NCBI GenBank assembly: GCA_964187785.1
Contig: OZ076409.1
Coordinates: 44,022,001 to 44,086,000, forward strand
Origin: Amphiscolops sp. MND2022
Lineage: Eukaryota
Length of the DNA: 64,000 nt
Direction: 5' to 3'
Notes under the pieces: model-generated
Seen by the model: the letters and a program-made list of their open reading frames with translations, nothing else
What the model was told of the DNA's origin: nothing
Database searches by the model: none
Position numbers and translations under genes: made by a program
Shown: positions 1 through 64,000 of the stretch, piece by piece
Position numbering within the stretch: position 1 is the first letter of the stretch
Layout of the letters: every line of letters begins with the position of its first letter

Positions 1-69
1 TCATAAAATTGCATTAACGTTTTAAATAACATTTTATTTTAAAAAATAATTTCAAACAAGCTGGTGTAC

Positions 70-258
70 CTGTGAGATTTGGGGTTTCGGTGAGCACGTC
101 GACACTCTTGATAGCTTTGCATGCGTGCTCGATGTGGAACAGTCTAGGAAGAAGAGCACAGTCGGGCAGAGTGATGTCGTCATTGTCTCCCAAGTATTTA
201 GTCCCTTCTTTCGTCAAGTAGTTGTTGATCTGCTCCAGCTTCACGTACAGTCCGTGCT
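70..258 (-). CDS. CLIC: CLIC family protein, coding exon 3 (GST C-terminal region); gene continues beyond the left edge
   Basis: Acceptor tttaag|AG at 260-259, donor G|GTACAC at 69. Translates (K)HGLYVKLEQINNYLTKEGTKYLGDNDDITLPDCALLPRLFHI...PNLTG, matching the CLIC motif LTLADCNLLPKLH. Phase 1 joins exon 2 in frame. Confidence 0.9.
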
Positions 259-302
259 CTTAAACACATAAATTCATTAACAGCTAATACACGCAACCCA
301 TA

Positions 303-460
303 CAGTTAAACTCCGCTTAATTCGTATCCGGATGATTCGCAACTTCGTTCAATTCGTAGGTGTCTGAGACGACCAAAGTAATATCAGCTTAATTCGCATT
401 TCTCATTATTCGTACTGTTTTGATCAATCTTTAGCGGTACGAATTAGGCGGATTCAACTG
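303..460. mobile_element. Tc1/mariner(pogo)-type MITE, 158 bp
   Basis: Imperfect TIRs CAGTTAAACTCCGCTTAATTCGTA / TACGAATTAGGCGGATTCAACTG, with TA on both flanks (301-302, 461-462). Confidence 0.8.
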
Positions 461-1597
461 TATAAACCATTAGCCATCACTTAACCCTAACTTGGCCACT
501 GTGCCGAATTCGGCACATTTAGTTTCTGCAAATTCTAAACGCACCAGCTGACTTGTATGGTAAAGAAAACTCTTGAATAAGATATTCAGACGATATTGCA
601 TAGCATTCGGCGCCTTTTCACGGAATATTGACGTGATGTTGATGTCTCCGAAATCCAGAAAATGGGACCAAAAAATGAAAAAAATGAGTGCAGATTTTCA
701 GTTTTCGTTTGTGGCCCTTTTATCTCACTATAACATTGTTATCAACACAAGGTTGGTATCAACTGTCGGTATCAACATTGGGTCAAAGCGGCCCAGCATG
801 TTTTAAAACATGCTGAAAAGCAATCAGACACGACGCGTGCAAAGTTTTGGCGCAAAGTCCGGAGCCAGTGCGGCGAAGCAGTTTAAAAATTGATTTGAAA
901 GCCCTGATTCTCCTCTTCCGAACGCTGTATGAATCGTTTGTCGGACTGGAATAGCTTAGGAGATATTGCGGTTTAAAGTTTAAGCACCCGATTTTTGGAT
1001 GGATCCAGAATTTTCCTGGTCAACCAACTTAAAGTTAATGGCAACGCAAGAAACGGGTAACTGAACGACGATGGGTTTCACAAAACGACGATTCAGCAAA
1101 GAAGCGGCTTGAGTCGGAGCACAGCTCAAGGGTCGAAAAGCGAAGTCTTTTATACCAATTTCTTCCCAAAAAAATCTGTACAATCTAGCAATGCCAAAAA
1201 AGACAAGAAAGGCCCTCTCACAGGACTTTCGTGGAGTGAACATAAATAGGATAGAATATCGCATAGTGCCAAAAAGCGCCGAGATGCCTCTTTTGTGTAG
1301 TAGAGCTTCGTGTAAGCATTTTAGACGCATATTAGACGGGCTTCTCGACAAAACGAAACTATTGAAAAATCAATCGATTGAACGAGCAAATGGACGCTTC
1401 AGTTGAGAAAAAACTTCAGTAAAAACAGTACTGGTCTGCCATTTCAAAAAGCCTCCACTGAAAAGGTCAGTTTTTCAATTTCAAAGGCAAAAAAGACACC
1501 AATGGAGTACATTTCTCGAAAACTCTTCTCAAAAACTCAAGCAATGAAATAGGGAAAAACGTTGTTTTCATAGTTTAGAACTGAGTTAGTAACTAAC

Positions 1598-1949
1598 TGA
1601 GTTTGAGATCATGTTGAGACTCTTTGTTTCTGATGTAAGCAGAAAACTTAGTGAGTAAATCAGACACTAGATTGTCAGCCTCGGGGTCCCCCACCCTATC
1701 CTCGCCCATGTTGGCCTTCTGCAGGTACTGTTCGATCTCTACCACTCCGTCCTTCACGATGGTAGCATCTCCGTTTTCATACACAGCCAACAGAGGCAGT
1801 TTACCCCCGGGAGAGAGCTCTTTCACCTTGTGCTGATTCTTACGCATGTCCACCAGAGAGTAACTGAATTTCAAACCCTTGGCTATCATGTACATGAAGA
1901 TTTTCTGACATTGTAAACACGGACCGATTGAATGTGAATCAGAGCCGGC
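1598..1949 (-). CDS. CLIC: CLIC family protein, coding exon 2 (thioredoxin-like N-terminal domain)
   Basis: Acceptor tttcag| at 1951-1950, donor A|GTTAGT at 1597. AGSDSHSIGPCLQCQKIFMYMIAKG...ELSPGGKLPLL...IEQYL...DLLTKFSAYIRN matches the CLIC pattern AGSDGESIGNCPFSQRLFM...LAPG..PP.L...KFSAYIKN. Confidence 0.93.
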
Positions 1950-3974
1950 CTGAAACAAAACTAGATGTTTTTTCATTCATGTTTTTGACTTTTTTATCTA
2001 ATATATCTTTTCTATGTTTTATGTACTTTGGAAATTCTCGGACAACTCTCAAACTGGTCTATATATTTTGACAGACGACGTTTGAGTCGGAAAAATTCAC
2101 TTCCCCAAAGATGATTTATGACCTTAGCAAACGCTACATTTTAAACAGAGACCGATTAATACACCACAAATTTATGAGAAACAGACAACCTAGCACGATT
2201 TTATTACTGATTGATATAATTTTAGTCGATTTTCATCTAGAACCACGAACTAACAATTTTCGATTTTTAATCTCTAGTCCATGTGGTACAGCGTCAGTCA
2301 TGCATGCTGAGAAAAGTTTTGGTAGAGTTTGTAAATTGCAAAGTCAAAAACTGCTTATTGAACAATCGAAGTGAGACAAAATTTTAATTCTGTGGCCTCA
2401 ACTTGTTTCGCGGAAGCTCGCATGACTATCCTTCCATTAATGTGAGCATGTTTCCCTAGATTCTGAAAAACCAATGCACAACGTCAACTGTTGGATTCCA
2501 CACAAGATATTTTATCTGCACGTTTTTTCAATGTTTTTAGAAATGATACAGCCATAAAACAACCAAAACATCACAGACTCTACAGGAAAAAAATACAAGG
2601 ACGCATTAAAGCTACAATAAAAACCAACTGGTGTTCATTAGGAACTTACAAAATGGAGATTGATGGTAAATGCAGCAATGTACCCATCTTCTTACACGCC
2701 AATGGAAAGACGACCATGCTGGTGAAAAAAATCTGTTGCTACACATTGTCGCATTTCATGTTCATTTTCCTTTGTTAAACACAGACTGAAAATGTTAAGC
2801 GGGACAACGAATACACAACTGATTTTAACGCGAACATCAACACAGCGACAACTAAAGTCATACTTGCATTCTGAAAAGCAAAGTAGGGATATCTTTTATC
2901 AACTGAAATACGTCCTGTTTTCATCCGTATTAATAGAAGTTTGGCAAAAAATGTATATATTTTCATCGACAAAATCAAAGACTCTCTGCTCTCGAAACGC
3001 CTGAAACTAAAAGCCCATAAAACAGGTCAAAATGTTTTGAGCATGCAGTCTAAATTAATGCGGTCTATTACATGTTGTCGACGACTGGTAGGCCAAATAC
3101 CATTGATTGGCCTAACACCATTGATTAAGAATGTATCTGTTGAAAAAATTGTCGTGGAGTACTAGCAGCTTCTAGTATCTTTACATAAAATGCCTTCCGT
3201 AAGAATGTGTCATGTCATTTCCTGCTCTAGGAATGAGCCCCCTCAACGTATGGGCTCATTCATATATCTGCAACTGCAAAATACCGTGAAAATGAATATT
3301 ATCTACAAAAATAGACTTCATCTATCATTTCCACGGAATTTTTTTGATTAAATCATTCATAAAAACTTCCAGAAGCAAGTTTTAAAACTCCAAACTGATT
3401 TCATGATTTTAAAGAAACTGATAGCTGAAGTTTTGTATTTAAAAACAAGGCGAACTTGCTTCTACGTTTTACGTTAGCTAAAAAATCAAATAACAGCAGA
3501 TTTAGATTTTTTAGCTTCAACTTTTACGTAAAACGCAAATTACCTCGGTTATAACGTCAAAAATTCGGATGATGAAAAACCCGCATTCGCAAATTTTATA
3601 GAAAACCCGCCGATTTTTGGTGTTAACAGATGAGACTGGAGTGAAGTTTACCATTGATTGAGTTCTCCATTCGAGTTTTCTACCCAAAAAACTGTTCTTC
3701 GCAAAAAAAAACGTCAAAGAGGTGTCGACTGACAGGACTTCGCTGATGTTTTGCAGCACAAACCGTGAAAAATGAATACCTTGAACAGTACCAGTTATAG
3801 ATATAGTCTTGCGTTTTCATGGATTGGTTTCCCAACAAGTTAATGCGCCCATGCACACGGTAGACATTCAGTTTTCCCCGAGGAAATGGGCATTGACTGG
3901 CTGTCTTACAGTACAGATTAGAAAGCCACAAAAGGCGTATGGGCTGTTGTCAAGAAAAGACTGGCAAAACAGTT

Positions 3975-4309
3975 ACTTATATCTTCACTTTTAAGATGAG
4001 TATTTATGGCTGGCGGCTGGATGCAGGAATGGAGAGCAGTCAAGTCTTCGGAACATGGATCACAATCCTCAGATTAGTTCTCTCTTTTCTTATTGAAAAC
4101 ACAACCATGCAATTCTCTAGTTTTTGTCAGCACTGATGTTTTTTACTTCATAAATATTATTATAGTTATTTGTTCAAAGATAGATGCTGATTAAATAGTT
4201 AAAAGGTTAAAGTTCTGTCATAGGTAAAATAGTTTTAAGGTCAAATATTTAAGAGTTCTTTCAATCAGTTCTTTTGTCCTCAACATAGGAATGTTTCAGC
4301 TATGTTACA
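3975..4309 (-). repeat. 3' LTR (335 bp)
   Basis: No differences found by eye versus 17895-18229. Minus-strand termini TGTAAC...ATAAGT. Confidence 0.95.
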
Positions 4310-4321
4310 CTTCCTCTCATC
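4310..4321 (-). promoter_or_regulatory. Polypurine tract
   Basis: GATGAGAGGAAG immediately 5' of the 3' LTR on the minus strand. Confidence 0.8.
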
Positions 4322-4647
4322 GAGAAACTTCCGGCATCTGGAAAAAAGCCATCATACAGTCGGAGGAGTAGTGTAGTGGAGATTAGAAGCTGAAATTGCC
4401 AAGTTGAGTAGTCCACTTCCAATAATTCCATTGAAAGAGCCCAAGAGAAAAGTTTTGGAGAGCAGCACAAGTCCCAGTTTCATGTAGTTGTGATGAAGTT
4501 GTATATTTGATCCAGTCCAGTTGAATATTGTCGAGCCAAAGATTACTGCATTTATAATTTACATATACTGCAGAAGAAAATATATTAAAGGATTTGTTTT
4601 GATAAAGTTCGATGATGAATGAATAATTAAACTGAAGGATCGTGAAG

Positions 4648-6993
4648 TCAGGCAGTGATATCGACATGAACTGCCTCAATATCGCTTTGATCATGAACCA
4701 TTTGAGCAGGCCTAACTTGGGAGTTGCTATGTGGGACTATTAATGATGAGTGAAGGTTGTTGGCTGATTGGCAATCTTTGGATTGGGTCGTTGCTTGTTC
4801 AAACATTGAACTTGACATTATAGAGACTTTTGGTTTTGAACGTGAAAGATGATATATTGTTCCAAATTTTTTTTGAAATTTATCCTCAGCATGAGAGTCA
4901 GTTGTTTCCAATTTCATCACAGGTTTAGCGCGAACTCTTTTTTTGTTTTTATCAAGTAAAGATGGAAACAGTTTTGATGCCAAATTGTATCGATGATAAA
5001 TATACATAAAGATCAAGTGCAAAGCTGTCGATACAATGAACACAGTTAATGTCAGCATGAATGAAATTCGGAACGGAACGTATTGATTAAATTCTTTCGT
5101 TAAGGCTGGTTTCAAGAGTTTCATTTCTGATGCATATGGTCTGGCAATGTCGATCATGTGTTTGACTTCACGATTCTTTGGTCCTTTTGCTAACTGTAGC
5201 TTTACCTCTTTCAACAATTTCACTCCTGCTTCAGCTTTCGATGTGTAGAACGGTAATTCATCCAAAGGGGGGACTTCCATAACCAATGAAGCTATAGGAT
5301 TAGGCAGAGAAACTTGCAATTTTATTGATGGAATGTGAGCGCAACTTGATAAATCAGATCGGATTTTGATGTTGTCAGTCATAATTTGCATTCCACATGC
5401 TAAAGTGATGAGACATATGCGGCATCCGCGAAAAGAAGAGCCCTGAACAGATGAAGATGAAACTTCACGAAGGGTAACGGCGTGAGCGGATTGAATTAGC
5501 CAAATGCCATAGCCTAAGTTTGTTGCTTGTTCGATGGCAGGCAGTTGTACAATTGTAGTATCACATACTGCAAGAGCCTCTTAAGCTGTACTAGAATATA
5601 AAGTAGCGAGGCAAGATGAATGACCCATCTCTGTTGGAACAGATTCTGAACAGATTCGGTAACGAGATGAGCCAAGACAATGCTCAAACTGTTCAGCAGA
5701 GAGGACAGATGACTCCATGTGATCCTCCGACAAAGCTAAATATGGGGCTTCGATGTTCCATGTAAGAGCCGACTGAGGATCGTCTGGATACGGCATCGGA
5801 ATTAATTTGGCTTCATATACAGTAAAAACCGTCTGCTTAGATGCTAGCGGGATGTTTAGGGTCATCAAAAGACCTGCTTTAACCGTAATAGCATCTGCTA
5901 AGAGCTTGGAATCGAAGTAAGATAGCAAATCTGACATTGGAATAGCTAAAGACAGCCTATCCTCAGCCGTCGTCTGTGTCATAGCAACACTTCTAAGAAT
6001 AACCAGCAATGATTCTGTCGGTACTAAGGACATAGGTAAATGACCTCTAAGTATGACAGGAATCGAGTTTAGGATGTTCATACGGAATGCAAATAGCGCT
6101 GCGCGATAGCTCTTTACACTTGCATGTATCATTGCTAAGAGAGAAGAAAGGGTGTCGAAATTAAAGTTCAGTTGCTGGTTCGAAAATAGAAGCTGATTGC
6201 AGTCGCGAAGCACATGGAAATTGTGTTCGAAGATGTCAAATTGTTGTTGAATAATATTCCAGTTCGTATCCTGCGTTGCAACAAGTTCCCTTTGGATGTC
6301 GTGAAGGGCCGCCAATTCGTTTTCAACCATAAAAAATTTTTTGTCCGTAGATGTTGTAAATTCAGTTACATACTGGGTTAAAACGTCCTGGAAGTCAGAT
6401 AGTTTGCGAATGTTCTCGGCATTTGCCTTCGCATCGTCTTGGCAGGAACCAAAAATGCCTTGTAGTCCACAAGAGTCGGAACTACCAAGAGCCACTCCTC
6501 CTCCAAAAAGGCCGACTGCGGCAAGAGCCGCTAGTCCCACTTGGGATCCACGTCGGTGGCGAGTATTCCGCGGCTGTTGAGGAGGGGAAAGAAACATTGC
6601 TGTTTCATTGCGTAGGAGGGCAACATCGAGTTCCGCGGTGTGGATTTCATTTTCTATTTGATGTAACATCCAGGTGACATTGAACGGCGTGGAATTCGTT
6701 GAAAAGTGACTTGAAAAATCCAAGGGACAAAAAACAGATGGAAGTTCCCACATCGACGCGAGTTTGGCCATTAAGGCCACAATATCTGGTTTAAGTGCGA
6801 AGTCATAAGTCGGAAAGGGAACTAAAAATTCGACTTTTATAAATTTCTCCGCAAGCAAGATTTTGCTGCGTTCATGGAACAGAACACCCTTTTCTTGAAT
6901 TTCGTTGGGGTTATTGGAAGCTTCTAAATTAGAAAGCCACTCACTTTGAACTGAAGCAGGGGTGAAGAAAACCAGTAAGAACAAAACTAACAT
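4648..6993 (-). CDS. env: Envelope glycoprotein, class I fusion (F-like), ~781 codons, one in-frame TAA at 5581-5583
   Basis: Signal peptide MLVLFLLVFFTPASVQS; furin site RHRR (6561-6550) followed by fusion peptide GSQVGLAALAAVGLFGGGVALG; heptad region; Cys-rich region; TM ISFMLTLTVFIVSTALHLIFMYIY; cytoplasmic tail. ORFs 5581-6993 and 4648-5391 share a frame with 63 open codons between them. Confidence 0.88.
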
Positions 6994-7378
6994 TGATCCG
7001 TTTTGTTTTTTGTTTTTGTGTTTCCCCCTTTTTTTGATATTGAATAAAAGCGAAGAATTCTCGAATGAATACTATATCAACTATTTCGATCGATTTCAAA
7101 TGCAAGAATGGCACTTTGGGTATTTTTGGGGGCGGGGTTTGGGGATTTTTGAAAGATCACAAGAAATGTGATGCCATTTGTTTTCAGTATCCGGTGCCCG
7201 TTTGATATTTACAAAATTCGAGATGTTAAAGTTTGTTTTGCCAAGTCATGTTTACTGCACTGGTTGTTTGACCTGTGATTGAAAAGTCAGATTTTCGAAT
7301 TCGGACGATTGAAAGTGATCATGAAATGAACGGAATGTTTATTCAGTTGTCAAGCGTTTATCCGAGTTTTTTAGTAAA

Positions 7379-7792
7379 ATGAAAATTCTGAATGTGCTGG
7401 CGGCAATCTGCGTTTTTGCTATAATGGAAGCATGCATGCAAAAGGAGTGGAGAGGGCACAGAATAACGTGTTGTGCTAATGGAACGTCAATGGAAACACA
7501 TACAGGGCAAAAGATTTGGGTCGCGCAGAGGCCTGCTATCTGTGATGTAACAAGTGCCAATGAAAAGTCCGCCAAGTCCAAGAGCTCAAAAATTCTCAAA
7601 GGCTTGATCATCCTTGGCACGTTGATGCTCTGTGCAGGCTGTTGCTTAAAAAAATTTCCTTACCGAAAAGTGTGGCAAATGCTATCAAAATGTTGTGCTT
7701 CGAAAATCGATGGTACAGAACAAGAAGGCATCGAAATCAAAGTAATCAAAAAGGAAGCAAGTCCAAAACTGGCACGCAGTCAGTCTTTTTAG
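7379..7792 (+). CDS. Antisense accessory ORF, 137-aa predicted type I membrane protein
   Basis: ATG start, signal-like MKILNVLAAICVFAIMEAC, Cys-containing ectodomain with NGT sequon, hydrophobic ILKGLIILGTLMLCAGCCL followed by basic KKFPYRK. Confidence 0.65.
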   Translation: MKILNVLAAICVFAIMEACMQKEWRGHRITCCANGTSMETHTGQKIWVAQRPAICDVTSANEKSAKSKSSKILKGLIILGTLMLCAGCCLKKFPYRKVWQMLSKCCASKIDGTEQEGIEIKVIKKEASPKLARSQSF

Positions 7793-8153
7793 ACTAAATC
7801 AGAAAACGAGTTTTGTTGTATTTACGTCGTCGTAAAAGTACTGAAAGTTTCGTTACATGTACTCGCGTAATGATACAGTTAACCGTTTGTTACTTTTGTT
7901 ATGTTTGTTTTAAGGCACGAGTTTTAAATTAAAACTTGCAAATTCGATGCCCCTCTTTTTTTTTATTTTTTTTTGAAGTGCAGCAAAACATAAGCCAAAA
8001 TTATTTGAAGCAAGCAAATTAGTAGAGAGGAAAAGCTATTGAAAGAAAACGGACAATATTCGAAAATTTAAACTGACAAGAGAACCGTTGAAATTAGTCA
8101 AGGTAGAAACAAATGGAAGATAACTGAAGGTTATACATGATAGGCGGAAATGT

Positions 8154-8438
8154 TCAGACAGTTTGATAAGCATTAAGCAGAGTCTTCTTCAGCTGGCGAA
8201 ATTTGATGAGTGTCCTCAAACCGCCGAATTTCGGGACAGGGAAATCCTGTCTTTGAAATAGAAGGACAATTTCAATCCATTTAGGGGAACCGTAGTCCAG
8301 CTGCTGCAGCGTTCCATCTGATAAGATTAACGAAATACTCATGAGCTCGTCAACTTTGATACGGATGATTGGGTAGTCTGCGCCATTATGCATACACGTC
8401 CATGTGTAGTGAAACGTAAACTCCATGTCGTTAAGCAT
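8154..8438 (-). CDS. Small element-sense accessory ORF, ~94 aa, unknown function
   Basis: ATG at 8438 (MLNDMEFTFHYTW...), globular-looking composition, divergent from the + strand gene starting at 8673. Confidence 0.4.
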   Translation of the reverse strand: MLNDMEFTFHYTWTCMHNGADYPIIRIKVDELMSISLILSDGTLQQLDYGSPKWIEIVLLFQRQDFPVPKFGGLRTLIKFRQLKKTLLNAYQTV

Positions 8439-8672
8439 GGTGAGGGCAAAAGAGATTACTTGAAGGTAGTATGAATGCTTTAAGACAACTGAGAACAAGG
8501 GTGGCAATAGCAAATAATGAATGGAAGAAAATGTCAATCTAAACGTTCGAATAAGAATCATCAGTCGAAATGTCACGCAAAGAGATCATGTTTTGTTTGT
8601 TGCGCACTGGTGACCTTTTGTAATTTGCAAAGCAAACAAACAAACAAAGTAAATTGGATTTCAGAGAGCAAG

Positions 8673-9964
8673 ATGGAACAAACTATGTTTGATGCGATTA
8701 TAAAAATGAAGGCAACTGGTGAAATAAATGCGTTAGTCTGTCAAACAAGGAAACAGAAATTTTTGTGGAAAACTCGGCTCAGTTTCTTCACTCTCAGCAG
8801 TACGGGTGAGTTACTATGGAATGGTCTAAAAGTCCCAACAACAGAGGAGCTAACACTAGTGTTATGGCCTTTTCATGAGACTGAGAAGAAACACGTATTA
8901 GACGAAAAGGTACTACGTAAAGTCTTATCAGACAAAGGATACGCCCTACCTACATTCATTGGGGGCCTTGAACGAGCGGTGAAAGTGTAAGTAATAATTA
9001 ATATGAAAGTCATCAAAATTTAGCATAGATTCACATGGTATTCCATGACTTCAGATTTCTTCACGATTGTCCGGAATGCTTTTGGACAAGGCATGAGGGA
9101 TACCGATGGGAAAGGGCGGCTAGTGTATCAATAATGGAGCGACAAGATGCCTGTAAAAGGTTTGCCCTGACGTGGGAAAAGTTGCAAGATGGGCCAGAAG
9201 GTGGAGGGTTAGTCGGTTTAGGTGAACCTCCTGTCGCATCCTGCAAATCTGTTTTTGCGCAGGGTGGAGGAAAATGCTGGGCATCGAGTATATTTTTCCT
9301 ACTGACTGGGAAAAAAAGCGGTTAGGTCGAAAAACAAGATTTAAAATAAGAAAATTGCTGTGAAAGCCAGGTGACTTTTTTGTTGCAGATAAGAAAAAGG
9401 ATGGTGCGGCACTGAAACGCATCAGAGATACGATCGGAAATCATATGAAAACAGATGAATTTAAGAAGTCATGCGTGGAATGTTTGGATTATGCTCCCAA
9501 TGAATTCGAGCTTGATGCTATGCTGCGATCGAATTTGGACATTAGTGAACCTTGGGTAAAAAACTTTTTGAGAATTTTGAAGAATGTCAAATGATTTATG
9601 GAGAACATATGATTCATGATGTTCTAGATGTTAGGAACTGCACAAGTGTTAGGCTGGGACATCTTGGTGTTCTGGCGTTACACTGTCAAAAAAGGTTGGA
9701 TTCGGTACCCGGCAAAAGCAAGAGGCCCATCATCAAGAGTTGCTTTCCTATTCCATGTGATCCATTCGGAAAAGGAGAAAAAATTCCACTGCGAGCCGTT
9801 GATAGATTGGCCCATTGAAAAGTAAGTATTGACACAAAAGAAACAGGTAAAGTAAGAAAAAGAAGATAATTTCGAAATATGTATGTAGCAACGATCCAAC
9901 GTATAGAGGGAGGGAGGCAGGCGAAGGGCCATCCGCGAAGAATGCGAGAAAGTACTGGAACTGA
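8673..9964 (+). CDS. Antisense spliced accessory gene: HHCC zinc-binding motif plus OTU-like cysteine protease, 338 aa; exons 8673-8986, 9055-9320, 9389-9555, 9628-9821, 9889-9964
   Basis: Four GT-AG introns of 68, 68, 72 and 67 nt, all phase-compatible, give a 1017-nt ORF. Motifs: H-x5-H-x35-CPEC; GGGKCWASSIFFLLTG; LKRIRDTIGNHM; GTAQVLGWDILVF; FHCEPL. Confidence 0.8.
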
Positions 9965-10428
9965 TCATTGCATCGACTGATTATCATAGTCAATATCATC
10001 AAAACTAGTCATCTCAGAAAATTTAAGAGTGTTTGTGTTTCAAATGTGAAGGAAACTAGGAGAAAAGCAAGTAGGAAGCGTGCGAGCGTAGCAGGATCGA
10101 TTGCGGCAATAGGGAGGCCACGCAATTCGGCGAAACTTGGAGAAATCCCTTCAATGAGTGACGGCGGCGAAGGTGTCAAATAGGACGCGGAAAAAATATT
10201 TTTTATCTCCGATTCTACAAAGGAGGGTACCAAACGAAAGAACAGCACATTCTAAGACCTACCACCGAAAATGTAGGTTCAATGCGATAATTTAACAGCG
10301 AAAAATGCCCTTGCAAGAGGTCGATTTTCGAGTTTTGTGTGATCTTGTTGCATTGGATTGTAAAGAATAGCCTGGATCAGCGTGAAGTGGGCTGGAAGGC
10401 ACTGCACAAACTCAAAGCAGTACTGCTA

Positions 10429-13400
10429 TTAACGAGAAGGCTGAACAATTGTGATTGTAATCTGAGACTTTGAAAAAATACGATATAAAATCGAAAAAAC
10501 AGTTGGCCAATGTAAGCGGTCACGACCACTTCCAAGTCTTGGAATGCTGAGCTTTCGAATATTAGAGCGCTCTAGATGCTGACGCAAGGCCATCAAGCTC
10601 AATTCAAGCGATTCATACGTAGATTTATGAAAGAATCTTGTTTTTGTGACTAAGTTATAGATGTAACGTTGATTAAATCGGTCGAAATAAGAGACAAGTG
10701 ATCCCTGCGGTAAACGTTTTTGAGCCTGAGAACGTAGTTGACGAAGCTCCGGGTTACGATATGCGATTGCAGAGGCAAGGCCTCGCTTCATATGAAAATC
10801 TGCTGAAACACAGTGAGCAATAGATTCAGGAGATTCTAAAATATTCGAAGAGAAACAAAAGTTTGGATGAATGTCTGAAGAAATAGAATTTAAAACATTG
10901 GATGAGGACAGTCTTTTCTTCAAATTACGGAAATTATAGCGTGCTTTTACTTCCTTTTGATGCTGTAGATACTCCTGAGGAGATTGCGGTGTCAGCTGTT
11001 GCGCTGTAGTTGGGTGGACCCGTGGACTTGCATCAGAAGGAGGTCGAGTTCGTTGACAAGATTCAAGTAAGATCGTGCGCTTATCTGCTTTTGGTAAGCT
11101 TGTCCCTGGGACCTGAGTCAACTGTGTTCTATGTGGAGGTTGTCCGTAAGTTTTTGGTCCACGTCCAATAAATACTGGAACTGTTTGACGGTTCTCATCA
11201 AAACTTAGTTGTCTATCAGTTCTACGTAAAAGAGTAGTCGGAGTTTTCGGACTGACTGTGGGTAGGTCTTGCTCTGGCGAGGCAGTTATGAAGGCACCAG
11301 CGGATTGTGCAGAATCTTCATTAGAAGAGTCATCTGAAGAAGCCCGAGAATCCGTGGGCTCAGCTGCAAGTTGCGCTGGTGGTGCCGTATCCTCGTCCTG
11401 GGCTGGCAGAGCGGGAAGCGCTGGAGCCGCTGCTACAGCTGGTAGGGGTGGAACTGCCGGCCCTGGAGCTGGTCCTACCGGAATAACAGCTGGTGCGATA
11501 GGAAAACTAAGAGAAACTGTGACCGGTGGAGGCTGTTCTTCGTTTTGAACTACACAAGGCGCCTCTGAGGGAGGCAACAAAAGTGTTGGAATGCTTTCAT
11601 CAAAAATAGCTGGTTCGCCTCTGAAGCGTCCAAGCATAGGATCGCGTTGAAATTTATCCGGGTCAATTTGCTGTAAGTCCTCAACTTGATATTGCGGTAC
11701 GACGGGTCTAAGACGAATGCGATGTACGCATTGAGTGTAGTTTGTACCGACCTTACGAATTATGTAATTAGAATTCGTTAAGACTTGTTCGACTCGATAC
11801 AATGGTAACCAAATAGGAAGGAACTTACTCGAAAAATCAGACTGCGTCATTAGTTTTGGATTCAAAAGAAGACAAAAGGAAAACTGTTTCAGAGGTTGCG
11901 CTTCTGCTTTGTAATCATAATATGCGCGGTATCTATTATACATTTCAGTCAATTTACTTTTCGCTTCGGAAAATTTTTGTAACATGGCGTCCTGCAATGC
12001 AAGCACATATTCTGTAGTAGGTTGCTCACGTTCAAGCGAAGTTTTATTAAACCTGAGATCCAATGGTTTCAAGGGTTCACGACCATGAAACAATGCGGTC
12101 GGACTTGTCCCTATTGCAAAATGGTAAGAAGTATTGTGAATAAATGCAGCAAGTCGCACGTATTTGTACCAGTCATTCCACTGCTCTGTGGTGTTCAACT
12201 TCAAAATTCGTTTGAGGGCGCTATGCGAGCGCTCCACACTACCTACAGTTTGAGGGTGTTTTAGACTGGCATGTTCCAATTTTATTTCCAAAAGTTTAGT
12301 CAATTCGTGCATCAATTCACTCACAAAAGTAGTACCCAAGTCGGATAAAATTGTTTTTGGAAGATAACTATGACGGAAAAATATCGACGCAAGTTCTCGT
12401 GCAACCGTTTCCGATCGCCCATTAATAAGTGGGACTGCGAAAAGATATTTTGTAAATACATCAATACCCGTAAGGACATAACGGTAGAGCGGGGACTGTA
12501 ACGGACCGACAAGGTCAATTTGTAACATTTCGCCCGGGTAAGATTTCAATGAGGAGACCGGTTGCAACGGAGTTTTCAGATTTTTGCTTGGTACACGTTT
12601 CAGTTGCAAGCATTGTAGACAGTTTTGGATAGTTGACGTTAAGTATTCTGTAAAATTCCGAAAATAAAAGCGTTTTCTAAATTCTTCAACCGTTTTATTG
12701 ATACCCATATGGCCTGCTGTAGGCGAGTTATGCAAGCGGTAAATTACTTCGCGCCAAAGGGATTTAGGAACACAGTACTGTTTGTGTTGAACTTTGCCTT
12801 GATCGTCATAAAAAAGTCGATAAAGAACATTTTCCTCAATGATTAGGCGCGGAAACTGTTTACGATATTTTCGCAAAGCTATCGGTAAATTTGGCGACAT
12901 GTCCGGCGAACCTCGGTCTTTCCATTGCATTACTTCACGAATGATCTCGTCTTGATTTTGTACTAATGCGAGGTCTATTGGCTCCGACCGATTAGGCAAA
13001 TCATCAAGAATGTCACTAAATTCGCCTGACGAGACTAGGTTTATTTGATTCACTTGACAAAATGAGTAAAATCCGGTTATTTCGAGAGACGGTTCCGTCT
13101 GCGCTTCAGTTGTTTTCTGTAAAAATTGTTCATACAGACCGAATTCTTTCAACTGAGAAATTAAGCGTTCATCAGCCTTGTCGTCTATGGCTTCTGGAAA
13201 AGTTTGTCTACTTGAAATATTAGATAAAGCGACATCCGGCGCTTTCGCTTCTTTTTCTATTTCAATCTCTTTAATAGGTATCCGATCAGTCAATTTAAGA
13301 GAAAGAGTTAAAGAAGGGTCGGTTTGCATTCGTGATAAAAAATCTGCTGCCGAATTTGCTTTACCAGGAATATGAGCAAGGAGAATGTTAAAAGACAAAA

Positions 13401-15924
13401 CTCTATCCAAACAGTTCCATAGCGATGGGTGAATACTTTTAGATTGGAAAAATTGCGTGAGACTACGGTTATCGGTTAAAACTAGCACAGGTTTAGTGGC
13501 GCCCCATATAAAATGTGCAAAATGATCTAAGGCGAAATAGAGAGCAAGAAATTCTTTATAGTAAACCGAAAATTTCAATTGCGTCGGACCAAACAATCGA
13601 GATCCAAAGGAGACCGGCGCGTATACTTTTTTTTCTTTTCCTTGTTGATCTAACAAGTAGTCCTCAATCATGAGAACAAAACCTGTACCATGATAACTAG
13701 CGTCACAAAGAAGAACGTATTGGAGGCCAGGTTTGGCCAATCGCAAAGTAGAATTGGTAGCATTTCGTAAATCTGTTTTCAATACATCTAATGCTTCGCT
13801 ATGTTCTTTCGTGGTTTTAAATTCTACATCTTTTCGCAAAAGTTTATAAAATGGTAGCAATTTTTGACCCAAGTTGGGCATGAATGAACGGAAAAATTGG
13901 ACAAATCCGATCAATCTCTTCACTTGTTTAACTGTTTCTGGCATTCTGATTTTTTCGAGGAATTTGTTTATTTTGTCTGCTTCAGGTGAGATTCCTTTAG
14001 GAGTTATAGTGCTTCCCAAATAATCAATTTTTGTTGTCCCAAATTCGCATTTGTGAGCAGACAATTTTAATCCCGATGCTCGCAGGCAATCAAATATTTT
14101 CTATAAAGCAGGAATCATTTCATCAAAGGTGTTTACTCCCATGGCAATGTCGTCCATGAATTGAGTACAAACATTGGCAGCAAGACATTTATCTAGATAA
14201 TGTTTGACGAACGAACTAAATCCAGTGACGGATTTGTTCAGGCCTTGGGCTAAACAATTATAAGCAAATGTGCGCGAAGCGAAATTAAATGCCAACAATT
14301 GTACCGAAAGGTCATCCGCCATTTGAACGCAATGGTATGCTTGCGAACAATCAAGTTTACAAAATAGTTTCTTCCCCGCAAAGTGGTTTGTCGCATCGGT
14401 CATGTTTGAAATTGGGAAATTGCTATTTAAGTAATCATGGCGTAGGAGGTGATTGACTCTTCTGAGATCAATAAGTATGCGAAGCTTGCCAGATGGTTTG
14501 CGATGTACAAATATCGGACTAGAATATTTGGAATGTGACAGCGTAGTTATGATGTTAAAATATTGTAATAACGCCAATTCAACTAAGATTTCGTCACGCA
14601 AATGAATCGGTGCTGGTGGACCTTGAACGTATACCGGAAGTTGATGAGCAGGCGTTAATTTGATCTTCAATTCGGTATTATACCCAACATCGAAGCGATG
14701 TTTTGCAAACACGTCATGATATTCAACAAGAAAATCCTCCAATTTTGACTTTTCATCAGCGCTCAAAACACATGTATCCCACGCAAATTTTTTCAAAAAT
14801 TCTTGTCTATCGTGTAAATTAGTTTTTGGGTTTAGTTTTTCACAACGACGAAGTTGCAGAATTTGATCGTAAATTTCACGTTGAAGCGGTGACAAATTTG
14901 AAAGATCCGTACATGTTTCGGGAGTCGGAAACCAAAGTTTTGAGTAATCTGGTGGCGGCCGACCATTGTCAGTGTCGAATTTTTGAAAATGTATATCGTG
15001 AATTAGCTGATTGAGTTCGTTTTCAAAATCGTCAGGGTTTCTCATTTTTGCTAGGGCCAATAATTGTGGATCTATTTCAAGGAGATAATCGGCCTGTGAC
15101 TCGCGCAAAATTTCAAAACGTGCAATTTGTTTTTTGCTATTTAGCGTAATCTGGGAATCAGACAAATTGATCGCTGATATGTATATTTTATTGTCATTAT
15201 CCATCTTGCTCAGAGACGAAGTTAATGCAATATTGGCTGTTTCCTCCAGATTCTTGTTTGGAATTACTAATCCTGTGCAATTAGCAAACTGGTCAGTATA
15301 TTCATCCAAATAGCATTCAAGGAGGACTTGTTGTTGCGGTCCAATATTTACTTTTTTGCTCAGTAGGATAGGAATATTTTTCATTTTTTTTACAAATTGT
15401 CGTTTTTTCCCAGCGTCCGGTTTCATTTCATTGAGTTGAACTGTAAAATCAGGCAGTTTCAGTAAGTTGTTTTTTGGGTCGATCGTAATATTTTGTTTTT
15501 TAAAGAAAGAGTTGCCCAAAATTACACTATTCATTTTTGGTAGCACAAGAAAACTGTCGGTAAAGGAATGAATTCCAATACAGAATGTGAGATTCACCTG
15601 ATTGTCAACTGACACTCGTTGTCCTGAAGCCATGCGGACAGACGTAAAATTTGGAGTTTCATTTTTAATTAATTCAGGATGATTCGCTCGTAATTCATCG
15701 TATAAATTTTGTGGCAATGCATTAGCACAGGCGCCAGTATCAATTAGGGCTCTCCGGCGAATGTGCGGAGAAAATTTTAATTTAACGTAAGAAAGATTTT
15801 CACCTTCAAGAGGCAAAACAGCGCATATATCTGGCTCATTTAATTCTATGTTACGTGTGTGGGGCTCATAAGACTGGTTTTCATGTAGAGAAGTAGGCGG
15901 TGGAATCTTGTGCTGCTTTTTTAG
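10429..15924 (-). CDS. pol: Pol polyprotein (PR, dUTPase-like spacer, RT, RNase H, integrase, Pro/Ala linker, macrodomain); one in-frame TAG at 14101-14103
   Basis: ALIDTGA (protease), FMDD (RT), LLCDAS / TDNRSL (RNase H), H..H..CLQC plus IDLVG, SDLGT, VER (integrase). The two listed ORFs share a frame and are separated by one stop and 12 open codons. Confidence 0.95.
10432..10860 (-). other. TARG1/OARD1 (Poa1p-like) macrodomain at the Pol C-terminus
   Basis: SIAHCVSADFHMKRGLA...RYIYNLVTK..FFHKSTYESLELSL...LSIPRLGSGRDRLHW..V..I...F....ITI, collinear with TARG1 SLAHCISED.RMGAGIA...RYIYYLITK...HKPTYENL..SL...LSMPRIGCGLDRLQW. Confidence 0.88.
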
Positions 15925-17189
15925 TTTTTTTGATTTTGATTGAACGGCATTTGAGCTCCTCGTTGTGGAGGGTTACCTTGCGCGGTACAATCTTTTGCTA
16001 GATGATTCGGATATCCGCAATTATAACAAGTATGTGTTGATTGTTGCGTATAAGGCATGTAATGCGGATCCGGAGTAAAAACTTCAAATGTAGTTTGCGA
16101 TGAACCTTGATTAGAATTTCCTTGTTGAAAGTTGTCCTGATTCGGATTTGACCATTGTTGCTGGCTATTTGGATTCTGATTAAAATTCGAGTTTTGGTAA
16201 TTTTGATTCGACTGATTGTAATTTCTGCCGTAATTGTTCTGCCAAGGTCGTCCACGCCCTTGGTAACCTCGACCTCGGTTTCCACGGTTATTGCCGCGAT
16301 ACCGACCACGGTAGTTTCCTCGATTTCCGCGATAGCCTTGGCCACGATAGTTTTGAGAGCCGCGTTGCGAATTGTTTTGGTTTTGCTGGTTTTGTAACTG
16401 AGTGGTAAAATTCGTAGCTTGCGCTTCTAGTTTTTTGGACATTTCGTTCAGTCTATTGTCCATAGTTTCTTGACTATGGCTCAATTTTGTGAGAGCTGTA
16501 ACTAAAGTATCAGATACTGAAGGGCGCACTTCACTGAAAGCATCCATAACCGAATCTTCAACCTTACAAAGGTTATAGATCGAAAGTTGTTTCCGAGCGA
16601 ATATACACAAATCTTCAACCGTTGTATTTTCCGGTTGTTCCAAAAGTTTCGCTCGAAGCCAGCCCGGCATATTTTTTATAAATTGTCTCCGAATCTGAGC
16701 GGAGCGCGCTTGTTGCGCTGAATGAATTATTTCGGCTCTTCGGGCGGTTTCAGAATCAAATCGTGTTTGTTCCACTGCTGCGTCCGGTGCGGCACCATCA
16801 ATTGGTGCTACAGCAGGTGGATTTGGATCGGGATAAGCTTTAAGTGCTTTCGTTTGTAACGTGACTAAAAAATTCTCTGGATTGTCTGTTTTCGGATCGA
16901 ATTTCAAGTTTTCCAATTTAAGCATATGCAATTCCTGAAGTCTCGGATTACAAAAATGGTCACGAAGAGCTGTCAAAGAGAGATCTAAGTCCGCACGTGT
17001 CGCTACCGGTAGTGTTTGAAAATAGCGGAGCGCAGCGTCTCGAAGATGAAGTTGTAAAAAGTTGGCTTGCTGCGCTTGCGGTACCGCAGCTACTGCTAAG
17101 ATACTTCGCAACAAATGTTCAAATTCACGAAAATTTTCCTTTTCTAAACCCGAGTAGGGTGTTAGCGAGAGTTGAGGTAAAGCAGCCAT
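15921..17189 (-). CDS. gag: Gag, 422 aa
   Basis: ATG at 17189 (MAALPQLS); capsid-like helical region, R/G/N/Q-rich tract, zinc knuckle CYNCGYPNHLAKDC. Confidence 0.92.
   Translation of the reverse strand: MAALPQLSLTPYSGLEKENFREFEHLLRSILAVAAVPQAQQANFLQLHLRDAALRYFQTLPVATRADLDLSLTALRDHFCNPRLQELHMLKLENLKFDPKTDNPENFLVTLQTKALKAYPDPNPPAVAPIDGAAPDAAVEQTRFDSETARRAEIIHSAQQARSAQIRRQFIKNMPGWLRAKLLEQPENTTVEDLCIFARKQLSIYNLCKVEDSVMDAFSEVRPSVSDTLVTALTKLSHSQETMDNRLNEMSKKLEAQATNFTTQLQNQQNQNNSQRGSQNYRGQGYRGNRGNYRGRYRGNNRGNRGRGYQGRGRPWQNNYGRNYNQSNQNYQNSNFNQNPNSQQQWSNPNQDNFQQGNSNQGSSQTTFEVFTPDPHYMPYTQQSTHTCYNCGYPNHLAKDCTAQGNPPQRGAQMPFNQNQKN
15924..15930 (-). promoter_or_regulatory. -1 ribosomal frameshift slippery heptamer A AAA AAC
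   Basis: Directly before the gag TAA; the -1 frame is open from here into the protease. Confidence 0.8.
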
Positions 17190-17882
17190 GATTTTAAAAG
17201 TTAAGTGTGAAATAGAGAGTGACGAATAAAACAAACTAAGATTGTAGTGAAGAAAAAATTGAAAAATTGTCTAGCAAAGTGTGTAAAATGCAGTCGAACA
17301 CTGACGTGTAGTTTGAACTTCGAAAACTGAACAACGAATATAAAACTTTCAAGGCGAAACAAGAAAGGTTTGAGATCAAATTTATAGTGTTTTTGCAACA
17401 ATAACGATTTGCAGTGAAAAGAGAAAATTTGCAATTGGAAAAAAGTAAAAAGATTGCAGAAATTCACAGTTGAGTTTCGAAAAGAGTAATAGCTGTGAGA
17501 CACAGTTCAGTTGAAAATGAAAACAATTGAAGCACTCATGAAATTCGAAAACTACACTATATCACTTTACTGCTTCAGAAGTGAATCAGACTCACCGACT
17601 GTATTCGTACTGGCATTTTGAAGTCATCATGAAATTGAATACAAATATCGGAGCATCAACATTCGCCCAATTGGAGAAAGTCACCAAAATTCATCATTGA
17701 TTTCTGTAGTTTCCAGTTTCTGCCGTGCCGTGTTTGTTTCAGTTGTTACAGCCTCATGGATCGGGTGCTGGTCGTGGATGATGTGGCTGGAACACCGCGG
17801 GTGGTTGGTCGGGGGTCTCGTGTGAGCGTTTCAACACAAAAAGGAGAGTTCTTCTCTGTATTGCATAGTGAGGATTGTTTTG

Positions 17883-17894
17883 CTCCTGTCACCA
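17883..17894 (-). promoter_or_regulatory. Primer-binding site TGGTGACAGGAG (possibly tRNA-Leu type)
   Basis: TGG start immediately after the 5' LTR; the same 12-mer follows the 5' LTR of the second Gypsy (53338-53349). Confidence 0.8.
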
Positions 17895-18229
17895 ACTTAT
17901 ATCTTCACTTTTAAGATGAGTATTTATGGCTGGCGGCTGGATGCAGGAATGGAGAGCAGTCAAGTCTTCGGAACATGGATCACAATCCTCAGATTAGTTC
18001 TCTCTTTTCTTATTGAAAACACAACCATGCAATTCTCTAGTTTTTGTCAGCACTGATGTTTTTTACTTCATAAATATTATTATAGTTATTTGTTCAAAGA
18101 TAGATGCTGATTAAATAGTTAAAAGGTTAAAGTTCTGTCATAGGTAAAATAGTTTTAAGGTCAAATATTTAAGAGTTCTTTCAATCAGTTCTTTTGTCCT
18201 CAACATAGGAATGTTTCAGCTATGTTACA
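17895..18229 (-). repeat. 5' LTR (335 bp)
   Basis: Direct repeat of 3975-4309, followed by the PBS. Confidence 0.95.
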
Positions 18230-18582
18230 CAGTTTCTTGAGAAAATAGGAAAAAAGTTCAATAAATGTAGAATTTCGCCGAATTTGAGGTGGTCCAAAAC
18301 GGTTTAGTATTATTTCACCCCACGTTCATTTCACCCCAAATTCATTTCACCCCACGTTCATTTCACCTCACACTTAAATTATCAAATGCCTCTCAGATAA
18401 ATGACTATTGCCACCCAATTTCAATCTAATAGAAAAGCGTCTTGGTTCTGATTACCAAATAGACACAGAGGCGAAGCGGTGCTTCGCAACACATGACGAA
18501 GACATCGATTATTTTAATATGCGTATATATATTATTTTAATCGCATGCGTATATATTCAACAGTTCAACTTTGTTCAATAAC

Positions 18583-18654
18583 GGCCCTATGGAACAGTGG
18601 TCAACACTTATGCCGTGCAATCGGGAGGCTGCAGGTTCGAATCTCTCTGGGGTT
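18583..18654 (+). repeat. tRNA-derived sequence (SINE head or pseudo-tRNA)
   Basis: A-box-like TGGAACAGTGG, B-box GGTTCGAATC, imperfect acceptor stem. Confidence 0.5.
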
Positions 18655-18972
18655 TTGGCTTTCTTCTAAAAGGCGCTCATTATGAAGTTGACTATAGTGG
18701 AAAAAAAACTTACTTAGCTGGACTGCAATGCACATTGACTTCGTCATTTGCAATAAGCAAACGATGCTTGCTATATGAACCACAAAATCGGAACCGAAAA
18801 GTTTCACTTATCGGAATTGTAATACTTCAGAAAGAACAAGGAGCTCAGAAAAATCTTTTTTCTGTCAATCAAAATCTTTAACTATGGATGCTACGAATCT
18901 TCAGCAAAAAAATCCTATTCCGTTTTCCTACGGCAAAAATTTCCTACAGGCCAGAAACCTCAAAGCTAACTC

Positions 18973-19806
18973 AACAAGACGAGAACGTCTAAAGTCGGCG
19001 CCATATCTAAGGCTCAAAAAGCGCAAAAGACTTTTTTTGAAAAAAAAACTTGAAAATTTTTTTTCGAAATTTTATCGAATTTTTTTTCGAAAAACCAAAA
19101 AAATGGACTGAGTGGCGCTCCGGGGCCCGCTAGCGCGAGCCCCTGGCGCGCTAAAAGAGGGACACTTCCGAAATTGTCAACATTTTTGTTGCAGTTGAAG
19201 GAGGAACCCTTTGGAGAAAAAACAAATTTTCGAAAAAAAGTCTCACAATGCCGAAAAACTGAAAGGGGGGACCCTTTGGAGAGAAAATAATTTTCGGAAA
19301 AAGTCTCACAGTGCCGAAAAAAACTGAAAGGAGGGACCTTTTGGGGTTTTTCACCATCCATTCAGTCGCAAAACATCAAAAAATTGAAGGGATGAAAATT
19401 TTTTATTTTCGAAAAAAAATCTCACAGTGCCGAAAAAAACTGAAAGGGGGGACCCTTTGGAATTTTCCAACATCCATTTTGTCGCAAAACAGCAAAAAAT
19501 TGAAGGGGGACCCTTTGGAGACAAAAAATTTCGAAAAAAAAGTCGCACAGTGCCGAAAAAAACTCAAAGGGGGGACCCTATAGTCTCGTCAGGTTTTGTA
19601 TCTTACGATAAAAATGGAGTAACTGAAAGGGGGGACCCTTTGCACTATCTTAAATACGCTCCCCGTTTACCGATCCAGTACTTTAGTTTAGTAGTTCTGT
19701 TCTGTAAAAAGTGTCCACTACGCATATATTCTGTTATCTGACGAAAAAAAAAACTAGCCACTGTAATAGTCGGGCTCATTTTCTTCTAAAATGCGCCGAC
19801 TAAAAA
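18973..19806 (-). mobile_element. Helentron-associated (HINE/DINE-1-like) non-autonomous element
   Basis: Subterminal inverted repeats AGTCGGCGC / GCGCCGACT, minus-strand end ...TCTTGTT, internal tandem GGGACCCTTTGG blocks; related copies at ~20380-20500, 20987-21210 and 56103-57155. Confidence 0.6.
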
Positions 19807-20045
19807 CAGTAGGCATCAAAGTTTAATTGTTGATTAACGTGAGACGCTTTTGTATAATTACAATATGGTGTGAAATAAAAGTGGGGTGAAATTAATGGGG
19901 GGTGAAATGAACGTGGGCTGAAATCATATGGTGTGAAATGAAAGTGGGGTGAAATGAATGTGGGGTGAAATGAATGTGGGGTGAAATGAACGTGGGGTGA
20001 AATGAACGTGGGGTGAAATGATTTTGGGTGAAATGAACGCACACC

Positions 20046-20837
20046 GTCCAAAACCTCTACGAGAGCATTTCTAGCCGTTAGAAATCAGTTGTAGCTAATA
20101 GTACACAAATTACACATTTGTTTCATATTGTTTCCCAATAAAATTCATGCCGTAGTCAACTTTTTGGAACTATACTGTGTCAAAGTATTTAGAAACAATT
20201 TTGCTAAAAAAAAGAAAGCTTCTTTGGATTTCATTAGGATTATGTGGAATTTTATTCTGAACTTCTAAGGACAGTGATTAAAAAGTTGGAAAATCCAAAT
20301 TTACGACTAAAATTCAAAAAGCAGTTTTCGAAAATTAGGCAATGTTCCAATGAACGTTTTCGCTGAAGCCAGGACTAAACAAGATGGGAACGTCTGAAGT
20401 CGGCGCTATACCTAAGGCTCACAAATCGCCCAAATATGGGCATATTTGGGCGATTTGTGAGCCTTAGGTATAGCGCCGACTTCAGACGTTCCCATCTTGT
20501 TTGGTCCTGGCTTCAGCGAAAACGTTCATTGGAACATTGCCTAATTTTCAAAAACTGCTTTTTCAGTTATTTTAGTCGTAAATTTGGATTTTCCAACTTT
20601 TTAATCACTGTCCTTAGAAGTTCAGAATAAAATTCCACATAATCTTAATGAAATCCAAAGAAGCTTTCTTTTTTTTTAGCAAAATTGTTTCTAAATACTT
20701 TGACACAGTATAGTTCCAAAAAGTTGACTACGGCATGAATTTTATTGGGAAACAATATGAAACAAATGTGTAATTTGTCTACTATTAGGTACAACTGATT
20801 TCTAACGGCTAGAAATGCTCTCGTAGAGGTTTTGGAC
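20046..20837. repeat. Near-perfect palindrome, ~395-bp arms, 2-nt spacer
   Basis: Centre CGCCCAAATATG-GG-CATATTTGGGCG (spacer 20439-20440); arms are reverse complements with a few substitutions/indels. Confidence 0.95.
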
Positions 20838-22150
20838 GCTTTAATGAAAAGCTGGAAGAAAAAATTTGAAATACCCAAAGATGGCTTTTCGTGCTCGGAG
20901 AACGCTTCAGAAGTTCGGATATAGCGTGCTAAGACAAATTCAAGCGCTTGTTTTTGAGCCTCCGCCTTCTCCTTTTGAAGGTGCATAGTGCCGAAAAATC
21001 TGAAGGGGGATTTTCTAAGAAAATCCTTTCAAAACAGTAAAAAAAATTACGGAAATCTCACAAAGCCGAAAGGGGGACCCTTCTGCTTTGGAATGGTTCA
21101 GTATTTCTTGTTAGAAGCTTTGGATGTGTTCACAACCAAGTACTGAGTACTTATGGTAAAAGTGTACATAGTTCGCAAATAGTGGACCACTCAGAGTGAG
21201 GCTGACGAAAAATGACCCTGTCAGAACAAAACTTCTCGTTTTGCGACAAAAGCGGCTGAGACATAATTCAAACTGTTAACCTTAATTAACATGGCTGAGT
21301 TCCAAAATCTGACTAGAAATTTTCAATCATTGATGTCTACACAGCTATGCATACCAAAGACATTAACTATAGCACGTTTGAAAGGTCTGGTGATAGGCTA
21401 TGATTTTGATTAGGTGAGCCCCAGTCGCCGCGCGCCTCATTCTTCAGAATTTTAGTTCCCTTTTGTAGTACCGCCGTTTTCAGGCCATTCCACACTTCGG
21501 GGAGTTATTAGCAACATCATTTGCTAATGCCTTTGCCGTTTACATCAAACTCGGTACCAACAAATGGTTGAATAAAAATGGTGCTAAAGAATATGGGCTA
21601 CTGGCAAAACAGATCAGGAGTTGAAAAAGGTAGGCTGTTTTAAAGTAGCGCTAGGCTATTTAGGGTTAAATGACACTCGCTCTTAGGGTTCCGGAAAATT
21701 GGAGATAAAAAGTCAAAATTTAACTAATGTTTTCGCATTGATGAAACAGAGGACGCTAGGTCTATATGTATTGCTGTTTTGAGGAGGAACTGTACGTGAT
21801 ACACTCATGAAAACAAGCGAATGCCTAGTGAGAAAGTGGCCGACTTATGTCGAGTAGCCTAACTGAAGTAAAGAGTCGAAGCATTTGTTCACATGCAGCG
21901 CTTTGCTTCACTAGTCAACTTAGTCCACATTCAATGGGAATGATACAGATTCGCAAAGAAATGTTCATCGCCCAAAAATATGCATTTCGCATCATTTATA
22001 TCAGCGATACATTAGCAATTGAGCTATGTGGGCATTCAATTGCATGCAAATAATTAGCATGCAAATAAAATTTCCAATGTAGCAAAACTTTTATAATAGA
22101 TACTATTTTGTTTGCAGAGAACTCTACGTAAAAAAGCATTATTTAATTAC

Positions 22151-22219
22151 CTTGATGAAAAGGAAAAGACCATTGTAGCTAGCTGCTTCACCAATTTGTG
22201 CGCCATTAACTGCAGACAT
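22151..22219 (-). CDS. CLIC: CLIC family protein, first coding exon (MSAVNGAQIGEAASYNGLFLFIK)
   Basis: ATG at 22219, 23 codons, donor AAG|GTAATT; LFIK|AGSD reproduces the CLIC LFVK|AGSD junction in phase 0. Too short to appear in the ORF track. Confidence 0.85.
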
Positions 22220-23220
22220 TTTCTGAAAATATAACTTCCGGATGAATTGCAAAATGTAAACATTTGATGCAAAAACTGACACAATGCTGTACAAGCGCTA
22301 AACTAAACAAAGAACGAGTAGAACAAACAACTCCGAATACACATTCAATTGATAAAAGTCAGCGGATAAAGTTATCATCGGTGCAACTTCAATTCGTCGA
22401 ACATTCAAATCGGCGAAAAATGAAAAGCTATTCAATGCGTCGAAAGAATTCCTATATCAGCGATTATTTTCATTTGGTTGTAATTTGTGGCGATTACCAT
22501 ATTTGTTGTATGGTTCGGTCGCTTCGCTCCCTTCGCCAAGTAGCAATATTGAGACATGGCCATATGGCACATCGCTCCGCTTCGCTCCTGCATTTTGGGC
22601 ACTAGGAGTATGTGAACATAGCTGACTATGTTATCGTAATTTTGAATGCTCGAATTTGATTGGCCGAAATCAATTCATTCCATTACGTCATATCATGCTC
22701 GCTAAATTAATACGTGTTCGACGAATTGAAGAGTCCCCGCCAAAATTGAAAAGTGCCAAGCCTTAAATTGTATTATTATGTAAATTATGTGCGTTTAAAC
22801 AGCCTTTTACATATTTCCAACTGTGATGTCGGCAATACTTCGTTGTTTTTCATCAAAATCGAAGGTGCAAAATGAAACAAAGGCGAAGTTAGATGAATTA
22901 AGATGATGTTAACCATTGAAGAAAGCGATTGTCAAGTGTTCCAGCTAACCAAAAAAGCCACCAAAGACCGATTTTTATTATACATACTTTTCGAAATGAC
23001 CAATTGCAGGACAATCTTTTCCAAAATTTTGTAATGAAAATTCGCAGAGGGTTTTTTCGAAAAGGCACCTGTAAAAATTATTTCATCTGTCAGGTTAGTT
23101 CTGGCTTCGAACTCCCCAGGTAGTGTAGACGAAAGCACTAAGAAAGATTCGAATAATTTTCAAGGAAACCACTCACTGAAAGAGATTTTTGGGCTAGTTC
23201 TATCGAACTTGGTTCCCACA

Positions 23221-26200
23221 GAATAGAATAGAATAGAATAGATGTTTCACAATCTAAGGCCGAAGCCTTTGGTGATTGGCTCATTGCTGTTTGGGTTCCC
23301 TTTCCATCGTCGTTTCGTATTTCAAATTTCTCCAGGTGTTGTCCAATTTCGCTTTAAAAACGTCAAGGGTTCCTGCCGACGTGACATCATCTGGCAGGCT
23401 ATTCCAGTCATTGGCTGCTCTTACAGTGAAAAAATTTCCTCTTGTTGATGTTCTCGATGGCTGCACCACAAGTTTTCTTTGATTTCCTCTTGTGATTCTG
23501 TCATTTTCCATCAGCATCCCTCCAGTGACTCTCTTATCAGGTTACCAGTCACTTGGCTTAATACCATTTGGCTTAATTTTTTCGTCGAGTCATTTGGCTT
23601 AAAAATTTTAAGCCAAGTGACCACAAAATTAAGCCAACTCCATTCCAACTCAAGGAATAAATATGTCAACTCCCGGAAATATCATAAAGTGGGGCATATG
23701 CGGTGTATGCACGCTCGCCCTCACCGTCGCAAAGACCAGCTCCCACTACGATCGCTTCGCGATCTTCGTTCCGCTAGGTCTTTGCTCCTGTTCGACCTCG
23801 CTTAGCAAGATGGAAATATAAGCGGCCCCAAGGGGCCGCAGGGCACTAGAGGAAATGGGGACATACCCGAGGGGTACTTGATATGACATGTTATAATAAT
23901 ACGCTGACTACGTTATAAAGATAAATTCGACAAAATCTGCCACGTGTTTTCAACTAAGTGGTTTTAAGTCAAATGACTTTTTAAGCCAAGTGACCAATAC
24001 CCGAGACACTTAGCTTAAAAAAATTAAGCCAAGTGACCAATTGTATTAAGCCAAGTGACTTTAAGCCAAATGGCATTAAGCCAAGTGACCATTTACCGTC
24101 ACTTTTTTTACCGTCACGGTTACCAGTCACTTGGCTTAATACCATTTGGCTTAATTTTTTCGTCGAGTCATTTGGCTTAAAAATTTTAAGCCAAGTGACC
24201 ACAAAATTAAGCCAACTCCATTCCAACTCAAGGAATAAATATGTCAACTCCCGGAAATATCATAATGTGGGGCATATGCGGTGTATGCACGCTCGCCCTC
24301 ACCGTCGCAAAGACCAGCTCCCACTACGATCGCTTCGCGATCTTCGTTCCCGCTAGGTCTTTGCTCCTGTTCGACCTCGCTTAGCAAGATGGAAATATAA
24401 GCGGCCCCAAGGGGCCGCAGGGCACTAGAGGAAATGGGGACATACCCGAGGGGTACTTGATATGACATGTTATAATAATACGCTGACTACGTTATAAAGA
24501 TAAATTCGACAAAATCTGCCACGTGTTTTCAACTAAGTGAATTTAAGTCAAATGACTTTTCAAGCCAAGTGACCAATACCCGAGACACTTAGCTTAAAAA
24601 AATTAAGCCAAGTGACCAATTGTATTAAGCCAAGTGACTTTAAGCCAAATGGCATTAAGCCAAGTGACCATTTACCTCTTATCATACACTCCATGGAGTA
24701 TCTTGTAAACTTCAATCATCCTACCCCGTTTCCTCCTGAAGTCCAGGGTGGGTAGGTCTAGTTTCATTAATCTTTGTTCATAAGGGAGAGATGCGAGAGA
24801 AGGGATGAGTCTTGTCGCTCGTCTCTGGACATTTTCGAGGTTAGTTCTGTGTTTTTGGAAATGTGGATGCCATGCTTGGTTACAATATTCCAAGTGGGGT
24901 CTGACAAGCGTCTTAATTAGCACACTCAGTGACTGGCAGTTCAATTTCATGAAACAATGAAACATTTTTTGATAATAGCAAGCATTGAATTCGCCTTCTT
25001 TATTTTTTCAGCAATATGCGAGTCAAAATATAGTTTGTGATCAGTTAGTACATCCAAGTCTTTTTCACATCTAACATTTTCCAACATCTTTGTTGTGTTC
25101 ATGAAGTAAGGTCTCTCAGTGGAGTCTTTGTTGTGAGGGTCATTTTCACGCATTTTTTCTCATTGAATTGAAGTAAAAAGCTACTCGACCAGCTTCCCAG
25201 CCTTCGGAGGTCATCTTGGAGTATTTTCTGATCTGCGTCTGAGTGTATTTCCCTGTAGAGCTTCGCGTCATCGGCAAACAGGTAAAGTTCTGACTCCACA
25301 GCTCCCGGCATAGAATTTATGTAGATCGTAAACAACACTGGACCTAATACTGATCCTTGAGGTATCCCGCTTGTAACATTCTGCCAGGTTGAGAAAGTGC
25401 CCTTGACTACTACCCTCTGTTGTCTCCCGGAGAGGAACGCTTTTATCCAGTTCAGAGTTTTTCCATTAATCCCATTTTGTTCGAGAATAGCTATGAGTCT
25501 TCTGTGTGGGACGCTGTCAAACGCTTTCCGAAAATCGAGGTACACTACATCTACTTCAACCTTATTGTCCAATGCCAAAGTCCACTGATCAAATATTTTC
25601 AGAAGTTGGAGAAGCCTTGATCTTTTTGACAAGAAGCCATATTGTTTATCACTCAAGATTTCATTATCTGTAAGAAATGTCATTTTTCTCTTTCTGATAC
25701 TTCTTTCCATTAGTTTGCAGGGGATTGAGGCCAGGCTCACTGGACGATAGTTGGTTGCCTCTAATTTATTCCCTGATTTGAAAATCGGCACTATGTTGGC
25801 CCGCAACCAGTCATCGGGTAGTATTGCAGTATTCCAGGATTCCGTCATGATTTGAGATAGGAGCGGTGCTATTTCAGACCCTATTTCTTTCAGTATCCTT
25901 GGGGAGATGTTGTCCACTCCAGCAGATTTTGCTGTATTAAGGGCATTAATTTCTTCAAGCACCTCTTTTTCAGTGAAAGTTATGTTATCTTCCATACATT
26001 TGTGCGTGGTGTTTATTTGCCAGAGTCCGGGTCCTTCATTTACAAAAACGGATTTGAAAAACAACGAGAGTTCTTCTGCTTTCTCCAAATCCGTTTATGT
26101 GAAGCTTCCATCTCGTTTGATTGCTGGAATCGTCTCTCTTCGTTTTGTTTTTTGGCTAACATAACTCCAAAATTTTTTGGGATTTGACTTTAGGTTATTT

Positions 26201-26915
26201 GTTATTTCCTGTTCCATTTCTTGGGCAAGATTTCTGGTTTCTTTCCTCAACAAATTCCTGCTTGCTTTGTACTTTTTGTGATCGTCGGGGGATTTGCTAT
26301 TAACAAAATTCTTCCAGAGTCGGTTTTTCTTTCTCACTAGCTCCAGGATGTCCCTGTTAGCGGTATATCGTCTATTTTTGTTCGACTTAATGCTCAATTC
26401 CGGGATGAATTTTTTCACAGCTTCAGTGATTTTGCCTTTTAGGAAAAACCATTTCTCATTGACATCTAGCTCATCCGGGATGGTTGTTCCTCTCAACAAT
26501 GATTTCATCGCGTCGAAGTTTGCTTTTCTGAAGTTGAGACGTTTCTTCACTTAAGAGGCTACCTCGAACGAGACTTTCACCTGCAGTAGTGCATGATCAC
26601 TATCACCGAGTGGCGGTAAGTGTTCAATCTCTTCCACAGGTGTTGATGTGTCTGAGATGACTAAGTCAACTAGTGATGGTTTATCGTCGCCCCGGATACG
26701 TGTTGGTCTGTTGGTGTGCTGTGTCAGGTAAGAATCAGCTAAAGCATCAAGAAAGTTGTTCTCCTTGCTTCCTACTACTGTGTTAGAGGTGTTGGATTCC
26801 CAATCTATTTTTGGAAGATTGAGATCCCCGATCATCAGGAAATTGCTTCTCTGTGATTCTTGCCTGATAAAGTCGTTGATCATGATATTATTTTCGGTAG
26901 AGGAGTTTGGACTAC
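23221..26915 (-). mobile_element. CR1-clade LINE, 5'-truncated, ORF2 disrupted
   Basis: APE C-terminus (GDLN, LGDSDH); RT (NYRPVSL, YLDFRKAFDSVPH, GIPQGSVLGP, LFADD); C-terminal RPHLEY, VQRRATR, FFTVR..NDWNSLP; (TTCTA)n 3' tail at 23221-23242; stops and frameshifts. Confidence 0.92.
23540..24676. mobile_element. Tandem dimer of a ~558-bp MITE (23540-24097 and 24118-24676) inserted in the CR1; Merlin- or hAT-like
   Basis: Ends GGTTACCAGTCACTTGGCTT / AAGCCAAGTGACCATTTACC; 8-bp TSD TCTTATCA flanks the pair; 20-bp junction spacer. Confidence 0.85.
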
Positions 26916-27289
26916 AGAGTTAGGACTACTACTACATGGACTACATCACAGGTCCATGATACTTTAAGGATCACAGTTTGTGCACGGGTAATGACTTTGT
27001 TTACGGGAAAGAACAACAATAAATTACACATAATTTACCGGAATTGGACAGCAGGAGCATATCCTAATCACATCGCCATTCATACCGCAGCTGAAAGCAA
27101 ACTATAATTTTTTCCCTCTATCAGATCTATCATGGATCTTCGTCATCAATCAAGTGCCATGTGTATCATGATGTTGGGGGAAGAAGAACTATAAACGTCA
27201 AAAAATGCCATAAACAAAAGCGGCAACTTATGTCCAATAGTACCTTTCGTAGAATTTCGGTATGAGCACATCAAATGTCTCAGCGCTAT

Positions 27290-27600
27290 AAAAACCCAAC
27301 CTCGACATGGTTAAGAAAATGGCCATTGCAGGACTGGAACCTGCATCTCAAGACAGATCTAGCTATAGTCAGACAGATCAATAGTGTAAGAAATAAACTG
27401 AAACTTTATTTGCAAGAAAAGAATTGGACCAAAGTATAACAACCCAAGCTCGACATGATTGTGAGGAAATAGCCATTACAGGACTCGAACCTGCATCTCA
27501 AGACAGATCTAGCTAGCAGTCAAGCGCCTTAACCCTTAGACCAAATGGCTTATTTAATCTCACCATCATTCGACTTATCACTAACAACGCCGTTGTTGTA
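27290..27600 (-). repeat. tRNA-derived SINE-like repeat with partial tandem duplication
   Basis: Minus strand 27549-27471 has an A box (TGGTCTAAGGG) and B box (GGTTCGAGTCC); partial duplicate ~27290-27372; related fragment ~37035-37137. Confidence 0.6.
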
Positions 27601-28056
27601 AAAGCAAAACTAGCTCTGATTTCTGCTTTCATCCTAGTTATTTGAAAATCTAATGAACAAACATTTTAAAGTTTTGTTGAGCATTTGAAACGTAGGTTTG
27701 GAAATAATGAAGTAACATCCTAATTTCATTTTTCCGTGATTGTAGATACTACTGAATTAGCACATGGAACATCATTTTGGCAAATTAGACAGCAATGACA
27801 ATTTCGTGTACTCAGCTGGCTCTGCCCGTTGAAATGGGTGGTCTTGGGGGGGGGGGGTTGTGGGCGGAAGAAGGTCGAAGGAACGGCATCGAAAATCAGA
27901 GTTAGTCCTCGGGTCGACATACCAAATTTTTGAATGGCATCGAACAACTCGGATCGAAATTTTGATTGGGAAACAAATCGAGTTGACGCAGATAGAATTT
28001 TCTAGAAAAGTATTAGGGCCTGGGCTCCTTCTGGTCGTAGCTGGGTTGTCGGAAGA

Positions 28057-28316
28057 GGGTGAACGGAAATGGGTCGAAAGAAATGGGTCGAATCGGCCTC
28101 CTGTGCCATGGGTCGAATCTTCACCGTTTCGGAATTGGGTCGCATGGACTTGGGTCGACCTTGAAAAATGCCAAGTTCAAGGGAGACAACATATTGATTT
28201 CGACCCAAGTCCATTCGAACCAATTCGACCTCAGTCAATTCGACTGAAGTTATTCGACCAAAAGGGTCGACCTAATTCTTTTCGACCTATTTCATTCGAC
28301 CCATTTCATGCAATCC
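28057..28316. mobile_element. 260-bp MULE-like MITE inside the Copia 3' LTR
   Basis: 9-bp TSD GTCGGAAGA (28048-28056, 28317-28325); absent from the 5' LTR; inverted GGTCGAA/TTCGACC arrays. Confidence 0.9.
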
Positions 28317-28779
28317 GTCGGAAGATTGGTGAAGAGTGGTTATTGTCAATACTTTATTTTGTGTTGTGAGTTGATAAAGTGATTCAGTCAAGTGAAGATA
28401 AAATAACAGGTACATGTTTACAAACAACAATAATATACTAAATTAGTTCAGTCTGGTATATTCTGAGATGGTTGACCTTTAAAGTTCCTTTGACCTTCAT
28501 TGATCTCTAACACCCCCGCTCGATGAGAGACTCCGAGGGTTGTTGTTTGATGATGGCGAACCACTGTGCTTGACCATCTGTCGTGTCAAGGCAGCGGTTG
28601 AGAGGGCTCTATCCATCAGTTGAAGAGAAGCTGAAAGTCGTCATAGTCCCAGTGATAACATAAACACAATAATGAGTAATGTAAAATAATTGAGTTGTGA
28701 GGGAGGCAAGGGTTGAGTTGTTGATCGGGGTGGCTGAATGACGAAGAGTTGCGATGAGAGCTCATTGAAGGCAGGCTTG

Positions 28780-31700
28780 GGTAGGTTCTTGGTGAAGATA
28801 TCAGCCAAGTTGTTTTTTGTGGAGACATAAGACAGTTGAATGCGTTTGTCCTCAACCAGTTGACGGATGAAGTGGTGTCAGGTTGCTATGTGTTTGGCAC
28901 GTTTGTGGGCGACAGGGTTGCTGGCCAGTGCGAGTGCCCCTTGATTGTCACCACACAACAGAACAGGCGTGTCCACCGTCATCAAGCAGAAGAATGTGAG
29001 CAAGCCTTGCAAATACACTGCTTCCTGTGCAGCCAAAGCCAACGAAACATACTCGGCTTCACAAGAGCTAAGTGCCACACACCCTTGCTTTTTGGACGCC
29101 CAATAGACAACACTACCAGAACGACTTAGTTTGAAGCAAAAACCCGAAGTTGACTTGCGATCGTCCTTGTCGGTGGCCCAATCGGAATCCGAAAAACCAA
29201 AAAGTTCGAGATTTTCAGAGCGGTTATACACAAGAGATAGAGACTCGGTGCCCTTGAGAAAACGGAGAAGGTGTTTGAATGCACACCAATGGGCTTTACC
29301 AGGATTTGACACGAATTGTGCTAAGTTATAGACAGCGAAGCTAATATCGAGGCGACTAACAACGGACAAATACATTAAGTTTCCAACTAAGCTACGATAT
29401 TGTTTCTGTTCGCAAATATCAAGTGACTTTTCACTACCTTCGATAGGGCAGTCCGATTTTGACTGTTTCGTATGGGGAATAGCTGGATTACTGATTGGTT
29501 AACAATCAGACATATGATTTTTGCGCAAAATGTCCTTTATATATGACCGCTGACTAAGGGAAATGGGACCGCGTGACTGTTCAACAATGCATCCCAAAAA
29601 CCAAGTCATTTTCCCACGATCATCGATGCTGAATGCATCGCTGAGTTTCGCCTGGAAATCATGCAGCATTTTGTTGTTGTTTGAAAAGTACAAAATGTCG
29701 TCGACCCAAACTAGTACAAAAAGTTGGGAACCATTTGTCCCATCGCAACGAAAAAGACAATGATCCTCGGCAGACTGTACAAATTCGTTCTTCAAAAACC
29801 ACTGGGTTAAAGATTTGTTCCATTCCCTCCCTGCTTGCTTTAAACCATAAAGGCATTTTTGAAGCTTGCAATAAAGTGTTTCACCATTAGCCCCCGCTTG
29901 CGCGAAGCCTTCTGGTTGTTCTATATATATTTCATCACTCAAGTTCGCATTGAGGAAGGCTGAACGGACGTCTAACTGAAAAACAAAAGTCGACCAAGAA
30001 GCAGCGAGCGCAAAACAAATCCTCAAGGTACAAAATTTGGCAGTAGGCGCAAAAGTTTCATCGTAATCGTTCCCAAAAACTCGCGAAAACCCTCGGGCTA
30101 CGAAACAAGCATTGAATTTTTCAATAGTTCCGTCGTCGTGTCGCTTAATTTTGAAAACCCACCGGCTTCCAAATGCTTTTCGGCCCGGGGGAAAGAGGAG
30201 AAAGCACCCAGGTTTTCTTCTCAATGAGCGCATCGTACTCCTTTTGAGTAGCTTCGATCCATTCGCTTTTGAGCGATGACCTCATTGCTTCACGATAAGT
30301 TAGATTCTCATCGCCGTCATCCGTTAAAAGAACGTAGTCGTCTAGATACGCAGGCGGTTTGATAACTCTCCCACTTCGAGACCGCAAAAAAACACTACTT
30401 TCATTGGCTTCAATGTTTTCGGATGAAACAACATCAACGGGGGAAGGAGTTGTTTCAGTTTCGAAATCATTCAATGTTTCAGTCGGTAAAATAGGAACTG
30501 AAGACTTTTCGCAAAAATGTTTCTGTGTTTCAGTCAAAATTTGTTTCGGTGCCGGTTTTTCGATTACAAATGCTCGGATGTTTTGAATTGGGTGCGCAGC
30601 AAAAAAGTCAAAAGAAGTCTCATCAAAGGAGACGTTGCGAGAAAACGAAGTATTTTTAGAATAAGGATTGTACAAAATGTATGCTTCGGAATCCTCAGAA
30701 TAACCAACAAAAACTTCTTTGTTGGCTTTATCGGAAAGTTTGTCTTGATGCGTTTCAATGTGTTTGAAAGCAGTACATCCAAAAACTTTCAAGTTGGAAA
30801 GATCTGGTTTGTTTACCAAAAAACATTTCGAAGGGCGTTTTACCTTTTGGTAAACTAACTGTGAGGCAACGGTTTGAATTGTAAAAAGCAGTGTGTAAGG
30901 CCCGAACCCAAAATTCATTGCCGAGTTTTGCTGTTTTTAGCATGCAGCGAGCCATTTCGACTGTTGTTCGCCAGCGACGTTCACTCACACCATTTTGATG
31001 AGGCGAATAAGGGACAGTATGTTCACGTTTGATTCGGTTTGATATACAAAAACTTCGAAAAGACTTGGAAATGTACTCTTTCCCATTATCAGAACGGATT
31101 GCTCTGGGCGTTCCCACTTGCCCACAAAAAACTTTGAATTTATCTAGGCACTCCTCTTTCGATTTGAGGAAATATTCCGCTGAGTACTTGCTGTAGCTGT
31201 CCGTAAAAAATAGCGTATCGATTGCCACCAAGCGAAGTAGTTGGCATCGATCCCAAAATGTCAGTGAAGACGAGATAAAGTTTCGAAAACTTTCGTTTCT
31301 CCATATTTCGCGATACTGGTTGCCGTCGTGACGTAGAAATTTTGCAAACTTCACAACAACAAAGTTTATCAAAAGCACTGTGTTTCAAGCTCATCCCCGA
31401 AACATGATGAGCCAAACGTTTCACATTTTTGAAATTGTTGTGACCAAGGCGAAGATGCCACAACACCGCTTCTTCGTTTTTGCCGGAAAAAGAGCAAAAA
31501 TCAAATGTCTTTCCTTTCAAAACGTAAAGATTAGCGTGATTTTCCGAAATTCACTTGAGCCCCGTTTTGTCTCAACTTGCTAACACTGATCAAGTTATGA
31601 GAATGATCAGGAAGAAAAAGACAGTCGGAAAATTTCACACAGCGTTCGATCCCTTCTTTGTCCAAAAGTAAAAAAGAAATTTTTCCAACACCCTCAACTT

Positions 31701-32688
31701 CCGAAAAAGTCCCATTCGCATTTTTTACTTTGCGTTGTGTTTCTTCGCTGAAGTCGAAGAACAGGGAACGGTCAAAAAACATATGCGAGGAAGCCCCAGA
31801 GTCGATGACCAAAGTGTGCTCCTTCACCTCGCATTTTTGGCTAGTGAGTGCAGTCTCACTACCATCGCAAAAGAAAACTAAGTCCTCAGCTAGGTTTGAC
31901 TCTCCTGTCTCAGCACTTGACTTAGGGTTCAAAAGAAGGTTTTTCTTGAAACATTTATTCTCTTCATGGCCAAAACGCCTGCAAAAGTTACACTGGGATA
32001 CTCTACAAGTGGCTTGTTTATGTCCACTTTTACCGCAACGCCTACACTTTCCATTGAACTTTTCAGGTTTACGCGCGGAATTTTTCGCAACAGTTCCTTT
32101 GGATAACAAGGCAACATTTTCATTGCTAGCTGTCGCAGTTTGTAGGTTAAGAGAACTTTCGAATTTTTTAAATGCTTTCTTTACTTCCGCAAAAGACGCC
32201 TTATCTTTCGAAAAATCGTGCACAGTTTTGAAATAGTCATATTCGGAAGGCAAACCCTTAAGAACTATCGAAGTTAACATGTTTTCAGAAACTTTCTCAC
32301 CAGCGAGCTCCAACTGCTTACTCACATACTCCGCTCGAGTCAGGTAGTCAACCATGCTCTCCGTCGGCTCCAAGCGCAGGGTTGTGAACTTCTCCAATAG
32401 GTTCATCAACTTCGGTGTTTCGGTGCTGTTGAAGTGGTCGCGCAGTAGTTGCCATGCCTTCGGACCACCACCCTTGCAGTCGTTCGTCAGCATCAGGATT
32501 CTGCGGTTGTCAAGACACTGTACCAAGTACGCCCAAATTTCGTACTTCTTGTCATTCCTGCCAGCATCTGTTCCACTCAGCACGTTCAGCAGTTTCTTCG
32601 TGAAACAGAACACCTCGAATCGCTCCTGCCACACAGCGAAGTCTTGTTCCTTGCCAGAGAACTGGAGATACTGCAAAGGTCGATCCAT
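28780..32688 (-). pseudogene. Copia gag-pol, multiple frameshifts and stops
   Basis: CRRCGKSGHKQATC knuckle, VIDSGASSH protease, LWHLRLGH, RSDNGKEY / PHQNGVSER integrase, LVWVDD RT, FSDSDWA RNase H. Confidence 0.92.
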
Positions 32689-33457
32689 CCCTCACAAACT
32701 CCAACAAAAGCCCGAAACAGGCAGAAAGAAGTAACTGAAACAAAAATGAGGGCAGCAAAACAGGGATTCCCACGAAGATAAGCTACAAAGTTAGCGAAAG
32801 CGAAGCGGCGGTAACGGACGGCATAAATAGCAAAAATTGTGGATATCCGAGACGCAAAAAGGAAAAATGGAGAGCGAAAAATAAGATCAGACGAGCATAA
32901 TCAAAGTAAGCAGAAAAGGTTTTTTTAAGGAAAAAGGCAAACTCACCAATTTGCTGGGTCCATAACCTATTAGGGCCTGGGCTCCTTCTGGTCGTAGCTG
33001 GGTTGTCGGAAGATTGGTGAAGAGTGGTTATTGTCAATACTTTATTTTGTGTTGTGAGTTGATAAAGTGATTCAGTCAAGTGAAGATAAAATAGCAGGTA
33101 CATGTTTACAAACAACAAGAATATACTAAATTAGTTCAGTCTGGTATAGTCTGAGATGGTTGACCTTTAATGGTCCTTTGACCTCCATCGATCTCTAACA
33201 AAAAGTATAAAACGTGTCTCGGATATGTCTCCATTGCTTCTAGTGTCCCGCGGCCCCTTGGTGCCGCTTATGTTCCCATCTTGCTAAGCGAGGTCAAGCA
33301 GTAGCGGGAACGGAGATCGCGAAGCAATCGTAGTGGGAGCTGGTCTTTGCGACGGTGAAGGCAAGCGTGCATACACAGCATATGCCCCACATTGTGATAG
33401 TCAATCGACTTGAGGCAAACAAAGAACGTTTTCGACCAGAAGGCTTCGATCAAATTC

Positions 33458-34012
33458 GGTTACCAGTCACTTGGCTTAATACCATTTGGCTTAATTTTTT
33501 CGTCGAGTCATTTGGCCTAAAAATTTTAAGCCAAGTGACCACAAAATTAAGCCAACTCCATTGCAACTGATGGAATAAAAATGTCAACTCCCGTAAATAT
33601 CATAATGTGGGGCATATGCGGTGTATGCACGCTCGCCCTCACCGTCGCAAAGACCAGCTCCCACTACGATCGCTTCGCGATCTTCGTTCCCGCTAGGTCT
33701 TTGCTCATGTTCGACCTCGCTTAGCAAGATGGGAATATAGGCGGTCCCAAGGGGCCGCAGGGCACTAGAGGAAATGGGGACATATCCGAGGGTTACCTAA
33801 TATGACGTTATAATATTACGCTGACTACGTTATAAAGATAAATTCGACAAAATATGCCACGTGTTTTCAACTAAGTGGTTTTAAGTCAAATAACTTTAAG
33901 CCAAGTGACCAATACCCGAGACACTTAGCTTTAAAAAATTATGCCAAGTGACCAATTGTATTAAGCCAAATGACTTTGCGCCAAATGGCATTAAGCCAAG
34001 TGACCATTTACC
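33458..34012. mobile_element. Third, monomeric copy of the ~558-bp MITE
   Basis: Same termini as the 23540 copies; flanks TCAAATTC / TCCAATTC (8 bp, one mismatch). Confidence 0.85.
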
Positions 34013-34299
34013 TCCAATTCGGCCGCCATCCATTCGATCCCTGTTATTCGATCAAAAGATTCGACCTCTGTCCTTTCGACCAGAAAAAATCTACCTATCT
34101 ACAGCCACCCGTCACGGGGTTTCATCCGCATCATTATTAGCACTTCCCGGCTTTTTGGCTACAGCCTTTGGTGCGAGTGACATCCTCACGACGATTTTCC
34201 CGGGGACATTCGAAGGTGTTTTGTTTACAAAAGCACTCAAATAAAGGTTGAGTTTGACAAATGAACAGAAAAGTCCTCTAGATGGATCCCAGAAAAATT

Positions 34300-35070
34300 G
34301 TCTACGTCAAAACCGCCCAAGATTTGACTTCTAGAATGGATGACTAACTTTCGGAAGTTTTTAACGCTCATCAAGGCAAATTCGGGTCTCAATGGCTGAA
34401 CGTCGTTCCTTGCAGGAACTTAGGCCTAAAACTTGTTCATCAGCAGCTTCGGATTTCAATTAGTTTACGTCAACATCTGTGGTAAGCATATGTGCCACTG
34501 TTGTGAAAGAGTTGAATGGGACAGTTTACACGGTCTTTTTTGCACGAAGAGTGCTGGTCGCTTCTCACGTCATGCTACTCTCAATTCTCTCATAAAGCAG
34601 ACGTTGGGATCTCTCGACTTGCCTTCAATGCTCGAACCGCGTGGACTAAACCCAACTGATAGCAAACGCCCAGACGGTGTTACCATGATTCCTTGGGAAA
34701 TGGGTAAACAGCTGGTGTGGGATGTCACCGTTGTGGATGCTCTTGCACCCATTCGCCTGTATCAAGGCTCCTTATGCAACCCGGGAACCACCGTCACCGA
34801 GGCTCAAGTGCGTAAATTTGAGAAGTATTGCGAATTAATGGACACTGGATACATTTTTCAACCAGTGACCATGGGAGTACAGGTATCTTCAGGCGAGAGC
34901 ATGGTATTTTGATCACGCGTCTTTGTAAAATGTTCTGTCGTTTGCATGACGATCAACGAGCTGGAAGCTTTTTGAAGTAACGGATTTCAATAGCTCTCCA
35001 GATTGGTAATCAGGCCTGTAATCTAGGATTTGTGAGAGATGCGTTCGAAGAAATTTTTTACATATAAATA
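34300..35070 (+). pseudogene. 3' fragment of an RLE-type non-LTR retrotransposon (CRE-like)
   Basis: Zinc knuckle CHCC...HGLFC, RH..LN, and PD-(D/E)xK nuclease RPDGVTMIPWEMGKQLVWDVTVVD; disrupted; boundaries approximate. Confidence 0.75.
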
Positions 35071-35299
35071 AGTTTTTTGAACTTGTAAATCATTGCAGTA
35101 TTTTATTGTTTCTACCAGTTTTCTGGGTTAGTGGGTGGTATGAGGTTCCCTACTTTCGTTGCTGACTACGGGTGTGTGTCTTCTCCCCCAGCATGATGAC
35201 ACACATGACACGAAGATCCATGATATCTGATGAAGAAACAAAAAAAAACAAAATAAAGCCCACCCGGTTTCTAAAGAATTCCATTACCATTTTCCAGAT

Positions 35300-37040
35300 C
35301 ATTTTTTTGTTTCCGATAAGTCTGCCTATGTTGTTGTGATAGACTTGTTAAATAGCTTCAGAGATGGCAATGATTTGAATTTGAGTCCACTGAACAGCAT
35401 CTCTGACGCTGTTTTGTTGGTTTGTTTCTGCACTTGGGCTGAAACAACTATCACAACCCGGAGAATTAGTGCCATCTGTGTTTCTTTTTATCAATTCGAG
35501 GTTTTGCGTTTCTACCGATCTAACAGGTAGAGGAAGAAAATTGGACAATTTTATAACATTTGGCACCTCGTATAGAACTTTTGTTTGTTTGGCAGGTACT
35601 TTTTCATTCACTGAAGACATTCAACTATTGTACATCAAGGTAATTGGTATTATTAGTTTTTGAAAGGTGTTTTAAGTTTTCTTTACTATCTTAATTCGTG
35701 AGACAACGGTATTTTTTGAGAAGATTGGGGAATATGTTTTCGATTTTACTTTTTTACTGATAAAATCAAAATCATGAGAATCTGCTAATTAAGGCGTTTG
35801 TACCCAGTATCTCAAACATTCGCTTTGTCTGTTCAGTCCCTTAAATTCATGAGTGCACTACAAGTGTCCTTCCGCTTAGTGAATACTTCTTGGCTGTCAT
35901 CAACCAGCGCTTTGGCCTCCAAGTCATTTCTCAATCGTCTCTCTACAATGCGTTCAAACAATTTCCTACGTAGTAAGTGAGACTAATTTGCCTGTAACTG
36001 TTTGCGATAAAATAGTCTTCTTTGTGAGGGTTGGCCTAAAATTACTTTGCCTAAATTCCAAATGTAGGTGCCTGCATGTAAACAGAGATTAAAGAGACTG
36101 AGACAGGCAATTTTGAATAAATTTCGAAGCATGGGTGGATGTATGCCAACTGATCGCAGGACTTCTTGCTTGTTTGAGATTCTTTAGGAGCGTTGTCAAG
36201 CTCGTCTTCGCTTATCTGTGTGCTCAGGGGTTCACATAATCCTGATGGAGATTTGCCGTGAGTTTGACTTCGACATTTCTCAGCCAATAATCGTCAAACA
36301 CTTTTCTGTGGAGGTGTCCGTCGGAGAAAACGTAGAGCGAAGATGTTTATATTTATCAACGTTTCTGTCTAGAGTTTTTCCATTTGAAACAAGACATCCC
36401 ATTGGTATTGCGTCGCTGGTCCGAGTAAACTAATTTTCGGTATTTCCTAAAGTCTGAGCCCTTGCTGGCGTTTAATGTTTCCGGGCACTTTTTACAATGC
36501 TCACCTTTGAATTTCATAAAGGTAGTCTGAAGTTGTTGTTTGAGGGCTTCATCACTGAAGGTGTTTATCGGGTCCGATCTGAGTTTCGTTTTTCCCTGGC
36601 TTTTCGGAGTTGAACTGAAAGCATTTTCAACTCATCATTGAAGTATGCCTTCGAGTGTGAAGTGATTTGCTCGAGAGGTATAGTTAGATTGGCTGCTTCG
36701 CTAAAAGTAGCTTCGGTTGGCTGCTTCGATACATTGCAGCAAGATGCCCTATAATCATGTAGGATCACAGCATTCGTCAATTACATGCCATCGCCCTTGA
36801 AGGCATTTTTCTTAGGATTCCCTCGATTTGTCCCACATATTTTCTTTAGGTCTTCAATTTGAGTGGATCTGTTGTTTCCTCCAATATCGAATGTGGCAAT
36901 AACTGGGTAATGGCTTCTGTTTTCGGCGCAAGTGAACATTTCAGTGTAATATTCCATTGCGAGGCCGCAAAAATGCCTGTGTACATTGGCGTTGCGTATA
37001 TTCAAGTCGATTACGCTTTTTTCAATTGTGCATCTCAATA
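35300..37040 (-). pseudogene. Highly decayed LINE ORF2 relic (APE-RT type)
   Basis: Fragmentary motifs SHYPV (endonuclease end), KSPSG, NYRQISL and DTGYKR in broken frames; boundaries approximate. Confidence 0.5.
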
Positions 37041-37374
37041 CAGATATAGCTAGCAGTCAAGCCCCTTTACCATTAGACTAACTGTCTTATTTAATCTCAG
37101 CAATCATTCGGCACATCACTAATAACGCCGTTGTTACTGCGCACAACTGAAAAAACTCCTGGAAAAAAATCTAGGGATGCGCAATATGTTACTGCACTAT
37201 AAACTGGAAAAAAATAGAACATTAATATATATGTTTTACGAATTCAAGAACTTACTGCTGCTATTGCAATATAGAGACAATTCAACCTTTCATAAAAGAA
37301 TTAAATGAATTAATGTCCCAGAATTGTATTGTGACCTTTGAAACATTTGCTCTTCCAGGGTGAATGACAAAAGC

Positions 37375-38163
37375 TGTTACGACTATTTTTCGGGGTAGTT
37401 TTAGATGTAACCGTATTCATTTCCACAGGGGTGGACGTTCGAGCTACGGAGATGTTCTCAGTTTCTGGATCCGAATCTTGTACATTTTGATGTGCAGATG
37501 ATTTTTGGCTAATGGTGCTACACGTTTCATCATTTCTTTTTGATTTTCTGCTAACATTTTTGCTAGGTCAGACATTACTTCTTTTCTCAAAGATGTTTCT
37601 ATTTCTTCTAAGCTTTCAGGTTGTACTCTAGGAGACTTTCTAGGATCTGCGATGAGGTTTTCAGGATGAATATTTTCAGTTACAGAAGTCTCAAATTTCC
37701 CAGAATCTAGCTCAGCTAATGCTTTCCTTTTCTGGCATCTTGTAGTCATTTTTGGGTGGAAAGATGAGAAATCGTCTTTGGAAAAGGGAATTCGTCAAAA
37801 ACGTTTTTCGTTTTTATAGAGGTGATTAATAGTTCACAGAACAGCAAAAGTACAAACTAAATTTTACAGTTAGGCTTGGATTTATATACTTTTCTAGCAT
37901 CATTTGTTCCTCACCAAAAAATTCAAAGGTATCCTAAAACCGGTTTTGTTCACTTGAATTCCCTTATGATTCAAATTATTTCAGTCCTGTATCGTAAAAT
38001 CAGGTATCGAAATTCCTAGTTACGTTGTTATTCCGTAACATTTTGTTGAAATCATTTTTGTTCAACAATTCCATTTCCTGTTTGAACTCCAAAATTGCGG
38101 CAAAATAAATTGACATTTTCGTCGACGAAGGTACGCCGGCGTGATCATTTAGTCAATTCCCAA
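37375..38163 (-). mobile_element. Solo or partial Gypsy-type LTR containing the start of a gag-like ORF
   Basis: Diverged copy of 57368-58173; terminus ...CGTAACA; ORF MTTRCQKRKALAEL... (37749-37444). Right boundary not resolved, possibly ~38680. Confidence 0.6.
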
Positions 38164-41100
38164 GTTGGGAACTCTGAATTTCAAGACAAAAGTATGACAC
38201 TGAAAAATGGGGACCAATCGGACAAAGATGAATTGGAACAAATGCTTTTGAGCTCGGAGGAAAATATCTATGTTCTTGTAAAAGGAACAAACGATCCTCG
38301 AATGACATATCCCCATTATTCGTGCAAACATTAAACAACATCATAAGGCCACTTTAGTTGGAACATTGATTAGTTCACTATTACCACATGTCATGTCCAA
38401 AACTACATATTTTAGGCTTCATAACATTAATGCAATGCAATTTTAACAAAACCAAAAGACGGTGAACGAGTATGAAATTATATGAACAGATATTAGCATC
38501 AACCTTTTTTCGTCCACCCTTTCAGTCTCAACGTTGACCTTACGTACTACACTCAACTTTCATTAGAATGCTCTAGAATGATAGCAGATTAAAAAGGAAA
38601 GATATTCTAGTTGATGTATGGTCAATAAATGGCTAATAAATAGCACAAGAGTAGAGTTTAGTCGACTAATCTACCTTACAGAACAGTTTTCTCAATAATG
38701 AGGTTTTTCTGTGGACAATTACGAGGTTGCTTTGTTTACTGGAGAAATTCGGATCAAAACTGGCTCCAGCTCCATTTCATAGTTGTACTTTTACAATTCG
38801 CTCCGTAAACGCTCCGTAAGAATTAAGATTGAGCATAGCTGAGCAGCGGAATTCAATTTTAAAATTCGTTCCGTAGTTGCTCCTTATGTATTAAGATTAG
38901 GTATAATTGAGCTGCGGCACGCGGTGATGTAGCGGAGCGCGCAGGCGTTCAGTTTCTTTCTCTTAAATAAACGGCGTTGCTATGCTAACATTCTTATTAG
39001 ACTAAGCTCGCGTCCTATTGGACCTAAGCTCGACTGAGGGATGACGCTATTGGTCCGTAAAAATAGAAGAACGCTATTAGCTAGGTAGAGTGACGTTGTC
39101 ATAACGTTGTGATTATTTCGCTTAAATTGCTTGAGTGTATTTTGTGTCAATTCTAACCACTACTTCAATCTTTAGAAAACAATCCCCTATATTATTCAGT
39201 ATGTTTTTTCATTTTAGATTGCATGAATTCCGTTCTAATTAGGGAGTTGAATTTTGTTTTTGATGTTTTCATTTCATGGTGGAAAGGAGCTAATTCTCTA
39301 TTATATAGATTGTCTCTGTTTTGCTATTTAGATCGGCATGTGAATTTCAGAATATAAACCTGAAATAGAATGATCACCTATAAAATGATAGACCGGAAGT
39401 TTTTTTAGGCTGAAATAATTCTGAAAAAAACTGCATAGCACATACGGTTGAACTTAATATTCGGAAAAATTGTCCATCAATTGTGTAGTTGCACCGTAAG
39501 TAAAATTTGGTAGTTTTGAATAGTTTAGTTTAACAATTCTTGCTGTGTCCGTGACCGAGACTTCTTGGCAGACCTGCAATACCACAGCAGCATGAATAAC
39601 AGCGACTGGGAGCGGGTCGCGACAAAAGCCTCTGTCTGAAATCATTTGAAGCAAACCCAGCTAAACTGAATAACAGCCCTCGAATGTTGAGAATTGAGAG
39701 GATGAAACGAAGATCAGAAAACTTGCTAAGTCGCACCGTCACAAAACCATTAACATCAGCGCGCATCTCATAATGATCAATTATCAGGTTTTCACAAGCC
39801 TCTAATTCTTCAGCTAACAGATCAGTTTTGCGGTTATCCGGAATCTTTAGACAAGCTTCCTCGAAAATCGGAGAATTGGACAATTATTGAAGTCTTGGAT
39901 TACAAGACACTTGGCTTAAAGTCATTCAGCTAGAAATATTCCTCGAGATATTCGGCTGATCTCAAGCAGTGGCCAAAAACAACTAGTAAACGACCAAAGT
40001 TGGTATGAAAATTTACCGCAATGCTATTAAATTTTCACTGAATTGAATTTTTGCCGAAAGAGGAACATTAGCGAGTTTGAAGAGCATATTTGTTGTATGG
40101 CTCCGTCGCTTCGCTCTCTTCGCCAGGAAGCAAAAATGAGGCATGACCTTACGACACGTTAGTCCGCTTCGCTTCACACTTGGGTTGGGGTACTAGGAAT
40201 GAGAACATAGCTGACGTTATCTCTCGAAGTTTTCCTCGCATATTGAGTATAAAAGAGAGGAAATTCCGGCACTGCTCGTCATCAAGTGAGGTTTCATCTA
40301 TGGGTGGGGTGAAGAAAACAATGGGGTTTCGTAACAGCTCGCCTTCTCGTTATTGGAATACGGAGCAAACGCAGCGATATTCATTGGAGATTTTGGACGG
40401 AAATTGGTTGAATTGGGGTTCTTGGTTCGTTTCCTTCTGATGGCCTAAAAGGAATATCCTGTATTCTGTTTTCTTGGTTTTCGGTATCAGATGCGTTTAT
40501 TTCACCGTCACCATTGTTCATGTGTTTTAGCGTTTCAATTCTCAATGTGGTTTGCTCAGTATCTTTTCTACGGGGAATTGATTGTATTCTTCTACTGTTT
40601 TTTACTTCTCTCGTCATTCTTTGTACATTTTCGTTCATTTCTTTCCTCAGTTCTGCTTTTTCTTTCTTTGTATTGTCTGTTTCTCTTTGTGTCCACACTT
40701 GTAATTCATTCTCATTTTGTATAGGATCAATTAAAACTGCTTCTCTGTCCCTAACTGAACTAACATTATCAAAATTACTGAGAGTTTCCATCATAGTTTT
40801 ATTACTTCGTGATGCCTCCGCTTCTGAAGCGCTTATGTCTTTTCCAATTGAGGGTGATTGTCTTCGTCTGGATCTTATATTTCTTTTGTTACCCCCCTCA
40901 GTTAGGTTAAAATAATGTTTGTTTGAGAGAAGAATTTCAATAGGTCAGGTGATGAAATGAAATGAAGCTGAGAACAAAGTTGTGAAAAATATACATATCA
41001 AATCACTAAGATAAAACGGAGATTGTGATGAGATGGACTGTAAAGTCATAATACTCATGAGACAAAAAATAGGTCTGTTCAGTTCAAACATTTTTGTCGT

Positions 41101-41937
41101 TAGAATTTTTTTGAGGTTTTTCTGACTCTCCAATTTATTGGGGTCTATTTTTAGCAACATGACAGACATTTTGAAAAAATCGTTCTTACATCATAATTAC
41201 GTGACTTCTGAAATTAGCGCCATTTTATTTTACTTGACATAAAACTAGGTTCTTACGTGACATCATTTCTATAGAAAGGATTATGCATAACGTGATTAAC
41301 CGCCTTCTGATTGGCTACAACTATTACTGTAACGTAAGCAAAGCGTCAATGAAAGTGGATGTATAGTACAGTATGACTCATTGCTTTTATATATCAAACA
41401 ATGCTGAATGGATTATAGTGAACACGTATGAGTCACACTGCCTAGAAGTTACGTCGTAAGTATTGAAGGAACAAAATTATTCTGCATTATATTGCAATCT
41501 CAAGGCAGCAATCGGACTAAATGGTCAATTTCAATGTGCATTATGCGTGCACAAAGAGTAGGTAATATTTATTCAATTCCCTGGTAAATGCGTGCACAAA
41601 GTGTACGTATAGTTCATTCATTTCACTGATAAATGAACATAGTAGCATCATGTATTAAATGAGTGTTTACTTTGCACTGTATATTTGTTTGCACGTTGTT
41701 TGGTATCTATGGTGTGATCTATTCAATACAAACGACAGACAATTTTAAACATCGCTGGTACTAACATATTACAAATAATTTTACATGACTTTAGTTTCAA
41801 GAGACAATGAGTTTTTGCTAAGTTTCTGCTGACGGGTTGAAATATTTGCCTTTAGTGTTGCACTCCGCACCCGTCGCAAGCTCTAGGCTGCGACAGGTCA
41901 ACATTCCTAAACAAATAAGTGCAGCTTCAAGCCCGTC

Positions 41938-42960
41938 TTAGTAGGCCCGTGACCTGATGATTCTGTCCCTTACTCTTTCGCCCGGGTACTCTGTGGCGAC
42001 TGTGTAAGCTGCCAGAGCGTCGACGGCGACCTCGTCGTAGGTCTTCCCGCACCAGTGGGAGTTCCCATGCACGCAGGGCATCACTGGCGGTTTAAGTTGC
42101 GTCCTCCTCAAGACCGGATACCCACTTGAATCGTTATAATTCTGGGTAGAATACGTTCTTGGCACACTGGGGTCACTATGTACCCCTTGATGGTCCAGAT
42201 ACAGCTGGCCAGCAGAGTTGTAGTAGATGTTGTCAGGGTGCTGGATGTTGGTAACAACGCTGTGCCAAAATTGGGCTGCACTTAGGGTGACTAAGTTCAT
42301 CTCATGTGGAAGGGTATTCGGGGCAATATACTGGTCCCTAAGAGGTGTTTGTGAAATTCCTCTACTATGATTGCTGGGTTGCATCCGATTGGGTAACGTT
42401 ACTTCCTGAGGTGTCATAATGGGAATTATAGCTATGGGTCTAATCGGACCATTCCTGCTAGTAAAACTAGAAGCGTTACAAGGATTGTTATCAGATGTTG
42501 GCGGTACTTGTCTTATCAACCCTTCAGCACGGGTTGGAGGGACAGCTAACATTGGTATGCCGTATTTATACCTTGACACTTTTGCAAAATTGGCGTTTAG
42601 CAGCAAATCCTCCTCGTTGCTTTCGCTGGTTTCCAACAATTATGAGAGCGAGAAGTCGGGCAATTCAGAGTGTTCAGTTATTGTGCTCAGTAAATCTTTT
42701 TTGATGTCAGTGCCAACGACGTCGATGAAAGAGTCTTCTCTTGATGCAGGCTCACTAACTGCAAACAGTCTTGCTGCATCCTCATTGACGAAAGCGGTCA
42801 TTGGGTTCATGGTGGGCCCCCAGACTCTACACTGCAGGTCAATTGGCGCAGAGTGCGGTTGTTCAACCACGAATTCCTCTCCAGAGTCGCTGGATATATT
42901 TAGTAGCCCGGGGGAGTTTGTAGAAATAGAACGCGTGTCTTCGTCGATTGTGAAGAGATG
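41938..42960 (-). pseudogene. Sense accessory ORF (~340 codons, one in-frame stop at 42640-42642) just before the 3' LTR; unknown function
   Basis: ORFs 42640-42870 and 41938-42639 abut in frame; Ser/Pro-rich with C-terminal PCVHGNSHWCG motif; no signal peptide or TM evident. Confidence 0.55.
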
Positions 42961-44458
42961 ATAATTTTTTGGAGATCTAATATCTATCTAAGTTTGGAAG
43001 TATCAACCTTCTTTCAGTTGATGGGGATTTTCCCTGGTTTTCAGGGTGCCGTAAACGAATTTCGATGTAATATGCTTTCTAGTTTACTGCTTTCCCGGTA
43101 GTTTCAAGGCGGTTGCCGGGTTATGTTCCTATTTCTTCATTTAAATAGCTCCATAACAAAATATAATTCACCTTATAATTTCCATTTATGGTAATAATCA
43201 CTTCAATTGTCACACTTCACAAGGTGTCAATGATGGAATATAATTGTAAACAATTTATGAATGGAAACTTGAACGATAAGTTTCGTCAGGGAATAGGCTT
43301 ATTTTTCAAGTTTTACATTTCCTTTTATGGGAAAATTGCATGTATTCTAACTAACAACAACAGAAATGAAAATTAAAAGAATCTATATGACTCGCACTTA
43401 AAATACATGACAATTTTCGAAATCAATTTATTCAGTCTTCCTAAATCATGTACGTACTGCCTCATGATGTCAAATAAAAATAAAATATGTCAGATGTTCG
43501 ATGCACGACAGTCAGTTTACAATGAGAATGAAGCATGTAATCATATGGTGTTGATCTGCTTTAGTTCAACCTCAGTTAAATCTGTACTGCTTGATGCGTT
43601 CCGTTTCCGCAAATGACTTTAAACTGCCAGTAGATGGCGAAGCATCATGTGCGTGTAATCTGAGTCAGCAATTCCGCTCAGGACACCAATCTTTCTGCCA
43701 GATTTGATTGGTCCGTAATTAGCTTGCTCATCCAATAAACACACAGCATTTGCGCAAAAATGCTAATTTGCCATGCTTAAAGTTTTTTCAACCGGAAGCC
43801 ACGCCACAAAAGTGTTTGTTTTTGTAGACCATGTAATTCCGTACTTAGTCGATTTCAATGCAAAGTTTCTCTAAATTTTTCAATAGTCCAATTTTTCTCA
43901 ATTTTACTTTTCACGTTTGTAGTTAATAGATTACCGTCATCTTTAATCAGCACTTTCCATTCATTCTTCAATTTGCATTTACAATTCTTCATTAACTTCT
44001 GATTCTTCTGGTTTATTGGAAATGGTGCAACCACGAGCTTTCTATTCCCGCAGGAAGACAACTCCCCCTCAGCAGAGGACAGGGCCAACGATGAATCTCC
44101 GCTCTTACACCACTGCTGCACTACGCGGTAGGCTTGAATTTGGTTGTTTTTCTGACTACACCAGACGATATTTTGCTTTCTTTTTGTGATATCGCAAATT
44201 TCAAGGTATGTTGGCCAGACGCACATCTTTGTCAACTGTCTTCTGATTTGTCAACTTCCGGTTTTCAAATTTCGAGCGGAAATATTAATTTCCTAATTGC
44301 TGGTTACATTTTCACATCCTCGTGGACTTGACCCTTCTAGTTCTGGCTGAAGATAATTTCTCTGACGTCAGCCGTAAGGAACGGCAAGAGTGCAAATCGG
44401 CCAGCGACTGCGTCCAGTAACAGTTGGCATCCCTGACCACTCACCCTTCGATGGAAAA

Positions 44459-46400
44459 ATGTCCAGTACGTCTTTTGTACATAGCTCCACTCAGCCTTCA
44501 CCTACAAGTAGGAATTTGAATGAGGAAATGACCTCCTCCAATTCAGGACCCACTGGAAAAAACATGTCGCTGTTTACTCGATTGTTAACTCAGTTACCCT
44601 CTTCACGGGCCAGGAAATCCGACTCTCCTGATCAAAAAAAAAGACGCAAGTCGCGCTCGATTCTCCAGTTACCAGTAGAGATAGCCCAGGGGACAGTGGC
44701 GAAGTAAGGCTTTCTTTGATTTTGACGGAGGCGGCAGAACAGGCGAGTGAAAAAGTCCCTGCCCAAACTGGGAGTAGGGCTGAACAGAGCGCGACCATTG
44801 GTTCTAGCAATGCGCCAACTACCAAGGAACACAGCAGAACTGCAACCAGCAACAAGACTCCTCTAAAGCGGGGCACATTGAGGAGGACAGTAACGAAGAG
44901 TCAACAGATTCGGAAGCTAACACTGATTCAAGTTCTTTGTTAATTAACTGATACAAGTTCAGTTTATTTGTCAATTCATGATGAAGGGTCACTAGAGGCA
45001 AAACCCAAGAAACAGAGGAAACAGCAGGAAACAACATCCCCTAGCAAGAGGCAAGAGAGTCAATCCTAGTCATGTTTAAGCTGGGTGGCTGTATCACAAA
45101 TACCCGATTCCAAAGTTCTTTGCTACGGCATCAGCCGATGCTGCAAGATACCCACACAAGTATTGTTGCCGAGTTTGCCTTGTGGAGTTGTCTCTAAAGA
45201 CTAAGGGCCCACTACAGATACTCCACCACTACAGGACAGACGCACACCTTGTTAAGGAGCACCGAATCGGAGTGCAAACGCCAGAACTTCCACTATTTGA
45301 CAAGACTTTCGATGAACTTAGTGGCATGGCCCAACGTACGCCAAGGACTGGGCAAAGAGGAAAAATCCTGTGGCTCCAAAGCTCGGTGGCTTCTATTTAC
45401 GTTTGGGCCAACAAGACCAGACTGAAGTTGCCAGGACAGATGACCCCAGCAAAGATGTTGAGGCGCAGCTGAATCGTCTCAAGATCGGGCTCATGCACGG
45501 AGGTCAAATTGACACGTTGGTGGCTTTGTGGCACAATCTTTTCAAGGAAACGAAGACACCGGAGCACATCATAAAGCATAATTGGAGGCCCTATCACGTT
45601 TTTGGAACTATCTATCCCTCTTCTTAATGGGTATTGTTGGACTCCCTTTAGCTTTTGAAGTTTGCAGGGGCTCATAACCTACATTATCCGCGAGTTGCTC
45701 TCTTTCTGCATCAATTTCATCGAGGCCTCCGGAAGCTACTCCCTCACACTTACCCAGAATACCATCGAGACGTTGCTCTTTGCTAGTTTCTGGGCGGGGA
45801 CTTCCCTCTACGGCCTGTGCATCGGGGTATTCCCAGAAAGATTGAATGTTCCTGCCTCTCTCTTGTTATTGCTGAGCAGTTTTTTCGCCCTTATTGGAAA
45901 AAAGGCCTCTCACCCTTCCTGACTGGCTTCGCACCACGATTTTCCTGGACAGTATCACGGGTCCTCACGCAACATAGAAGAGTGTGCAGCTTTCCCACTT
46001 TTTGTGCCATCTGTGCGAATCTTGAACCGTTTTGAATTCAGGAGTGTATTGGACTTTCTCCTCATGCATCTCCGATCAGCTTTGGACAGCTCTTGGTTTT
46101 CGTCATTACGCGATTTTCAACACGTTAGTACCCTCGTTTTGTTTTATTCCATTGTCGTTTTCCTTCGCAATATAGATCGGAACATTTGGCTGGTGTTGCT
46201 TCCTGTCCCAATTTCAATGTTATTAGGCTTATCTTGCGATTTCGTTTCTATGAGCAAACTTCTCCTAAGTCACCGTAATTGCAAAGTTATTGACAGTTTT
46301 CGTCAGGGGTATTTTTCTTGTTGTGGTTTCAGCATTGTTTTCGTTTCCTTATTTGAACTGAGTATTATCTCTTCTTCATGCAGCATAAAGTTTGCAGCAT
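44459..46400 (+). pseudogene. Decayed antisense accessory gene with a C2H2-type zinc finger
   Basis: Ser/Lys-rich N-terminus with KKRRK, then YCCRVCLVELSLKTKGPLQILHHYRTDAHLVKEH (~45160-45260); broken frames; 3' limit approximate. Confidence 0.5.
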
Positions 46401-47218
46401 AATGCAGCAAATAAAGGTCTCTCAATCCACTTTTTCTGTGATTTCTGGAGTGTGTGCTTTGTGTTACGTATTATGGTTAGTCATCAGATCACTTTTATTG
46501 CATCGAGACATTTCCAAATTTTTTGAACGTGATCAAAGTTTCAATCATATGGCAATTATCCAAGTTTCCAAATTTTGCACGTGTTACTAAATTCTAGTTA
46601 TTCAATGATTGATCCATTCATCTATATTTCAGACAGTCACTGCATTGGATTATGATTTATTTCGTCCCGTTGAGATAATGGATCACCTTATCACCAACTG
46701 GGGCAGAGTACTCCAACAATTACGATGCAGTAGACGCATTCCTTCACGACATTGTCACTTCTGCCTTCGTACAGGGGCTTTCGGCTTCTGACGAGCCTGC
46801 GGTGCGAGTTGGTCATGAACCTGGTTACACTGATGCTATTCAGATTCTCGTTGGATATTTTGTGCAATCGCCCCGCACACCGAGCCCGTCATCGTCGGAG
46901 AATACTGTTCACTAGTAGCAAAACTCCGTTCAGAGAAGTTTTCTGCGACTTATGACTGGGTAGTGACATTTTCTTGCCATTACGAACTGCAGGATCGGGT
47001 CGATCTAGTCCATCTCTCTAAAACTTGTTGCGAAGCGCACCGGGGACCGTTTACAAGCCCACCACCCACCACAGTGACTATTCCAAGTTCAAATGCTGGA
47101 AGTGCCCTTGTGAAACCAGTTTCTGAGCAAAAAGTGGATTCAACTCCTGTTGCGAATCCGGTCATTCGTCATTTGACCGAGGTTCCTATCATCCTTTAGA
47201 GTTGGCCCATGGATTCAA

Positions 47219-47249
47219 AGAAGAAGAAGAAGAAGAAGAAGAAAAGAAG
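47219..47249. repeat. (GAA)n microsatellite
   Basis: AAGAAGAAG... run. Confidence 0.9.
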
Positions 47250-47399
47250 ATGAATACTGTTGTCCTCTAGAGGATTGTTCATCTGTTTCGCAAAGGACGG
47301 TTTCTTGACTTTCTTTTTGTACATTTTTGATCTTTATTTATCCATTTTACAGAAGAGAAGAAAAGGAAAGATAAGAGACTAGTGAAGTTGAGTTCTGAT

Positions 47400-50300
47400 A
47401 GTCTTTTGTTTTTGGTAATTGTATGAATCCGAGAAATTAGGGTTTGGAGTAGGTCTTAAATTGTATTTTTCATCACGTGTACTTGTGGGTAGTTTTTCTT
47501 TTCGAACATCGACAACATCTTCTGGTTTTCATCTGGCGAAACTTCTACATCCATTTTGTGGGTAGGTTGTTAATTTTGTTGATCGTCTTTTATATCAATT
47601 TCATTATTTGCACTTCCTTTTGGAGATTCCTTATTAGGCGCGGTAGTTTGTTCTACCGTGGTCCCACTATTTTTTTGAAATTTCGAGGGAGGGTGGGTGG
47701 TTTATTGATGCAAATTCTTGTACATCATCTTGTTCATGATTCGGGGGTTCTATTTCAAGAGGATTTGTACCAAAGTTTGTATCCCATGTGTTTGCGTACA
47801 GGTCGTCATGTGTCACTGGTATGTTATCATTTTTTGCCAGTCTGTTTCTCTGACAAGATTATCTGCAAGCGGTGCGATAGGTGTAAATTTCCGTAAACGT
47901 ATTCTGTGTAATAGTTGTGTTTTGTTGGTCCCCAGTCTGCGTACAATGGAAATATTGTTAGGCAAGGCTTTTTTAACTTTAGAGTGGCCAGCCCATCTAA
48001 ATTCACGAAATGGAATTTTGGTTGCTTGTGTGTCTGCTTTCGGCTTCAGAATGTAGCAATAGTCCGTTGTTGTTAAGGGTGATGCTTCTGCTTTGCGGTC
48101 ATAAGTATGCTTTGTATTTTAAGTCTGATTGCATGGTGTTCTTTTTAGTTTGATCATTTATTAATGCCATTCTGGTGTGTACTTCCTCTGCAATATCGGA
48201 TAGCGGAGTACATCTTCGGTTTGGGTTTTAACCTAGCTTGTGTTCTAGTATGTTATGTGGTATTCTGCCGTGGAATACTCGAGTTGGTTCACATCCCAAA
48301 CTTGCATGGTATGTTTATTTCATTATTGAGAACCGCTAGGAGCAGAAATTTGTGCCAATTTCGGCGATTTTTGCCGGTTGCTGCTGTCAACTGTGTCTTT
48401 ACTGTGACATGAGTGCGTTCTAGCATACCAATTGTCTGCGCATGTTTTGCTGATGCATCTTTTAATTCAACTCCGAGTACTGCGGCTACTTCTCATGTAA
48501 CTCGTGAATTAAATTGAGTGCCCATGCCAGTTTTAATTTTGTTGTTGGCAAACACAAATGTTTGAACAGAATGTCCATAATAACTCTTGCAACAGCAGGG
48601 GCAGTGTTTCGGGTTGTTGGATACAAAAAAATACCTTGAAGAGACATCAATTGCTATTATTATGTTGTCAAAGTCTACCCTAGGTGAGAGATTTGGTGAA
48701 GTGTCCATTTTTGGAATATATCTTCTGGACTAAGGTTCCATTCATGGCAGTTGAGGAGTTCTGTTTTAACTAAGTCATTGCTAATTCTTTTGTTTTGTTT
48801 ACACAGTTGGCACAGTTGTACCCAATTTTTGATGTACTTTGCTAGGCATGGGTAGAAATACTTTGGATGGGCTTCTTGGATCATCTTCGTTATAGCTGCA
48901 TGATTTGCATTGTGCCCATGTAATGCCTCTAAGAACTCATCTGGGAGTTGTTTTTGGAGTATAATTTGATAATGGGAGATTTGCCCAATATCATTGTAGT
49001 ATTTTCGTGCTAAAATATCTTGTCGATTTTCAAGACGTGGCATGTTTCGTAAATATTGTAATGATGATATCTGTTATCTTCGGTGAACGCTGATTCGTTG
49101 ATTGGTTCTTAGGTTTCGAAGGACTGGATCATTGTTTTGTTCTAGTCGGATTTTTGCATTGTCACGGAAGTGTCCTTCTCGATAATTTCCTGTACCCGCT
49201 GTGGGTTTGTGGAAATTGTGTAGTTGTGTGACTTCATTTCAAGTTCGTTGTGCGTTTCTGTTTGTGCTCGATGACGAATAGTGTTTTTTTATCCCAGTGG
49301 ATTTTTCCATCAGTTTCGTCCCCGATGAAGGGGTAATTTTTTCCTCTTCCGTTATGCCTGAGAACTGTATTCTGACCTCGATGGCTTTTGTTTGTATATA
49401 ATTTCTGTAGTTCCGTTCAAATTTTTCTGTTGGAATAATTTCTGTGCGTCATAAGAAACCAGCTGCTGTATTCATTGCTCCTGCCACATGTGCTATGAGG
49501 AAGTCACATGCATTCCAAATAGTCACATGCATTCCAAAGTGAGGGAGGAATGAGTTTTGTCAGAAAGAACCTCATCACTGCTCGGTTGTCAGTGAAGACA
49601 ATTACTGGAAATGTACTTCCCACATTAGGTGTCCAAATTCGGAAAGGGCGAAGAAAATGGCTATAAACTTTTTCGCATAGATAGACATTTTCAACGGAGT
49701 GGGTTAAAAGTTTTTGAACCAAAGTCTATTAGTGCATACGTTTTCCGTTTTGACTGCAGTTTTTGTTTAGGGCCATCTTCGATCATGTTTGCGTATGACT
49801 GCCGTGAAGCTTGCGTCCAACATGAAGAATAACTGTTTGTCTTCGGTTGGCTGTTTCAAAGCCATTTGGCACCACTGTAAAAGCATTTTTTGAATTGTTC
49901 AAAGTTTGCAGTGAGATCATTGGAGATGTAAAATTCGTTGATTTCCTTCAGTAGATTTTAAAAAAGTGTGAGTCGTTCTGAGAGTCTTGGTATATAATTT
50001 CTGTGATAATTCAGGAATCGGATGTATTTTTGGAGTCCTTTTTTGGACTTTGGAAATTTGAGCTTTTCCAAGAAATTTTTGACTTTGTCAACTCGGGGAA
50101 ATACTCCTTCGGGTGGTATGGTTCTTCCGAGGAAGACTACTTGTTTTATGCCAAAATGAAATTTTGACATAGACAATTTCAATCCTGCAATTCTTATGCA
50201 TTCAAAGACTGCCCAGATACTGGCGCACAATTGCGTGACAGTGTTCGCTGCAATTCCGATGTCATCGACTTATTGTGCACATTGGTCAACTTTTATTAGT

Positions 50301-51850
50301 GTGTCTGATACTCTCTCATGAAACTTGGGAATGCTAACCAGAGTGATCGGCTCAGACCTTGTGCTAATTGTCAGTATGCAAATGTTCGACTAGCGACATC
50401 AAAGGCCAGCCTTTGAATTGATGGTAGTCTGCCATTTGTAGGCAGTGGTAAGCTTGAGAGCAAACAAGTTTACATAAAACTATCTTCCCTGTATATGTTG
50501 AGCAGCGTCAGGTAGTGTACTGACCGGGTGGTTGTTTTTGACGTAGTCTTCAGTTATTAAATTGTTGATTTTCCTTAGATGTACTAAGAGTCGCATTCTG
50601 CCATTAGGTTGTCTTTGTTCAAAGATCGGATTCGCGTATTTCGCGAGAAAGTAAAGTGGTTATTTTTCCACACTTGTGAAGTAGAGCAAGTTCCCCAGTG
50701 ATATCGTGTTTTAGATTCATGGGTGTTGGGAGACTTTGGCTGTATGCTGGTCGATCATCTTTCGGTGTTCGTTTGACTTTGAATTCTCTATTTGCTCCAA
50801 TGTCAACCTGTGTCATGCAATAATATAATGAAATTGTATTAGAAATTCTACGCCTTTTTGGCGTTCGAAAGGGGTGAGCGTAGTGTCACTCCAATCGGAA
50901 TGGTCAAGGTTTTGTTTTCGTGATTTCTCATCGTCATGTGGATTGAGTTTTTCTCATGCTTGTAGTTCAAATTATTCTTGATATATTCGTTTTTGTTTTG
51001 ATGTATAGGTTGTTGGATCACCTGGTTTTTCAGGTGTTGGGTACCAGTTTTGCTCCATTTTGTGATTTTTGTTGTTCACTTTTAGAAGTTCGTTCGAGTA
51101 AACATCTGTAACTTCAGTATGTTGATGCATGATGAACGATAGCGTTGAAGGATCAACAGGCTTTATATACTTGAGGTGTTCAGGGGTTAAGACACGAAAA
51201 TCAGCTAAGTGAGTGTCAGCTGCTATCGTGTAAGGTAGGTCTGAAAATTTGCAGATTTGTATCCCACTGCATCATCACTGACTGCTCTGAGTGAGGAATC
51301 CAAGAAAAGTAAATCGTGTTCTTCGAGGTGTGCAGAGGGCGTTACAATGCCTGTTGCATCATGATCAATTAGATGTGGCATTCGGCTTGCAATGAGTAAC
51401 GTTTCACCTGGCTGTAGTGTGTATGTTGTCTCTGCAAGTAATGGAGTTGTTGGTCATGTTTGGAGGTTTTGTTGAGGTTTCAATTGCATTGACAAATTTG
51501 GAAACGTTAGTACTCCTTATCGAAGCTCCTTTGTTGCGTTTCAGAAAGCAAAGTCCAATTAGGGGGTTGGGTAGGACTTTCATTATGATGGAATTTTCTT
51601 TCAACACGAACTCTGTCACTTCACACGTGAGGCAGAAACTTCCAATCGGTGTTTCGAGCTGTCCATTAGCTACCATTATTTGGAAATTTAGTTGTGGACC
51701 TGCGAGATAACCTCTGTTGCTAAAGTTTGATTTTGTTGAGATTTTGTTCTGATATGGCGCTGGCGAGAGCTCCAGTATCAATTAGGCCGTCAAGTGTAAG
51801 TTTTTGAAAATCCATAGGAAAATAATACATATGACGCTTACTTTATAAAG
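47400..51850 (-). pseudogene. Degenerate pol of the second Gypsy
   Basis: IMVANGQ (protease flap), AYSQSLPTP, IAGLKLSMSK.HFG (RT), VFTDNRA (RNase H), LHGHNANH...CQLC and AIDVSSRYF (integrase); related to pol at 10429-15924. Confidence 0.88.
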
Positions 51851-54800
51851 TAAGGTTCGTTGAAAAAAGAAGGACCGATGACAGTTTCTGTATTGATTGT
51901 AAGATGATTTTGTATTTCATCATCTTGGAGGGGTAGTTTTTGTGTTGATTCAGATTCGTTTGGTTTTTCCGTGGTGTTTTGTGTTTGTAGAGGTTCAGTA
52001 TAACTTTTTGGAAGAGGTTCTGATGAATTTTATGGTGATATTTTTGATTCACTTTCATACAGATTATTGAGGTTTTCTTGATTGTCATTGTCGGCAGTTT
52101 CTGTCATGTATCTGTCAGGGGCGTTTTTGTATATTTCATACAAATCATTACTTTGACTCATTGTGTTGGATGTCGTGGGTCTGTAAGTCGGTATGTTGTG
52201 TGAATGTATCAAGTTGTGCAGGTTGAGGGGTTGGATGCTGCCAGTCACACTTCTCCTCGGGATTTGTGAGGCGTGGTTGTATTAGACTAAATCCTTTGAT
52301 GATGAAGGTTTATCTCTGGGTGCTTTTGGATTTATATGTTTTTTGGAATTTTCATAACTTTCAATGAGTTTTTTTTGTTTCGGTGAATGTCCATTTGGGA
52401 AGACAAATTTCCATGTTTGCTCCGAAGCAGGATGTTGGTTCCTTGTGTCCTGGTGCGCTACAATGCGTACATCGGGCGGTGTTCGGGTCTTCTTATAACT
52501 TGCGGCGTTTGGCGAATTTCGGGCAATCGCTCACTTTGTTCCCCGTATCCTTACAATTACGGCAATGGTCGTCCTGAAGTGTGTTATCGGGCACTGTTTT
52601 GGTGTTTGTTGCTTCTCCTTACGTGTTGAATATTTCGGCTGAATTGTTTTGTCTTCTGGTTTTTTCGTTTAGCTCATTTGCGTTTTTACCCCAGTTTCTT
52701 TTGATTCGAGTCCGTTCAATTCCATCTCTCGTTCGAGGTGTCGGACAATTTGTTTATAGGTTCCGTTTTCTAGGTAGGCTTGATTTATAGATCTTTTCAA
52801 ATGTGTTGGCATTTTCGCATACAAAGACTTTCTATCATTTGTGATGCTATGTCGCCAAAAGCTGCTTTCTGCGCTTTCTTGTAATTCCTCAAGGAAACCC
52901 GGTAGTTGTTGTCGTTCCGGGTCGAACGTCAAGCAATGAAATCTATGTTTCGCAGATGCTCTAGGCTCGGGCCTAACATATTTCCGACGGAACACTACCA
53001 AAATGACTACAAGGGTAGTTGCTGTCGTTCGTTGAATGTTTTTAAATGCTTTCGGTGCCAAACCGCTCAGATGTGCGTGGAATGTATTGATTTCATCTCC
53101 TCTGTTAGGTTGGGTTGCATTCGGAGTGTTGTATGAAAAAGATCTTCGAAGTATTCGAATTTTTCATTCTTTCCCAATTTCCAGTTAAATTTGAGTGTGT
53201 TTTTCGGGTGAAAAAGTGATGGTTGGGGGTTAAGATTTGCAAATTTCTCAATAGCTAACGCTATTTGGTTAACTGTGTCTTGAGGTGGATTTATTGGTTC
53301 TTGTTGTTTGAGTCTTGACGGTGAGGTGGTTTAACAGCTCCTGTCACCATGTGATAATCCTCCAATTCGCGATTTTGGACGGAACTTGGTGGAATTGGGG
53401 TTCTTAGTTCGTTTATTTTTGATGGCCCAAAAGGATTATCCTGTTTTCTGTTTTCTTGATTTTCGGTATCAGATGCGTTTATTCCACCGTCACCATTGTT
53501 CATGTGATTGGGCGTTCCGATTCTCGATGTGGTTTGCTCATTATTGTTTCTACGCGGAATTGATTGTGTTCTTTTACAGTTTTTTACTTCTCTCATCATT
53601 CTTTCTATTTTTTCGTTCATTGCTTTCCTCAGTTCTGCTATTTCTTTATTTGTATTATCTTGTTACTCTTTGTGTCCACACTTGTAATTCATTCTCATTT
53701 TGTGTAGTATCAATTAAAACCGCTTCTCTGTCCGTAACTGAACTAAAATTATCAAAATTATGAGAGTTTCCGTCATAGTTTCATTAATTCGTGATGCCTC
53801 CGCTTGTGAAGCGCTTAGGTCTCTTTCAAGTGAAGGTGATTGTCCTCATCTGGATCTTCTATTTCTTTTGTTACCCTTCTCAGTTAGGATTAAATATTGG
53901 TTGCTGGAGAGAAGAATTGCAATTAAGTCAGATGATGGAATGAAATAAAGCTGAGAACAAAGTTGTGAAAGTTGTACATATCAAATCACTAAGATAAAAT
54001 GGAGATGAGATAGACTGTAAAGTGTTATTTCTCATGAGACAAAAAACTAGGTCTGTTCAGTTCAAAAGTTTTTGTCGTTAGAATTTATGTCTTGTCGTTT
54101 ATGTTTTTTGTCGTTTTTGTCGTTTATGAGGTTTTTCTGACTCTTCAATTTCTTGGGGTCTATTTTTAGCAACATGACAGACATTTTGAAAAAAATCGTT
54201 CTTACATCATAATTACGTGACTTCTGAAAATAGCGCCATTTTATTTTACTTGACATAAAACTAGGTTCTTACGTGACATCATTTCTATAAAAAGGATTAT
54301 GCATAACGTGATTAACCGCCTTCTGATTGGCTACAACTATTACCGTAATGTTAGCAATGCGTCAATGAAAGTGGATGTATAGTACAGAATGACTCATTGT
54401 TTTTATATATCATACAATGCTGAATGTATTAGAGTGAACACGTATGAGTCAAACTGCCTAGAAGTTACGTCGTAAGTATCAAAAGGAACAAAGTGTTTCT
54501 GCATTATACTGCAATCTCAAGGCAGCAATCGGACTAAATGGTCAATTTCAATGTGCATTATGCGTGCACAAAGAGTACGTATTGTTTATTCATTTCCCTG
54601 GTAAATGCCTGCACAAAGTGTACGTATAATTTATTCATTTCACTGATGAATGAACATAGTAGCATCATGTATTAAATGAGTGTTTTTTTTGCACTGTATG
54701 TTTGTTTGCACGTTGTTTATTATCTATGGTGGGATCTATTCAATACAAATGACAGCCACAAGTTTAAACATCGCTGGTGTTGAAATATTACAAATAAATT

Positions 54801-55019
54801 TACATGACTTAATTTTGGAGAGACAATGAGTTTTTGCTAAGTTTCTGCTGACCGGTTGAAATATTTGTCTTTGGTGTTGCACTATGGACCCGACGCAAGC
54901 TCTAAGATGCGGAAATACTGAGTGGATTTTTACCAAGATGATGATACACATGGCACTTGATTGATGACGAAGATCCATGATATCTGATAGTGAGAAATAA
55001 AAAGTAAGTAAAAAAGTTT

Positions 55020-55470
55020 CACCAAACAACCAGTCCGAACTTGCCTGGCAGTGGCAAAGCAACAGCTCTCTTGGATTCTTTTGTAGTGAGCTGCAGACAT
55101 TTCATTTATGTATTTCGGCATATTGGATCCAAGTTAGTGTATTTGCAATCGTGTAATTGTACTCCAGGTCAACTCACTAGTGACAAAGCTGAAGAATGGT
55201 TCCTGTTCAACACATACCCATTCCAACCAGCAATTTTTTTGTGTGATTCTGACGACAATATGGCAATTTGAGTTTGTTTTTCGTTTTTAATGTCACCTTT
55301 GTCAGTGTGCATTTGTTGAATATGGTTGATCAAATAAGACCTCCCGGTGTACCTCGTTTGTGTTTGCGACATTTACATTTCCAATTGTCTTTTTCAATTT
55401 CTAACATTTTGAAGTATGTGAGACACTTTGATTTCAAAGCTTTCTTTTCTCGCTGATATAGAACCGAATT
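55020..55470 (-). pseudogene. hAT-like transposase relic with BED zinc finger
   Basis: YF...NWKCKC...TGRSYLINHIQQMH across a frameshift, then KYTNLDPI..NT...LPGKFGLV. Confidence 0.6.
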
Positions 55471-56102
55471 TTTCTGAAGCAGCCTAGGCATTAAAACGAT
55501 GATTAACCAAAGGTTCGTTGGATTTGGCATGTGAATGTTCACGTTGGTGTGTTTTTCAAAAGTATTGTAACGCAAATTTTTGCAATATATCCTTTTACAA
55601 AATTGATTGCACAACCCTTGTTGAAACACTGCAAAAACTGAAAGGGGGAAATTTTTGTTGAATTGAAGATTTTTCCATAGAGAAGTCGCATATTCTGGTT
55701 GTATGCTTCGACAGAAAAATGTAGAGAGTATTTCCAAGGTAAAACTCACAAACTGTTCGCTACGCATGGGTCCCTTTGAATCAAAGAGGATAATACTTCG
55801 ACGGTTGGCTCACTGTATTTGAAACAATTCAGGAGTTTAGTTATGAAATATCCGTTAATTCCCTTTCGTCGTGGGAGTTTTTGAAATCGTGAACCTGCGC
55901 AACGGTGCACAAAACAGTAGATTCAATTTTCGGTTCTTTGTATCTTCTTACGTTGGCTTCTAGATGTCCAGCACAACTACTGAATTACTCCGTATCAGCT
56001 TTGTGACAATGGTCTAATTGTTGTGTTATTTTATTTGATAGTTTCAGTGAGAATTTGGTTGATCAAAAACTGGTATGAACTGGACAACGCAATCTGTACT
56101 GA

Positions 56103-57155
56103 CGGGAACGGCCCAAGTCGGCGCCATATCTAAGGCTCAAAAATAACAAAAGGACTTCAAAGTGTCAAGTTTTCTCTTCTACAGTACCCGTTTGAGGAAA
56201 AATTGAAAAAAAAATCCGATTTTTTTTTGAAATTTTTTGGTCACCCGTAAGTCGCATAGTGCCGAAACATGTAAAATGGGGCCCTTTGGGAGTTTTTTAA
56301 CATCCATTTTTTGGCAAAATAGACAAAAAAATGAAGGGTGGACCCTTTGGAGATATTTGCAAAAAAAGTCTCACAAAGCCGAAAAAAATTTGCACAAAAA
56401 ATTTTTGGTCATGGCGGGATCGAACCCATGTCCTTCTGCTTGTCAGACCTCGAAAAAGCCGTAGTGGCCAAGTGGCAGTGAAGTAGTGTGACACGGTTTA
56501 GCGATAGTGCCGGTTTAGTGTTAGTGCCAACTTATAAATTTTATAAAATCTGTCAGTTCGTTGGTCTTAAAAAAACAAGCCGGGAACGGCCCAAGTCGGC
56601 GCCATATCTAAGGCTCAAAAATAACAAAAGGACTTCAAAGTGTCAAGTATTCTCTTCTACAGTACCTGTTTGAGGAAAAATTGATAAAAACCGATTTTTT
56701 TTGAATTTTTTTTAAATTTTTTTGGTCTTTCGTAAGTCACATAGTGCCGAAACATGTAAAATGGGACCCTTTGGAAGTTTTTTAACATCCATTCTTTTGC
56801 AAAATAGACAAAAAAATGAAGGGTGGACCCTTTGGAGATATTCGCGAAAAAAATCTCACAAAGCCGAAAAAAATTTGCACAAAAAAATTTTGGTCATGGC
56901 GGGACTCGAGCCCATGTCATTCTGCTTGTCAGACCTCGAAAAAGCCGTAGTGGCCAAGTGGCAGTGAAGTAGTGTGACACAGTTTAGTGTTAGTGCCTGT
57001 TTGGTGCCAACTTATAAAATTTATAAAATCTGTCAGTTCGTTAGTCTTATAAAAAGAAGTCACTACTATAGTCTGCGTTTTTCTTCGGAAAGCGCCGACT
57101 AAAAAGAAGTCACTTCTATAGTCTGCGTTTTTCTTCGAAAAGCGCCGACTAAAAA
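56103..57155 (-). mobile_element. Head-to-tail dimer of a HINE-like element with an internal tRNA-like segment
   Basis: ~478-bp unit repeated (56103 and 56581); AGTCGGCGC/GCGCCGACT subTIRs; terminal ~50 bp duplicated; B-box-like GGTTCGATCCC on the minus strand. Confidence 0.65.
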
Positions 57156-57367
57156 CGATCAAGCAGTTTGAGATCTCGGGCTGGTGTATCCCCTCAGTTG
57201 GACTCATTGGAAATCAATTAATTCGTTGTAACATCTTGTAAAATTATCCTATTTCTATTTTGCTTACTTTTTCAATGGTTTTCATCGTCGGTGTCAGCTC
57301 ACTGCATCAAACAAAACAACATATACCTTATCATCGTAGAAAAACAATCGCCTTTTTGTTACAATAA

Positions 57368-58173
57368 TGTTACGATTATTTACCGGTGTAGTTTTGGAGT
57401 TAGTCGCATTTGTTTTAACAGGTGTTGACGTTCTGGCTACAGAGGTGTTCTCAGGTTCAGAATCAGAATCCTGGTTATTCAGATGGACTTGTTGTTTTTA
57501 TTCAATGGTGCTATGAGTTTTAGCAATTCCTTTTGGTTTTCAGCTAACATCTTTGCTAAATCAGACATAATCTCTTTCCTCAAAGACGTTTTTATCTCGT
57601 TTAAGTTCTCAGGTTGTATTCTAGGAGACTTGATAGAACTTGCTATACGGTTTTCAGGAGGACTGTTCTCAGCTACAGAGGCCTCAAAATCTCCAGAAAC
57701 TAATTCAGCTACAGCTTTCTTTTTCTGGCTTCGAGTTGTCATTTTTGTATGTCGAAAATTCAAGTCTTCGGCAAGTTTGAATTCTTCTCGAAGAAAAATA
57801 GTTTTCGTTTCAATAACGGAACAGTTTGTTACAAAGGCAGGTTACAAAATTAACTAACTTTTACATGTATGTCTAACGTATTTATACCCTTCCGGCATCA
57901 TTTGTTCCTCACCTACCTAAAAATTCTTAGGTATCACAAAAACTGGGTTTGTTCATCAAAAAGCACTTATGATTCAAATTTTTTAAGTCCTGGGTCACAA
58001 AATCAGGTATTGAAACTCCTAGTTGCGTCGCTATTCCGTAGAATCTTGTTGAAATTATTTTATTCAGGCAATTCCATTTCCTGTTTGAACTTCAAAATTG
58101 CGGTAAAATAAAAGTCTAGTTGACATTTTCAACAGCGTAGGCACGCCGGCGTGATCAATGAGTCCATTCCCAA
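57368..58173 (-). mobile_element. Partial Gypsy-type LTR with gag-like ORF start, interrupted by the BEL insertion
   Basis: Homologous to 37375-38163 up to ...TTCCCAA, where the BEL LTR begins; ORF MTTRSQKKKAVAEL... Confidence 0.65.
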
Positions 58174-61100
58174 TGTAACGGCTGCTTGCCCTTATCCTGC
58201 GCTGAGGCTTGACAAGCTTTACGCCGCCCTGATCCGTTGCTTAGTGATGTGGACCGTCACAAAACAATTCCTGGTTTCTTGTTTTAAAGGACTATCTTTT
58301 GGCTTGATGGGTCCGATGTGACCCGTGGAATCTTCTGCGATTCCTCTTTGCACTGATTTGGATCCGATGTGATCCGTAACACACTTCCCTCACAGTATCT
58401 TCACGCGCTCCGGCTCTCCAACTATGAGAGTAGCTACTTAGTTGCTCTGACTCTAGCGAAAAGTTGTGAAGATTGAGAAGTTGAGTAATTAGTCTCTTGG
58501 TCCTAAGACCCAACTTGACCATAGCTATTCATTGTAGAAAATCTCTATCTAAGAATGGTATAAATGTGGTTTACAATTCTACAGTAAATATAAGCAAATA
58601 TTAGTTGAAATATGTTGCATAAATAAATGACATTTAAAGCATTAAATGAAGTTATTGACTAAGTAAACAACTATGTGGTGGTTTTGGCATGTTGGTTAGG
58701 TGTGCTAGAAAGTATGTTTACACAATGTAAATATATTAAATGTCAATGGAGTTACATTTCCTTCAAGGTCAAATGAGAAATAACATAATTATTAATACAT
58801 CAAAATTGGGTTTTCATGGGGTCCGACCTAGGTCACTTTGGGTGTTAATTGCTCGGAACCCAGGGGAGATACGAGGTAGAGTAGTTCAAGTGAAAAGTTG
58901 AGTTAGCACCTCTAGTATATGCATGCCAAGTTTCAGGGTCATTGGACAAGTGCTTCTTAAAAAAGGGGGTGGCCCTTTTTCCCTCAGGCATATTTCTGCT
59001 GAAACTTGTAATTTTCTAACTCGAATCTTGACAAAGTTTCTAAGTGTTTTGAGTTGTGAGTTTCATCAGTCACGTTCAAACTTGAGTTTCTGAGCTCGCA
59101 ATTGACTGGCGCCAACATTGCCGGCCCTGTTTTTCTCCTGAAAAACATTTTCGTGAAACATGGGTGCCAGTTTCACTACTGTTCGTTTCAGTTTTCCATC
59201 TTCAGTTTCCACCAGCGCTGATCTCACTCGTCCATCGCTTCCATGATATACTTCTAACACTCTACCCATCTTGTAATGTGCTCTTTTCACCTTTTCATCC
59301 ACTATCCAAACCAAATCATTGACTTTCAGTTGTCGAACTTCTTCTTTATTCCATTTAGATCTCTCATCCCCTTGTGGTAAATATTCTCTATTCCATCTGC
59401 TCCAAATCATGTCTGTGTATGCTTGTGATACTCTGAATATTTTTCTCAGATCTGTATATCGCTGAGTATCAGGAATAAATGGGGTTGCTGGACTTGCACG
59501 TCCTAGCAGGAAGTGATTTGGAGTCAAAGCTTCCAAATCTTCAGGATCATCACTGACACTAGTCAGAGGTCTCGAATTCAAAATCTGCTCCACTAGACAC
59601 ATTGTTGTGGACAATACATCATCTGTTAGCGTTCTGTTTCCCACTATTGCCATCCTAGCTTTCTTGCAGCTTCTGACCATTCGCTTCCAGGTACCTCCAA
59701 AATGCGGCGCACCTGGGGGATTTAAACTTCCATTTTATTTGCTTTTGAGCCAAATACTGCTCAATATCTGATTGATTCCAAGCTTCTATCCGTTCTCGCA
59801 TTTCTCTAGCTGCGCCCACGAAATTTGTTCCATTATCACTTAGAATGATATTCGGTTTTCCTCGAGCGATGAATTTCGTAATTGCAGCAAGACATGCATC
59901 GGCTTCCAGGCTGGGCACGACTTCAATATGCACAGCTCTTGTTGTTGAACACGTGAACAGACAGCACCATCGTTTCATTGATTTCCTCATGAATCTCACT
60001 TCGAATGGTCCAAAGTAGTCTACTCCAGTGTTGGCAAAAGGGAAAACTCTTTCCTCTAATCTTTCTTTAGGCAAGTCTGCCATGAAAGGTAGAATTCCTC
60101 CAACTTGTTGCTTTCTGCACTTAACACACTTCAATTTCACATTTCTGAGCGCGTTTCGGAGTCCAATTATCCAGTAATTCTGCTGCAAAATGCTGCGAAC
60201 ATTCTCTGTTCCTTCGTGATAGTTACTTTCGTGGGCATCCTCAATCAATTTTCTCACTATTGGATGCTTCGCAGATAGCAAAATTGGATGTTTCATTTCA
60301 TAACTCGCATCAGCATGACGTAGTGGTCCTTTCAATCGCATTAGGTTCTGATCGTCCAAAAACGGTGATAGTTTGTTCGAGTGATCAGATGCTGCCATGG
60401 GTTTACCGGCTGCCAAAGCCTGGTAAGTAGTACCGAAGCTTTCCACCTGGCTTTTCCGCAGTAGCGTTTGGATCACTTGCTATAATTCTTCTGTCATGAC
60501 TACTTTTCCTTTGATTTTTGATTGGAACCGAAGGCAATAGGCGAAGATCCGGGTCATTTTTCTAAAAGAACCGAACTTCTCCCATTCTATGTTCTTTTCT
60601 TCCGACACGACTTCAAAGACTTGTTCCATGTCATCTGTTTTTTGTTGAAACAACTGTGGTGAAGTTTGAGGCCAAGCATCTTCTTTCTCTCGAAGCCATG
60701 CCGGCCCTGTGAACCATGCGCTCTTTTCCAGCTCGAGAACTGATTTTCTTCCTGTTCCAATGTCTGCAGGGTTTAATGTTCCTTCGACATGTCTCTATTG
60801 ATCAATAGTTGAGCTGTCAAGAATTTCAGCAACTCTGTTTGCTACAAACACCGGTTGTTTTTGTCTGCTCCATGCAACCATTGTAAAACAGTTGTCGAAT
60901 CCGTCCAAAAGAATGTTCGTTCAATTTCAACGTCGTGTTCGTCTACGATCAGTTGTTTCAATCGGGTCCCATACATAGCTGCTTGTAGTTCTAGTCGTGG
61001 AATTGATTGTTGCTTCATTGGCGCTACTCGGCAATTTCCTACTACATAGGCAAGCTCTCCAGTTTGTTGATCTCGAAAGTACGCTACCATACACATAGCG

Positions 61101-64000
61101 TCTAAGGATGCATCAGCGAAAACATGCAAGTCTACTACTTCAACATTTTCCGATAAATAATTTCTTTTGAGAGTCATCTTATTCATGTGACTCAACTCCG
61201 ATGCATCATTCCTTGAAAGCAATCTCGTCTTCTGGAGAAACTTGTTCGTCCCACGATTGCCCATGCTTCTTCCAAATTCCTTTGAGCAACAATCTCATCC
61301 TCACTGTAAAAGGGGAAAACAATCCCAACGGGTCAAACACCGAGGATACTTGGGATAAAATTACTCGCTGAGTAACCTTCGCAGGCACCTCTTTTCCCAT
61401 ACCGCGGCAGATCTTAAGACTGTCCGACTTCACATTCCACTGGAGTCCCAAGATTGAAGGTGCCAAAGGTTCAGCTTCGAATGTCTTACTCAGCGCGCTT
61501 GATCTATCTTCAGGAGATATTCTTTCCATTACTTTCTCTGAGTTACAAATCCATTTCGTCAGTTGAAATCCCCCATCTGCTAAGGACTTTCGCAAGCATT
61601 TGTACACTTCAACGGCTTCTTCCTCTGAAGCTACCGTCTTCACAAAATCGTCCATGTAGAAGTTTCTGTTTATCAACTTTGCAACCATCCCATGGTCATC
61701 TCTGCAATCTCTTCCGACTTGTTGCTAAGCATAATTGACACATGTTGGCGAACTCTTAGCTCCGAAAATGTGTCTTCCATATTCGTAAACGGATATAGGA
61801 TCAGTGTTGTTTTCTCTCGACAAAAATCTGAGCACTTTGCAATCTGCAGGGGGGTACTTTCACTTGGAGAAACATCGCTTCTACATCTGCGGTCAAAACA
61901 ATTTTCTTCTCCTTGAACCTGAAGATAATTCCAATGAGCGATTGTAGGAGGTCTGGACCGGCCATCAAATTGTCATTTAGTGAAACACTTCTGAACTTTG
62001 AGGCAGCGTTGCACACTCGTCTCACTTTGTCCGGCTTGTTCAGGTGTAGCACAGGGAGATGCGGAACGTACCACTGAAGGTCGGTTTTAGAGCTTTCAAA
62101 CTCTGCTTCGTCCAGGATTCTCACAAACCCCTTTTGTACGTCAACGTCAATTGTCTCTTTGTAGCGTTGTGTCAAGCTCTCATCCTCTTCCAGTCGGCGC
62201 TCGAGAGACTTCAATTGACTTACTGCTGAACTGTAGTTGTTCGGCAAATGCGGCTTTGCATTTTTCCGAAGTAGCCCGACCTCATACCACTCTCCATCGA
62301 ACTTTGTGGTTGCCTTGAGCATTTCGAGGGCTTTGTAATCCTCTTTGGACCTTCCGGATGCGCTGCAGTTGAAAGCATACGATTCCATGCTCCACCAAGT
62401 TTTCACTTGATCCGCTAATGGGTCCACTTCTGCAGCGACTAAGCTTTCAGTCGCAAGCTTCGCAGTCTCTTGCTGAGGCAAGGGTCCACTGAGCATCCAT
62501 CCCAGCTTCGTTCGCACTGCCCAGGGCTTTGCGTTTCCACACTTTCTATAGTCGATTGCTCTATGCAAGTGGTAGCAATCTTGGCCCAAGATGACTTTCA
62601 CTTCTCCCAAGTTGATGGTAGACTCCCTCAATACTGACAGGTGAGGATATGTTTCTTTTAATTTCTTGAGGTTGTAAGTTCGATTTCCGGCATTCACGTC
62701 TGGATGACAATATGCCATGATATCTTCTTTGACCTTTCCGTCTTGATCTCCAATCCTGACTCGAAGTCGTTTGCTACTAATATCTGACGTTCCGTGAATC
62801 CCTGCAACATTCAAATCCACTGGCTGTCCTGTCAGATTCAGCGATTTCATAAGGCTCTCGTCCACAAAGGACAGGCTTGCGCCAGAGTCGCACAAAGCGA
62901 ACGTTTTCAGAGTTTTGCTCCCACCCCCTATCGTTACTGGAATTACTGGAAGCACTCCACTGCTTTTCATTGATGACAAATTGGAGACCTCTTCGACATT
63001 TTCAACACTTTGCTTTTGTTCCACGTTCTTGTATGGTCTGTGTAGCAATCTGTGATGAGGTTTTCCGCAACCACTTACGTCGCAGAGTCTACCAGAGCAA
63101 TTTCTCATCTGATGCGCGTCTGACAAACATTTGAAGCACAATTTCAACTCTTTCGCCTTTTGTCCTCTTTCTTCGACGTTCATCTTCTTGAACTTCTCAC
63201 ATTTCCATATGGGATGTTTGCCATCTTTCAGCGCACACTCTCGCTGGTATTTCGAGTTGTCACTGGCTGTGTTTGTTGTTGATGTGGCAAACGTGGAGCC
63301 TTTGGCCTTTTCCTTGTAGTTCGACTTCGCGCGATCAGCATTCGGGTTTGAAGACAAAAGCAATTCGTTTTGAACATCTGCTATATCATTGAGCCCTTCA
63401 CTGAACACAGCGAGTCCAGGTTGATATAGGTTCATTTGCTTGACATAAGTGAGCCACTTTGTTTTCATGTCCAGCGTTAACTTCCTTGTGGCACTGCCCA
63501 GGACTCCTTCTGAGTTTAGGTCTCCCACGTAGTTGAATTGTGTCAGAACTTTCACACAACTCGACACTATTCTCGCAAACTTGATAACTGCGGCTCCATC
63601 ATAAGGTTTCATAGGAGGAAAAAAATAGATTCGTTTCAGCTGGGCGTTCACAACCATTTCAGGTTTTCCAAATTTTCGAACTAGAACGTTCCACGCCACA
63701 TTGTACATTTCAGCAGTGTATCCCAAGCCAGCAATCGCCTCTTCGGCTTTGCCCGTTACCATCGTCTTCAGGTGATTCATCTTTACACTGTCGTCCATAT
63801 TTGCTGCGTGGACGGTTGCTTGAAATAGTTGTGACCACTCTGGCCACTCCAACGGGTCTCCTGAGAATTCTGCCAACTTCAGTTTTGGCAAGCTTGATCT
63901 GATGAAATAGTCGTCTCTTACGTTCGACGCCATGTTTGGCCCTTGACTTGGCGAATACCGCTTCTGTGTGTTCGCAAGCTGTGGTACTTGAAATGCACCA
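58174..64000 (-). mobile_element. BEL/Pao LTR retrotransposon (3' part; continues beyond the right edge)
   Basis: 3' LTR 58174-59117 (TGTTGG...GTTACA on minus) preceded by purine-rich GAAAAACAGGGCCGGCAA; BEL-type polyprotein. Confidence 0.93.
59066..64000 (-). pseudogene. BEL/Pao gag-pol polyprotein with frameshifts and stops
   Basis: LPKLKLAEFSGDPLEW (gag), triple CCHC, ALCDSGA, SLNDNLMAGPDL, FYMDD, HVFADAS, SIPRLEL, GVDYFGP, SDNGTNF, LTPNHFLLG. Confidence 0.93.

Follow-up and report, generated by a model that had tools for sequence, protein, structure and literature searches.

The LTR retroelements of invertebrates are commonly interpreted as gag-pol or gag-pol-env, and it is complex vertebrate retroviruses and RNA viruses that typically carry accessory genes directed at the post-translational signalling of the host. 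The window analysed here (the whole stretch of 64,000 nucleotides) holds a minus-strand, env-carrying Ty3/gypsy element of 14,255 bp (3975-18229), in which a block of ~3.4 kb between pol and env (7072-10428) carries genes on both strands. The locus raises the question whether these genes are parts of the element or a later insertion, and what they might do for it.

Anatomy and age of the element

The element is bounded by two LTRs of 335 nt on the minus strand, the 3' LTR at 3975-4309 and the 5' LTR at 17895-18229, which are 100% identical, and the target-site duplication CAGTT lies at 3970-3974 on the left and at 18230-18234 on the right. A polypurine tract read from the sequence (4310-4318, minus strand) adjoins the 3' LTR, and a primer binding site, TGGTGACAGGAG, complementary to a tRNA-Leu-like 3' end, is found at 17883-17894 on the minus strand. 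Two LTRs, target-site duplication, primer binding site and polypurine tract, as found in Ty3/gypsy elements (Metaviridae), are therefore all present, in agreement with the single TSD-flanked provirus of the original prediction. All 12 bases of the primer binding site are complementary to a tRNA-Leu(CAA)-like gene at its 3' end with CCA added, and the site is identical in 10/10 element copies. ARAGORN called no tRNA at this gene, which we read as a probable tRNA-Leu(CAA) interrupted by an intron-like insert.

Within each of the 10 copies the two LTRs share 99.4-100% identity, 7 of the pairs being at 100%, and the family comprises 134 first-look LTR candidates, 271 candidates for exon 2 of the antisense gene described below and 1211 env candidates. 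The window copy thus inserted very recently and belongs to an abundant, retrovirus-like family of mobile elements. In every one of the 10 copies examined, at least one of gag, pol and env is interrupted; the window copy carries two nonsense codons, a TAG in the reverse transcriptase (14103-14101) and a TAA in env (5583-5581), which had to be added to an earlier reading whose anatomy is supported. An alternative genetic code was considered for these codons and rejected, since each occurs just once, pol is uninterrupted in 2/9 siblings and env in 5/9, and TAA, TAG and TGA all serve as gene ends here. The poly(A) signal AWTAAA was not enriched (141 found against 181 expected), so sites near 7928 and 7962 were given no weight.

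The gag-pol backbone and a macrodomain at the end of pol

The gag gene (15921-17189, minus strand, ATG at 17189) encodes a CCHC knuckle (Pfam E 2.5e-5). Just upstream of its stop lies AAAAAAC, which we take to be a slippery site, and pol follows in the -1 frame. The pol ORF (15972-10432, minus strand, stop at 10431-10429) runs from protease to macrodomain in the order protease, reverse transcriptase, RNase H, integrase, with the Gypsy-type Pfam families RVT_1, RT_RNaseH, RT_RNaseH_2, Integrase_H2C2 and rve in sequence. Reverse transcriptase (RVT_1, 14005-14502, broken by the TAG in the window copy), RNase H (13414-13812) and integrase with H2C2 finger and rve core (12265-12771) were all matched by Pfam on the minus strand, as had been expected for gag and pol; the aspartic protease (15496-15756, minus strand) fell below the cut-off (E 7.6e-4). 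Between protease and reverse transcriptase, a stretch on the same strand (15118-15363) shows a weak dUTPase-like signal (21.1 bits in Pfam, where 22 are required; E 0.05-0.07 to PDB dUTPase). A Pro/Ser-rich linker (10840-11799, minus strand; dN/dS 0.03-0.70, median about 0.34) leads from the integrase to the C-terminal domain.

This last domain (10447-10830, minus strand) matched human OARD1 (PDB 4j5q) in phmmer at E 1.8e-21 over residues 21-143 of 146, about 125 residues being aligned, and the pol-borne macrodomain that had been proposed is thereby supported. Pfam Macro reached E 0.006 on the pol C-terminus, at only 17 bits against a 22-bit cut-off. In the alignment to 4j5q, LVTK stands opposite LITK and GRDRL opposite GLDRL, so that Lys and Asp fall on the TARG1 catalytic pair. 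There is thus strong evidence for a TARG1/OARD1-type macrodomain, with predicted ADP-ribosyl hydrolase activity. Human TARG1/OARD1 (4j5q, 2eee), with which it shares the aligned length and both residues, stands alone, whereas the macrodomain of the window ends a pol of 1,847 codons (one TAG read through), behind a 320-residue linker.

The domain is free of stops in 9/9 siblings (dN/dS 0.00-0.27) and is convergent with the antisense OTU gene in 12/20 diverged loci. Five pol-macro fusion proteins were found among 5.8 billion clusters, with 51-100% identity to the macro region of the window, the 100% row being the window's own pol. In a diverged OTU-bearing lineage, the pol C-terminus gave no Pfam or PDB match to a macrodomain, and the domain is therefore not essential to the clade.

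The envelope protein

The env gene (4648-6993, minus strand; TAA as given above) encodes an RHRR furin-type cleavage site (6561-6550) followed by a hydrophobic stretch, and a C-terminal membrane anchor (5061-4993). Sequence searches with env found no match. A structure model was built from an uninterrupted sibling env (pLDDT 69.4); its top Foldseek matches in PDB were the F proteins of Hendra, Nipah and PIV5 at E 3.5e-7, with a low TM of 0.19-0.31, and in BFVD it matched baculovirus F at E 1e-17. The F-like envelope of the original prediction is borne out by this search, and the model supports assignment of env to the paramyxovirus/baculovirus F-fold class I fusion proteins. Values of dN/dS were 0.05-0.12 in 16 of 18 cells, the other two being an outlier of 0.39 and one undefined.

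Genes of the accessory block

On the plus strand, antisense to the element, lies a predicted gene of four exons: exon 1 with the start codon and two conserved His (8673-8986), exon 2 with CxxC and the OTU Cys box GGGKC (9055-9320), exon 3 (9389-9555) and exon 4 with the His box FHCEP and the stop TAA (9628-9825). Its three GT..AG introns of 68, 68 and 72 nt leave an uninterrupted spliced frame of 314 aa. The four-exon layout is kept across loci, splice models being found for 17/21, and the exons are more conserved than the introns. Exon 2 gave 150 scored matches at 31-100% identity, 18 of which, by our count, contain a stop. The OTU Cys is invariant in 17/17 rows and the His in 16/17, with a Glu two residues past the His; in the exon-2 alignment the Cys is present in at least 90% of 25 rows and, by inspection, missing in a single locus (L050). 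Against the nearest diverged subtype dN/dS is 0.00-0.16, and against other subtypes dS is saturated, with dN of 0.12-0.50.

Assignment of this protein was possible at the profile level. The exon-2 profile matched a Pfam-validated triple-OTU protein at E 1e-5 among 1.84 billion proteins, and the spliced alignment, when compared by hhalign with Pfam-validated OTUs, reached probabilities of 94.8% and then 96.6% (E 6.9e-10, 143 columns). Single exons and read-through fragments had no match in Pfam, including OTU PF02338 and the integrase HHCC zinc-binding finger PF17921, and with E allowed up to 10 the four exons, ORFx and the membrane protein gave only a chance-level hit to DUF6619 (E 0.095). A genome-wide PF02338 search had no match on the element, none of the longer proteins in the 5.8 billion clusters scored against exon 2, the exon-2 profile had 0 matches to PDB sequences, and phmmer of the spliced protein against OTU ORFs of its own genome likewise gave 0. 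We therefore regard the antisense gene as encoding a predicted OTU-like cysteine protease, a call supported at the profile level only. The spliced opposite-strand gene expected at this place is thus supported, and the OTU half of its HHCC-OTU label holds at that level; the integrase-type HHCC half lacks statistical support. Its four residues are invariant in 17/17 rows and in register with the N-terminal domain of the element's own integrase, yet hhalign between the two was not significant (E 0.053, probability 1%). In the gene, an intron interrupts the part that codes for the HHCC domain.

Also on the plus strand, a type-I membrane protein of 137 aa is encoded at 7379-7792 (17 distinct ORFs aligned), where a small opposite-strand membrane protein had indeed been described. 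It has a signal peptide, conserved Cys, an NGT site and a Cys-rich membrane anchor; dN/dS is 0.18-0.21 where dS is measurable, Pfam gave no match, and its Atlas matches stand at 0.80 or below. A third gene, overlooked in the original prediction, lies on the sense (minus) strand: ORFx (8154-8438, ~94 aa), which across 9 distinct ORFs is 35-99% identical with a conserved stop (dN/dS 0.28-0.36) and is missing from some subtypes. Foldseek with its model (pLDDT 89.3) found nothing at E 0.001 or better, the Atlas search gave no usable match, and the only resemblance, to PH-like folds at Z 4-6.1, may reflect a common arrangement. The spacer between the starts of env and the membrane protein (7072-7384), with 85-96% DNA identity across subtypes, is a possible shared promoter or leader. 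The clade therefore has a complex-retrovirus-like genome with four accessory parts, namely the integrase-fused macrodomain, the antisense HHCC-OTU, the antisense glycoprotein and, in many subtypes, ORFx.

Origin and role of the accessory genes

The block occupies the same position in 9/9 fetched siblings, with the same gene order, and an OTU gene is found between pol and env also in two elements with an RH-IN identity of only 46-47%. It was thus kept in the sibling copies, where its absence had been named as a sign of secondary insertion, and in far more diverged lineages, and its genes show purifying selection (dN/dS 0.0-0.36), the measure that had been suggested for testing its conservation. 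The accessory genes belong to the element and are maintained in it by selection; the block is no secondary insertion. The opposite reading, in which 7072-10428 is a passenger without a role in the element, either a nested Ginger1-like transposon or a captured host gene, is largely refuted and in our judgement highly improbable. It could draw on the low identity of the block, only about 65%, among siblings that share 93-99% identity in pol, and on the likeness of an integrase-like motif plus OTU to the Ginger1 transposase. Ginger1 DNA transposons (Bao, Kapitonov and Jurka 2010, PMC2836005) do share the combination of a Gypsy-integrase-type zinc-finger motif and OTU in a mobile element, some with introns, but they are cut-and-paste elements with terminal inverted repeats (TIRs), in which one transposase chain holds both DDE core and OTU. 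Here only about 60 residues separate CxxC from the Cys box, with no DDE core between, and the gene lies antisense within an LTR element having a full integrase; it was ruled out as a Ginger1 transposase on the lack of DDE core and TIRs. Around the block, only imperfect inverted pairs of 14-19 nt, of chance size, were found, and a nested DNA transposon was dropped on this ground. Retention in lineages with 46% pol identity, dN/dS well below 1 and the youth of all 10 copies likewise speak against a passenger.

The RH-IN of the window is nearest to the copies C3_53.51M and C7_26.72M (path 0.003-0.004), while the closest OTUs are those of C4_84.39M and C2_77.53M. The grouping found with either data set is rejected by the other (p-AU 4.8e-32 and 6.7e-5), for clade groupings picked after the distances were seen. 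Given this strong conflict between accessory and pol trees, the module recombines between lineages.

As to function, we infer a counter-defence or replication-protecting eraser role for the module, and lean, by a modest degree, towards a complex-retrovirus-like clade whose accessory enzymes are erasers shielding replication intermediates from host restriction. The macrodomain would ride with integrase in the particle and the pre-integration complex and might strip host-PARP ADP-ribose from acidic residues or linear cDNA ends. The OTU protein would be expressed from the integrated provirus by an antisense promoter of its own; its introns, we propose, are not lost in retrotransposition, since the genomic RNA contains them in antisense orientation only. 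It could take ubiquitin or a ubiquitin-like tag off element or host proteins, possibly docking to integrase through its HHCC domain, and jointly the two would protect replication intermediates from ADP-ribosylation- and ubiquitin-dependent restriction. A bolder form of this proposal, put forward tentatively and with some doubt, is an active invertebrate endogenous-retrovirus clade with a two-strand, intron-bearing anti-defence island (macrodomain, OTU, PH-like ORFx and glycoprotein), whose gene lineages, far older than the pol backbones, were diversified and reshuffled by recombination, as a signature of an arms race against host ADP-ribosylation/ubiquitin immunity.

The same genes, real and selected, could instead serve integration and repair, the macrodomain resetting PARP1-dependent ADP-ribosylation at the integration gap and the OTU regulating integrase turnover or repair signalling. 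Fusion of the macrodomain to integrase fits such a role, as do the OTUs in Helitron-size ORFs of the same genome and the proposal that OTU/Ulp1 of Ginger1 act in transposition and DNA repair (PMC2836005). However, the accessory genes diverge far more between lineages than pol (OTU protein paths of about 1.05-1.1, with RH-IN DNA paths no longer than about 0.1), and module shuffling suits a host-interaction module better than fixed housekeeping; this is not decisive, and we hold the housekeeping role to be rather unlikely. Regulation of the element itself, by limiting copy number or by transcripts feeding dsRNA or small-RNA pathways with the proteins secondary, appears improbable. Plant LTR elements do have antisense ORFs and promoters of unknown function, which have been suggested to act in regulation or through dsRNA (PMC7264820), but protein-level purifying selection, conserved Cys/His and an exon phase conserved down to about 30% identity argue that here the proteins themselves matter.

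Comparison with known systems

Among RNA viruses, such activities are paired in coronavirus nsp3 (Mac1 with PLpro), and nairovirus L carries an OTU; the macrodomains in question are of MacroD-like or viral type, the proteases papain-like or viral OTU domains, and all sit inside replicase polyproteins. The element would bring the same two kinds of eraser activity, predicted from sequence, to a replicating genetic parasite, but its macrodomain is TARG1-type and sits on integrase, and its OTU is a separate antisense gene.

Closer to the backbone are the env-carrying Ty3/gypsy 'ancient errantiviruses' already described across metazoans (Chary and Hayashi, eLife 2026, PMC13524379). They share the order LTR-gag-pol-env, a paramyxovirus/baculovirus F-related envelope, multi-copy young insertions and tRNA-Leu among their primers, whereas the window element adds the 3.4-kb two-strand pol-env module and the pol-terminal macrodomain; the terms macro, OTU, antisense, accessory and deubiquitin have 0 occurrences in the main text of that paper. 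In plants, Grande, RIRE2 and Retand also carry an antisense ORF, which is conserved, lies downstream of pol and before the 3' LTR, and has an internal promoter where studied (PMC7264820). According to the main text of that review, in which the word 'intron' is absent, these ORFs do not clearly resemble any known protein, whereas the window gene belongs to an animal element, has three introns and a recognisable enzyme domain, and lies upstream of env. LTR elements of bdelloid rotifers (Rodriguez, Kenefick and Arkhipova 2017, PMC5408684) share modular capture of enzymes and of a paramyxovirus-type env, with modules shared between lineages. The enzymes captured by the Gypsy-like ones differ (GDSL esterase, DEDDy exonuclease, dUTPase); in that article macro and OTU have 0 occurrences, and antisense occurs once, on small RNAs. 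No report of a macrodomain plus antisense OTU accessory set was found in the literature searched. The novelty raised in the original prediction is thus narrowed: the backbone is a known one (PMC13524379), and the accessory genes did not turn up in the literature searched, the main text describing that backbone included.

Significance

The locus represents a multi-copy, recently mobile family with two recognisable predicted eraser enzymes and two small proteins, whose accessory genes lie on both strands, contain introns, evolve under selection and pass from lineage to lineage. If the enzymes are active, ADP-ribosylation and ubiquitin would become candidate pathways of retroelement restriction in invertebrates, the element would offer a natural system for testing an integrase-borne macrodomain at the pre-integration complex, the TE-borne OTU domains of Ginger1 and Helitron would be tied to a retroviral setting, and annotation pipelines restricted to sense ORFs would miss antisense genes of this kind. 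Should the reading as an anti-defence island be true, no earlier example of a complex-retrovirus-style accessory gene set would exist outside Retroviridae.

The accessory block as part of the element

The block between pol and env (7072-10428) is part of the element. Many element copies are present in the host genome of 1.07 Gb, and the LTR search gave 134 first-look candidates, of which 40 were scored, with pairs forming elements of 11.9-17.8 kb. Ten places were fetched and one of them, a rearranged or nested locus at C7 53.87 Mb (L015/L016), was excluded, leaving nine siblings. A block of like size is found at the same position in all nine; it matches the window block at 99% identity in one sibling only and is ~65% identical in most, as against 93-99% for gag, pol and env. 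No inverted terminal repeats were found around the block. On tblastx comparison of such pairs, the plus strand showed four conserved segments with a common stop as well as a small membrane protein, and the minus strand showed ORFx, also with a common stop, which had been overlooked in the original prediction.

Element ends, core genes and state of the copies

The element lies on the minus strand (3975-18229) and is bounded by LTRs of 335 nt each (3975-4309 and 17895-18229), which are 100% identical by direct-repeat scan and alignment of both ends, with CAGTT on either side. A purine run adjoins the 3' LTR, and the primer site TGGTGACAGGAG is located directly inside the 5' LTR. All 12 bases of this site are the complement of the 3' end, with CCA, of a tRNA-Leu(CAA)-like gene that the host genome carries; since ARAGORN called no tRNA gene at this locus, the putative identity of the primer tRNA as tRNA-Leu(CAA) is our own interpretation of it. 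A search for the 5' motif of this tRNA-Leu-like gene matched 68 places in the genome, on C11 (6.00-6.08 Mb), C8 and C9, with most of them densely packed into a tandem array on C11; a control pattern gave 0.

The gag gene starts with an ATG at 17189 and includes a CCHC knuckle; AAAAAAC, which we take to be a slippery site, occurs just upstream of its stop, and pol runs on in the -1 frame. Along pol, a weak aspartic-protease match is followed by RVT_1, two RNase H families, Integrase_H2C2 and rve, which, judged by these matches, is the Ty3/gypsy order. Between protease and RT, a dUTPase-like stretch (15118-15363, minus strand) reaches 21.1 bits in Pfam against a cut-off of 22 and E 0.05-0.07 with PDB dUTPases; it is 33-35% conserved in the diverged lineage, and does not retain the usual third motif.

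In the window copy, a TAG at 14103-14101 cuts RT and a TAA at 5583-5581 cuts env. In each of the ten copies, at least one of gag, pol and env is interrupted; amongst the siblings, pol is whole in 2/9, env in 5/9 and a long gag frame is present in 6/9, and part of the frameshifts may be due to assembly errors. LTR pairs are 100% identical in seven of the ten copies and 99.4-99.7% identical in the other three. Other retroelements on the minus strand of the window include an RVT_1 fragment (25099-26094), a Copia-type element with gag_2, rve, SH3_retrovirus and RVT_2 (28878-32691) and a BEL/Pao-type element with DUF1759, protease, integrase and DUF5641 (59066-63999). Immediately beyond the element, the window has an 87-nt direct repeat whose two units are 89% identical (19298-19384 and 19414-19500).

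Envelope

An uninterrupted env from a sibling found no match in Pfam or PDB by sequence search; 94 homologues at 37-97% identity (93 from ENA assemblies, one from NCBI) were found among 5.8 billion clusters, and 34 of these, picked for length and identity spread, were aligned with it. The AlphaFold2 model (mean pLDDT 69.4, pTM 0.54) was compared by Foldseek with the PDB, where the best matches were the F proteins of Hendra, Nipah, PIV5, hMPV and RSV (E 3.5e-7 and weaker, probability 1.00, with low TM-scores of 0.19-0.31), and with BFVD, where baculovirus F/Ld130 proteins and chu-like virus glycoproteins were detected at E 1e-13 to 3e-19. Together with an RHRR site, a hydrophobic stretch behind it and a C-terminal anchor, these matches bear out the earlier description of env as F-like. 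The env-carrying backbone corresponds to the type that Chary and Hayashi describe in the available text of their paper (PMC13524379). Amongst env matches in the same genome, 11 of the 23 listed copies at 67-70% identity hold exactly one TGA in an otherwise open frame of ~801-808 aa; this codon may be read through, or it may be a stop passed down within a subfamily that is proliferating.

The antisense gene

By its sequence, the antisense gene consists of four exons on the plus strand (8673-8986, 9055-9320, 9389-9555 and 9628-9825) which join into a stop-free frame of 945 nt; its introns of 68, 68 and 72 nt have the borders GTAAGT/CAG, GTTAGG/CAG and GTAAAA/TAG. Exon 2 has 150 scored matches (271 candidates) in the genome at 31-100% identity, nearly all covering the full exon and 18 containing a stop by our own count. 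Exon order and spacing are kept in the 20 diverged loci fetched around exon-2 matches, and when a splice-aware script was run on the 21 loci having all four exons, it recovered GT..AG models free of stops in 17. After L046, which had a false first exon, was dropped, the remaining models and the window formed 17 rows, in which two His, the CxxC and the Cys of the GGG[KE]C box are invariant and the His of FHCEP is retained in 16. Exons show few gaps and are more conserved than introns, as in the locus L052 (67-76% as against 45-60% identity). A further diverged exon-2 match, 40% identical with one TAA, is located ~7 kb past the window end (G000:C1:44093279-44093482).

The single exons had no match in Pfam, and an exon-2 profile detected nothing among PDB sequences. 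Against 1.84 billion representatives the profile gave 62 matches, mostly short fragments, one of which is a 731-aa ctenophore protein (E 1e-5) with three OTU domains by Pfam (E 2.5e-15). A search of the genome with PF02338 gave 14 OTU matches, none falling in the element. Five ORFs from this search served as one OTU template for hhalign, and these with the three ctenophore repeats as a second; the spliced alignment matched the first at 94.8% (E 5.4e-8) and the second at 96.6% (E 6.9e-10, 143 columns), with GGGKC placed on GDGNC. An OTU fold is supported at profile level. Of the spliced HHCC-OTU gene originally predicted, the exon model and, at this level, the OTU part are supported; the HHCC is in register with the integrase finger of the element, but not significantly (E 0.053, probability 1%), and this domain is split by intron 1. 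Identity as a Ginger1 transposase was ruled out because the protein has no DDE core, in contrast to Ginger1 as presented in the available text of PMC2836005.

Canonical OTU domains are also found in the genome inside open frames of 2244-2747 aa (loci L024, L030 and L031), probably Helitron-type proteins, and in a family of 190-347-aa frames.

Macrodomain, membrane protein and ORFx

The C-terminal 200 residues of pol are similar to human OARD1/TARG1 chains (E 1.8e-21, residues 21-143 of 146; next family E 1.5e-7), and a Lys and an Asp align with two residues which we take to be the TARG1 catalytic pair; Pfam Macro gave 17 bits, below its cut-off. TARG1 is established to act on ADP-ribose on acidic residues and nucleic-acid ends. 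The macrodomain is in frame with the integrase behind a Pro/Ser-rich linker of ~320 residues. Compared with the nine siblings it contains no stop, with dN/dS of 0.00-0.27, the linker having 0.03-0.70 and core genes mostly 0.04-0.13. Five pol proteins among 5.8 billion clusters have a macrodomain C-terminus, 51-100% identical there, the 100% row being the window's own pol.

In the membrane protein (7379-7792, plus strand; 17 distinct ORFs aligned), a signal peptide precedes a short ectodomain that bears conserved Cys and an NGT site, and a short tail follows a Cys-rich anchor; the protein's dN/dS is 0.18-0.21 where dS is measurable, and its Atlas matches of <= 0.80 are leads only. ORFx (8154-8438, minus strand) is missing from some subtypes; nine distinct ORFs were aligned at 35-99% identity. 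Its model (pLDDT 89.3) has four strands and two helices, Foldseek found nothing at E 0.001 or better, and VIA-align gave PH-like domains with Z of 4-6.1, which by the tool's own warning may reflect a common arrangement only.

Depth and exchange of the module

Of the 20 diverged loci, 12 have a macrodomain convergent to the OTU gene, at 49-89% identity, and none was seen within 3.3 kb in the other eight. From the most diverged group, two elements were fetched whole; they have LTRs 99.2-99.5% identical and an RNase H-integrase part (RH-IN) 46-47% identical to that of the window; the OTU gene lies between pol and env, env being seen in the one where it was within reach, and no macrodomain was detected in either. 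The antisense gene was accordingly acquired first and the macrodomain afterwards.

In the close family, the OTU exons have reached saturation at synonymous sites when compared with most subtypes, while the dS of pol is 0.00-0.39. The window is closest to the copies C3_53.51M and C7_26.72M in RH-IN (path 0.003-0.004), and to C4_84.39M and C2_77.53M in OTU (0.003 and 0.087), with about 1.05-1.1 to the others. Neither data set accepts the grouping of the other: p-AU is 4.8e-32 for the pol grouping on OTU data and 6.7e-5 for the OTU grouping on RH-IN data, the groups having been named after the distances were known. Breakpoints lie near 11030 and 7384, so the exchanged module extends from the pol linker, with the macrodomain included, as far as the membrane-protein gene.

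Novelty and possible role

No report of a macrodomain or OTU gene in an LTR retroelement was found in the literature searched; an existing entry in Repbase, GyDB or the supplements of these papers is possible. A word search for macrodomain and OTU in the available text of PMC13524379 and PMC5408684 gave no such report. Antisense ORFs are known in plant LTR elements, according to the available text of PMC7264820, without recognised domains; the word 'intron' is absent from the main text of that review, whereas the antisense gene of this element has introns.

The anatomy, selection, recombination and domain homologies are established here, and on them a mechanism can be proposed. The macrodomain would travel on the integrase into the pre-integration complex and strip ADP-ribose from acidic residues or nucleic-acid ends. 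The OTU protein would be made from the provirus via an internal antisense promoter and would remove ubiquitin-type tags, and the introns of its gene may persist because they are antisense relative to the genomic RNA. The purpose of the module may be evasion of restriction or help in integration or repair; evasion is ranked first on account of the great diversity of the module and its frequent exchange. The element backbone is already known, and the element with its macrodomain and OTU gene is a real and well-supported variant of it, with a putative function for these genes.

Follow-up and report, generated by a model that had tools for sequence, protein, structure and literature searches.

Positions 4648..6993 of a contig segment from Amphiscolops sp. 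MND2022 (the window, meaning the whole 64,000-nucleotide stretch of OZ076409.1 that was analyzed) hold a long minus-strand reading frame, which raises the questions of what kind of protein it encodes, what it belongs to and whether its presence marks a special event. A first-pass annotation had read the frame as a class I F-type envelope gene gained by capture. We conclude that it is very probably the envelope gene of a Ty3/gypsy retrotransposon of the env-bearing type, its product being a class I fusogen whose fold is that of paramyxo-/pneumovirus/baculovirus F, and that the unusual part is the element, with its Pol macrodomain, its spacer and an antisense ORF (ORF C), not the env. The env frame contains the following features.

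4648..6993, minus strand: F-type env, 781 codons plus TGA, with one in-frame stop (frame reading, models, conservation)
6943..6993, minus strand: probable signal peptide, aa 1-17 (hydropathy only)
6550..6561, minus strand: furin-type site RHRR, aa 145-148 (RxxR in 44/44 relatives)
6478..6549, minus strand: Gly/Ala-rich fusion peptide, aa 149-172 (KD19 up to 1.96; G-L/F-F-G conserved)
6049..6444, minus strand: HR1 and central helix, aa 184-315 (model helices; antiparallel packing with HR2)
5314..5961, minus strand: beta-rich, Cys-rich head domains, aa 345-560 (pLDDT; 8 near-invariant Cys)
5581..5583, minus strand: in-frame TAA, env codon 471 (frame reading)
5077..5259, minus strand: HR2/membrane-proximal helices, aa 579-639 (interface residues, complex model)
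4999..5067, minus strand: TM helix, aa ~643-665 (KD19 2.13; TM in 44/44 relatives)
4651..4998, minus strand: cytoplasmic tail, aa 666-781, 116 aa (poorly conserved; low pLDDT)

The signal peptide, RHRR site, Gly/Ala-rich fusion peptide, long heptad region, Cys-rich domain, TM segment and ~115-aa tail of the first-pass annotation were all recovered, the signal peptide as a hydrophobic N-terminus, the heptad region corresponding to two long model helices (aa 184-262 and 268-315) and the Cys-rich domain to 8 Cys at aa 439-551. The head domains were modeled with ten-residue pLDDT blocks mostly of 87-95 (lowest 81), and the N-terminal subunit carries three N-glycosylation sequons. What that feature list left out is the TAA at codon 471. 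Because of this stop, the product of the window copy would be 470 aa long and have no TM, and this copy is unable to make a membrane-anchored fusogen; the C-terminal anchor that it lacks is present in 44/44 relatives. Read-through of the stop was considered and dropped, as 0/14 other cluster members listed end there.

Searches for env relatives returned 151 at E<=1e-3 among 7,999 candidates and a wider family of 2,613 representatives at the same threshold, with identities grading from 96% to 23%. Conservation was analyzed in 44 non-redundant relatives, gene calls of at least 680 aa that are therefore stop-free by selection. In this set RxxR was found in 44/44 (R-x-K/R-R in 34/44), a TM in 44/44, each of 12 ectodomain Cys in 42-44/44 and a hydrophobic N-terminus in 32/44, and the tail ranged from 41 to 179 aa with a column conservation of 0.22. 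The number of relatives and the conserved RxxR, TM and ectodomain Cys demonstrate that the frame did not arise by chance. Of 15 members listed from the 90% env cluster, which has 82 in all, 5 are full-length and stop-free, and the suggestion that all copies might be disrupted does not hold.

At the sequence level, the window env matched no Pfam fusion family at E<=1 and 0 PDB sequences; Baculo_F was found in only 1/44 env relatives, below the cut-off, which was passed by 2/23 distant relatives. Fold searches used the AF2 model of a natural stop-free relative, P0002 (mean pLDDT 73.9). All 39/39 listed Foldseek rows against the PDB were paramyxo-/pneumovirus F (best E 6.4e-7), with modest TMq values of 0.16-0.25. 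In BFVD the best rows had E 2e-21 for chu-like glycoproteins and 5e-17 for baculovirus F, and an 801-aa abalone herpesvirus protein also matched (E 1.9e-17). In VIA each of the top 6 rows was an F protein, with Z from 8.3 down to 6.8 and 286-357 residues aligned at an rmsd of 5.8-29 A, the first unrelated row scoring Z 6.6 against 8.3 for the best F, and the Atlas returned Fusion_gly at 0.92 and Baculo_F at 0.91. Modeling of three HR1 and three HR2 chains predicted a six-chain bundle with an ipSAE of 0.75 compared with 0.01 for the best control (mark reached by 51/78 solved and 2/108 mismatched pairs), with contact agreement between runs of at least 86%, partner pLDDT of at least 72 and antiparallel contacts; the score of this predicted trimeric bundle may reflect its resemblance to F bundles already solved. 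The proposal of an F-type rather than a retroviral SU/TM architecture is thus borne out by structure, and the similarity to viral fusion proteins on which it depended was found. Paramyxovirus/pneumovirus F and baculovirus F (Ld130-type) share with the window env the fold, the F2/F1 cleavage layout and HR1/HR2. The listed viral matches differ in showing only 8-15% identity to the env, which is retrotransposon encoded, and the element carries no large attachment glycoprotein.

The env comes third among the ORFs of a Ty3/gypsy element of 14.3 kb that has a gag-pol-env layout on the minus strand and in which the hallmarks of an LTR element (two LTRs, PBS, PPT and TSD) are present.

18230..18234, no strand: right TSD copy, CAGTT on the plus strand, identical to the left copy
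17895..18229, minus strand: 5' LTR, 335 bp, TGTAAC...TAAGT (100% identity to the 3' LTR)
17877..17894, minus strand: tRNA-Leu-like PBS, TGG start directly after the LTR (sequence)
15921..17189, minus strand: gag, 422 aa, open, with a CCHC zinc knuckle (PF00098 E 2.5e-5)
15924..15930, minus strand: A AAA AAC heptamer ahead of the gag stop (sequence)
10429..15972, minus strand: pol, PR-dUTPase-like-RT-RNase H-integrase-linker-macrodomain (Pfam; catalytic motifs present)
15118..15363, minus strand: degenerate dUTPase-like domain between PR and RT (PF00692 E 0.0016, below cut-off)
14101-14103, minus strand: in-frame TAG of pol, inside RT (stop position in frame)
10432..10860, minus strand: TARG1/OARD1-type macrodomain at the Pol C-terminus (E 8e-22 to human OARD1; 1e-7 to 5m31)
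4310..4318, minus strand: polypurine tract ahead of the 3' LTR (sequence)
3975..4309, minus strand: 3' LTR, 335 bp, identical to the 5' LTR
3970..3974, no strand: left TSD copy, CAGTT on the plus strand, 5-bp target duplication

The window copy is a recent, non-autonomous insertion with two in-frame stops, one in env and one in pol. In a comparison by eye, the PBS shows two mismatches to the tRNA-Leu 3' ends tabulated in PMC13524379. The 90% cluster of gag has 87 members. As pol lies in the -1 frame relative to gag, the heptamer is likely the frameshift site, at which ribosomes would shift from gag into pol; no stable frameshift-stimulating RNA structure was detected downstream of it (z +1.12). 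The dUTPase-like region is conserved across the pols of the family and matched a PDB dUTPase at E 0.046. As a separate observation, a marine metagenome DNA run from a single study (word share 0.11) contained contigs at 85% or more in 30/30 bins of the element.

Pfam placed gypsy-type domains in the order PR-RT-RH-INT, and named Pol neighbors included Tf2-12- and K02A2.6-like proteins at 24-33%, with no retroviral name among them. A dual RNase H domain is the criterion for Retroviridae and lokiretroviruses (PMC9040795), and a "mini" domain after RNase H, with no second RNase H-like fold, is that for "ancient" errantiviruses. In pol, Pfam found one RNase H, followed by a 210-aa bridge to the integrase. 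In the operational sense of PMC13524379, the element is probably an "ancient errantivirus." It shares with the F-type members of that group (Chary and Hayashi, eLife 2026) the gag-pol-env order, LTRs, a tRNA PBS, multiple similar copies and, judged by Pfam, a single RNase H. Its env has their furin site, fusion peptide, head, stalk, membrane-proximal helix and TM, as well as a probable signal peptide. It differs from them in its 3.4-kb pol-env spacer and 14.3-kb length, in its C-terminal TARG1-type macrodomain and dUTPase-like domain, and in a head-to-head antisense membrane-protein ORF and a 116-aa env tail. The non-insect prefilter of that survey capped the pol-env distance at 1 kb and the total length at 10 kb, with some groups extended manually; "macrodomain," "macro domain" and "dUTPase" are absent from its main text, acoel terms do not occur in its text or 7 supplements, and Xenacoelomorpha is not among its groups. 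TelKA of bdelloid rotifers (PMC5408684), also of Ty3/gypsy type, likewise places a dUTPase after PR and ahead of RT, and its env, of ~600 aa as opposed to 781 codons here, encodes a class I F resembling that of paramyxoviruses, in which RXXR, a fusion peptide, a coiled coil, cysteines and a TM are present; the extra ORFs of TelKA are ORF3 types, and PMC5408684 contains no macro-domain passage.

The macrodomain resembles the ADP-ribosylhydrolases TARG1/OARD1 (C6orf130) and DarG in its OARD1 match (E 8e-22) and catalytic pattern, and differs from them in forming the C-terminal part of a Ty3/gypsy Pol fusion, behind the integrase. Domains like OARD1 are also present in some L2/CR1 elements and in the automated annotation of insect Gypsy Pol. 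The pattern TKx(30,35)Px[IL]GxGxD, which spans the TARG1 catalytic residues K84 and D125 (PMC6397177), was found in the macrodomain of the window copy; 9/17 family macrodomains have it, including this one, and it is missing in 8/17. Judging from this pattern, the domain would most likely strip host ADP-ribose marks off element proteins or cDNA. Fish epsilon-like ERVs with macro-domain ORFs (PMC4977317) provide a precedent for macro domains in retroelements.

Both the type and the history of the env could be read otherwise. If the fusogen were class I but resembled HA or retroviral TM instead, this would account for the match of the family profile to influenza HA2 (E 0.0074, covering the fusion peptide and the first helix), for HA being the sole PDB sequence-profile signal among the best 60 rows, for an Atlas HA cluster at 0.88 and for foamy virus Env at Z 5.8 in VIA. 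However, neither type is among the 39 listed Foldseek PDB rows, the HA2 match spans only ~80 positions, and an architecture in which a short N-terminal subunit precedes a long C-terminal one and the Cys head is beta-rich agrees with F; we rejected the HA2 match as a local resemblance of fusion peptide and helix, and this disfavored reading is scarcely credible. The proposal that a single gypsy lineage recently captured an F gene from an exogenous mononegavirus, chuvirus, baculovirus or mollusc herpesvirus could draw on the nearest structures being viral, including the abalone herpesvirus protein and chu-like glycoproteins, and on the 3.4-kb spacer and purine tracts (7021-7035 and 7950-7964) upstream of env, which could mark a modular addition. 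Against this, identity to all listed viral matches is only 8-15%, the family is deep (the 96% to 23% gradient across 2,613 representatives), env and pol relatives lie on equal-sized contigs in 6 pairs (by eye, a putative linkage), and viral contigs scanned with the env alignment and pol yielded no relative. In addition, F-type envs are an old, widespread part of Ty3/gypsy elements across animals, and env and pol trees of F-type errantiviruses are congruent (PMC13524379). A recent capture is therefore very unlikely, and the view of the env as a special acquisition finds no support, given the missing close donor virus, the depth of the family and this precedent. Since Ty3/gypsy elements with an F-type env have already been described from across the animals, the window env adds a member to a known kind.

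The region between pol and env is long and contains short ORFs.

6994..10428, no strand: pol-env spacer, 3.4 kb, with short ORFs on both strands (ORFs recur in other subfamily copies)
9035..9325, plus strand: putative antisense ORF, 96 aa, Cys-rich (5-member cluster; no Pfam)
8517..8990, plus strand: putative antisense ORF A, 157 aa (Pfam and Atlas searches gave nothing usable)
8154..8561, minus strand: putative sense ORF B, 135 aa (8-member cluster, near-identical copies)
7379..7792, plus strand: antisense ORF C, 137 aa (L001 has a homolog that matches it in position and orientation)

ORF C lies head to head with env across a 385-bp gap and has a hydrophobic N-terminus, a ~50-aa Cys ectodomain with an N-x-T sequon, a TM, a juxtamembrane Cys and a basic tail. 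A metagenome scan gave 2 loci among 39 candidates (L001 and L002), and only L001 includes DNA upstream of env. There, a homolog matched ORF C at 25% over 81 aa (E 1e-7) without a DNA match, scoring 33.1 bits compared with 27.3 for the best shuffle (0/300 shuffles reached it; 69 kb). The two share orientation and a similar distance to the env ATG (455 versus 416 nt), and both keep Cys, Trp, the N-x-T sequon and a TM (KD19 2.19 and 2.53) followed by Cys and basic residues. L001 is the sole relative behind this conservation and is decayed, having no clear signal peptide or start upstream. Viral contigs scanned with ORF C likewise yielded no relative. ORFs A and B and the 96-aa ORF had no match in L001 or L002, both of which lack the corresponding region. 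A common C-terminal motif of ORFs A and B, suspected by eye, was rejected (BLASTP E 1.9).

We tentatively regard ORF C as most likely encoding a membrane protein with an accessory role in the entry or surface cycle. Were it instead a chance antisense frame in inert filler, the element would be a standard errantivirus whose intergenic region happens to be long, and several results would be in keeping with this: the single diverged homolog, the absence of a Pfam match, a structure model with a pLDDT of 45, a 90% cluster of 4 compared with 82 for env, and a protein search that gave nothing more distant than near-identical copies (1 match among 14 candidates). However, the L001 match is at the protein level without DNA similarity and beats 300/300 shuffles, and orientation, env distance, Cys, Trp, N-x-T and TM are kept in L001. 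Moreover, the strand opposite ORF C is closed in the window, and therefore ORF C is no shadow of a sense gene; a chance frame is unlikely. We consider it rather more doubtful still that what retains Env is a role in fusing cells or interfering with receptors, to the benefit of host or element, with a FAST-like ORF C doing the transfer in place of particle entry. A TM followed by Cys and basic residues is partly like FAST/sORF2, and the Env tail is long and unconstrained, as that proposal might expect. In contrast, 105/105 sORF2/FAST-like ORFs are forward oriented with ~30-aa ectodomains and were chosen by a myristoylation motif (PMC11952523), whereas ORF C is antisense, lacks the motif and an MG start, and has a ~50-aa ectodomain with an N-glycan sequon; the env, too, sits in a multicopy mobile element and not at a single-copy host locus. 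The Drosophila MDG1-group sORF2s are likewise small TM proteins of LTR elements, from env-less elements (PMC11952523), unlike ORF C beside its full F env. Retand plant Gypsy elements similarly have a long post-pol region with antisense ORFs, although these encode TRP28, a probable DNA-binding domain (PMC11963269), and ORF C a membrane protein.

Returning to Env as a particle fusogen, we infer from the family that in intact copies it would enter the secretory path, trimerize and be cleaved at RxxR into a disulfide-linked F2 (~130 aa) and F1. The fusion peptide would then insert in the target membrane and Env would refold to the HR1/HR2 six-helix bundle, so that Env could deliver capsids made in somatic cells to further cells, probably those of the germ line. 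The env would most likely be expressed on its own mRNA, through splicing or an internal promoter in the 385-bp gap, which could also drive the divergent ORF C. Tor elements have an internal env promoter (PMC4402516); in the env-ORF C gap of the window element and L001 we found no TATA box and no clear splice acceptor. A fuller scheme, also rather doubtful, is a "complex" errantivirus, in which an F-type Env and an antisense small glycoprotein would share a divergent internal promoter, the latter acting as attachment factor or fusion trigger, and a Pol TARG1-type hydrolase would counter host ADP-ribosylation. The partnering of paramyxovirus F by G/HN serves as the model for the proposed ORF C-Env pairing.

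Taken alone, the env is one more branch in a known picture. The element is an example of an invertebrate retrotransposon that carries accessory genes, as complex retroviruses do, and its long pol-env spacer indicates that env-bearing elements can escape distance-limited surveys. If ORF C does partner Env, it would be a dedicated entry cofactor in a Ty3/gypsy element, and such a cofactor would bear on how an F fusogen works when no large attachment protein accompanies it. Activity of the macrodomain, if present, would point to ADP-ribosylation as an anti-retrotransposon defense in the host.

Re-reading the minus-strand frame reproduced exactly the limits that the first-pass annotation had given for the envelope gene (env), 4648-6993. 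Translated from 6993 to 4648 (-), env has 781 codons followed by TGA and is interrupted by a single TAA, codon 471 (5581-5583); as read from the sequence, the product of this copy would terminate ahead of the transmembrane segment (TM). The gene belongs to a Ty3/gypsy LTR retrotransposon with the following features.

3975-18229, minus strand: LTR element, with env as its last ORF
10432-10860, minus strand: TARG1/OARD1-type macrodomain, at the Pol C terminus behind integrase and a long linker
7379-7792, plus strand: ORF C, 137 aa, read away from env (head-to-head), with a gap of 385 bp to the env ATG
env start, minus strand: hydrophobic N terminus, putative signal peptide (hydropathy only)
env aa 145-148, minus strand: RHRR (sequence)
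env aa 149-172, minus strand: Gly/Ala-rich hydrophobic segment (sequence)
env aa 439-551, minus strand: eight cysteines (sequence)
env aa ~643-665, minus strand: TM (sequence)
env C terminus, minus strand: tail of 116 aa (sequence)

Sequence searches placed the env of this copy in no fusion family and gave 0 matches among PDB sequences. Baculo_F was matched by sequence in 1 of 44 relatives, below the cut-off, and in 2 of 23 distant relatives, above it, and the only PDB signal among the matches listed for the env family profile was a weak one to influenza HA2 (E 0.0074, ~80 positions). The HA2 match covers env aa 158-235, the fusion peptide and first helix. The identity of the fold was settled by searching with the AlphaFold2 model predicted for a natural env relative that has no stop (mean pLDDT 73.9, pTM 0.59). 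Of the PDB matches listed by Foldseek, all 39 were F proteins of paramyxoviruses or pneumoviruses (best E 6.4e-7; TMq 0.16-0.25). In BFVD, the best matches (E 2e-21 to 9e-17) comprised chu-like glycoproteins, baculovirus F and a protein of an abalone herpesvirus. A Foldseek-independent structure search returned F proteins in all of its top six rows, at middling Z values (8.3-6.8; first unrelated row, 6.6), and Atlas gave 0.92 for Fusion_gly and 0.91 for Baculo_F. A complex of three chains of env aa 184-315 and three of aa 562-640 was predicted with a score of 0.75, whereas the best of 3 controls gave 0.01. This six-chain job differs from the calibration pairs, among which 51 of 78 solved ones and 2 of 108 mismatched ones came up to the same mark, and it may pass through likeness to solved F bundles; the complex model had antiparallel contacts, with runs agreeing to at least 86% and a partner pLDDT of at least 72. 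The earlier reading of env as an F-type class I fusogen was thus right, the Foldseek check that it had proposed leading to paramyxovirus/pneumovirus F and baculovirus F. The third-best BFVD match (E 1.9e-17, 15% identity) is A0A145VUZ2, an uncharacterised 801-aa abalone herpesvirus protein, and ranid herpesvirus proteins likewise match the env model there; these model-based matches suggest that F-like proteins are present in abalone and ranid herpesviruses.

Scoring of 7,999 candidates gave 151 env relatives at E<=1e-3 (120 listed), and a profile search gave 2,613 representatives of 50% clusters. Stop-free copies, which the first-pass annotation had proposed to seek, exist: the 90% cluster of env has 82 members, and among the 15 listed there are 5 that are full-length and uninterrupted (90-99% identity). 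Its suggestion of an env capture fared less well, as no donor virus is in view and the viral matches are only 8-15% identical. For conservation, 79 relatives of at least 680 aa were reduced to 44 by removing those >85% alike, all stop-free by selection. All 44 have a furin-type RxxR site ahead of the fusion peptide, of the form R-x-K/R-R in 34, and all 44 have a TM; twelve ectodomain cysteines are each retained in 42-44, and the tail is unconstrained. Judged from these preselected sequences, the protein shows the conservation expected under selection. By eye, six env/pol pairs of relatives lie on contigs of equal size, a hint that diverged envs, too, belong to elements of this kind.

The LTRs of the element are 335 bp long and identical, so insertion was recent; 5-bp duplications flank them, and a TGG primer site and purine tract are present. 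These LTRs (3975-4309 and 17895-18229) have 5' TG but 3' AGT instead of CA. The gag gene is open (422 aa, CCHC knuckle), and pol, shifted by -1 relative to gag after an A AAA AAC heptamer, encodes PR, dUTPase-like, RT, RNase H and integrase domains in that order, with one TAG within RT. Because of the two stops, in env and pol, this copy is not autonomous. Named neighbours of Pol are distant (24-33% identity), among them Tf2-12- and K02A2.6-like proteins.

Outside the element, the window consists of other repeats (classes judged by eye), and no host gene was seen among ORFs of at least 150 aa. A near-perfect (97%) 800-bp palindrome at 20045-20838 adjoins 16-bp tandem repeats (19846-20053; inverted copy at 18308-18395), an arrangement that looks MITE- or foldback-like from its sequence. 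A ~560-bp repeat with internal inverted repeats occurs in three copies at 23537-24678 and 33218-34014. Decayed RT-bearing non-LTR, Copia-like and BEL/Pao-like elements (translations, classed by eye) lie at 25099-26550, 28878-32691 and 59066-63999. A ~1.5-kb direct repeat (40383-41892 and 53365-54911; 88-93% identity, 13 kb apart) perhaps represents the LTRs of another, older large element.

The macrodomain of Pol matches human OARD1/TARG1 at E 8e-22. BLASTP detected it in 18 of 82 family Pol proteins, many of them truncated, and it is present in 15 of the 21 that reach at least 380 aa beyond integrase, a count from lists intersected by eye and a profile built from the macrodomain matches themselves. 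The TARG1 catalytic pattern described in PMC6397177 is intact in this copy; over the family, 9 of 17 domains keep it and the other 8 are degenerate. TARG1 is also described as stripping ADP-ribose off DNA (PMC8501950), and macro-domain ORFs are reported from fish ERVs (PMC4977317). A partial literature search, judged from listings, found no published account of a macrodomain in Gypsy Pol. Macrodomains do occur in automated annotations of insect Gypsy Pol; for this reason, and because the search was partial, we do not claim the association as unseen.

The hydrophobic N terminus of ORF C is followed by a short stretch rich in cysteines that contains an N-x-T sequon, then by a TM, and then by cysteines and basic residues. 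Only one relative, the metagenome locus L001, includes upstream DNA, so conservation of ORF C was scored in 1 of 1; the L001 env is ~53% identical to that of the window and broken into three frames. A homologue of ORF C at L001 188-427 (-) has the same orientation and place relative to env. The two frames are 25% identical over 81 aa (E 1e-7; score attained by none of 300 shuffles), with no similarity at the DNA level. The cysteines, sequon and TM are retained, and the distance between a conserved W-R and the env ATG is 416 nt in one element versus 455 nt in the other. In the window, the strand opposite ORF C is closed. The L001 frame shows neither a clear start nor a clear signal peptide. Of 14 candidates in a protein search, the only match was a near-identical copy; Pfam gave no match, and the structure model was unusable. 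As a sORF2/FAST-like protein, ORF C fails on orientation, length and myristoylation features as described in PMC11952523. Plant Retand elements also have antisense ORFs behind pol, but with a different domain (PMC11963269). For a membrane-protein gene lying antisense next to an F env, the titles and abstract openings listed by a literature search yielded no published account.

Elsewhere in the spacer between pol and env, two short ORFs, divergent and overlapping, occupy 8154-8990. One, ORF A, was likened by eye to the helical zinc-binding region of an integrase, two histidines included, a likeness supported by no tool. The candidate spacer ORFs other than ORF C have near-identical copies. Two A-run/G-run purine tracts, at 7021-7035, just upstream of the env ATG, and 7950-7964 (-), are possible central PPTs or remnants of an older 3' end.

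The mode of action of class I F proteins is established, and we apply it to env by analogy. In intact copies, the Env precursor would be trimeric and would be cleaved at RxxR, after which the fusion peptide would be inserted and the protein would refold to a six-helix bundle. Env lies 3.4 kb behind pol with its own ATG and putative signal peptide and therefore needs its own mRNA. For the tunicate Tor elements, splicing or an internal promoter is described (PMC4402516); neither a TATA box nor a clear splice acceptor was found in the env-ORF C gap of the window element or L001. Errantivirus Env in Drosophila allows germ-line infection by particles of somatic origin; for most other elements the mechanism is unknown (PMC13524379).

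The same source describes 1,512 env-carrying Ty3/gypsy elements from most animal phyla, many with F-type envs in which the furin site and fusion peptide are conserved, and argues that the env-Ty3/gypsy association is ancient (PMC13524379). The rotifer TelKA elements carry a paramyxovirus-like F plus a dUTPase between PR and RT (PMC5408684). The type of env is therefore already known from both sets. A relative of the element may be among the 1,512, a set with which it was compared by description. Relative to known env carriers, the distinct points of the element are the Pol macrodomain and ORF C, not env itself.

Follow-up and report, generated by a model that had tools for sequence, protein, structure and literature searches.

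An antisense gene for a predicted OTU cysteine protease is carried within a Gypsy LTR retrotransposon in the window, i.e., the whole stretch of 64,000 nucleotides that was analysed, and sequence comparison suggests that this gene is common to three element classes of one genome, namely to Gypsy, BEL/Pao and Maverick-like elements. It extends from position 8673 to position 9964 on the plus strand and its five exons join to 1017 nt, corresponding to 338 codons and a stop codon with no internal stops. It is very probably a functional spliced OTU-protease gene, and the best reading of its sequence and of the structural model is that it would encode an accessory deubiquitinase of a putatively env-bearing Gypsy element.

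The initial annotation had joined five frames across four GT-AG introns of 68, 68, 72 and 67 nt to an ORF of 338 aa, and the junctions as well as the lengths were re-derived from the sequence (Table 1). All four introns are of the GT-AG type and have a GC content of 26-34%. The putative catalytic Cys and the His with a Glu at position +2 (Cys179, His303 and Glu305) were found where they had been placed, and the motif H68-x5-H74-x35-C110-P-E-C113 is present and straddles intron 1. The basic tail encoded by exon 5 is a possible nuclear localisation signal.

Table 1. Features of the OTU gene and of the element that carries it; positions are those of the window.
Feature	Position	Strand	Remarks
3' LTR	3975-4309	-	identical to 5' LTR; purine tract precedes; left CAGTT target copy 3970-3974
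env-like ORF	4648-7071	-	signal-like start, RHRR site, hydrophobic peptide, C-terminal transmembrane segment
Second antisense ORF, 137 aa	7379-7792	+	signal-like and transmembrane segments; acceptor 4 nt before ATG
94-aa ORF	8154-8438	-	conserved; head to head with OTU gene
Conserved splice acceptor	8653-8664 (AG 8663-8664)	+	8 nt before ATG; absent from the initial annotation
Exon 1	8673-8986	+	codons 1-105; N-terminal helical extension and H68 (8874-8876), H74 (8892-8894) of HHCC
Intron 1	8987-9054	+	68 nt, phase 2, GTAAGT..TCAG; position and phase kept in 25/26 copies
Exon 2	9055-9320	+	CxxC (C110 9068-9070, C113 9077-9079), linker helix, OTU Cys loop, Cys179 9275-9277
Intron 2	9321-9388	+	68 nt, phase 1; kept in 25/26 copies
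Exon 3	9389-9555	+	OTU helical lobe
Intron 3	9556-9627	+	72 nt, phase 0; in frame, 3 stops; kept in 26/26 copies
Exon 4	9628-9821	+	OTU beta sheet; His303 9787-9789, Glu305 9793-9795
Intron 4	9822-9888	+	67 nt, phase 2; called in 20/26 models
Exon 5	9889-9964	+	short variable basic C-terminal tail, ends K..A+..W
pol	10429-15972	-	protease, dUTPase-like, RT, RNase H, integrase (H2C2, rve), C-terminal macro domain
gag	15921-17270	-	frame with CCHC knuckle
5' LTR	17895-18229	-	335 bp, then TGG primer-binding site; right CAGTT target copy 18230-18234

The host element occupies positions 3975-18229 (14.3 kb) on the strand opposite to the OTU gene and shows the features of a Ty3/Gypsy LTR retrotransposon, i.e., LTRs, primer-binding site, purine tract, target duplication, gag and the order protease, RT, RNase H, integrase. 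The identity of the two LTRs shows that this copy was inserted recently. It carries in-frame stops in the RT region of pol (14101-14103) and in the env-like ORF (5581-5583). The latter has no match in Pfam, PHROGs or PDB sequences, and its sequence features agree with those that PMC5408684 gives for class I fusion proteins. The macro domain at the C-terminus of pol (10429-10860, minus strand) was recognised with PHROGs (E 1.7e-19) and with Pfam Macro (E 0.083) and was not seen at the corresponding region of the related locus L058; the dUTPase-like stretch between protease and RT (approximately 15100-15360, minus strand) reached a Pfam E of 0.0016, which is below the cut-off. The OTU gene lies antisense between pol and the env-like ORF, a position also held in relatives with pol 48% and 73-93% identical. 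An opposite-strand pol was present in the short flanks of 23 of the 30 initial loci, some of which overlap, and in the other seven the adjacent antisense ORF alone was seen. Longer stretches around four diverged copies all revealed a Gypsy context, deleted or rearranged in two of them.

Two small ORFs accompany the OTU gene. In 17 further loci nearby the 94-aa ORF is 72-99% identical, compared to 34% in L059, and it has no Pfam or PHROGs match. The 137-aa antisense ORF is built like a small membrane protein of type I, has a basic tail, is 26-100% identical in most related loci and may be akin to small fusogen-like ORFs of LTR elements. Moreover, the modules of these elements diverge to different degrees: at L016, L022 and L025 the upstream DNA (compared to 7932-8672) is 84-93% identical and the OTU protein 58-59%, and at L020 the C-terminus of pol is 95% identical compared to 71% for the OTU protein. 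Module swapping was noted across L016, L022-L027, L019 and L020. Outside the element, the window holds a 794-bp near-perfect palindrome (97%; 20045-20838) of foldback or MITE-like type, an adjoining 16-bp tandem array (19846-20053) with an inverted copy at 18308-18395, and interspersed or tandem repeat families at 23537-24678, 33218-34014, 40383-41892, 53365-54911 and 56103-57059.

Copies of the OTU gene are numerous in the 1.07-Gb genome, with at least 150 matches to exon 4 (150 scored of 244 candidates) and at least 138 to exon 1 (150 scored of 201 candidates). With a protein-to-DNA spliced aligner, which uses no prior on intron position, 26 copies of the same genome were modelled, i.e., 12 of the 30 initial loci including the window's own and 14 diverged loci chosen from the exon 1 and exon 4 matches. 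Conservation of the splice sites across copies had been set beforehand as a test, and 96 of the 98 predicted introns fall at four common codon positions and phases in proteins that are 32-100% identical. Intron lengths range from 61 to 125 nt and 74 of the 98 are not a multiple of three. In the six models without intron 4 the alignment stops shortly upstream of it, and all six loci have a donor-like GT downstream of the His exon. At both loci tested the spliced alignment scored 313-316 on the gene strand versus 36-39 on the opposite strand. Models of three diverged copies (32-44% identical) recover exactly 3, 3 and 4 of the window's junctions, a recovery that is not fully independent because the diverged models were first built with the window protein. 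We infer from these sequences that the four coding junctions are used in plus-strand mRNA; the notion of an antisense intron-containing gene within a retroelement is borne out by its conservation across genomic copies.

The exons of the OTU gene are under purifying selection. The dN/dS ratio amounts to 0.08-0.31 in the 14 of 33 pairs without saturation, the identity of introns in diverged copy pairs is 0.41-0.53, and C179, H303, E305, H68, H74 and C110 are invariant in all 26 copies (C113 in 25). This bears on the possibility that the gene is a mere passenger, i.e., a nested Ginger transposon or a captured host gene decaying inside the element. Stops or frameshifts in 11 of the 26 models, which are expected because old insertions should carry them, as well as the introns, which point to a DNA-level origin, would fit a passenger. 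However, purifying selection persists up to the saturation of synonymous sites, the position is fixed in diverged elements, and there is neither a DDE core nor, within 7000-10600, a pair of terminal inverted repeats (arms of at most 27 nt, 78%), making a passenger highly improbable and already largely refuted. A nested transposon was rejected on account of the missing inverted repeats and the purifying selection.

As a separate observation, the OTU gene region is tandemly duplicated inside single loci (L011/L012 and L017/L018/L021). Outside this genome five close homologous proteins were found, which are exon-sized fragments. A search of 1.84 billion proteins with the family profile retrieved 153 proteins, most of which are also exon-sized fragments, and 7 of the 15 longer ones scanned exceed the OTU cut-off, among them the fragment P0150 described below.

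The conserved acceptor upstream of the start codon suggests that the annotation of the gene is likely incomplete at its 5' end and that a 5' leader exists. In 21 of 25 copies a strong acceptor is located 4-12 nt upstream of the ATG, compared to 7% of 795 background windows, and a comparable one precedes three of four BEL/Pao ORFs, the 137-aa antisense ORF and the Maverick-borne copy. The distance between acceptor and ATG is not constant in frame, and there is no conserved donor at a constant spacing, so that the acceptor may belong to a 5' UTR intron or represent a trans-splice site.

The assignment of the C-terminal domain to the OTU cysteine protease fold is supported by a structural model and by profile comparisons. 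The fold was predicted for a naturally occurring copy whose introns 2 and 3 are in frame; the model covers exons 2-4 with the introns read through (pLDDT 69, pTM 0.74), and its two longest low-confidence stretches are the read-through introns. A VIA structural search of 48,161 chains returned OTU proteases for all of the top 26 matches, with OTUD3 as the best (Z 9.7, rmsd 3.3, 121 aligned) and a Z of 3.0 for the first match outside the OTU family. The comparison with Foldseek, by which the initial annotation had wanted its OTU-like fold to be checked, points the same way, as all 37 matches shown are OTUs, though none reaches E <= 1e-3 (best E 2e-3). In the model the Cys opens a helix (72-84) and the His lies within a strand (241-246), and the Cys of the family aligns with the Cys of DGNC, suggesting Cys179-His303-Glu305 as the predicted catalytic site. 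Without recourse to the model, a comparison of the family profile with 12 PF02338 matches of the same genome gave P 1.7e-8 (reversed control 0.41). Pfam gave no OTU or H2C2 match in the five exons or in 17 further single-exon or read-through stretches of the family, a genome scan with PF02338 listed 24 matches, none of them at loci of this family, a PDB sequence search with the family profiles gave nothing relevant, and the Protein Atlas held no usable match for the Gypsy-borne or the BEL/Pao-borne form.

The deubiquitinases OTUD1 and OTUD3, yeast Otu2 and the nairovirus vOTU resemble the protein in their fold, in the Cys at the helix start and in the strand His with an acid at +2, but are only 7-16% identical to it and lack its GGxC loop and its integrase-type N-terminus. 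The Asp of the DGxC loop is absent from the window protein (GGKC) and replaced by G, V or similar residues across the family; BEL/Pao-borne homologues carry D, N or K at this position, and some of their copies retain DGNC. Reading GGKC in place of DGNC is a weak objection to activity, because the three residues of the putative site never vary and the Asp is variable also in the BEL/Pao homologues. The protein might nevertheless be an OTU-fold pseudo-enzyme or have another specificity (SUMO, NEDD8, ISG15-like or polyprotein processing) instead of being a deubiquitinase, in line with its long branch from other OTUs, the missing Pfam match, the GGxC loop and an additional invariant Cys downstream of the catalytic His. 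We consider this rather improbable, since all copies, at 32-100% identity, retain the Cys, the His and the +2 acid, which is rarely the case in a dead enzyme, and the BEL/Pao-borne homologue exceeds the PF02338 cut-off (27.2 versus 23.3 bits).

This homologue, first met as a PF02338 match in the genome, is an ORF of approximately 295 codons without coding introns and has 123 genome matches (117 scored of 160), of which many are incomplete and a few are spurious. It lies antisense directly behind pol in all nine BEL/Pao loci fetched, and the same arrangement occurs in one outside record found among 90 candidates. The pol of L057 contains Peptidase_A17, DUF5641, rve and H2C2, and the other eight loci match the L057 pol by tblastn. 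The Gypsy and BEL/Pao forms are colinear from end to end, the linker included (probability 98.2, P 5e-14), and their N-terminal parts alone match with P 8e-7 (reversed 0.41). A YP motif, which recalls the YPYY motif preceding the zinc finger of Ginger1, is present in all six BEL/Pao rows that cover its place and absent from the window protein, though the N-terminal parts align. Searched against PDB sequences, the BEL/Pao profile reaches OTUD1, OTUD3 and OTUD5 only at E 0.02-0.08.

The third carrier appears from its sequence to be a Maverick-like element, known here from one end and a polymerase frame. It bears a subfamily of the spliced gene in which introns 1-3 are present at their positions, at all three loci approximately 400 bp from a boundary ending in ACTACT; among the end motifs of vertebrate Mavericks, (ACT)2 at the 3' end is the most common (PMC8097293). 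Two of the three loci extend to a long frame with the family B polymerase motifs DANNLY, KxxxNSxYG and YSDTDS, for which Pfam DNA_pol_B is reached only at E 0.008. Intact Mavericks of vertebrates are reported to lack introns (PMC8097293). Tandem repeats of approximately 700 bp in variable number lie between the polymerase frame and the OTU gene (L067:2523-4250, L072:3847-5572, L073:7082-9901). In a quick tree of 39 OTU domains the Maverick-like copy nests inside the Gypsy-borne family (support 99 for the group), and the Gypsy and BEL/Pao forms make up separate clades, which are not joined as sisters, in an unresolved group together with the protein P0150; long branches meet in this group and no direction of transfer can be read from the tree.

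The N-terminal domain is probably integrase-derived as judged from its model and sequence, with weaker support than for the OTU domain. The N-terminus of foamy-virus integrase ranked first in both structural searches (E 0.68; Z 5.0, rmsd 3.5, 82 aligned); Ty3 integrase ranked second in one of them with Z 4.3, a value likewise reached by unrelated helical domains. The matched integrases stem from intasomes and align over residues 2-140 (foamy virus) and 3-115 (Ty3). Compared with three zinc-finger regions of Gypsy integrases the N-terminal profile gives a weak match (P 0.035), and Pfam gives no match for this domain. Thus, from the integrase-type HHCC motif that had been proposed initially the conserved ligands stand, and the fold match is top-ranked yet weak. 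The spacer of the motif (x35) is longer than that of the element's own integrase (x29). Approximately 60 residues separate the CxxC from the OTU Cys loop and the protein therefore has no DDE core.

An integrase-type zinc finger joined to an OTU domain recalls Ginger1, the transposase of which is ordered YPYY motif, H2C2, DDE, GPY/F and OTU or Ulp1 and often has 1-4 introns, with the OTU fused to the transposase itself and the transposon flanked by terminal inverted repeats of 40-270 bp and a 4-bp target duplication (PMC2836005). The gene described here is alike in the N-terminal H2C2 zinc finger, the C-terminal OTU and the 1-4 introns, i.e., it has the Ginger1-like traits of a C-terminal OTU and introns in the coding region; unlike Ginger1 (PMC2836005), it is a stand-alone gene inside other elements, DDE core and GPY/F are absent from it, and neither inverted repeats nor a 4-bp duplication are found within 7000-10600. 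The link to Ginger transposons made by the initial annotation gained weight, as the nearest OTU relatives include P0150, a fragment in which the C-terminus of an integrase and a GPY motif are combined with an OTU. The set containing P0150 and this family have in common a pre-OTU helix and a W-x-R-Y strand motif with P 4e-19, a value that is inflated because the set was picked by similarity to the family. This makes it probable, by a modest degree, that the OTU gene is a Ginger1-type transposase which lost its DDE and GPY/F middle and retained its introns. Since no complete donor was found, we infer this origin and do not observe it: a search for longer proteins with P0150 gave three Helitron-type proteins and no complete Ginger1 donor, one with the BEL/Pao profile gave no donor among 8000 scored, and in the genome itself, where 105 of 4492 candidates were scored, no single locus matched P0150 in both halves, each being a weak negative.

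Alternatively, zinc finger and OTU were joined independently in Gypsy and BEL/Pao, or the donor was a Helitron or Maverick and not Ginger1. The tree, in which Gypsy and BEL/Pao are not resolved as sisters and the nesting of the Maverick-like copy does not fix the direction of transfer, would allow for this, and so would the OTUs of Helitron proteins, which the family profile matches with P 2e-11. We regard it as unlikely: the two forms are colinear from end to end including the linker, which speaks against independent joining, and the GPY and OTU set, though selected by similarity, is a better profile match than the Helitron OTUs. In this genome OTU domains also occur within open frames of 2200-2800 codons, which are probably Helitron Rep-helicases (G000 C2:103.6-103.8 Mb, C13:25.89 Mb, C1:3.61 Mb and C5:22.69 Mb).

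Introns that are antisense to the genomic RNA are not spliced out from it and are copied at each retrotransposition. The introns of the OTU gene have this orientation and are therefore left unspliced in the genomic RNA, where they would be carried as inert antisense sequence, and kept through retrotransposition. The gene would have its own promoter for an antisense mRNA, which would be spliced and probably also carry a spliced leader at its 5' end, and the product of this mRNA would consist of an integrase-type helical extension and the HHCC zinc finger followed by the OTU cysteine protease. In the nucleus this protein might remove ubiquitin from a host or element protein and thereby weaken ubiquitin-dependent silencing or degradation, the zinc-finger part conferring binding to DNA or chromatin or self-association.

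RNA viruses use OTU and macro domains to counter host ubiquitin and ADP-ribose signalling. The chances that the OTU protein is aimed at a host target are about even; such a target fits better than the element's integrase because of the three kinds of carriers and the exchange between subfamilies independent of their neighbours. The gene might instead act on its own element, which is doubtful: the zinc finger would dock on the integrase or the LTR ends and the OTU would shield integrase or Gag from ubiquitin-driven degradation, or the protein would serve as a dominant-negative brake of integration. An action on the element is suggested by the best matches of the N-terminal model, i.e., the N-termini of foamy-virus and Ty3 integrases in intasomes, and by the fusion of OTU and transposase in Ginger1 (PMC2836005). 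However, homologues in Gypsy, BEL/Pao and Maverick-like elements as well as the swap at L020, where pol C-terminus and OTU protein differ in identity, argue that the partner is not element-specific, and targeting of the integrase is less likely because the integration machineries of the three carrier classes are unrelated. Returning to a host target, a broader scenario is put forward tentatively, as it is somewhat less probable than its opposite: a portable counter-defence gene, in which a core-less transposase became a deubiquitinase targeted by its zinc finger, was passed, within a single animal lineage, among three classes of selfish elements that are not related to each other, with its introns kept antisense and a spliced or trans-spliced leader, and acts together with the macro domain against ubiquitin and ADP-ribose signalling. 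The presence of the same gene in all three classes points to a common host pressure.

Ubiquitin pathways were proposed to be widely involved in transposition (PMC2836005), and the stand-alone protein of 338 aa makes this proposal directly testable. For the antisense ORF of an LTR element described here, the predicted enzyme can be assayed, a catalytic Cys can be named, a donor is plausible and over 100 diverged copies are available for comparison. Furthermore, it is a natural case of several spliceosomal introns kept in a reverse-transcribed genome over saturating divergence. In the literature covered, which leaves Repbase, subscription journals and supplements outside its scope, neither an OTU gene in an LTR element, be it antisense or spliced, nor a multi-intron antisense enzyme gene in an LTR element was found, and the term OTU occurs 0 times in PMC13524379, PMC5408684 and PMC6338049; elements of this kind may already be present in Repbase or in the element tables of PMC13524379.

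The plant and fungal LTR elements Grande, RIRE2, Retand and Boty have additional antisense ORFs (PMC7264820; PMC11963269), which were recognised years ago and have no known function and, according to PMC7264820, mostly no known origin. They are alike in that most copies have a conserved gene lying antisense in the interval from pol to the 3' LTR; the word intron is absent from PMC11963269. The gene described here differs from them in that it resides in an animal, codes for an enzyme fold, has four coding introns that are conserved and has an origin that can be traced to mobile elements. The ORF3 enzymes of bdelloid retroelements (GDSL esterase and DEDDy exonuclease) are likewise extra enzymatic ORFs common to unrelated retroelements, and bdelloid LTR elements also have a dUTPase between protease and RT and an env-like third ORF (PMC5408684). 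These ORF3s encode other enzymes, and their variation is described as not departing from neutrality (PMC5408684), compared to the strong constraint seen here. Unlike the bdelloid ORF3s, the OTU gene also reaches a DNA-polymerase element. The antisense genes HBZ and APH-2 are spliced, and they are not known to be enzymes of the OTU kind or to have a sequence relation to the OTU gene. They are retroviral antisense regulatory genes within an LTR element (PMC11963269). The OTU domains of Helitron RepHel proteins are of a similar transposon-borne type and are fused into the Rep-helicase polyprotein (PMC6431247), whereas a separate antisense gene is present here. As a summary, every ingredient, i.e., antisense ORFs, shared ORF3 enzymes and OTU domains in Ginger1 and Helitrons, has a precedent (PMC7264820, PMC11963269, PMC5408684, PMC2836005, PMC6431247), and the gene is best filed as an antisense accessory gene that is OTU-deubiquitinase-like and not as a Ginger1 transposon.

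Follow-up and report, generated by a model that had tools for sequence, protein, structure and literature searches.

TARG1-type macrodomains, putative ADP-ribose erasers, at four polyprotein positions in Ty3/gypsy retroelements of Amphiscolops sp.

The 64,000-nucleotide stretch of Amphiscolops sp. MND2022 DNA analyzed here, hereafter the window (assembly GCA_964187785.1, contig OZ076409.1, positions 44,022,001 to 44,086,000), contains a 14.3-kb, env-bearing Ty3/gypsy LTR retroelement whose Pol polyprotein ends in a macrodomain. Database searches and a predicted structure confirmed that this domain is of the TARG1/OARD1 type, as had been predicted, and related domains were found at three other polyprotein positions in elements of the same genome. 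Judging from sequence comparison and the modeled fold, we put the chances at about even that it is a portable, putative ADP-ribose eraser that serves in counter-defence against host PARP enzymes, and not a reader of integration sites.

The element lies on the minus strand at window positions 3975–18229, between identical LTRs, and shows the LTRs, target-site duplication, zinc-knuckle gag and PR–RT–RH–IN pol order of Ty3/gypsy elements (Metaviridae). The features are:

3970–3974: 5-bp target-site duplication, 3'-LTR side
3975–4309, minus strand: 3' LTR, 335 bp, no difference from the 5' LTR
4648–7071, minus strand: env-like gene resembling F-type class I fusogens; a hydrophobic peptide follows a basic cleavage motif
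7325–7792, plus strand: antisense ORF between pol and env, 155 aa; signal-peptide-like and transmembrane-like stretches
8511–8990, plus strand: antisense ORF between pol and env, 159 aa; no Pfam match
10432–10860, minus strand: TARG1/OARD1-type (ALC1-like class) macrodomain, 143 aa, Pol C-terminus, with Lys84 and Asp125 equivalents
10861–14100, minus strand: pol, second part; remaining RT, RNase H, integrase (H2C2, rve, SH3-like), Pro/Ala/Ser-rich linker of ~230 aa
14101–15972, minus strand: pol, first part; aspartic protease, weak dUTPase-like domain, N-terminal part of RT
15921–17270, minus strand: gag, 449 aa stop to stop; CCHC zinc knuckle
17895–18229, minus strand: 5' LTR, TGT...AGT on the element strand; adjoining putative primer-binding site starts with TGG
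18230–18234: 5-bp target-site duplication, 5'-LTR side

The gag and pol frames overlap across an A-run, where a −1 frameshift probably occurs. The pol gene of the window copy is interrupted by an in-frame stop at 14101–14103, inside RT and upstream of the macrodomain, which was absent from the original prediction. The ORF that follows (10429–14100, minus strand, 1223 aa) encodes RNase H, the H2C2 zinc finger and the rve core of integrase, and then a GPY/F-like SH3 stretch with a weak match to Integrase_p58_C (E 0.04). Its read-out agreed with the predicted linker and ~140-aa terminal domain, the macrodomain being made up of 143 codons (10860–10432) immediately ahead of the pol stop. The dUTPase-like match in pol was weak (E 0.0016). 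The env gene is also split by an in-frame stop (5581–5583) and had no match in Pfam or in PDB sequences. An Atlas search with the env returned as its first match (0.95), at a low recognition score, a cluster in which 26% of the members have Fusion_gly. It is 23% identical to the env of a second lineage (family B, below), which matches Baculo_F under the cut-off (E 3.6e-5). These sequence matches are modest evidence that the window env resembles F-type fusogens.

All 14 LTR pairs examined in the family had 5-bp target duplications, no two alike, and in the 13 pairs whose two LTRs were equally long these differed at 0–2 bases. By these signs the family is young. The antisense ORF at 7325–7792 resembles a small membrane protein; a similar ORF is present in a related element (L056:5646–6038). 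Elsewhere in the window, long direct repeats form two nested pairs, 40383–41892/53365–54911 (86–94% alike) and 37375–38109/57368–58112 (75–82% alike), which are possibly older LTR elements.

When PDB sequences were searched with phmmer, the best match to the terminal domain was human TARG1/C6orf130 (E 8.2e-22, query residues 11–138), followed by the T. aquaticus DarG macrodomain (E 1e-7). An AlphaFold2 model of the 143-aa domain had a pLDDT of 89.4. Foldseek searches with this model placed TARG1 at ranks 1–8 (best E 1.7e-13, TM 0.86, range 0.82–0.87) and DarG at ranks 9–12 (E 1.2e-10). Counted along the alignment, with the offset inferred from chain lengths, the lysine of NLVTK corresponds to Lys84 and the aspartate of GSGRD to Asp125, the catalytic dyad of TARG1 (described in passages of PMC9411070 and PMC7050489). 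The prediction that both are retained held up across 48 genomic copies (L001–L048; the 30 best matches and 18 picked for diversity), with the lysine found in 48/48 and the aspartate in 47/48, the one exception being a D to E change. The equivalents of S35, G43, G121 and G123 were also present in all 48.

With human TARG1 (PDB 4J5Q, 4J5S, 2L8R) the domain shares 33% identity, the dyad and the equivalents of His32, Ser35 and Gly121/Gly123. It differs in being fused to a retroelement Pol and in several positions. In the glycine-rich diphosphate-binding loops, G43, G121 and G123 are retained, the G41 equivalent is Lys in all 30 close copies, and the C122 equivalent is Ser; in the window subfamily, G41/A42 are replaced by Lys and Arg, and L124 is R in the window copy. 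One subfamily has a changed N-terminal pocket, with H32 to Y in 4/11. DarG (PDB 5M3E, 5M3I), the second-best structural match, belongs to the same class and has the catalytic lysine, but lacks the acidic partner residue, according to a passage of PMC9411070, that is present here. No DarT-like partner was found by Pfam among the ORFs of the element.

A Pfam search, from which a macrodomain hit had been expected, did return Macro for the window domain, but at 18 bits, below the cut-off of 22. The OARD1-like gene of the host also misses this cut-off (20.3 bits), showing that the Pfam model is insensitive to the TARG1 class. Routine annotation would therefore overlook the domain, and because of these low scores TARG1-type domains are probably under-annotated in animal transposons.

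A genome search with the domain scored at least 150 matches among 1235 candidates; a search with the long Pol, considered by its macro region, yielded only four near-identical relatives among 132 candidates. The domain was found at four positions. At position A, after the integrase, it occurs in the window lineage (L031–L039). At position B it sits between RNase H and the zinc finger of the integrase, in an env-bearing lineage with ~30% RNase H identity (L042, L043, L048). Position C, after Gag-protease (L040/L051, L041/L052), is found in elements whose 1.9-kb LTRs (99.5% identical) enclose neither RT nor integrase, and whose sole long ORF encodes Gag-protease-macrodomain (L040:6443–8953); these elements number at least 72 placed copies. 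At position D (L061–L073, L076) the domain separates protease from RT; this arrangement first came to light via database matches and belongs to a family that is abundant in the genome, with at least 99 scored matches.

Lineages A, B and D sat on separate long branches in an RT–RNase H tree. The macrodomain tree (36 rows, 147 columns, leaving out the degenerate D2 domains and most unnamed rows) placed 15 element domains from A–D on one side of a branch with support 89/93, C inside B and D inside A; six of the 15 rows are ENA proteins presumed to come from the same host. Long-branch attraction is possible, since this support is not starred and the alignment has 147 columns. In an earlier tree of 94 rows, 33 of 89 inner branches were open. 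With the macrodomains clustered and the RT lineages apart, a single capture in the host lineage and later transfer between RT lineages by recombination is the most economical account and a likely one, with moderate support.

The single best match in the genome, L089:1498–2445 (minus strand), is an intronless, single-copy OARD1-like gene of 311 aa with an N-terminal extension of no assigned match, and is likely the host TARG1. The original prediction had proposed a tree with host OARD1 as a test of capture; a recent capture from L089 found support in neither tree. The window domain grouped neither with L089 nor with vertebrate or cnidarian OARD1. Between L049 and L085–L088, synonymous divergence was 0.10–0.31 in RT and 0.60–0.79 in the macrodomain, which suggests recombination between subfamilies.

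Neutral evolution, named in the original prediction as a finding that would speak against it, was not seen: by pairwise dN/dS the macrodomain is under purifying selection. In four close pairs of the window subfamily, dN/dS was 0.14–0.18 for the domain, 0.32–0.47 for the linker and 0.01–0.06 for RT. Domain values were 0.10–0.13 in a second subfamily, 0.24–0.29 in family C and 0.05 in the single family-D pair with enough changes; more distant pairs gave 0.19–0.44 or were saturated. The abundant D2 subfamily has lost the GxGxD loop, yet its dN/dS was 0.06.

The domain is often missing altogether. Among 20 lineage-A sister loci from an integrase search, 12 had a macrodomain and eight had none, two of the eight being truncated or interrupted copies. 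The lysine and/or the GxGxD motif was absent from seven of the 12 (7/20 loci), some of which had long open Pol frames. A further 20 sister loci, picked for tails diverging from the query, had Pro/Ser-rich tails and no macrodomain (0/20). Several of the macro-less sisters are near-identical multi-copy families, which shows that the macrodomain is dispensable. No chromodomain was found by Pfam in the window Pol or in the three sister tails scanned. Since the sisters end in a plain Pro/Ser-rich tail, there is no sign of chromodomain replacement, and most likely the macrodomain was appended to a pre-existing disordered tail.

Similar proteins were found outside this host. We searched 1.84 billion representatives with a profile and scanned 30 long proteins with Pfam (28 from the profile search and two others). 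RT or RNase H together with a TARG1-like domain was present in six of the 30. The domain follows the integrase in P0355, auto-named a transposase/O-acetyl-ADP-ribose deacetylase fusion, and in P0438, and it lies in the bridge between RNase H and integrase in P0337 (from the sawfly Athalia rosae), P0086, P0116 and P0373. In the tree, all of these fell outside the clade of host-genome elements, suggesting separate captures, with weak placement. Five other proteins carry TARG1-like domains within DNA ligase III (P0114, P0090, P0102, P0108 and P0415; one cluster member comes from the copepod Oithona nana), and in P0366 the domain lies beside a polynucleotide kinase phosphatase domain.

The four bridge-type proteins also contain a second, degenerate domain beside the intact one, ahead of the integrase zinc finger. 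This domain is macrodomain-derived: hhalign gave 99.2%, and Foldseek on its model (pLDDT 74) had TARG1 at ranks 1–7 (top E 4.9e-7). Querying Atlas with the sawfly's degenerate domain returned no more than leads (0.76). A "pseudo-RNase H" has been described, in passages of PMC13524379, in the same RNase H–integrase bridge of insect errantiviruses. That paper makes no mention of macrodomains, and "macro", "ADP", "OARD" and "dUTPase" had no matches in its main text; Athalia rosae was among the species screened there, and its supplement lists no element for it. We hypothesize that this "pseudo-RNase H" may have arisen by decay of a macrodomain.

A search for host PARPs gave 32 matches; six loci were fetched and five scanned, of which four were SF1/UPF1–ZNFX1-type helicase–PARP fusions and one a tankyrase. 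The H-Y-E triad was seen by eye in two of the four fusions. L145:1533–7475, L146:1746–7418, L147:2–6040 and L148:838–6324 are long single-frame genes with an SF1 helicase and one or two PARP domains. By their sequences, the helicase–PARP genes are candidates for an expanded RNA-sensing defence family. According to PMC7050489 and PMC13036486, TARG1-type enzymes release ADP-ribose attached to acidic residues, to the ends of nucleic acids, and to thymine and uracil; the latter source describes the reversal of U- and T-linked ADP-ribose by TARG1-like enzymes, with PARP10 as the writer.

We propose that the macrodomain would be translated within Gag-Pol or Gag-protease and, as part of these products, would be packaged into the virus-like particle together with genomic RNA and cDNA, whatever its position in the polyprotein. 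In the particle, it could strip ADP-ribose from RNA uracil, from thymine or the termini of the cDNA, or from acidic residues in the element's own proteins. The writers might be the host RNA-helicase–PARP fusion proteins, to judge from co-occurrence only. Because the domain is independent of position and also present in an integrase-less element, an enzyme would suit the pattern better than an intasome tether. The original prediction had included the erasure of defensive ADP-ribosylation as one of two alternatives, and this alternative fits the evidence.

The domain could instead be a non-catalytic binder or decoy, in which a basic macro fold binds ADP-ribose, poly(ADP-ribose) or nucleic acid and catalysis is optional; it might then shield the element, help packaging or titrate host readers. 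The window domain is indeed basic, with 22 K+R versus 9 D+E, degenerate domains persist in open Pol frames and under purifying selection, as in D2, and among Pol proteins from other sources four have a degenerate copy beside an intact one. That catalytically degenerate copies remain under purifying selection argues for a binding role in some families. The retention of K84 and D125 in nearly all of the 48 copies, across three positions and down to ~36–40% identity, would however be needless for pure binding, and as a general explanation we consider this unlikely.

Still less probable, in our view, is a role in integration or repair, whereby a domain tethered to the integrase clears PARP1/2-dependent ADP-ribose from the integration gap or the cDNA ends so that host repair could complete the insertion. 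It is consistent with the integrase being flanked by the domain in two of the four positions, with the fusions to DNA ligase III and PNKP in other eukaryotes, and with the relocation of TARG1 on DNA damage (passages of PMC7050489). A tether does not fit the protease–RT position or the integrase-less Gag-protease-macro elements.

The original prediction had the macrodomain standing in for a chromodomain and possibly steering integration to ADP-ribosylated chromatin. As in chromoviruses, a small folded domain sits on a linker after the integrase, the place where some errantiviruses have a chromodomain (passages of PMC13524379), and the two unrelated Pol proteins P0355 and P0438 have it there too. 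For the best-scoring matches we measured how far each lay from the middle of its chromosome (0) towards the end (1), dropping unplaced contigs and nested duplicates; this test is coarse and compares spread at the chromosome scale. Among these matches, the window subfamily lay nearer to chromosome middles than a uniform distribution (34 copies, mean 0.37, KS p = 0.010), whereas families D (98 copies, mean 0.51), C (72, 0.53) and B (27, 0.51) looked uniform. The macro-less members of lineage A leaned the same way, however: 65 copies, of which 24 were checked and the remainder presumed macro-less from alignment extent, had a mean of 0.43, compared to 0.40 for 80 intact-macro copies (Mann–Whitney p = 0.65, at the chromosome scale). 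The skew thus tracks lineage or copy age rather than the domain, and we discarded it as evidence for targeting. The flanks of the 14 paired copies, with their differing duplications, had no common insertion target beyond shared repeats. Unlike a chromodomain, moreover, the domain has an enzyme fold and three other positions, one of them without integrase; no chromodomain was found in the sister tails scanned, and an intact hydrolase would erase the very mark it was meant to hold. Target reading is not supported by these observations, and we regard it as quite improbable.

That the domain is a neutral passenger, a captured host fragment needing only to fold and stay in frame, would agree with its absence from many sister families and its frequent degeneration, but is very unlikely and largely refuted by the selection data, given a dN/dS well under that of the neighboring linker, a catalytic lysine that does not vary, and occurrence at four positions in this genome and in other animals.

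Viral macrodomains are established counter-defence enzymes. To our knowledge, ADP-ribosylation is not recognized as a major defence against LTR retrotransposons, and such a conflict is suggested by the repeated occurrence of a TARG1-type domain among gypsy families that are young. Sister families with intact, degenerate and absent versions provide built-in controls, and the proteins are small and easily expressed for testing it. A wider proposition, which is possible but which we hold to be rather doubtful, is that TARG1-type erasers recur in animal Ty3/gypsy elements as a counter-defence module that has been overlooked, and that was acquired on several occasions and exchanged between lineages, with integrase-less Gag-protease-macro elements supplying the eraser in trans to mixed particles, and with the "pseudo-RNase H" as a possible decayed form. 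If true, PARP-mediated ADP-ribosylation of retroelement RNA or cDNA, possibly by helicase–PARP fusions like those found here, would be a widespread anti-transposon defence.

No description of a TARG1/OARD1-like domain in a gypsy element was found in the literature searched, a scope that left out most subscription papers, Repbase and CDD notes. Term look-ups on macrodomains in retroelements returned nothing relevant in PMC8672886, PMC5210030, PMC12440569, PMC5408684, PMC8120803 or PMC4245714. Macro domain ORFs are already known from fish epsilon-like endogenous retroviruses (Basta et al. 2009, as cited in a passage of the review PMC4977317), which are likewise retroelements with a macrodomain but belong to the Retroviridae. 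Accessory-module sharing is also known, and what is apparently new, no paper having been found, is the TARG1-type domain in Ty3/gypsy.

In its gag-pol-env organization, putatively F-type env and young multi-copy families, the element resembles the env-bearing gypsy "errantiviruses" of invertebrates (Chary and Hayashi, PMC13524379), to which it adds the dUTPase-like domain and the antisense ORFs. Spread of an accessory module between unrelated retroelement lineages of one host has a parallel in the DEDDy and GDSL ORF3s of bdelloids (passages of PMC5408684), and DNMT capture by retroelements, as reported in PMC5890265, is another case of a shared accessory enzyme; here the enzyme has an ADP-ribose hydrolase fold and lies in frame within the polyprotein. 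Other genes were seen in related elements: a JmjC-like accessory ORF (L055:1845–2744, minus strand; E 7e-4, under the cut-off), a DnaJ accessory ORF (L053:5891–6916, plus strand; E 3e-7) and, in a family-D element, a different env with a Monjiviricetes_fusion match (L074:3412–5568; E 2e-32).
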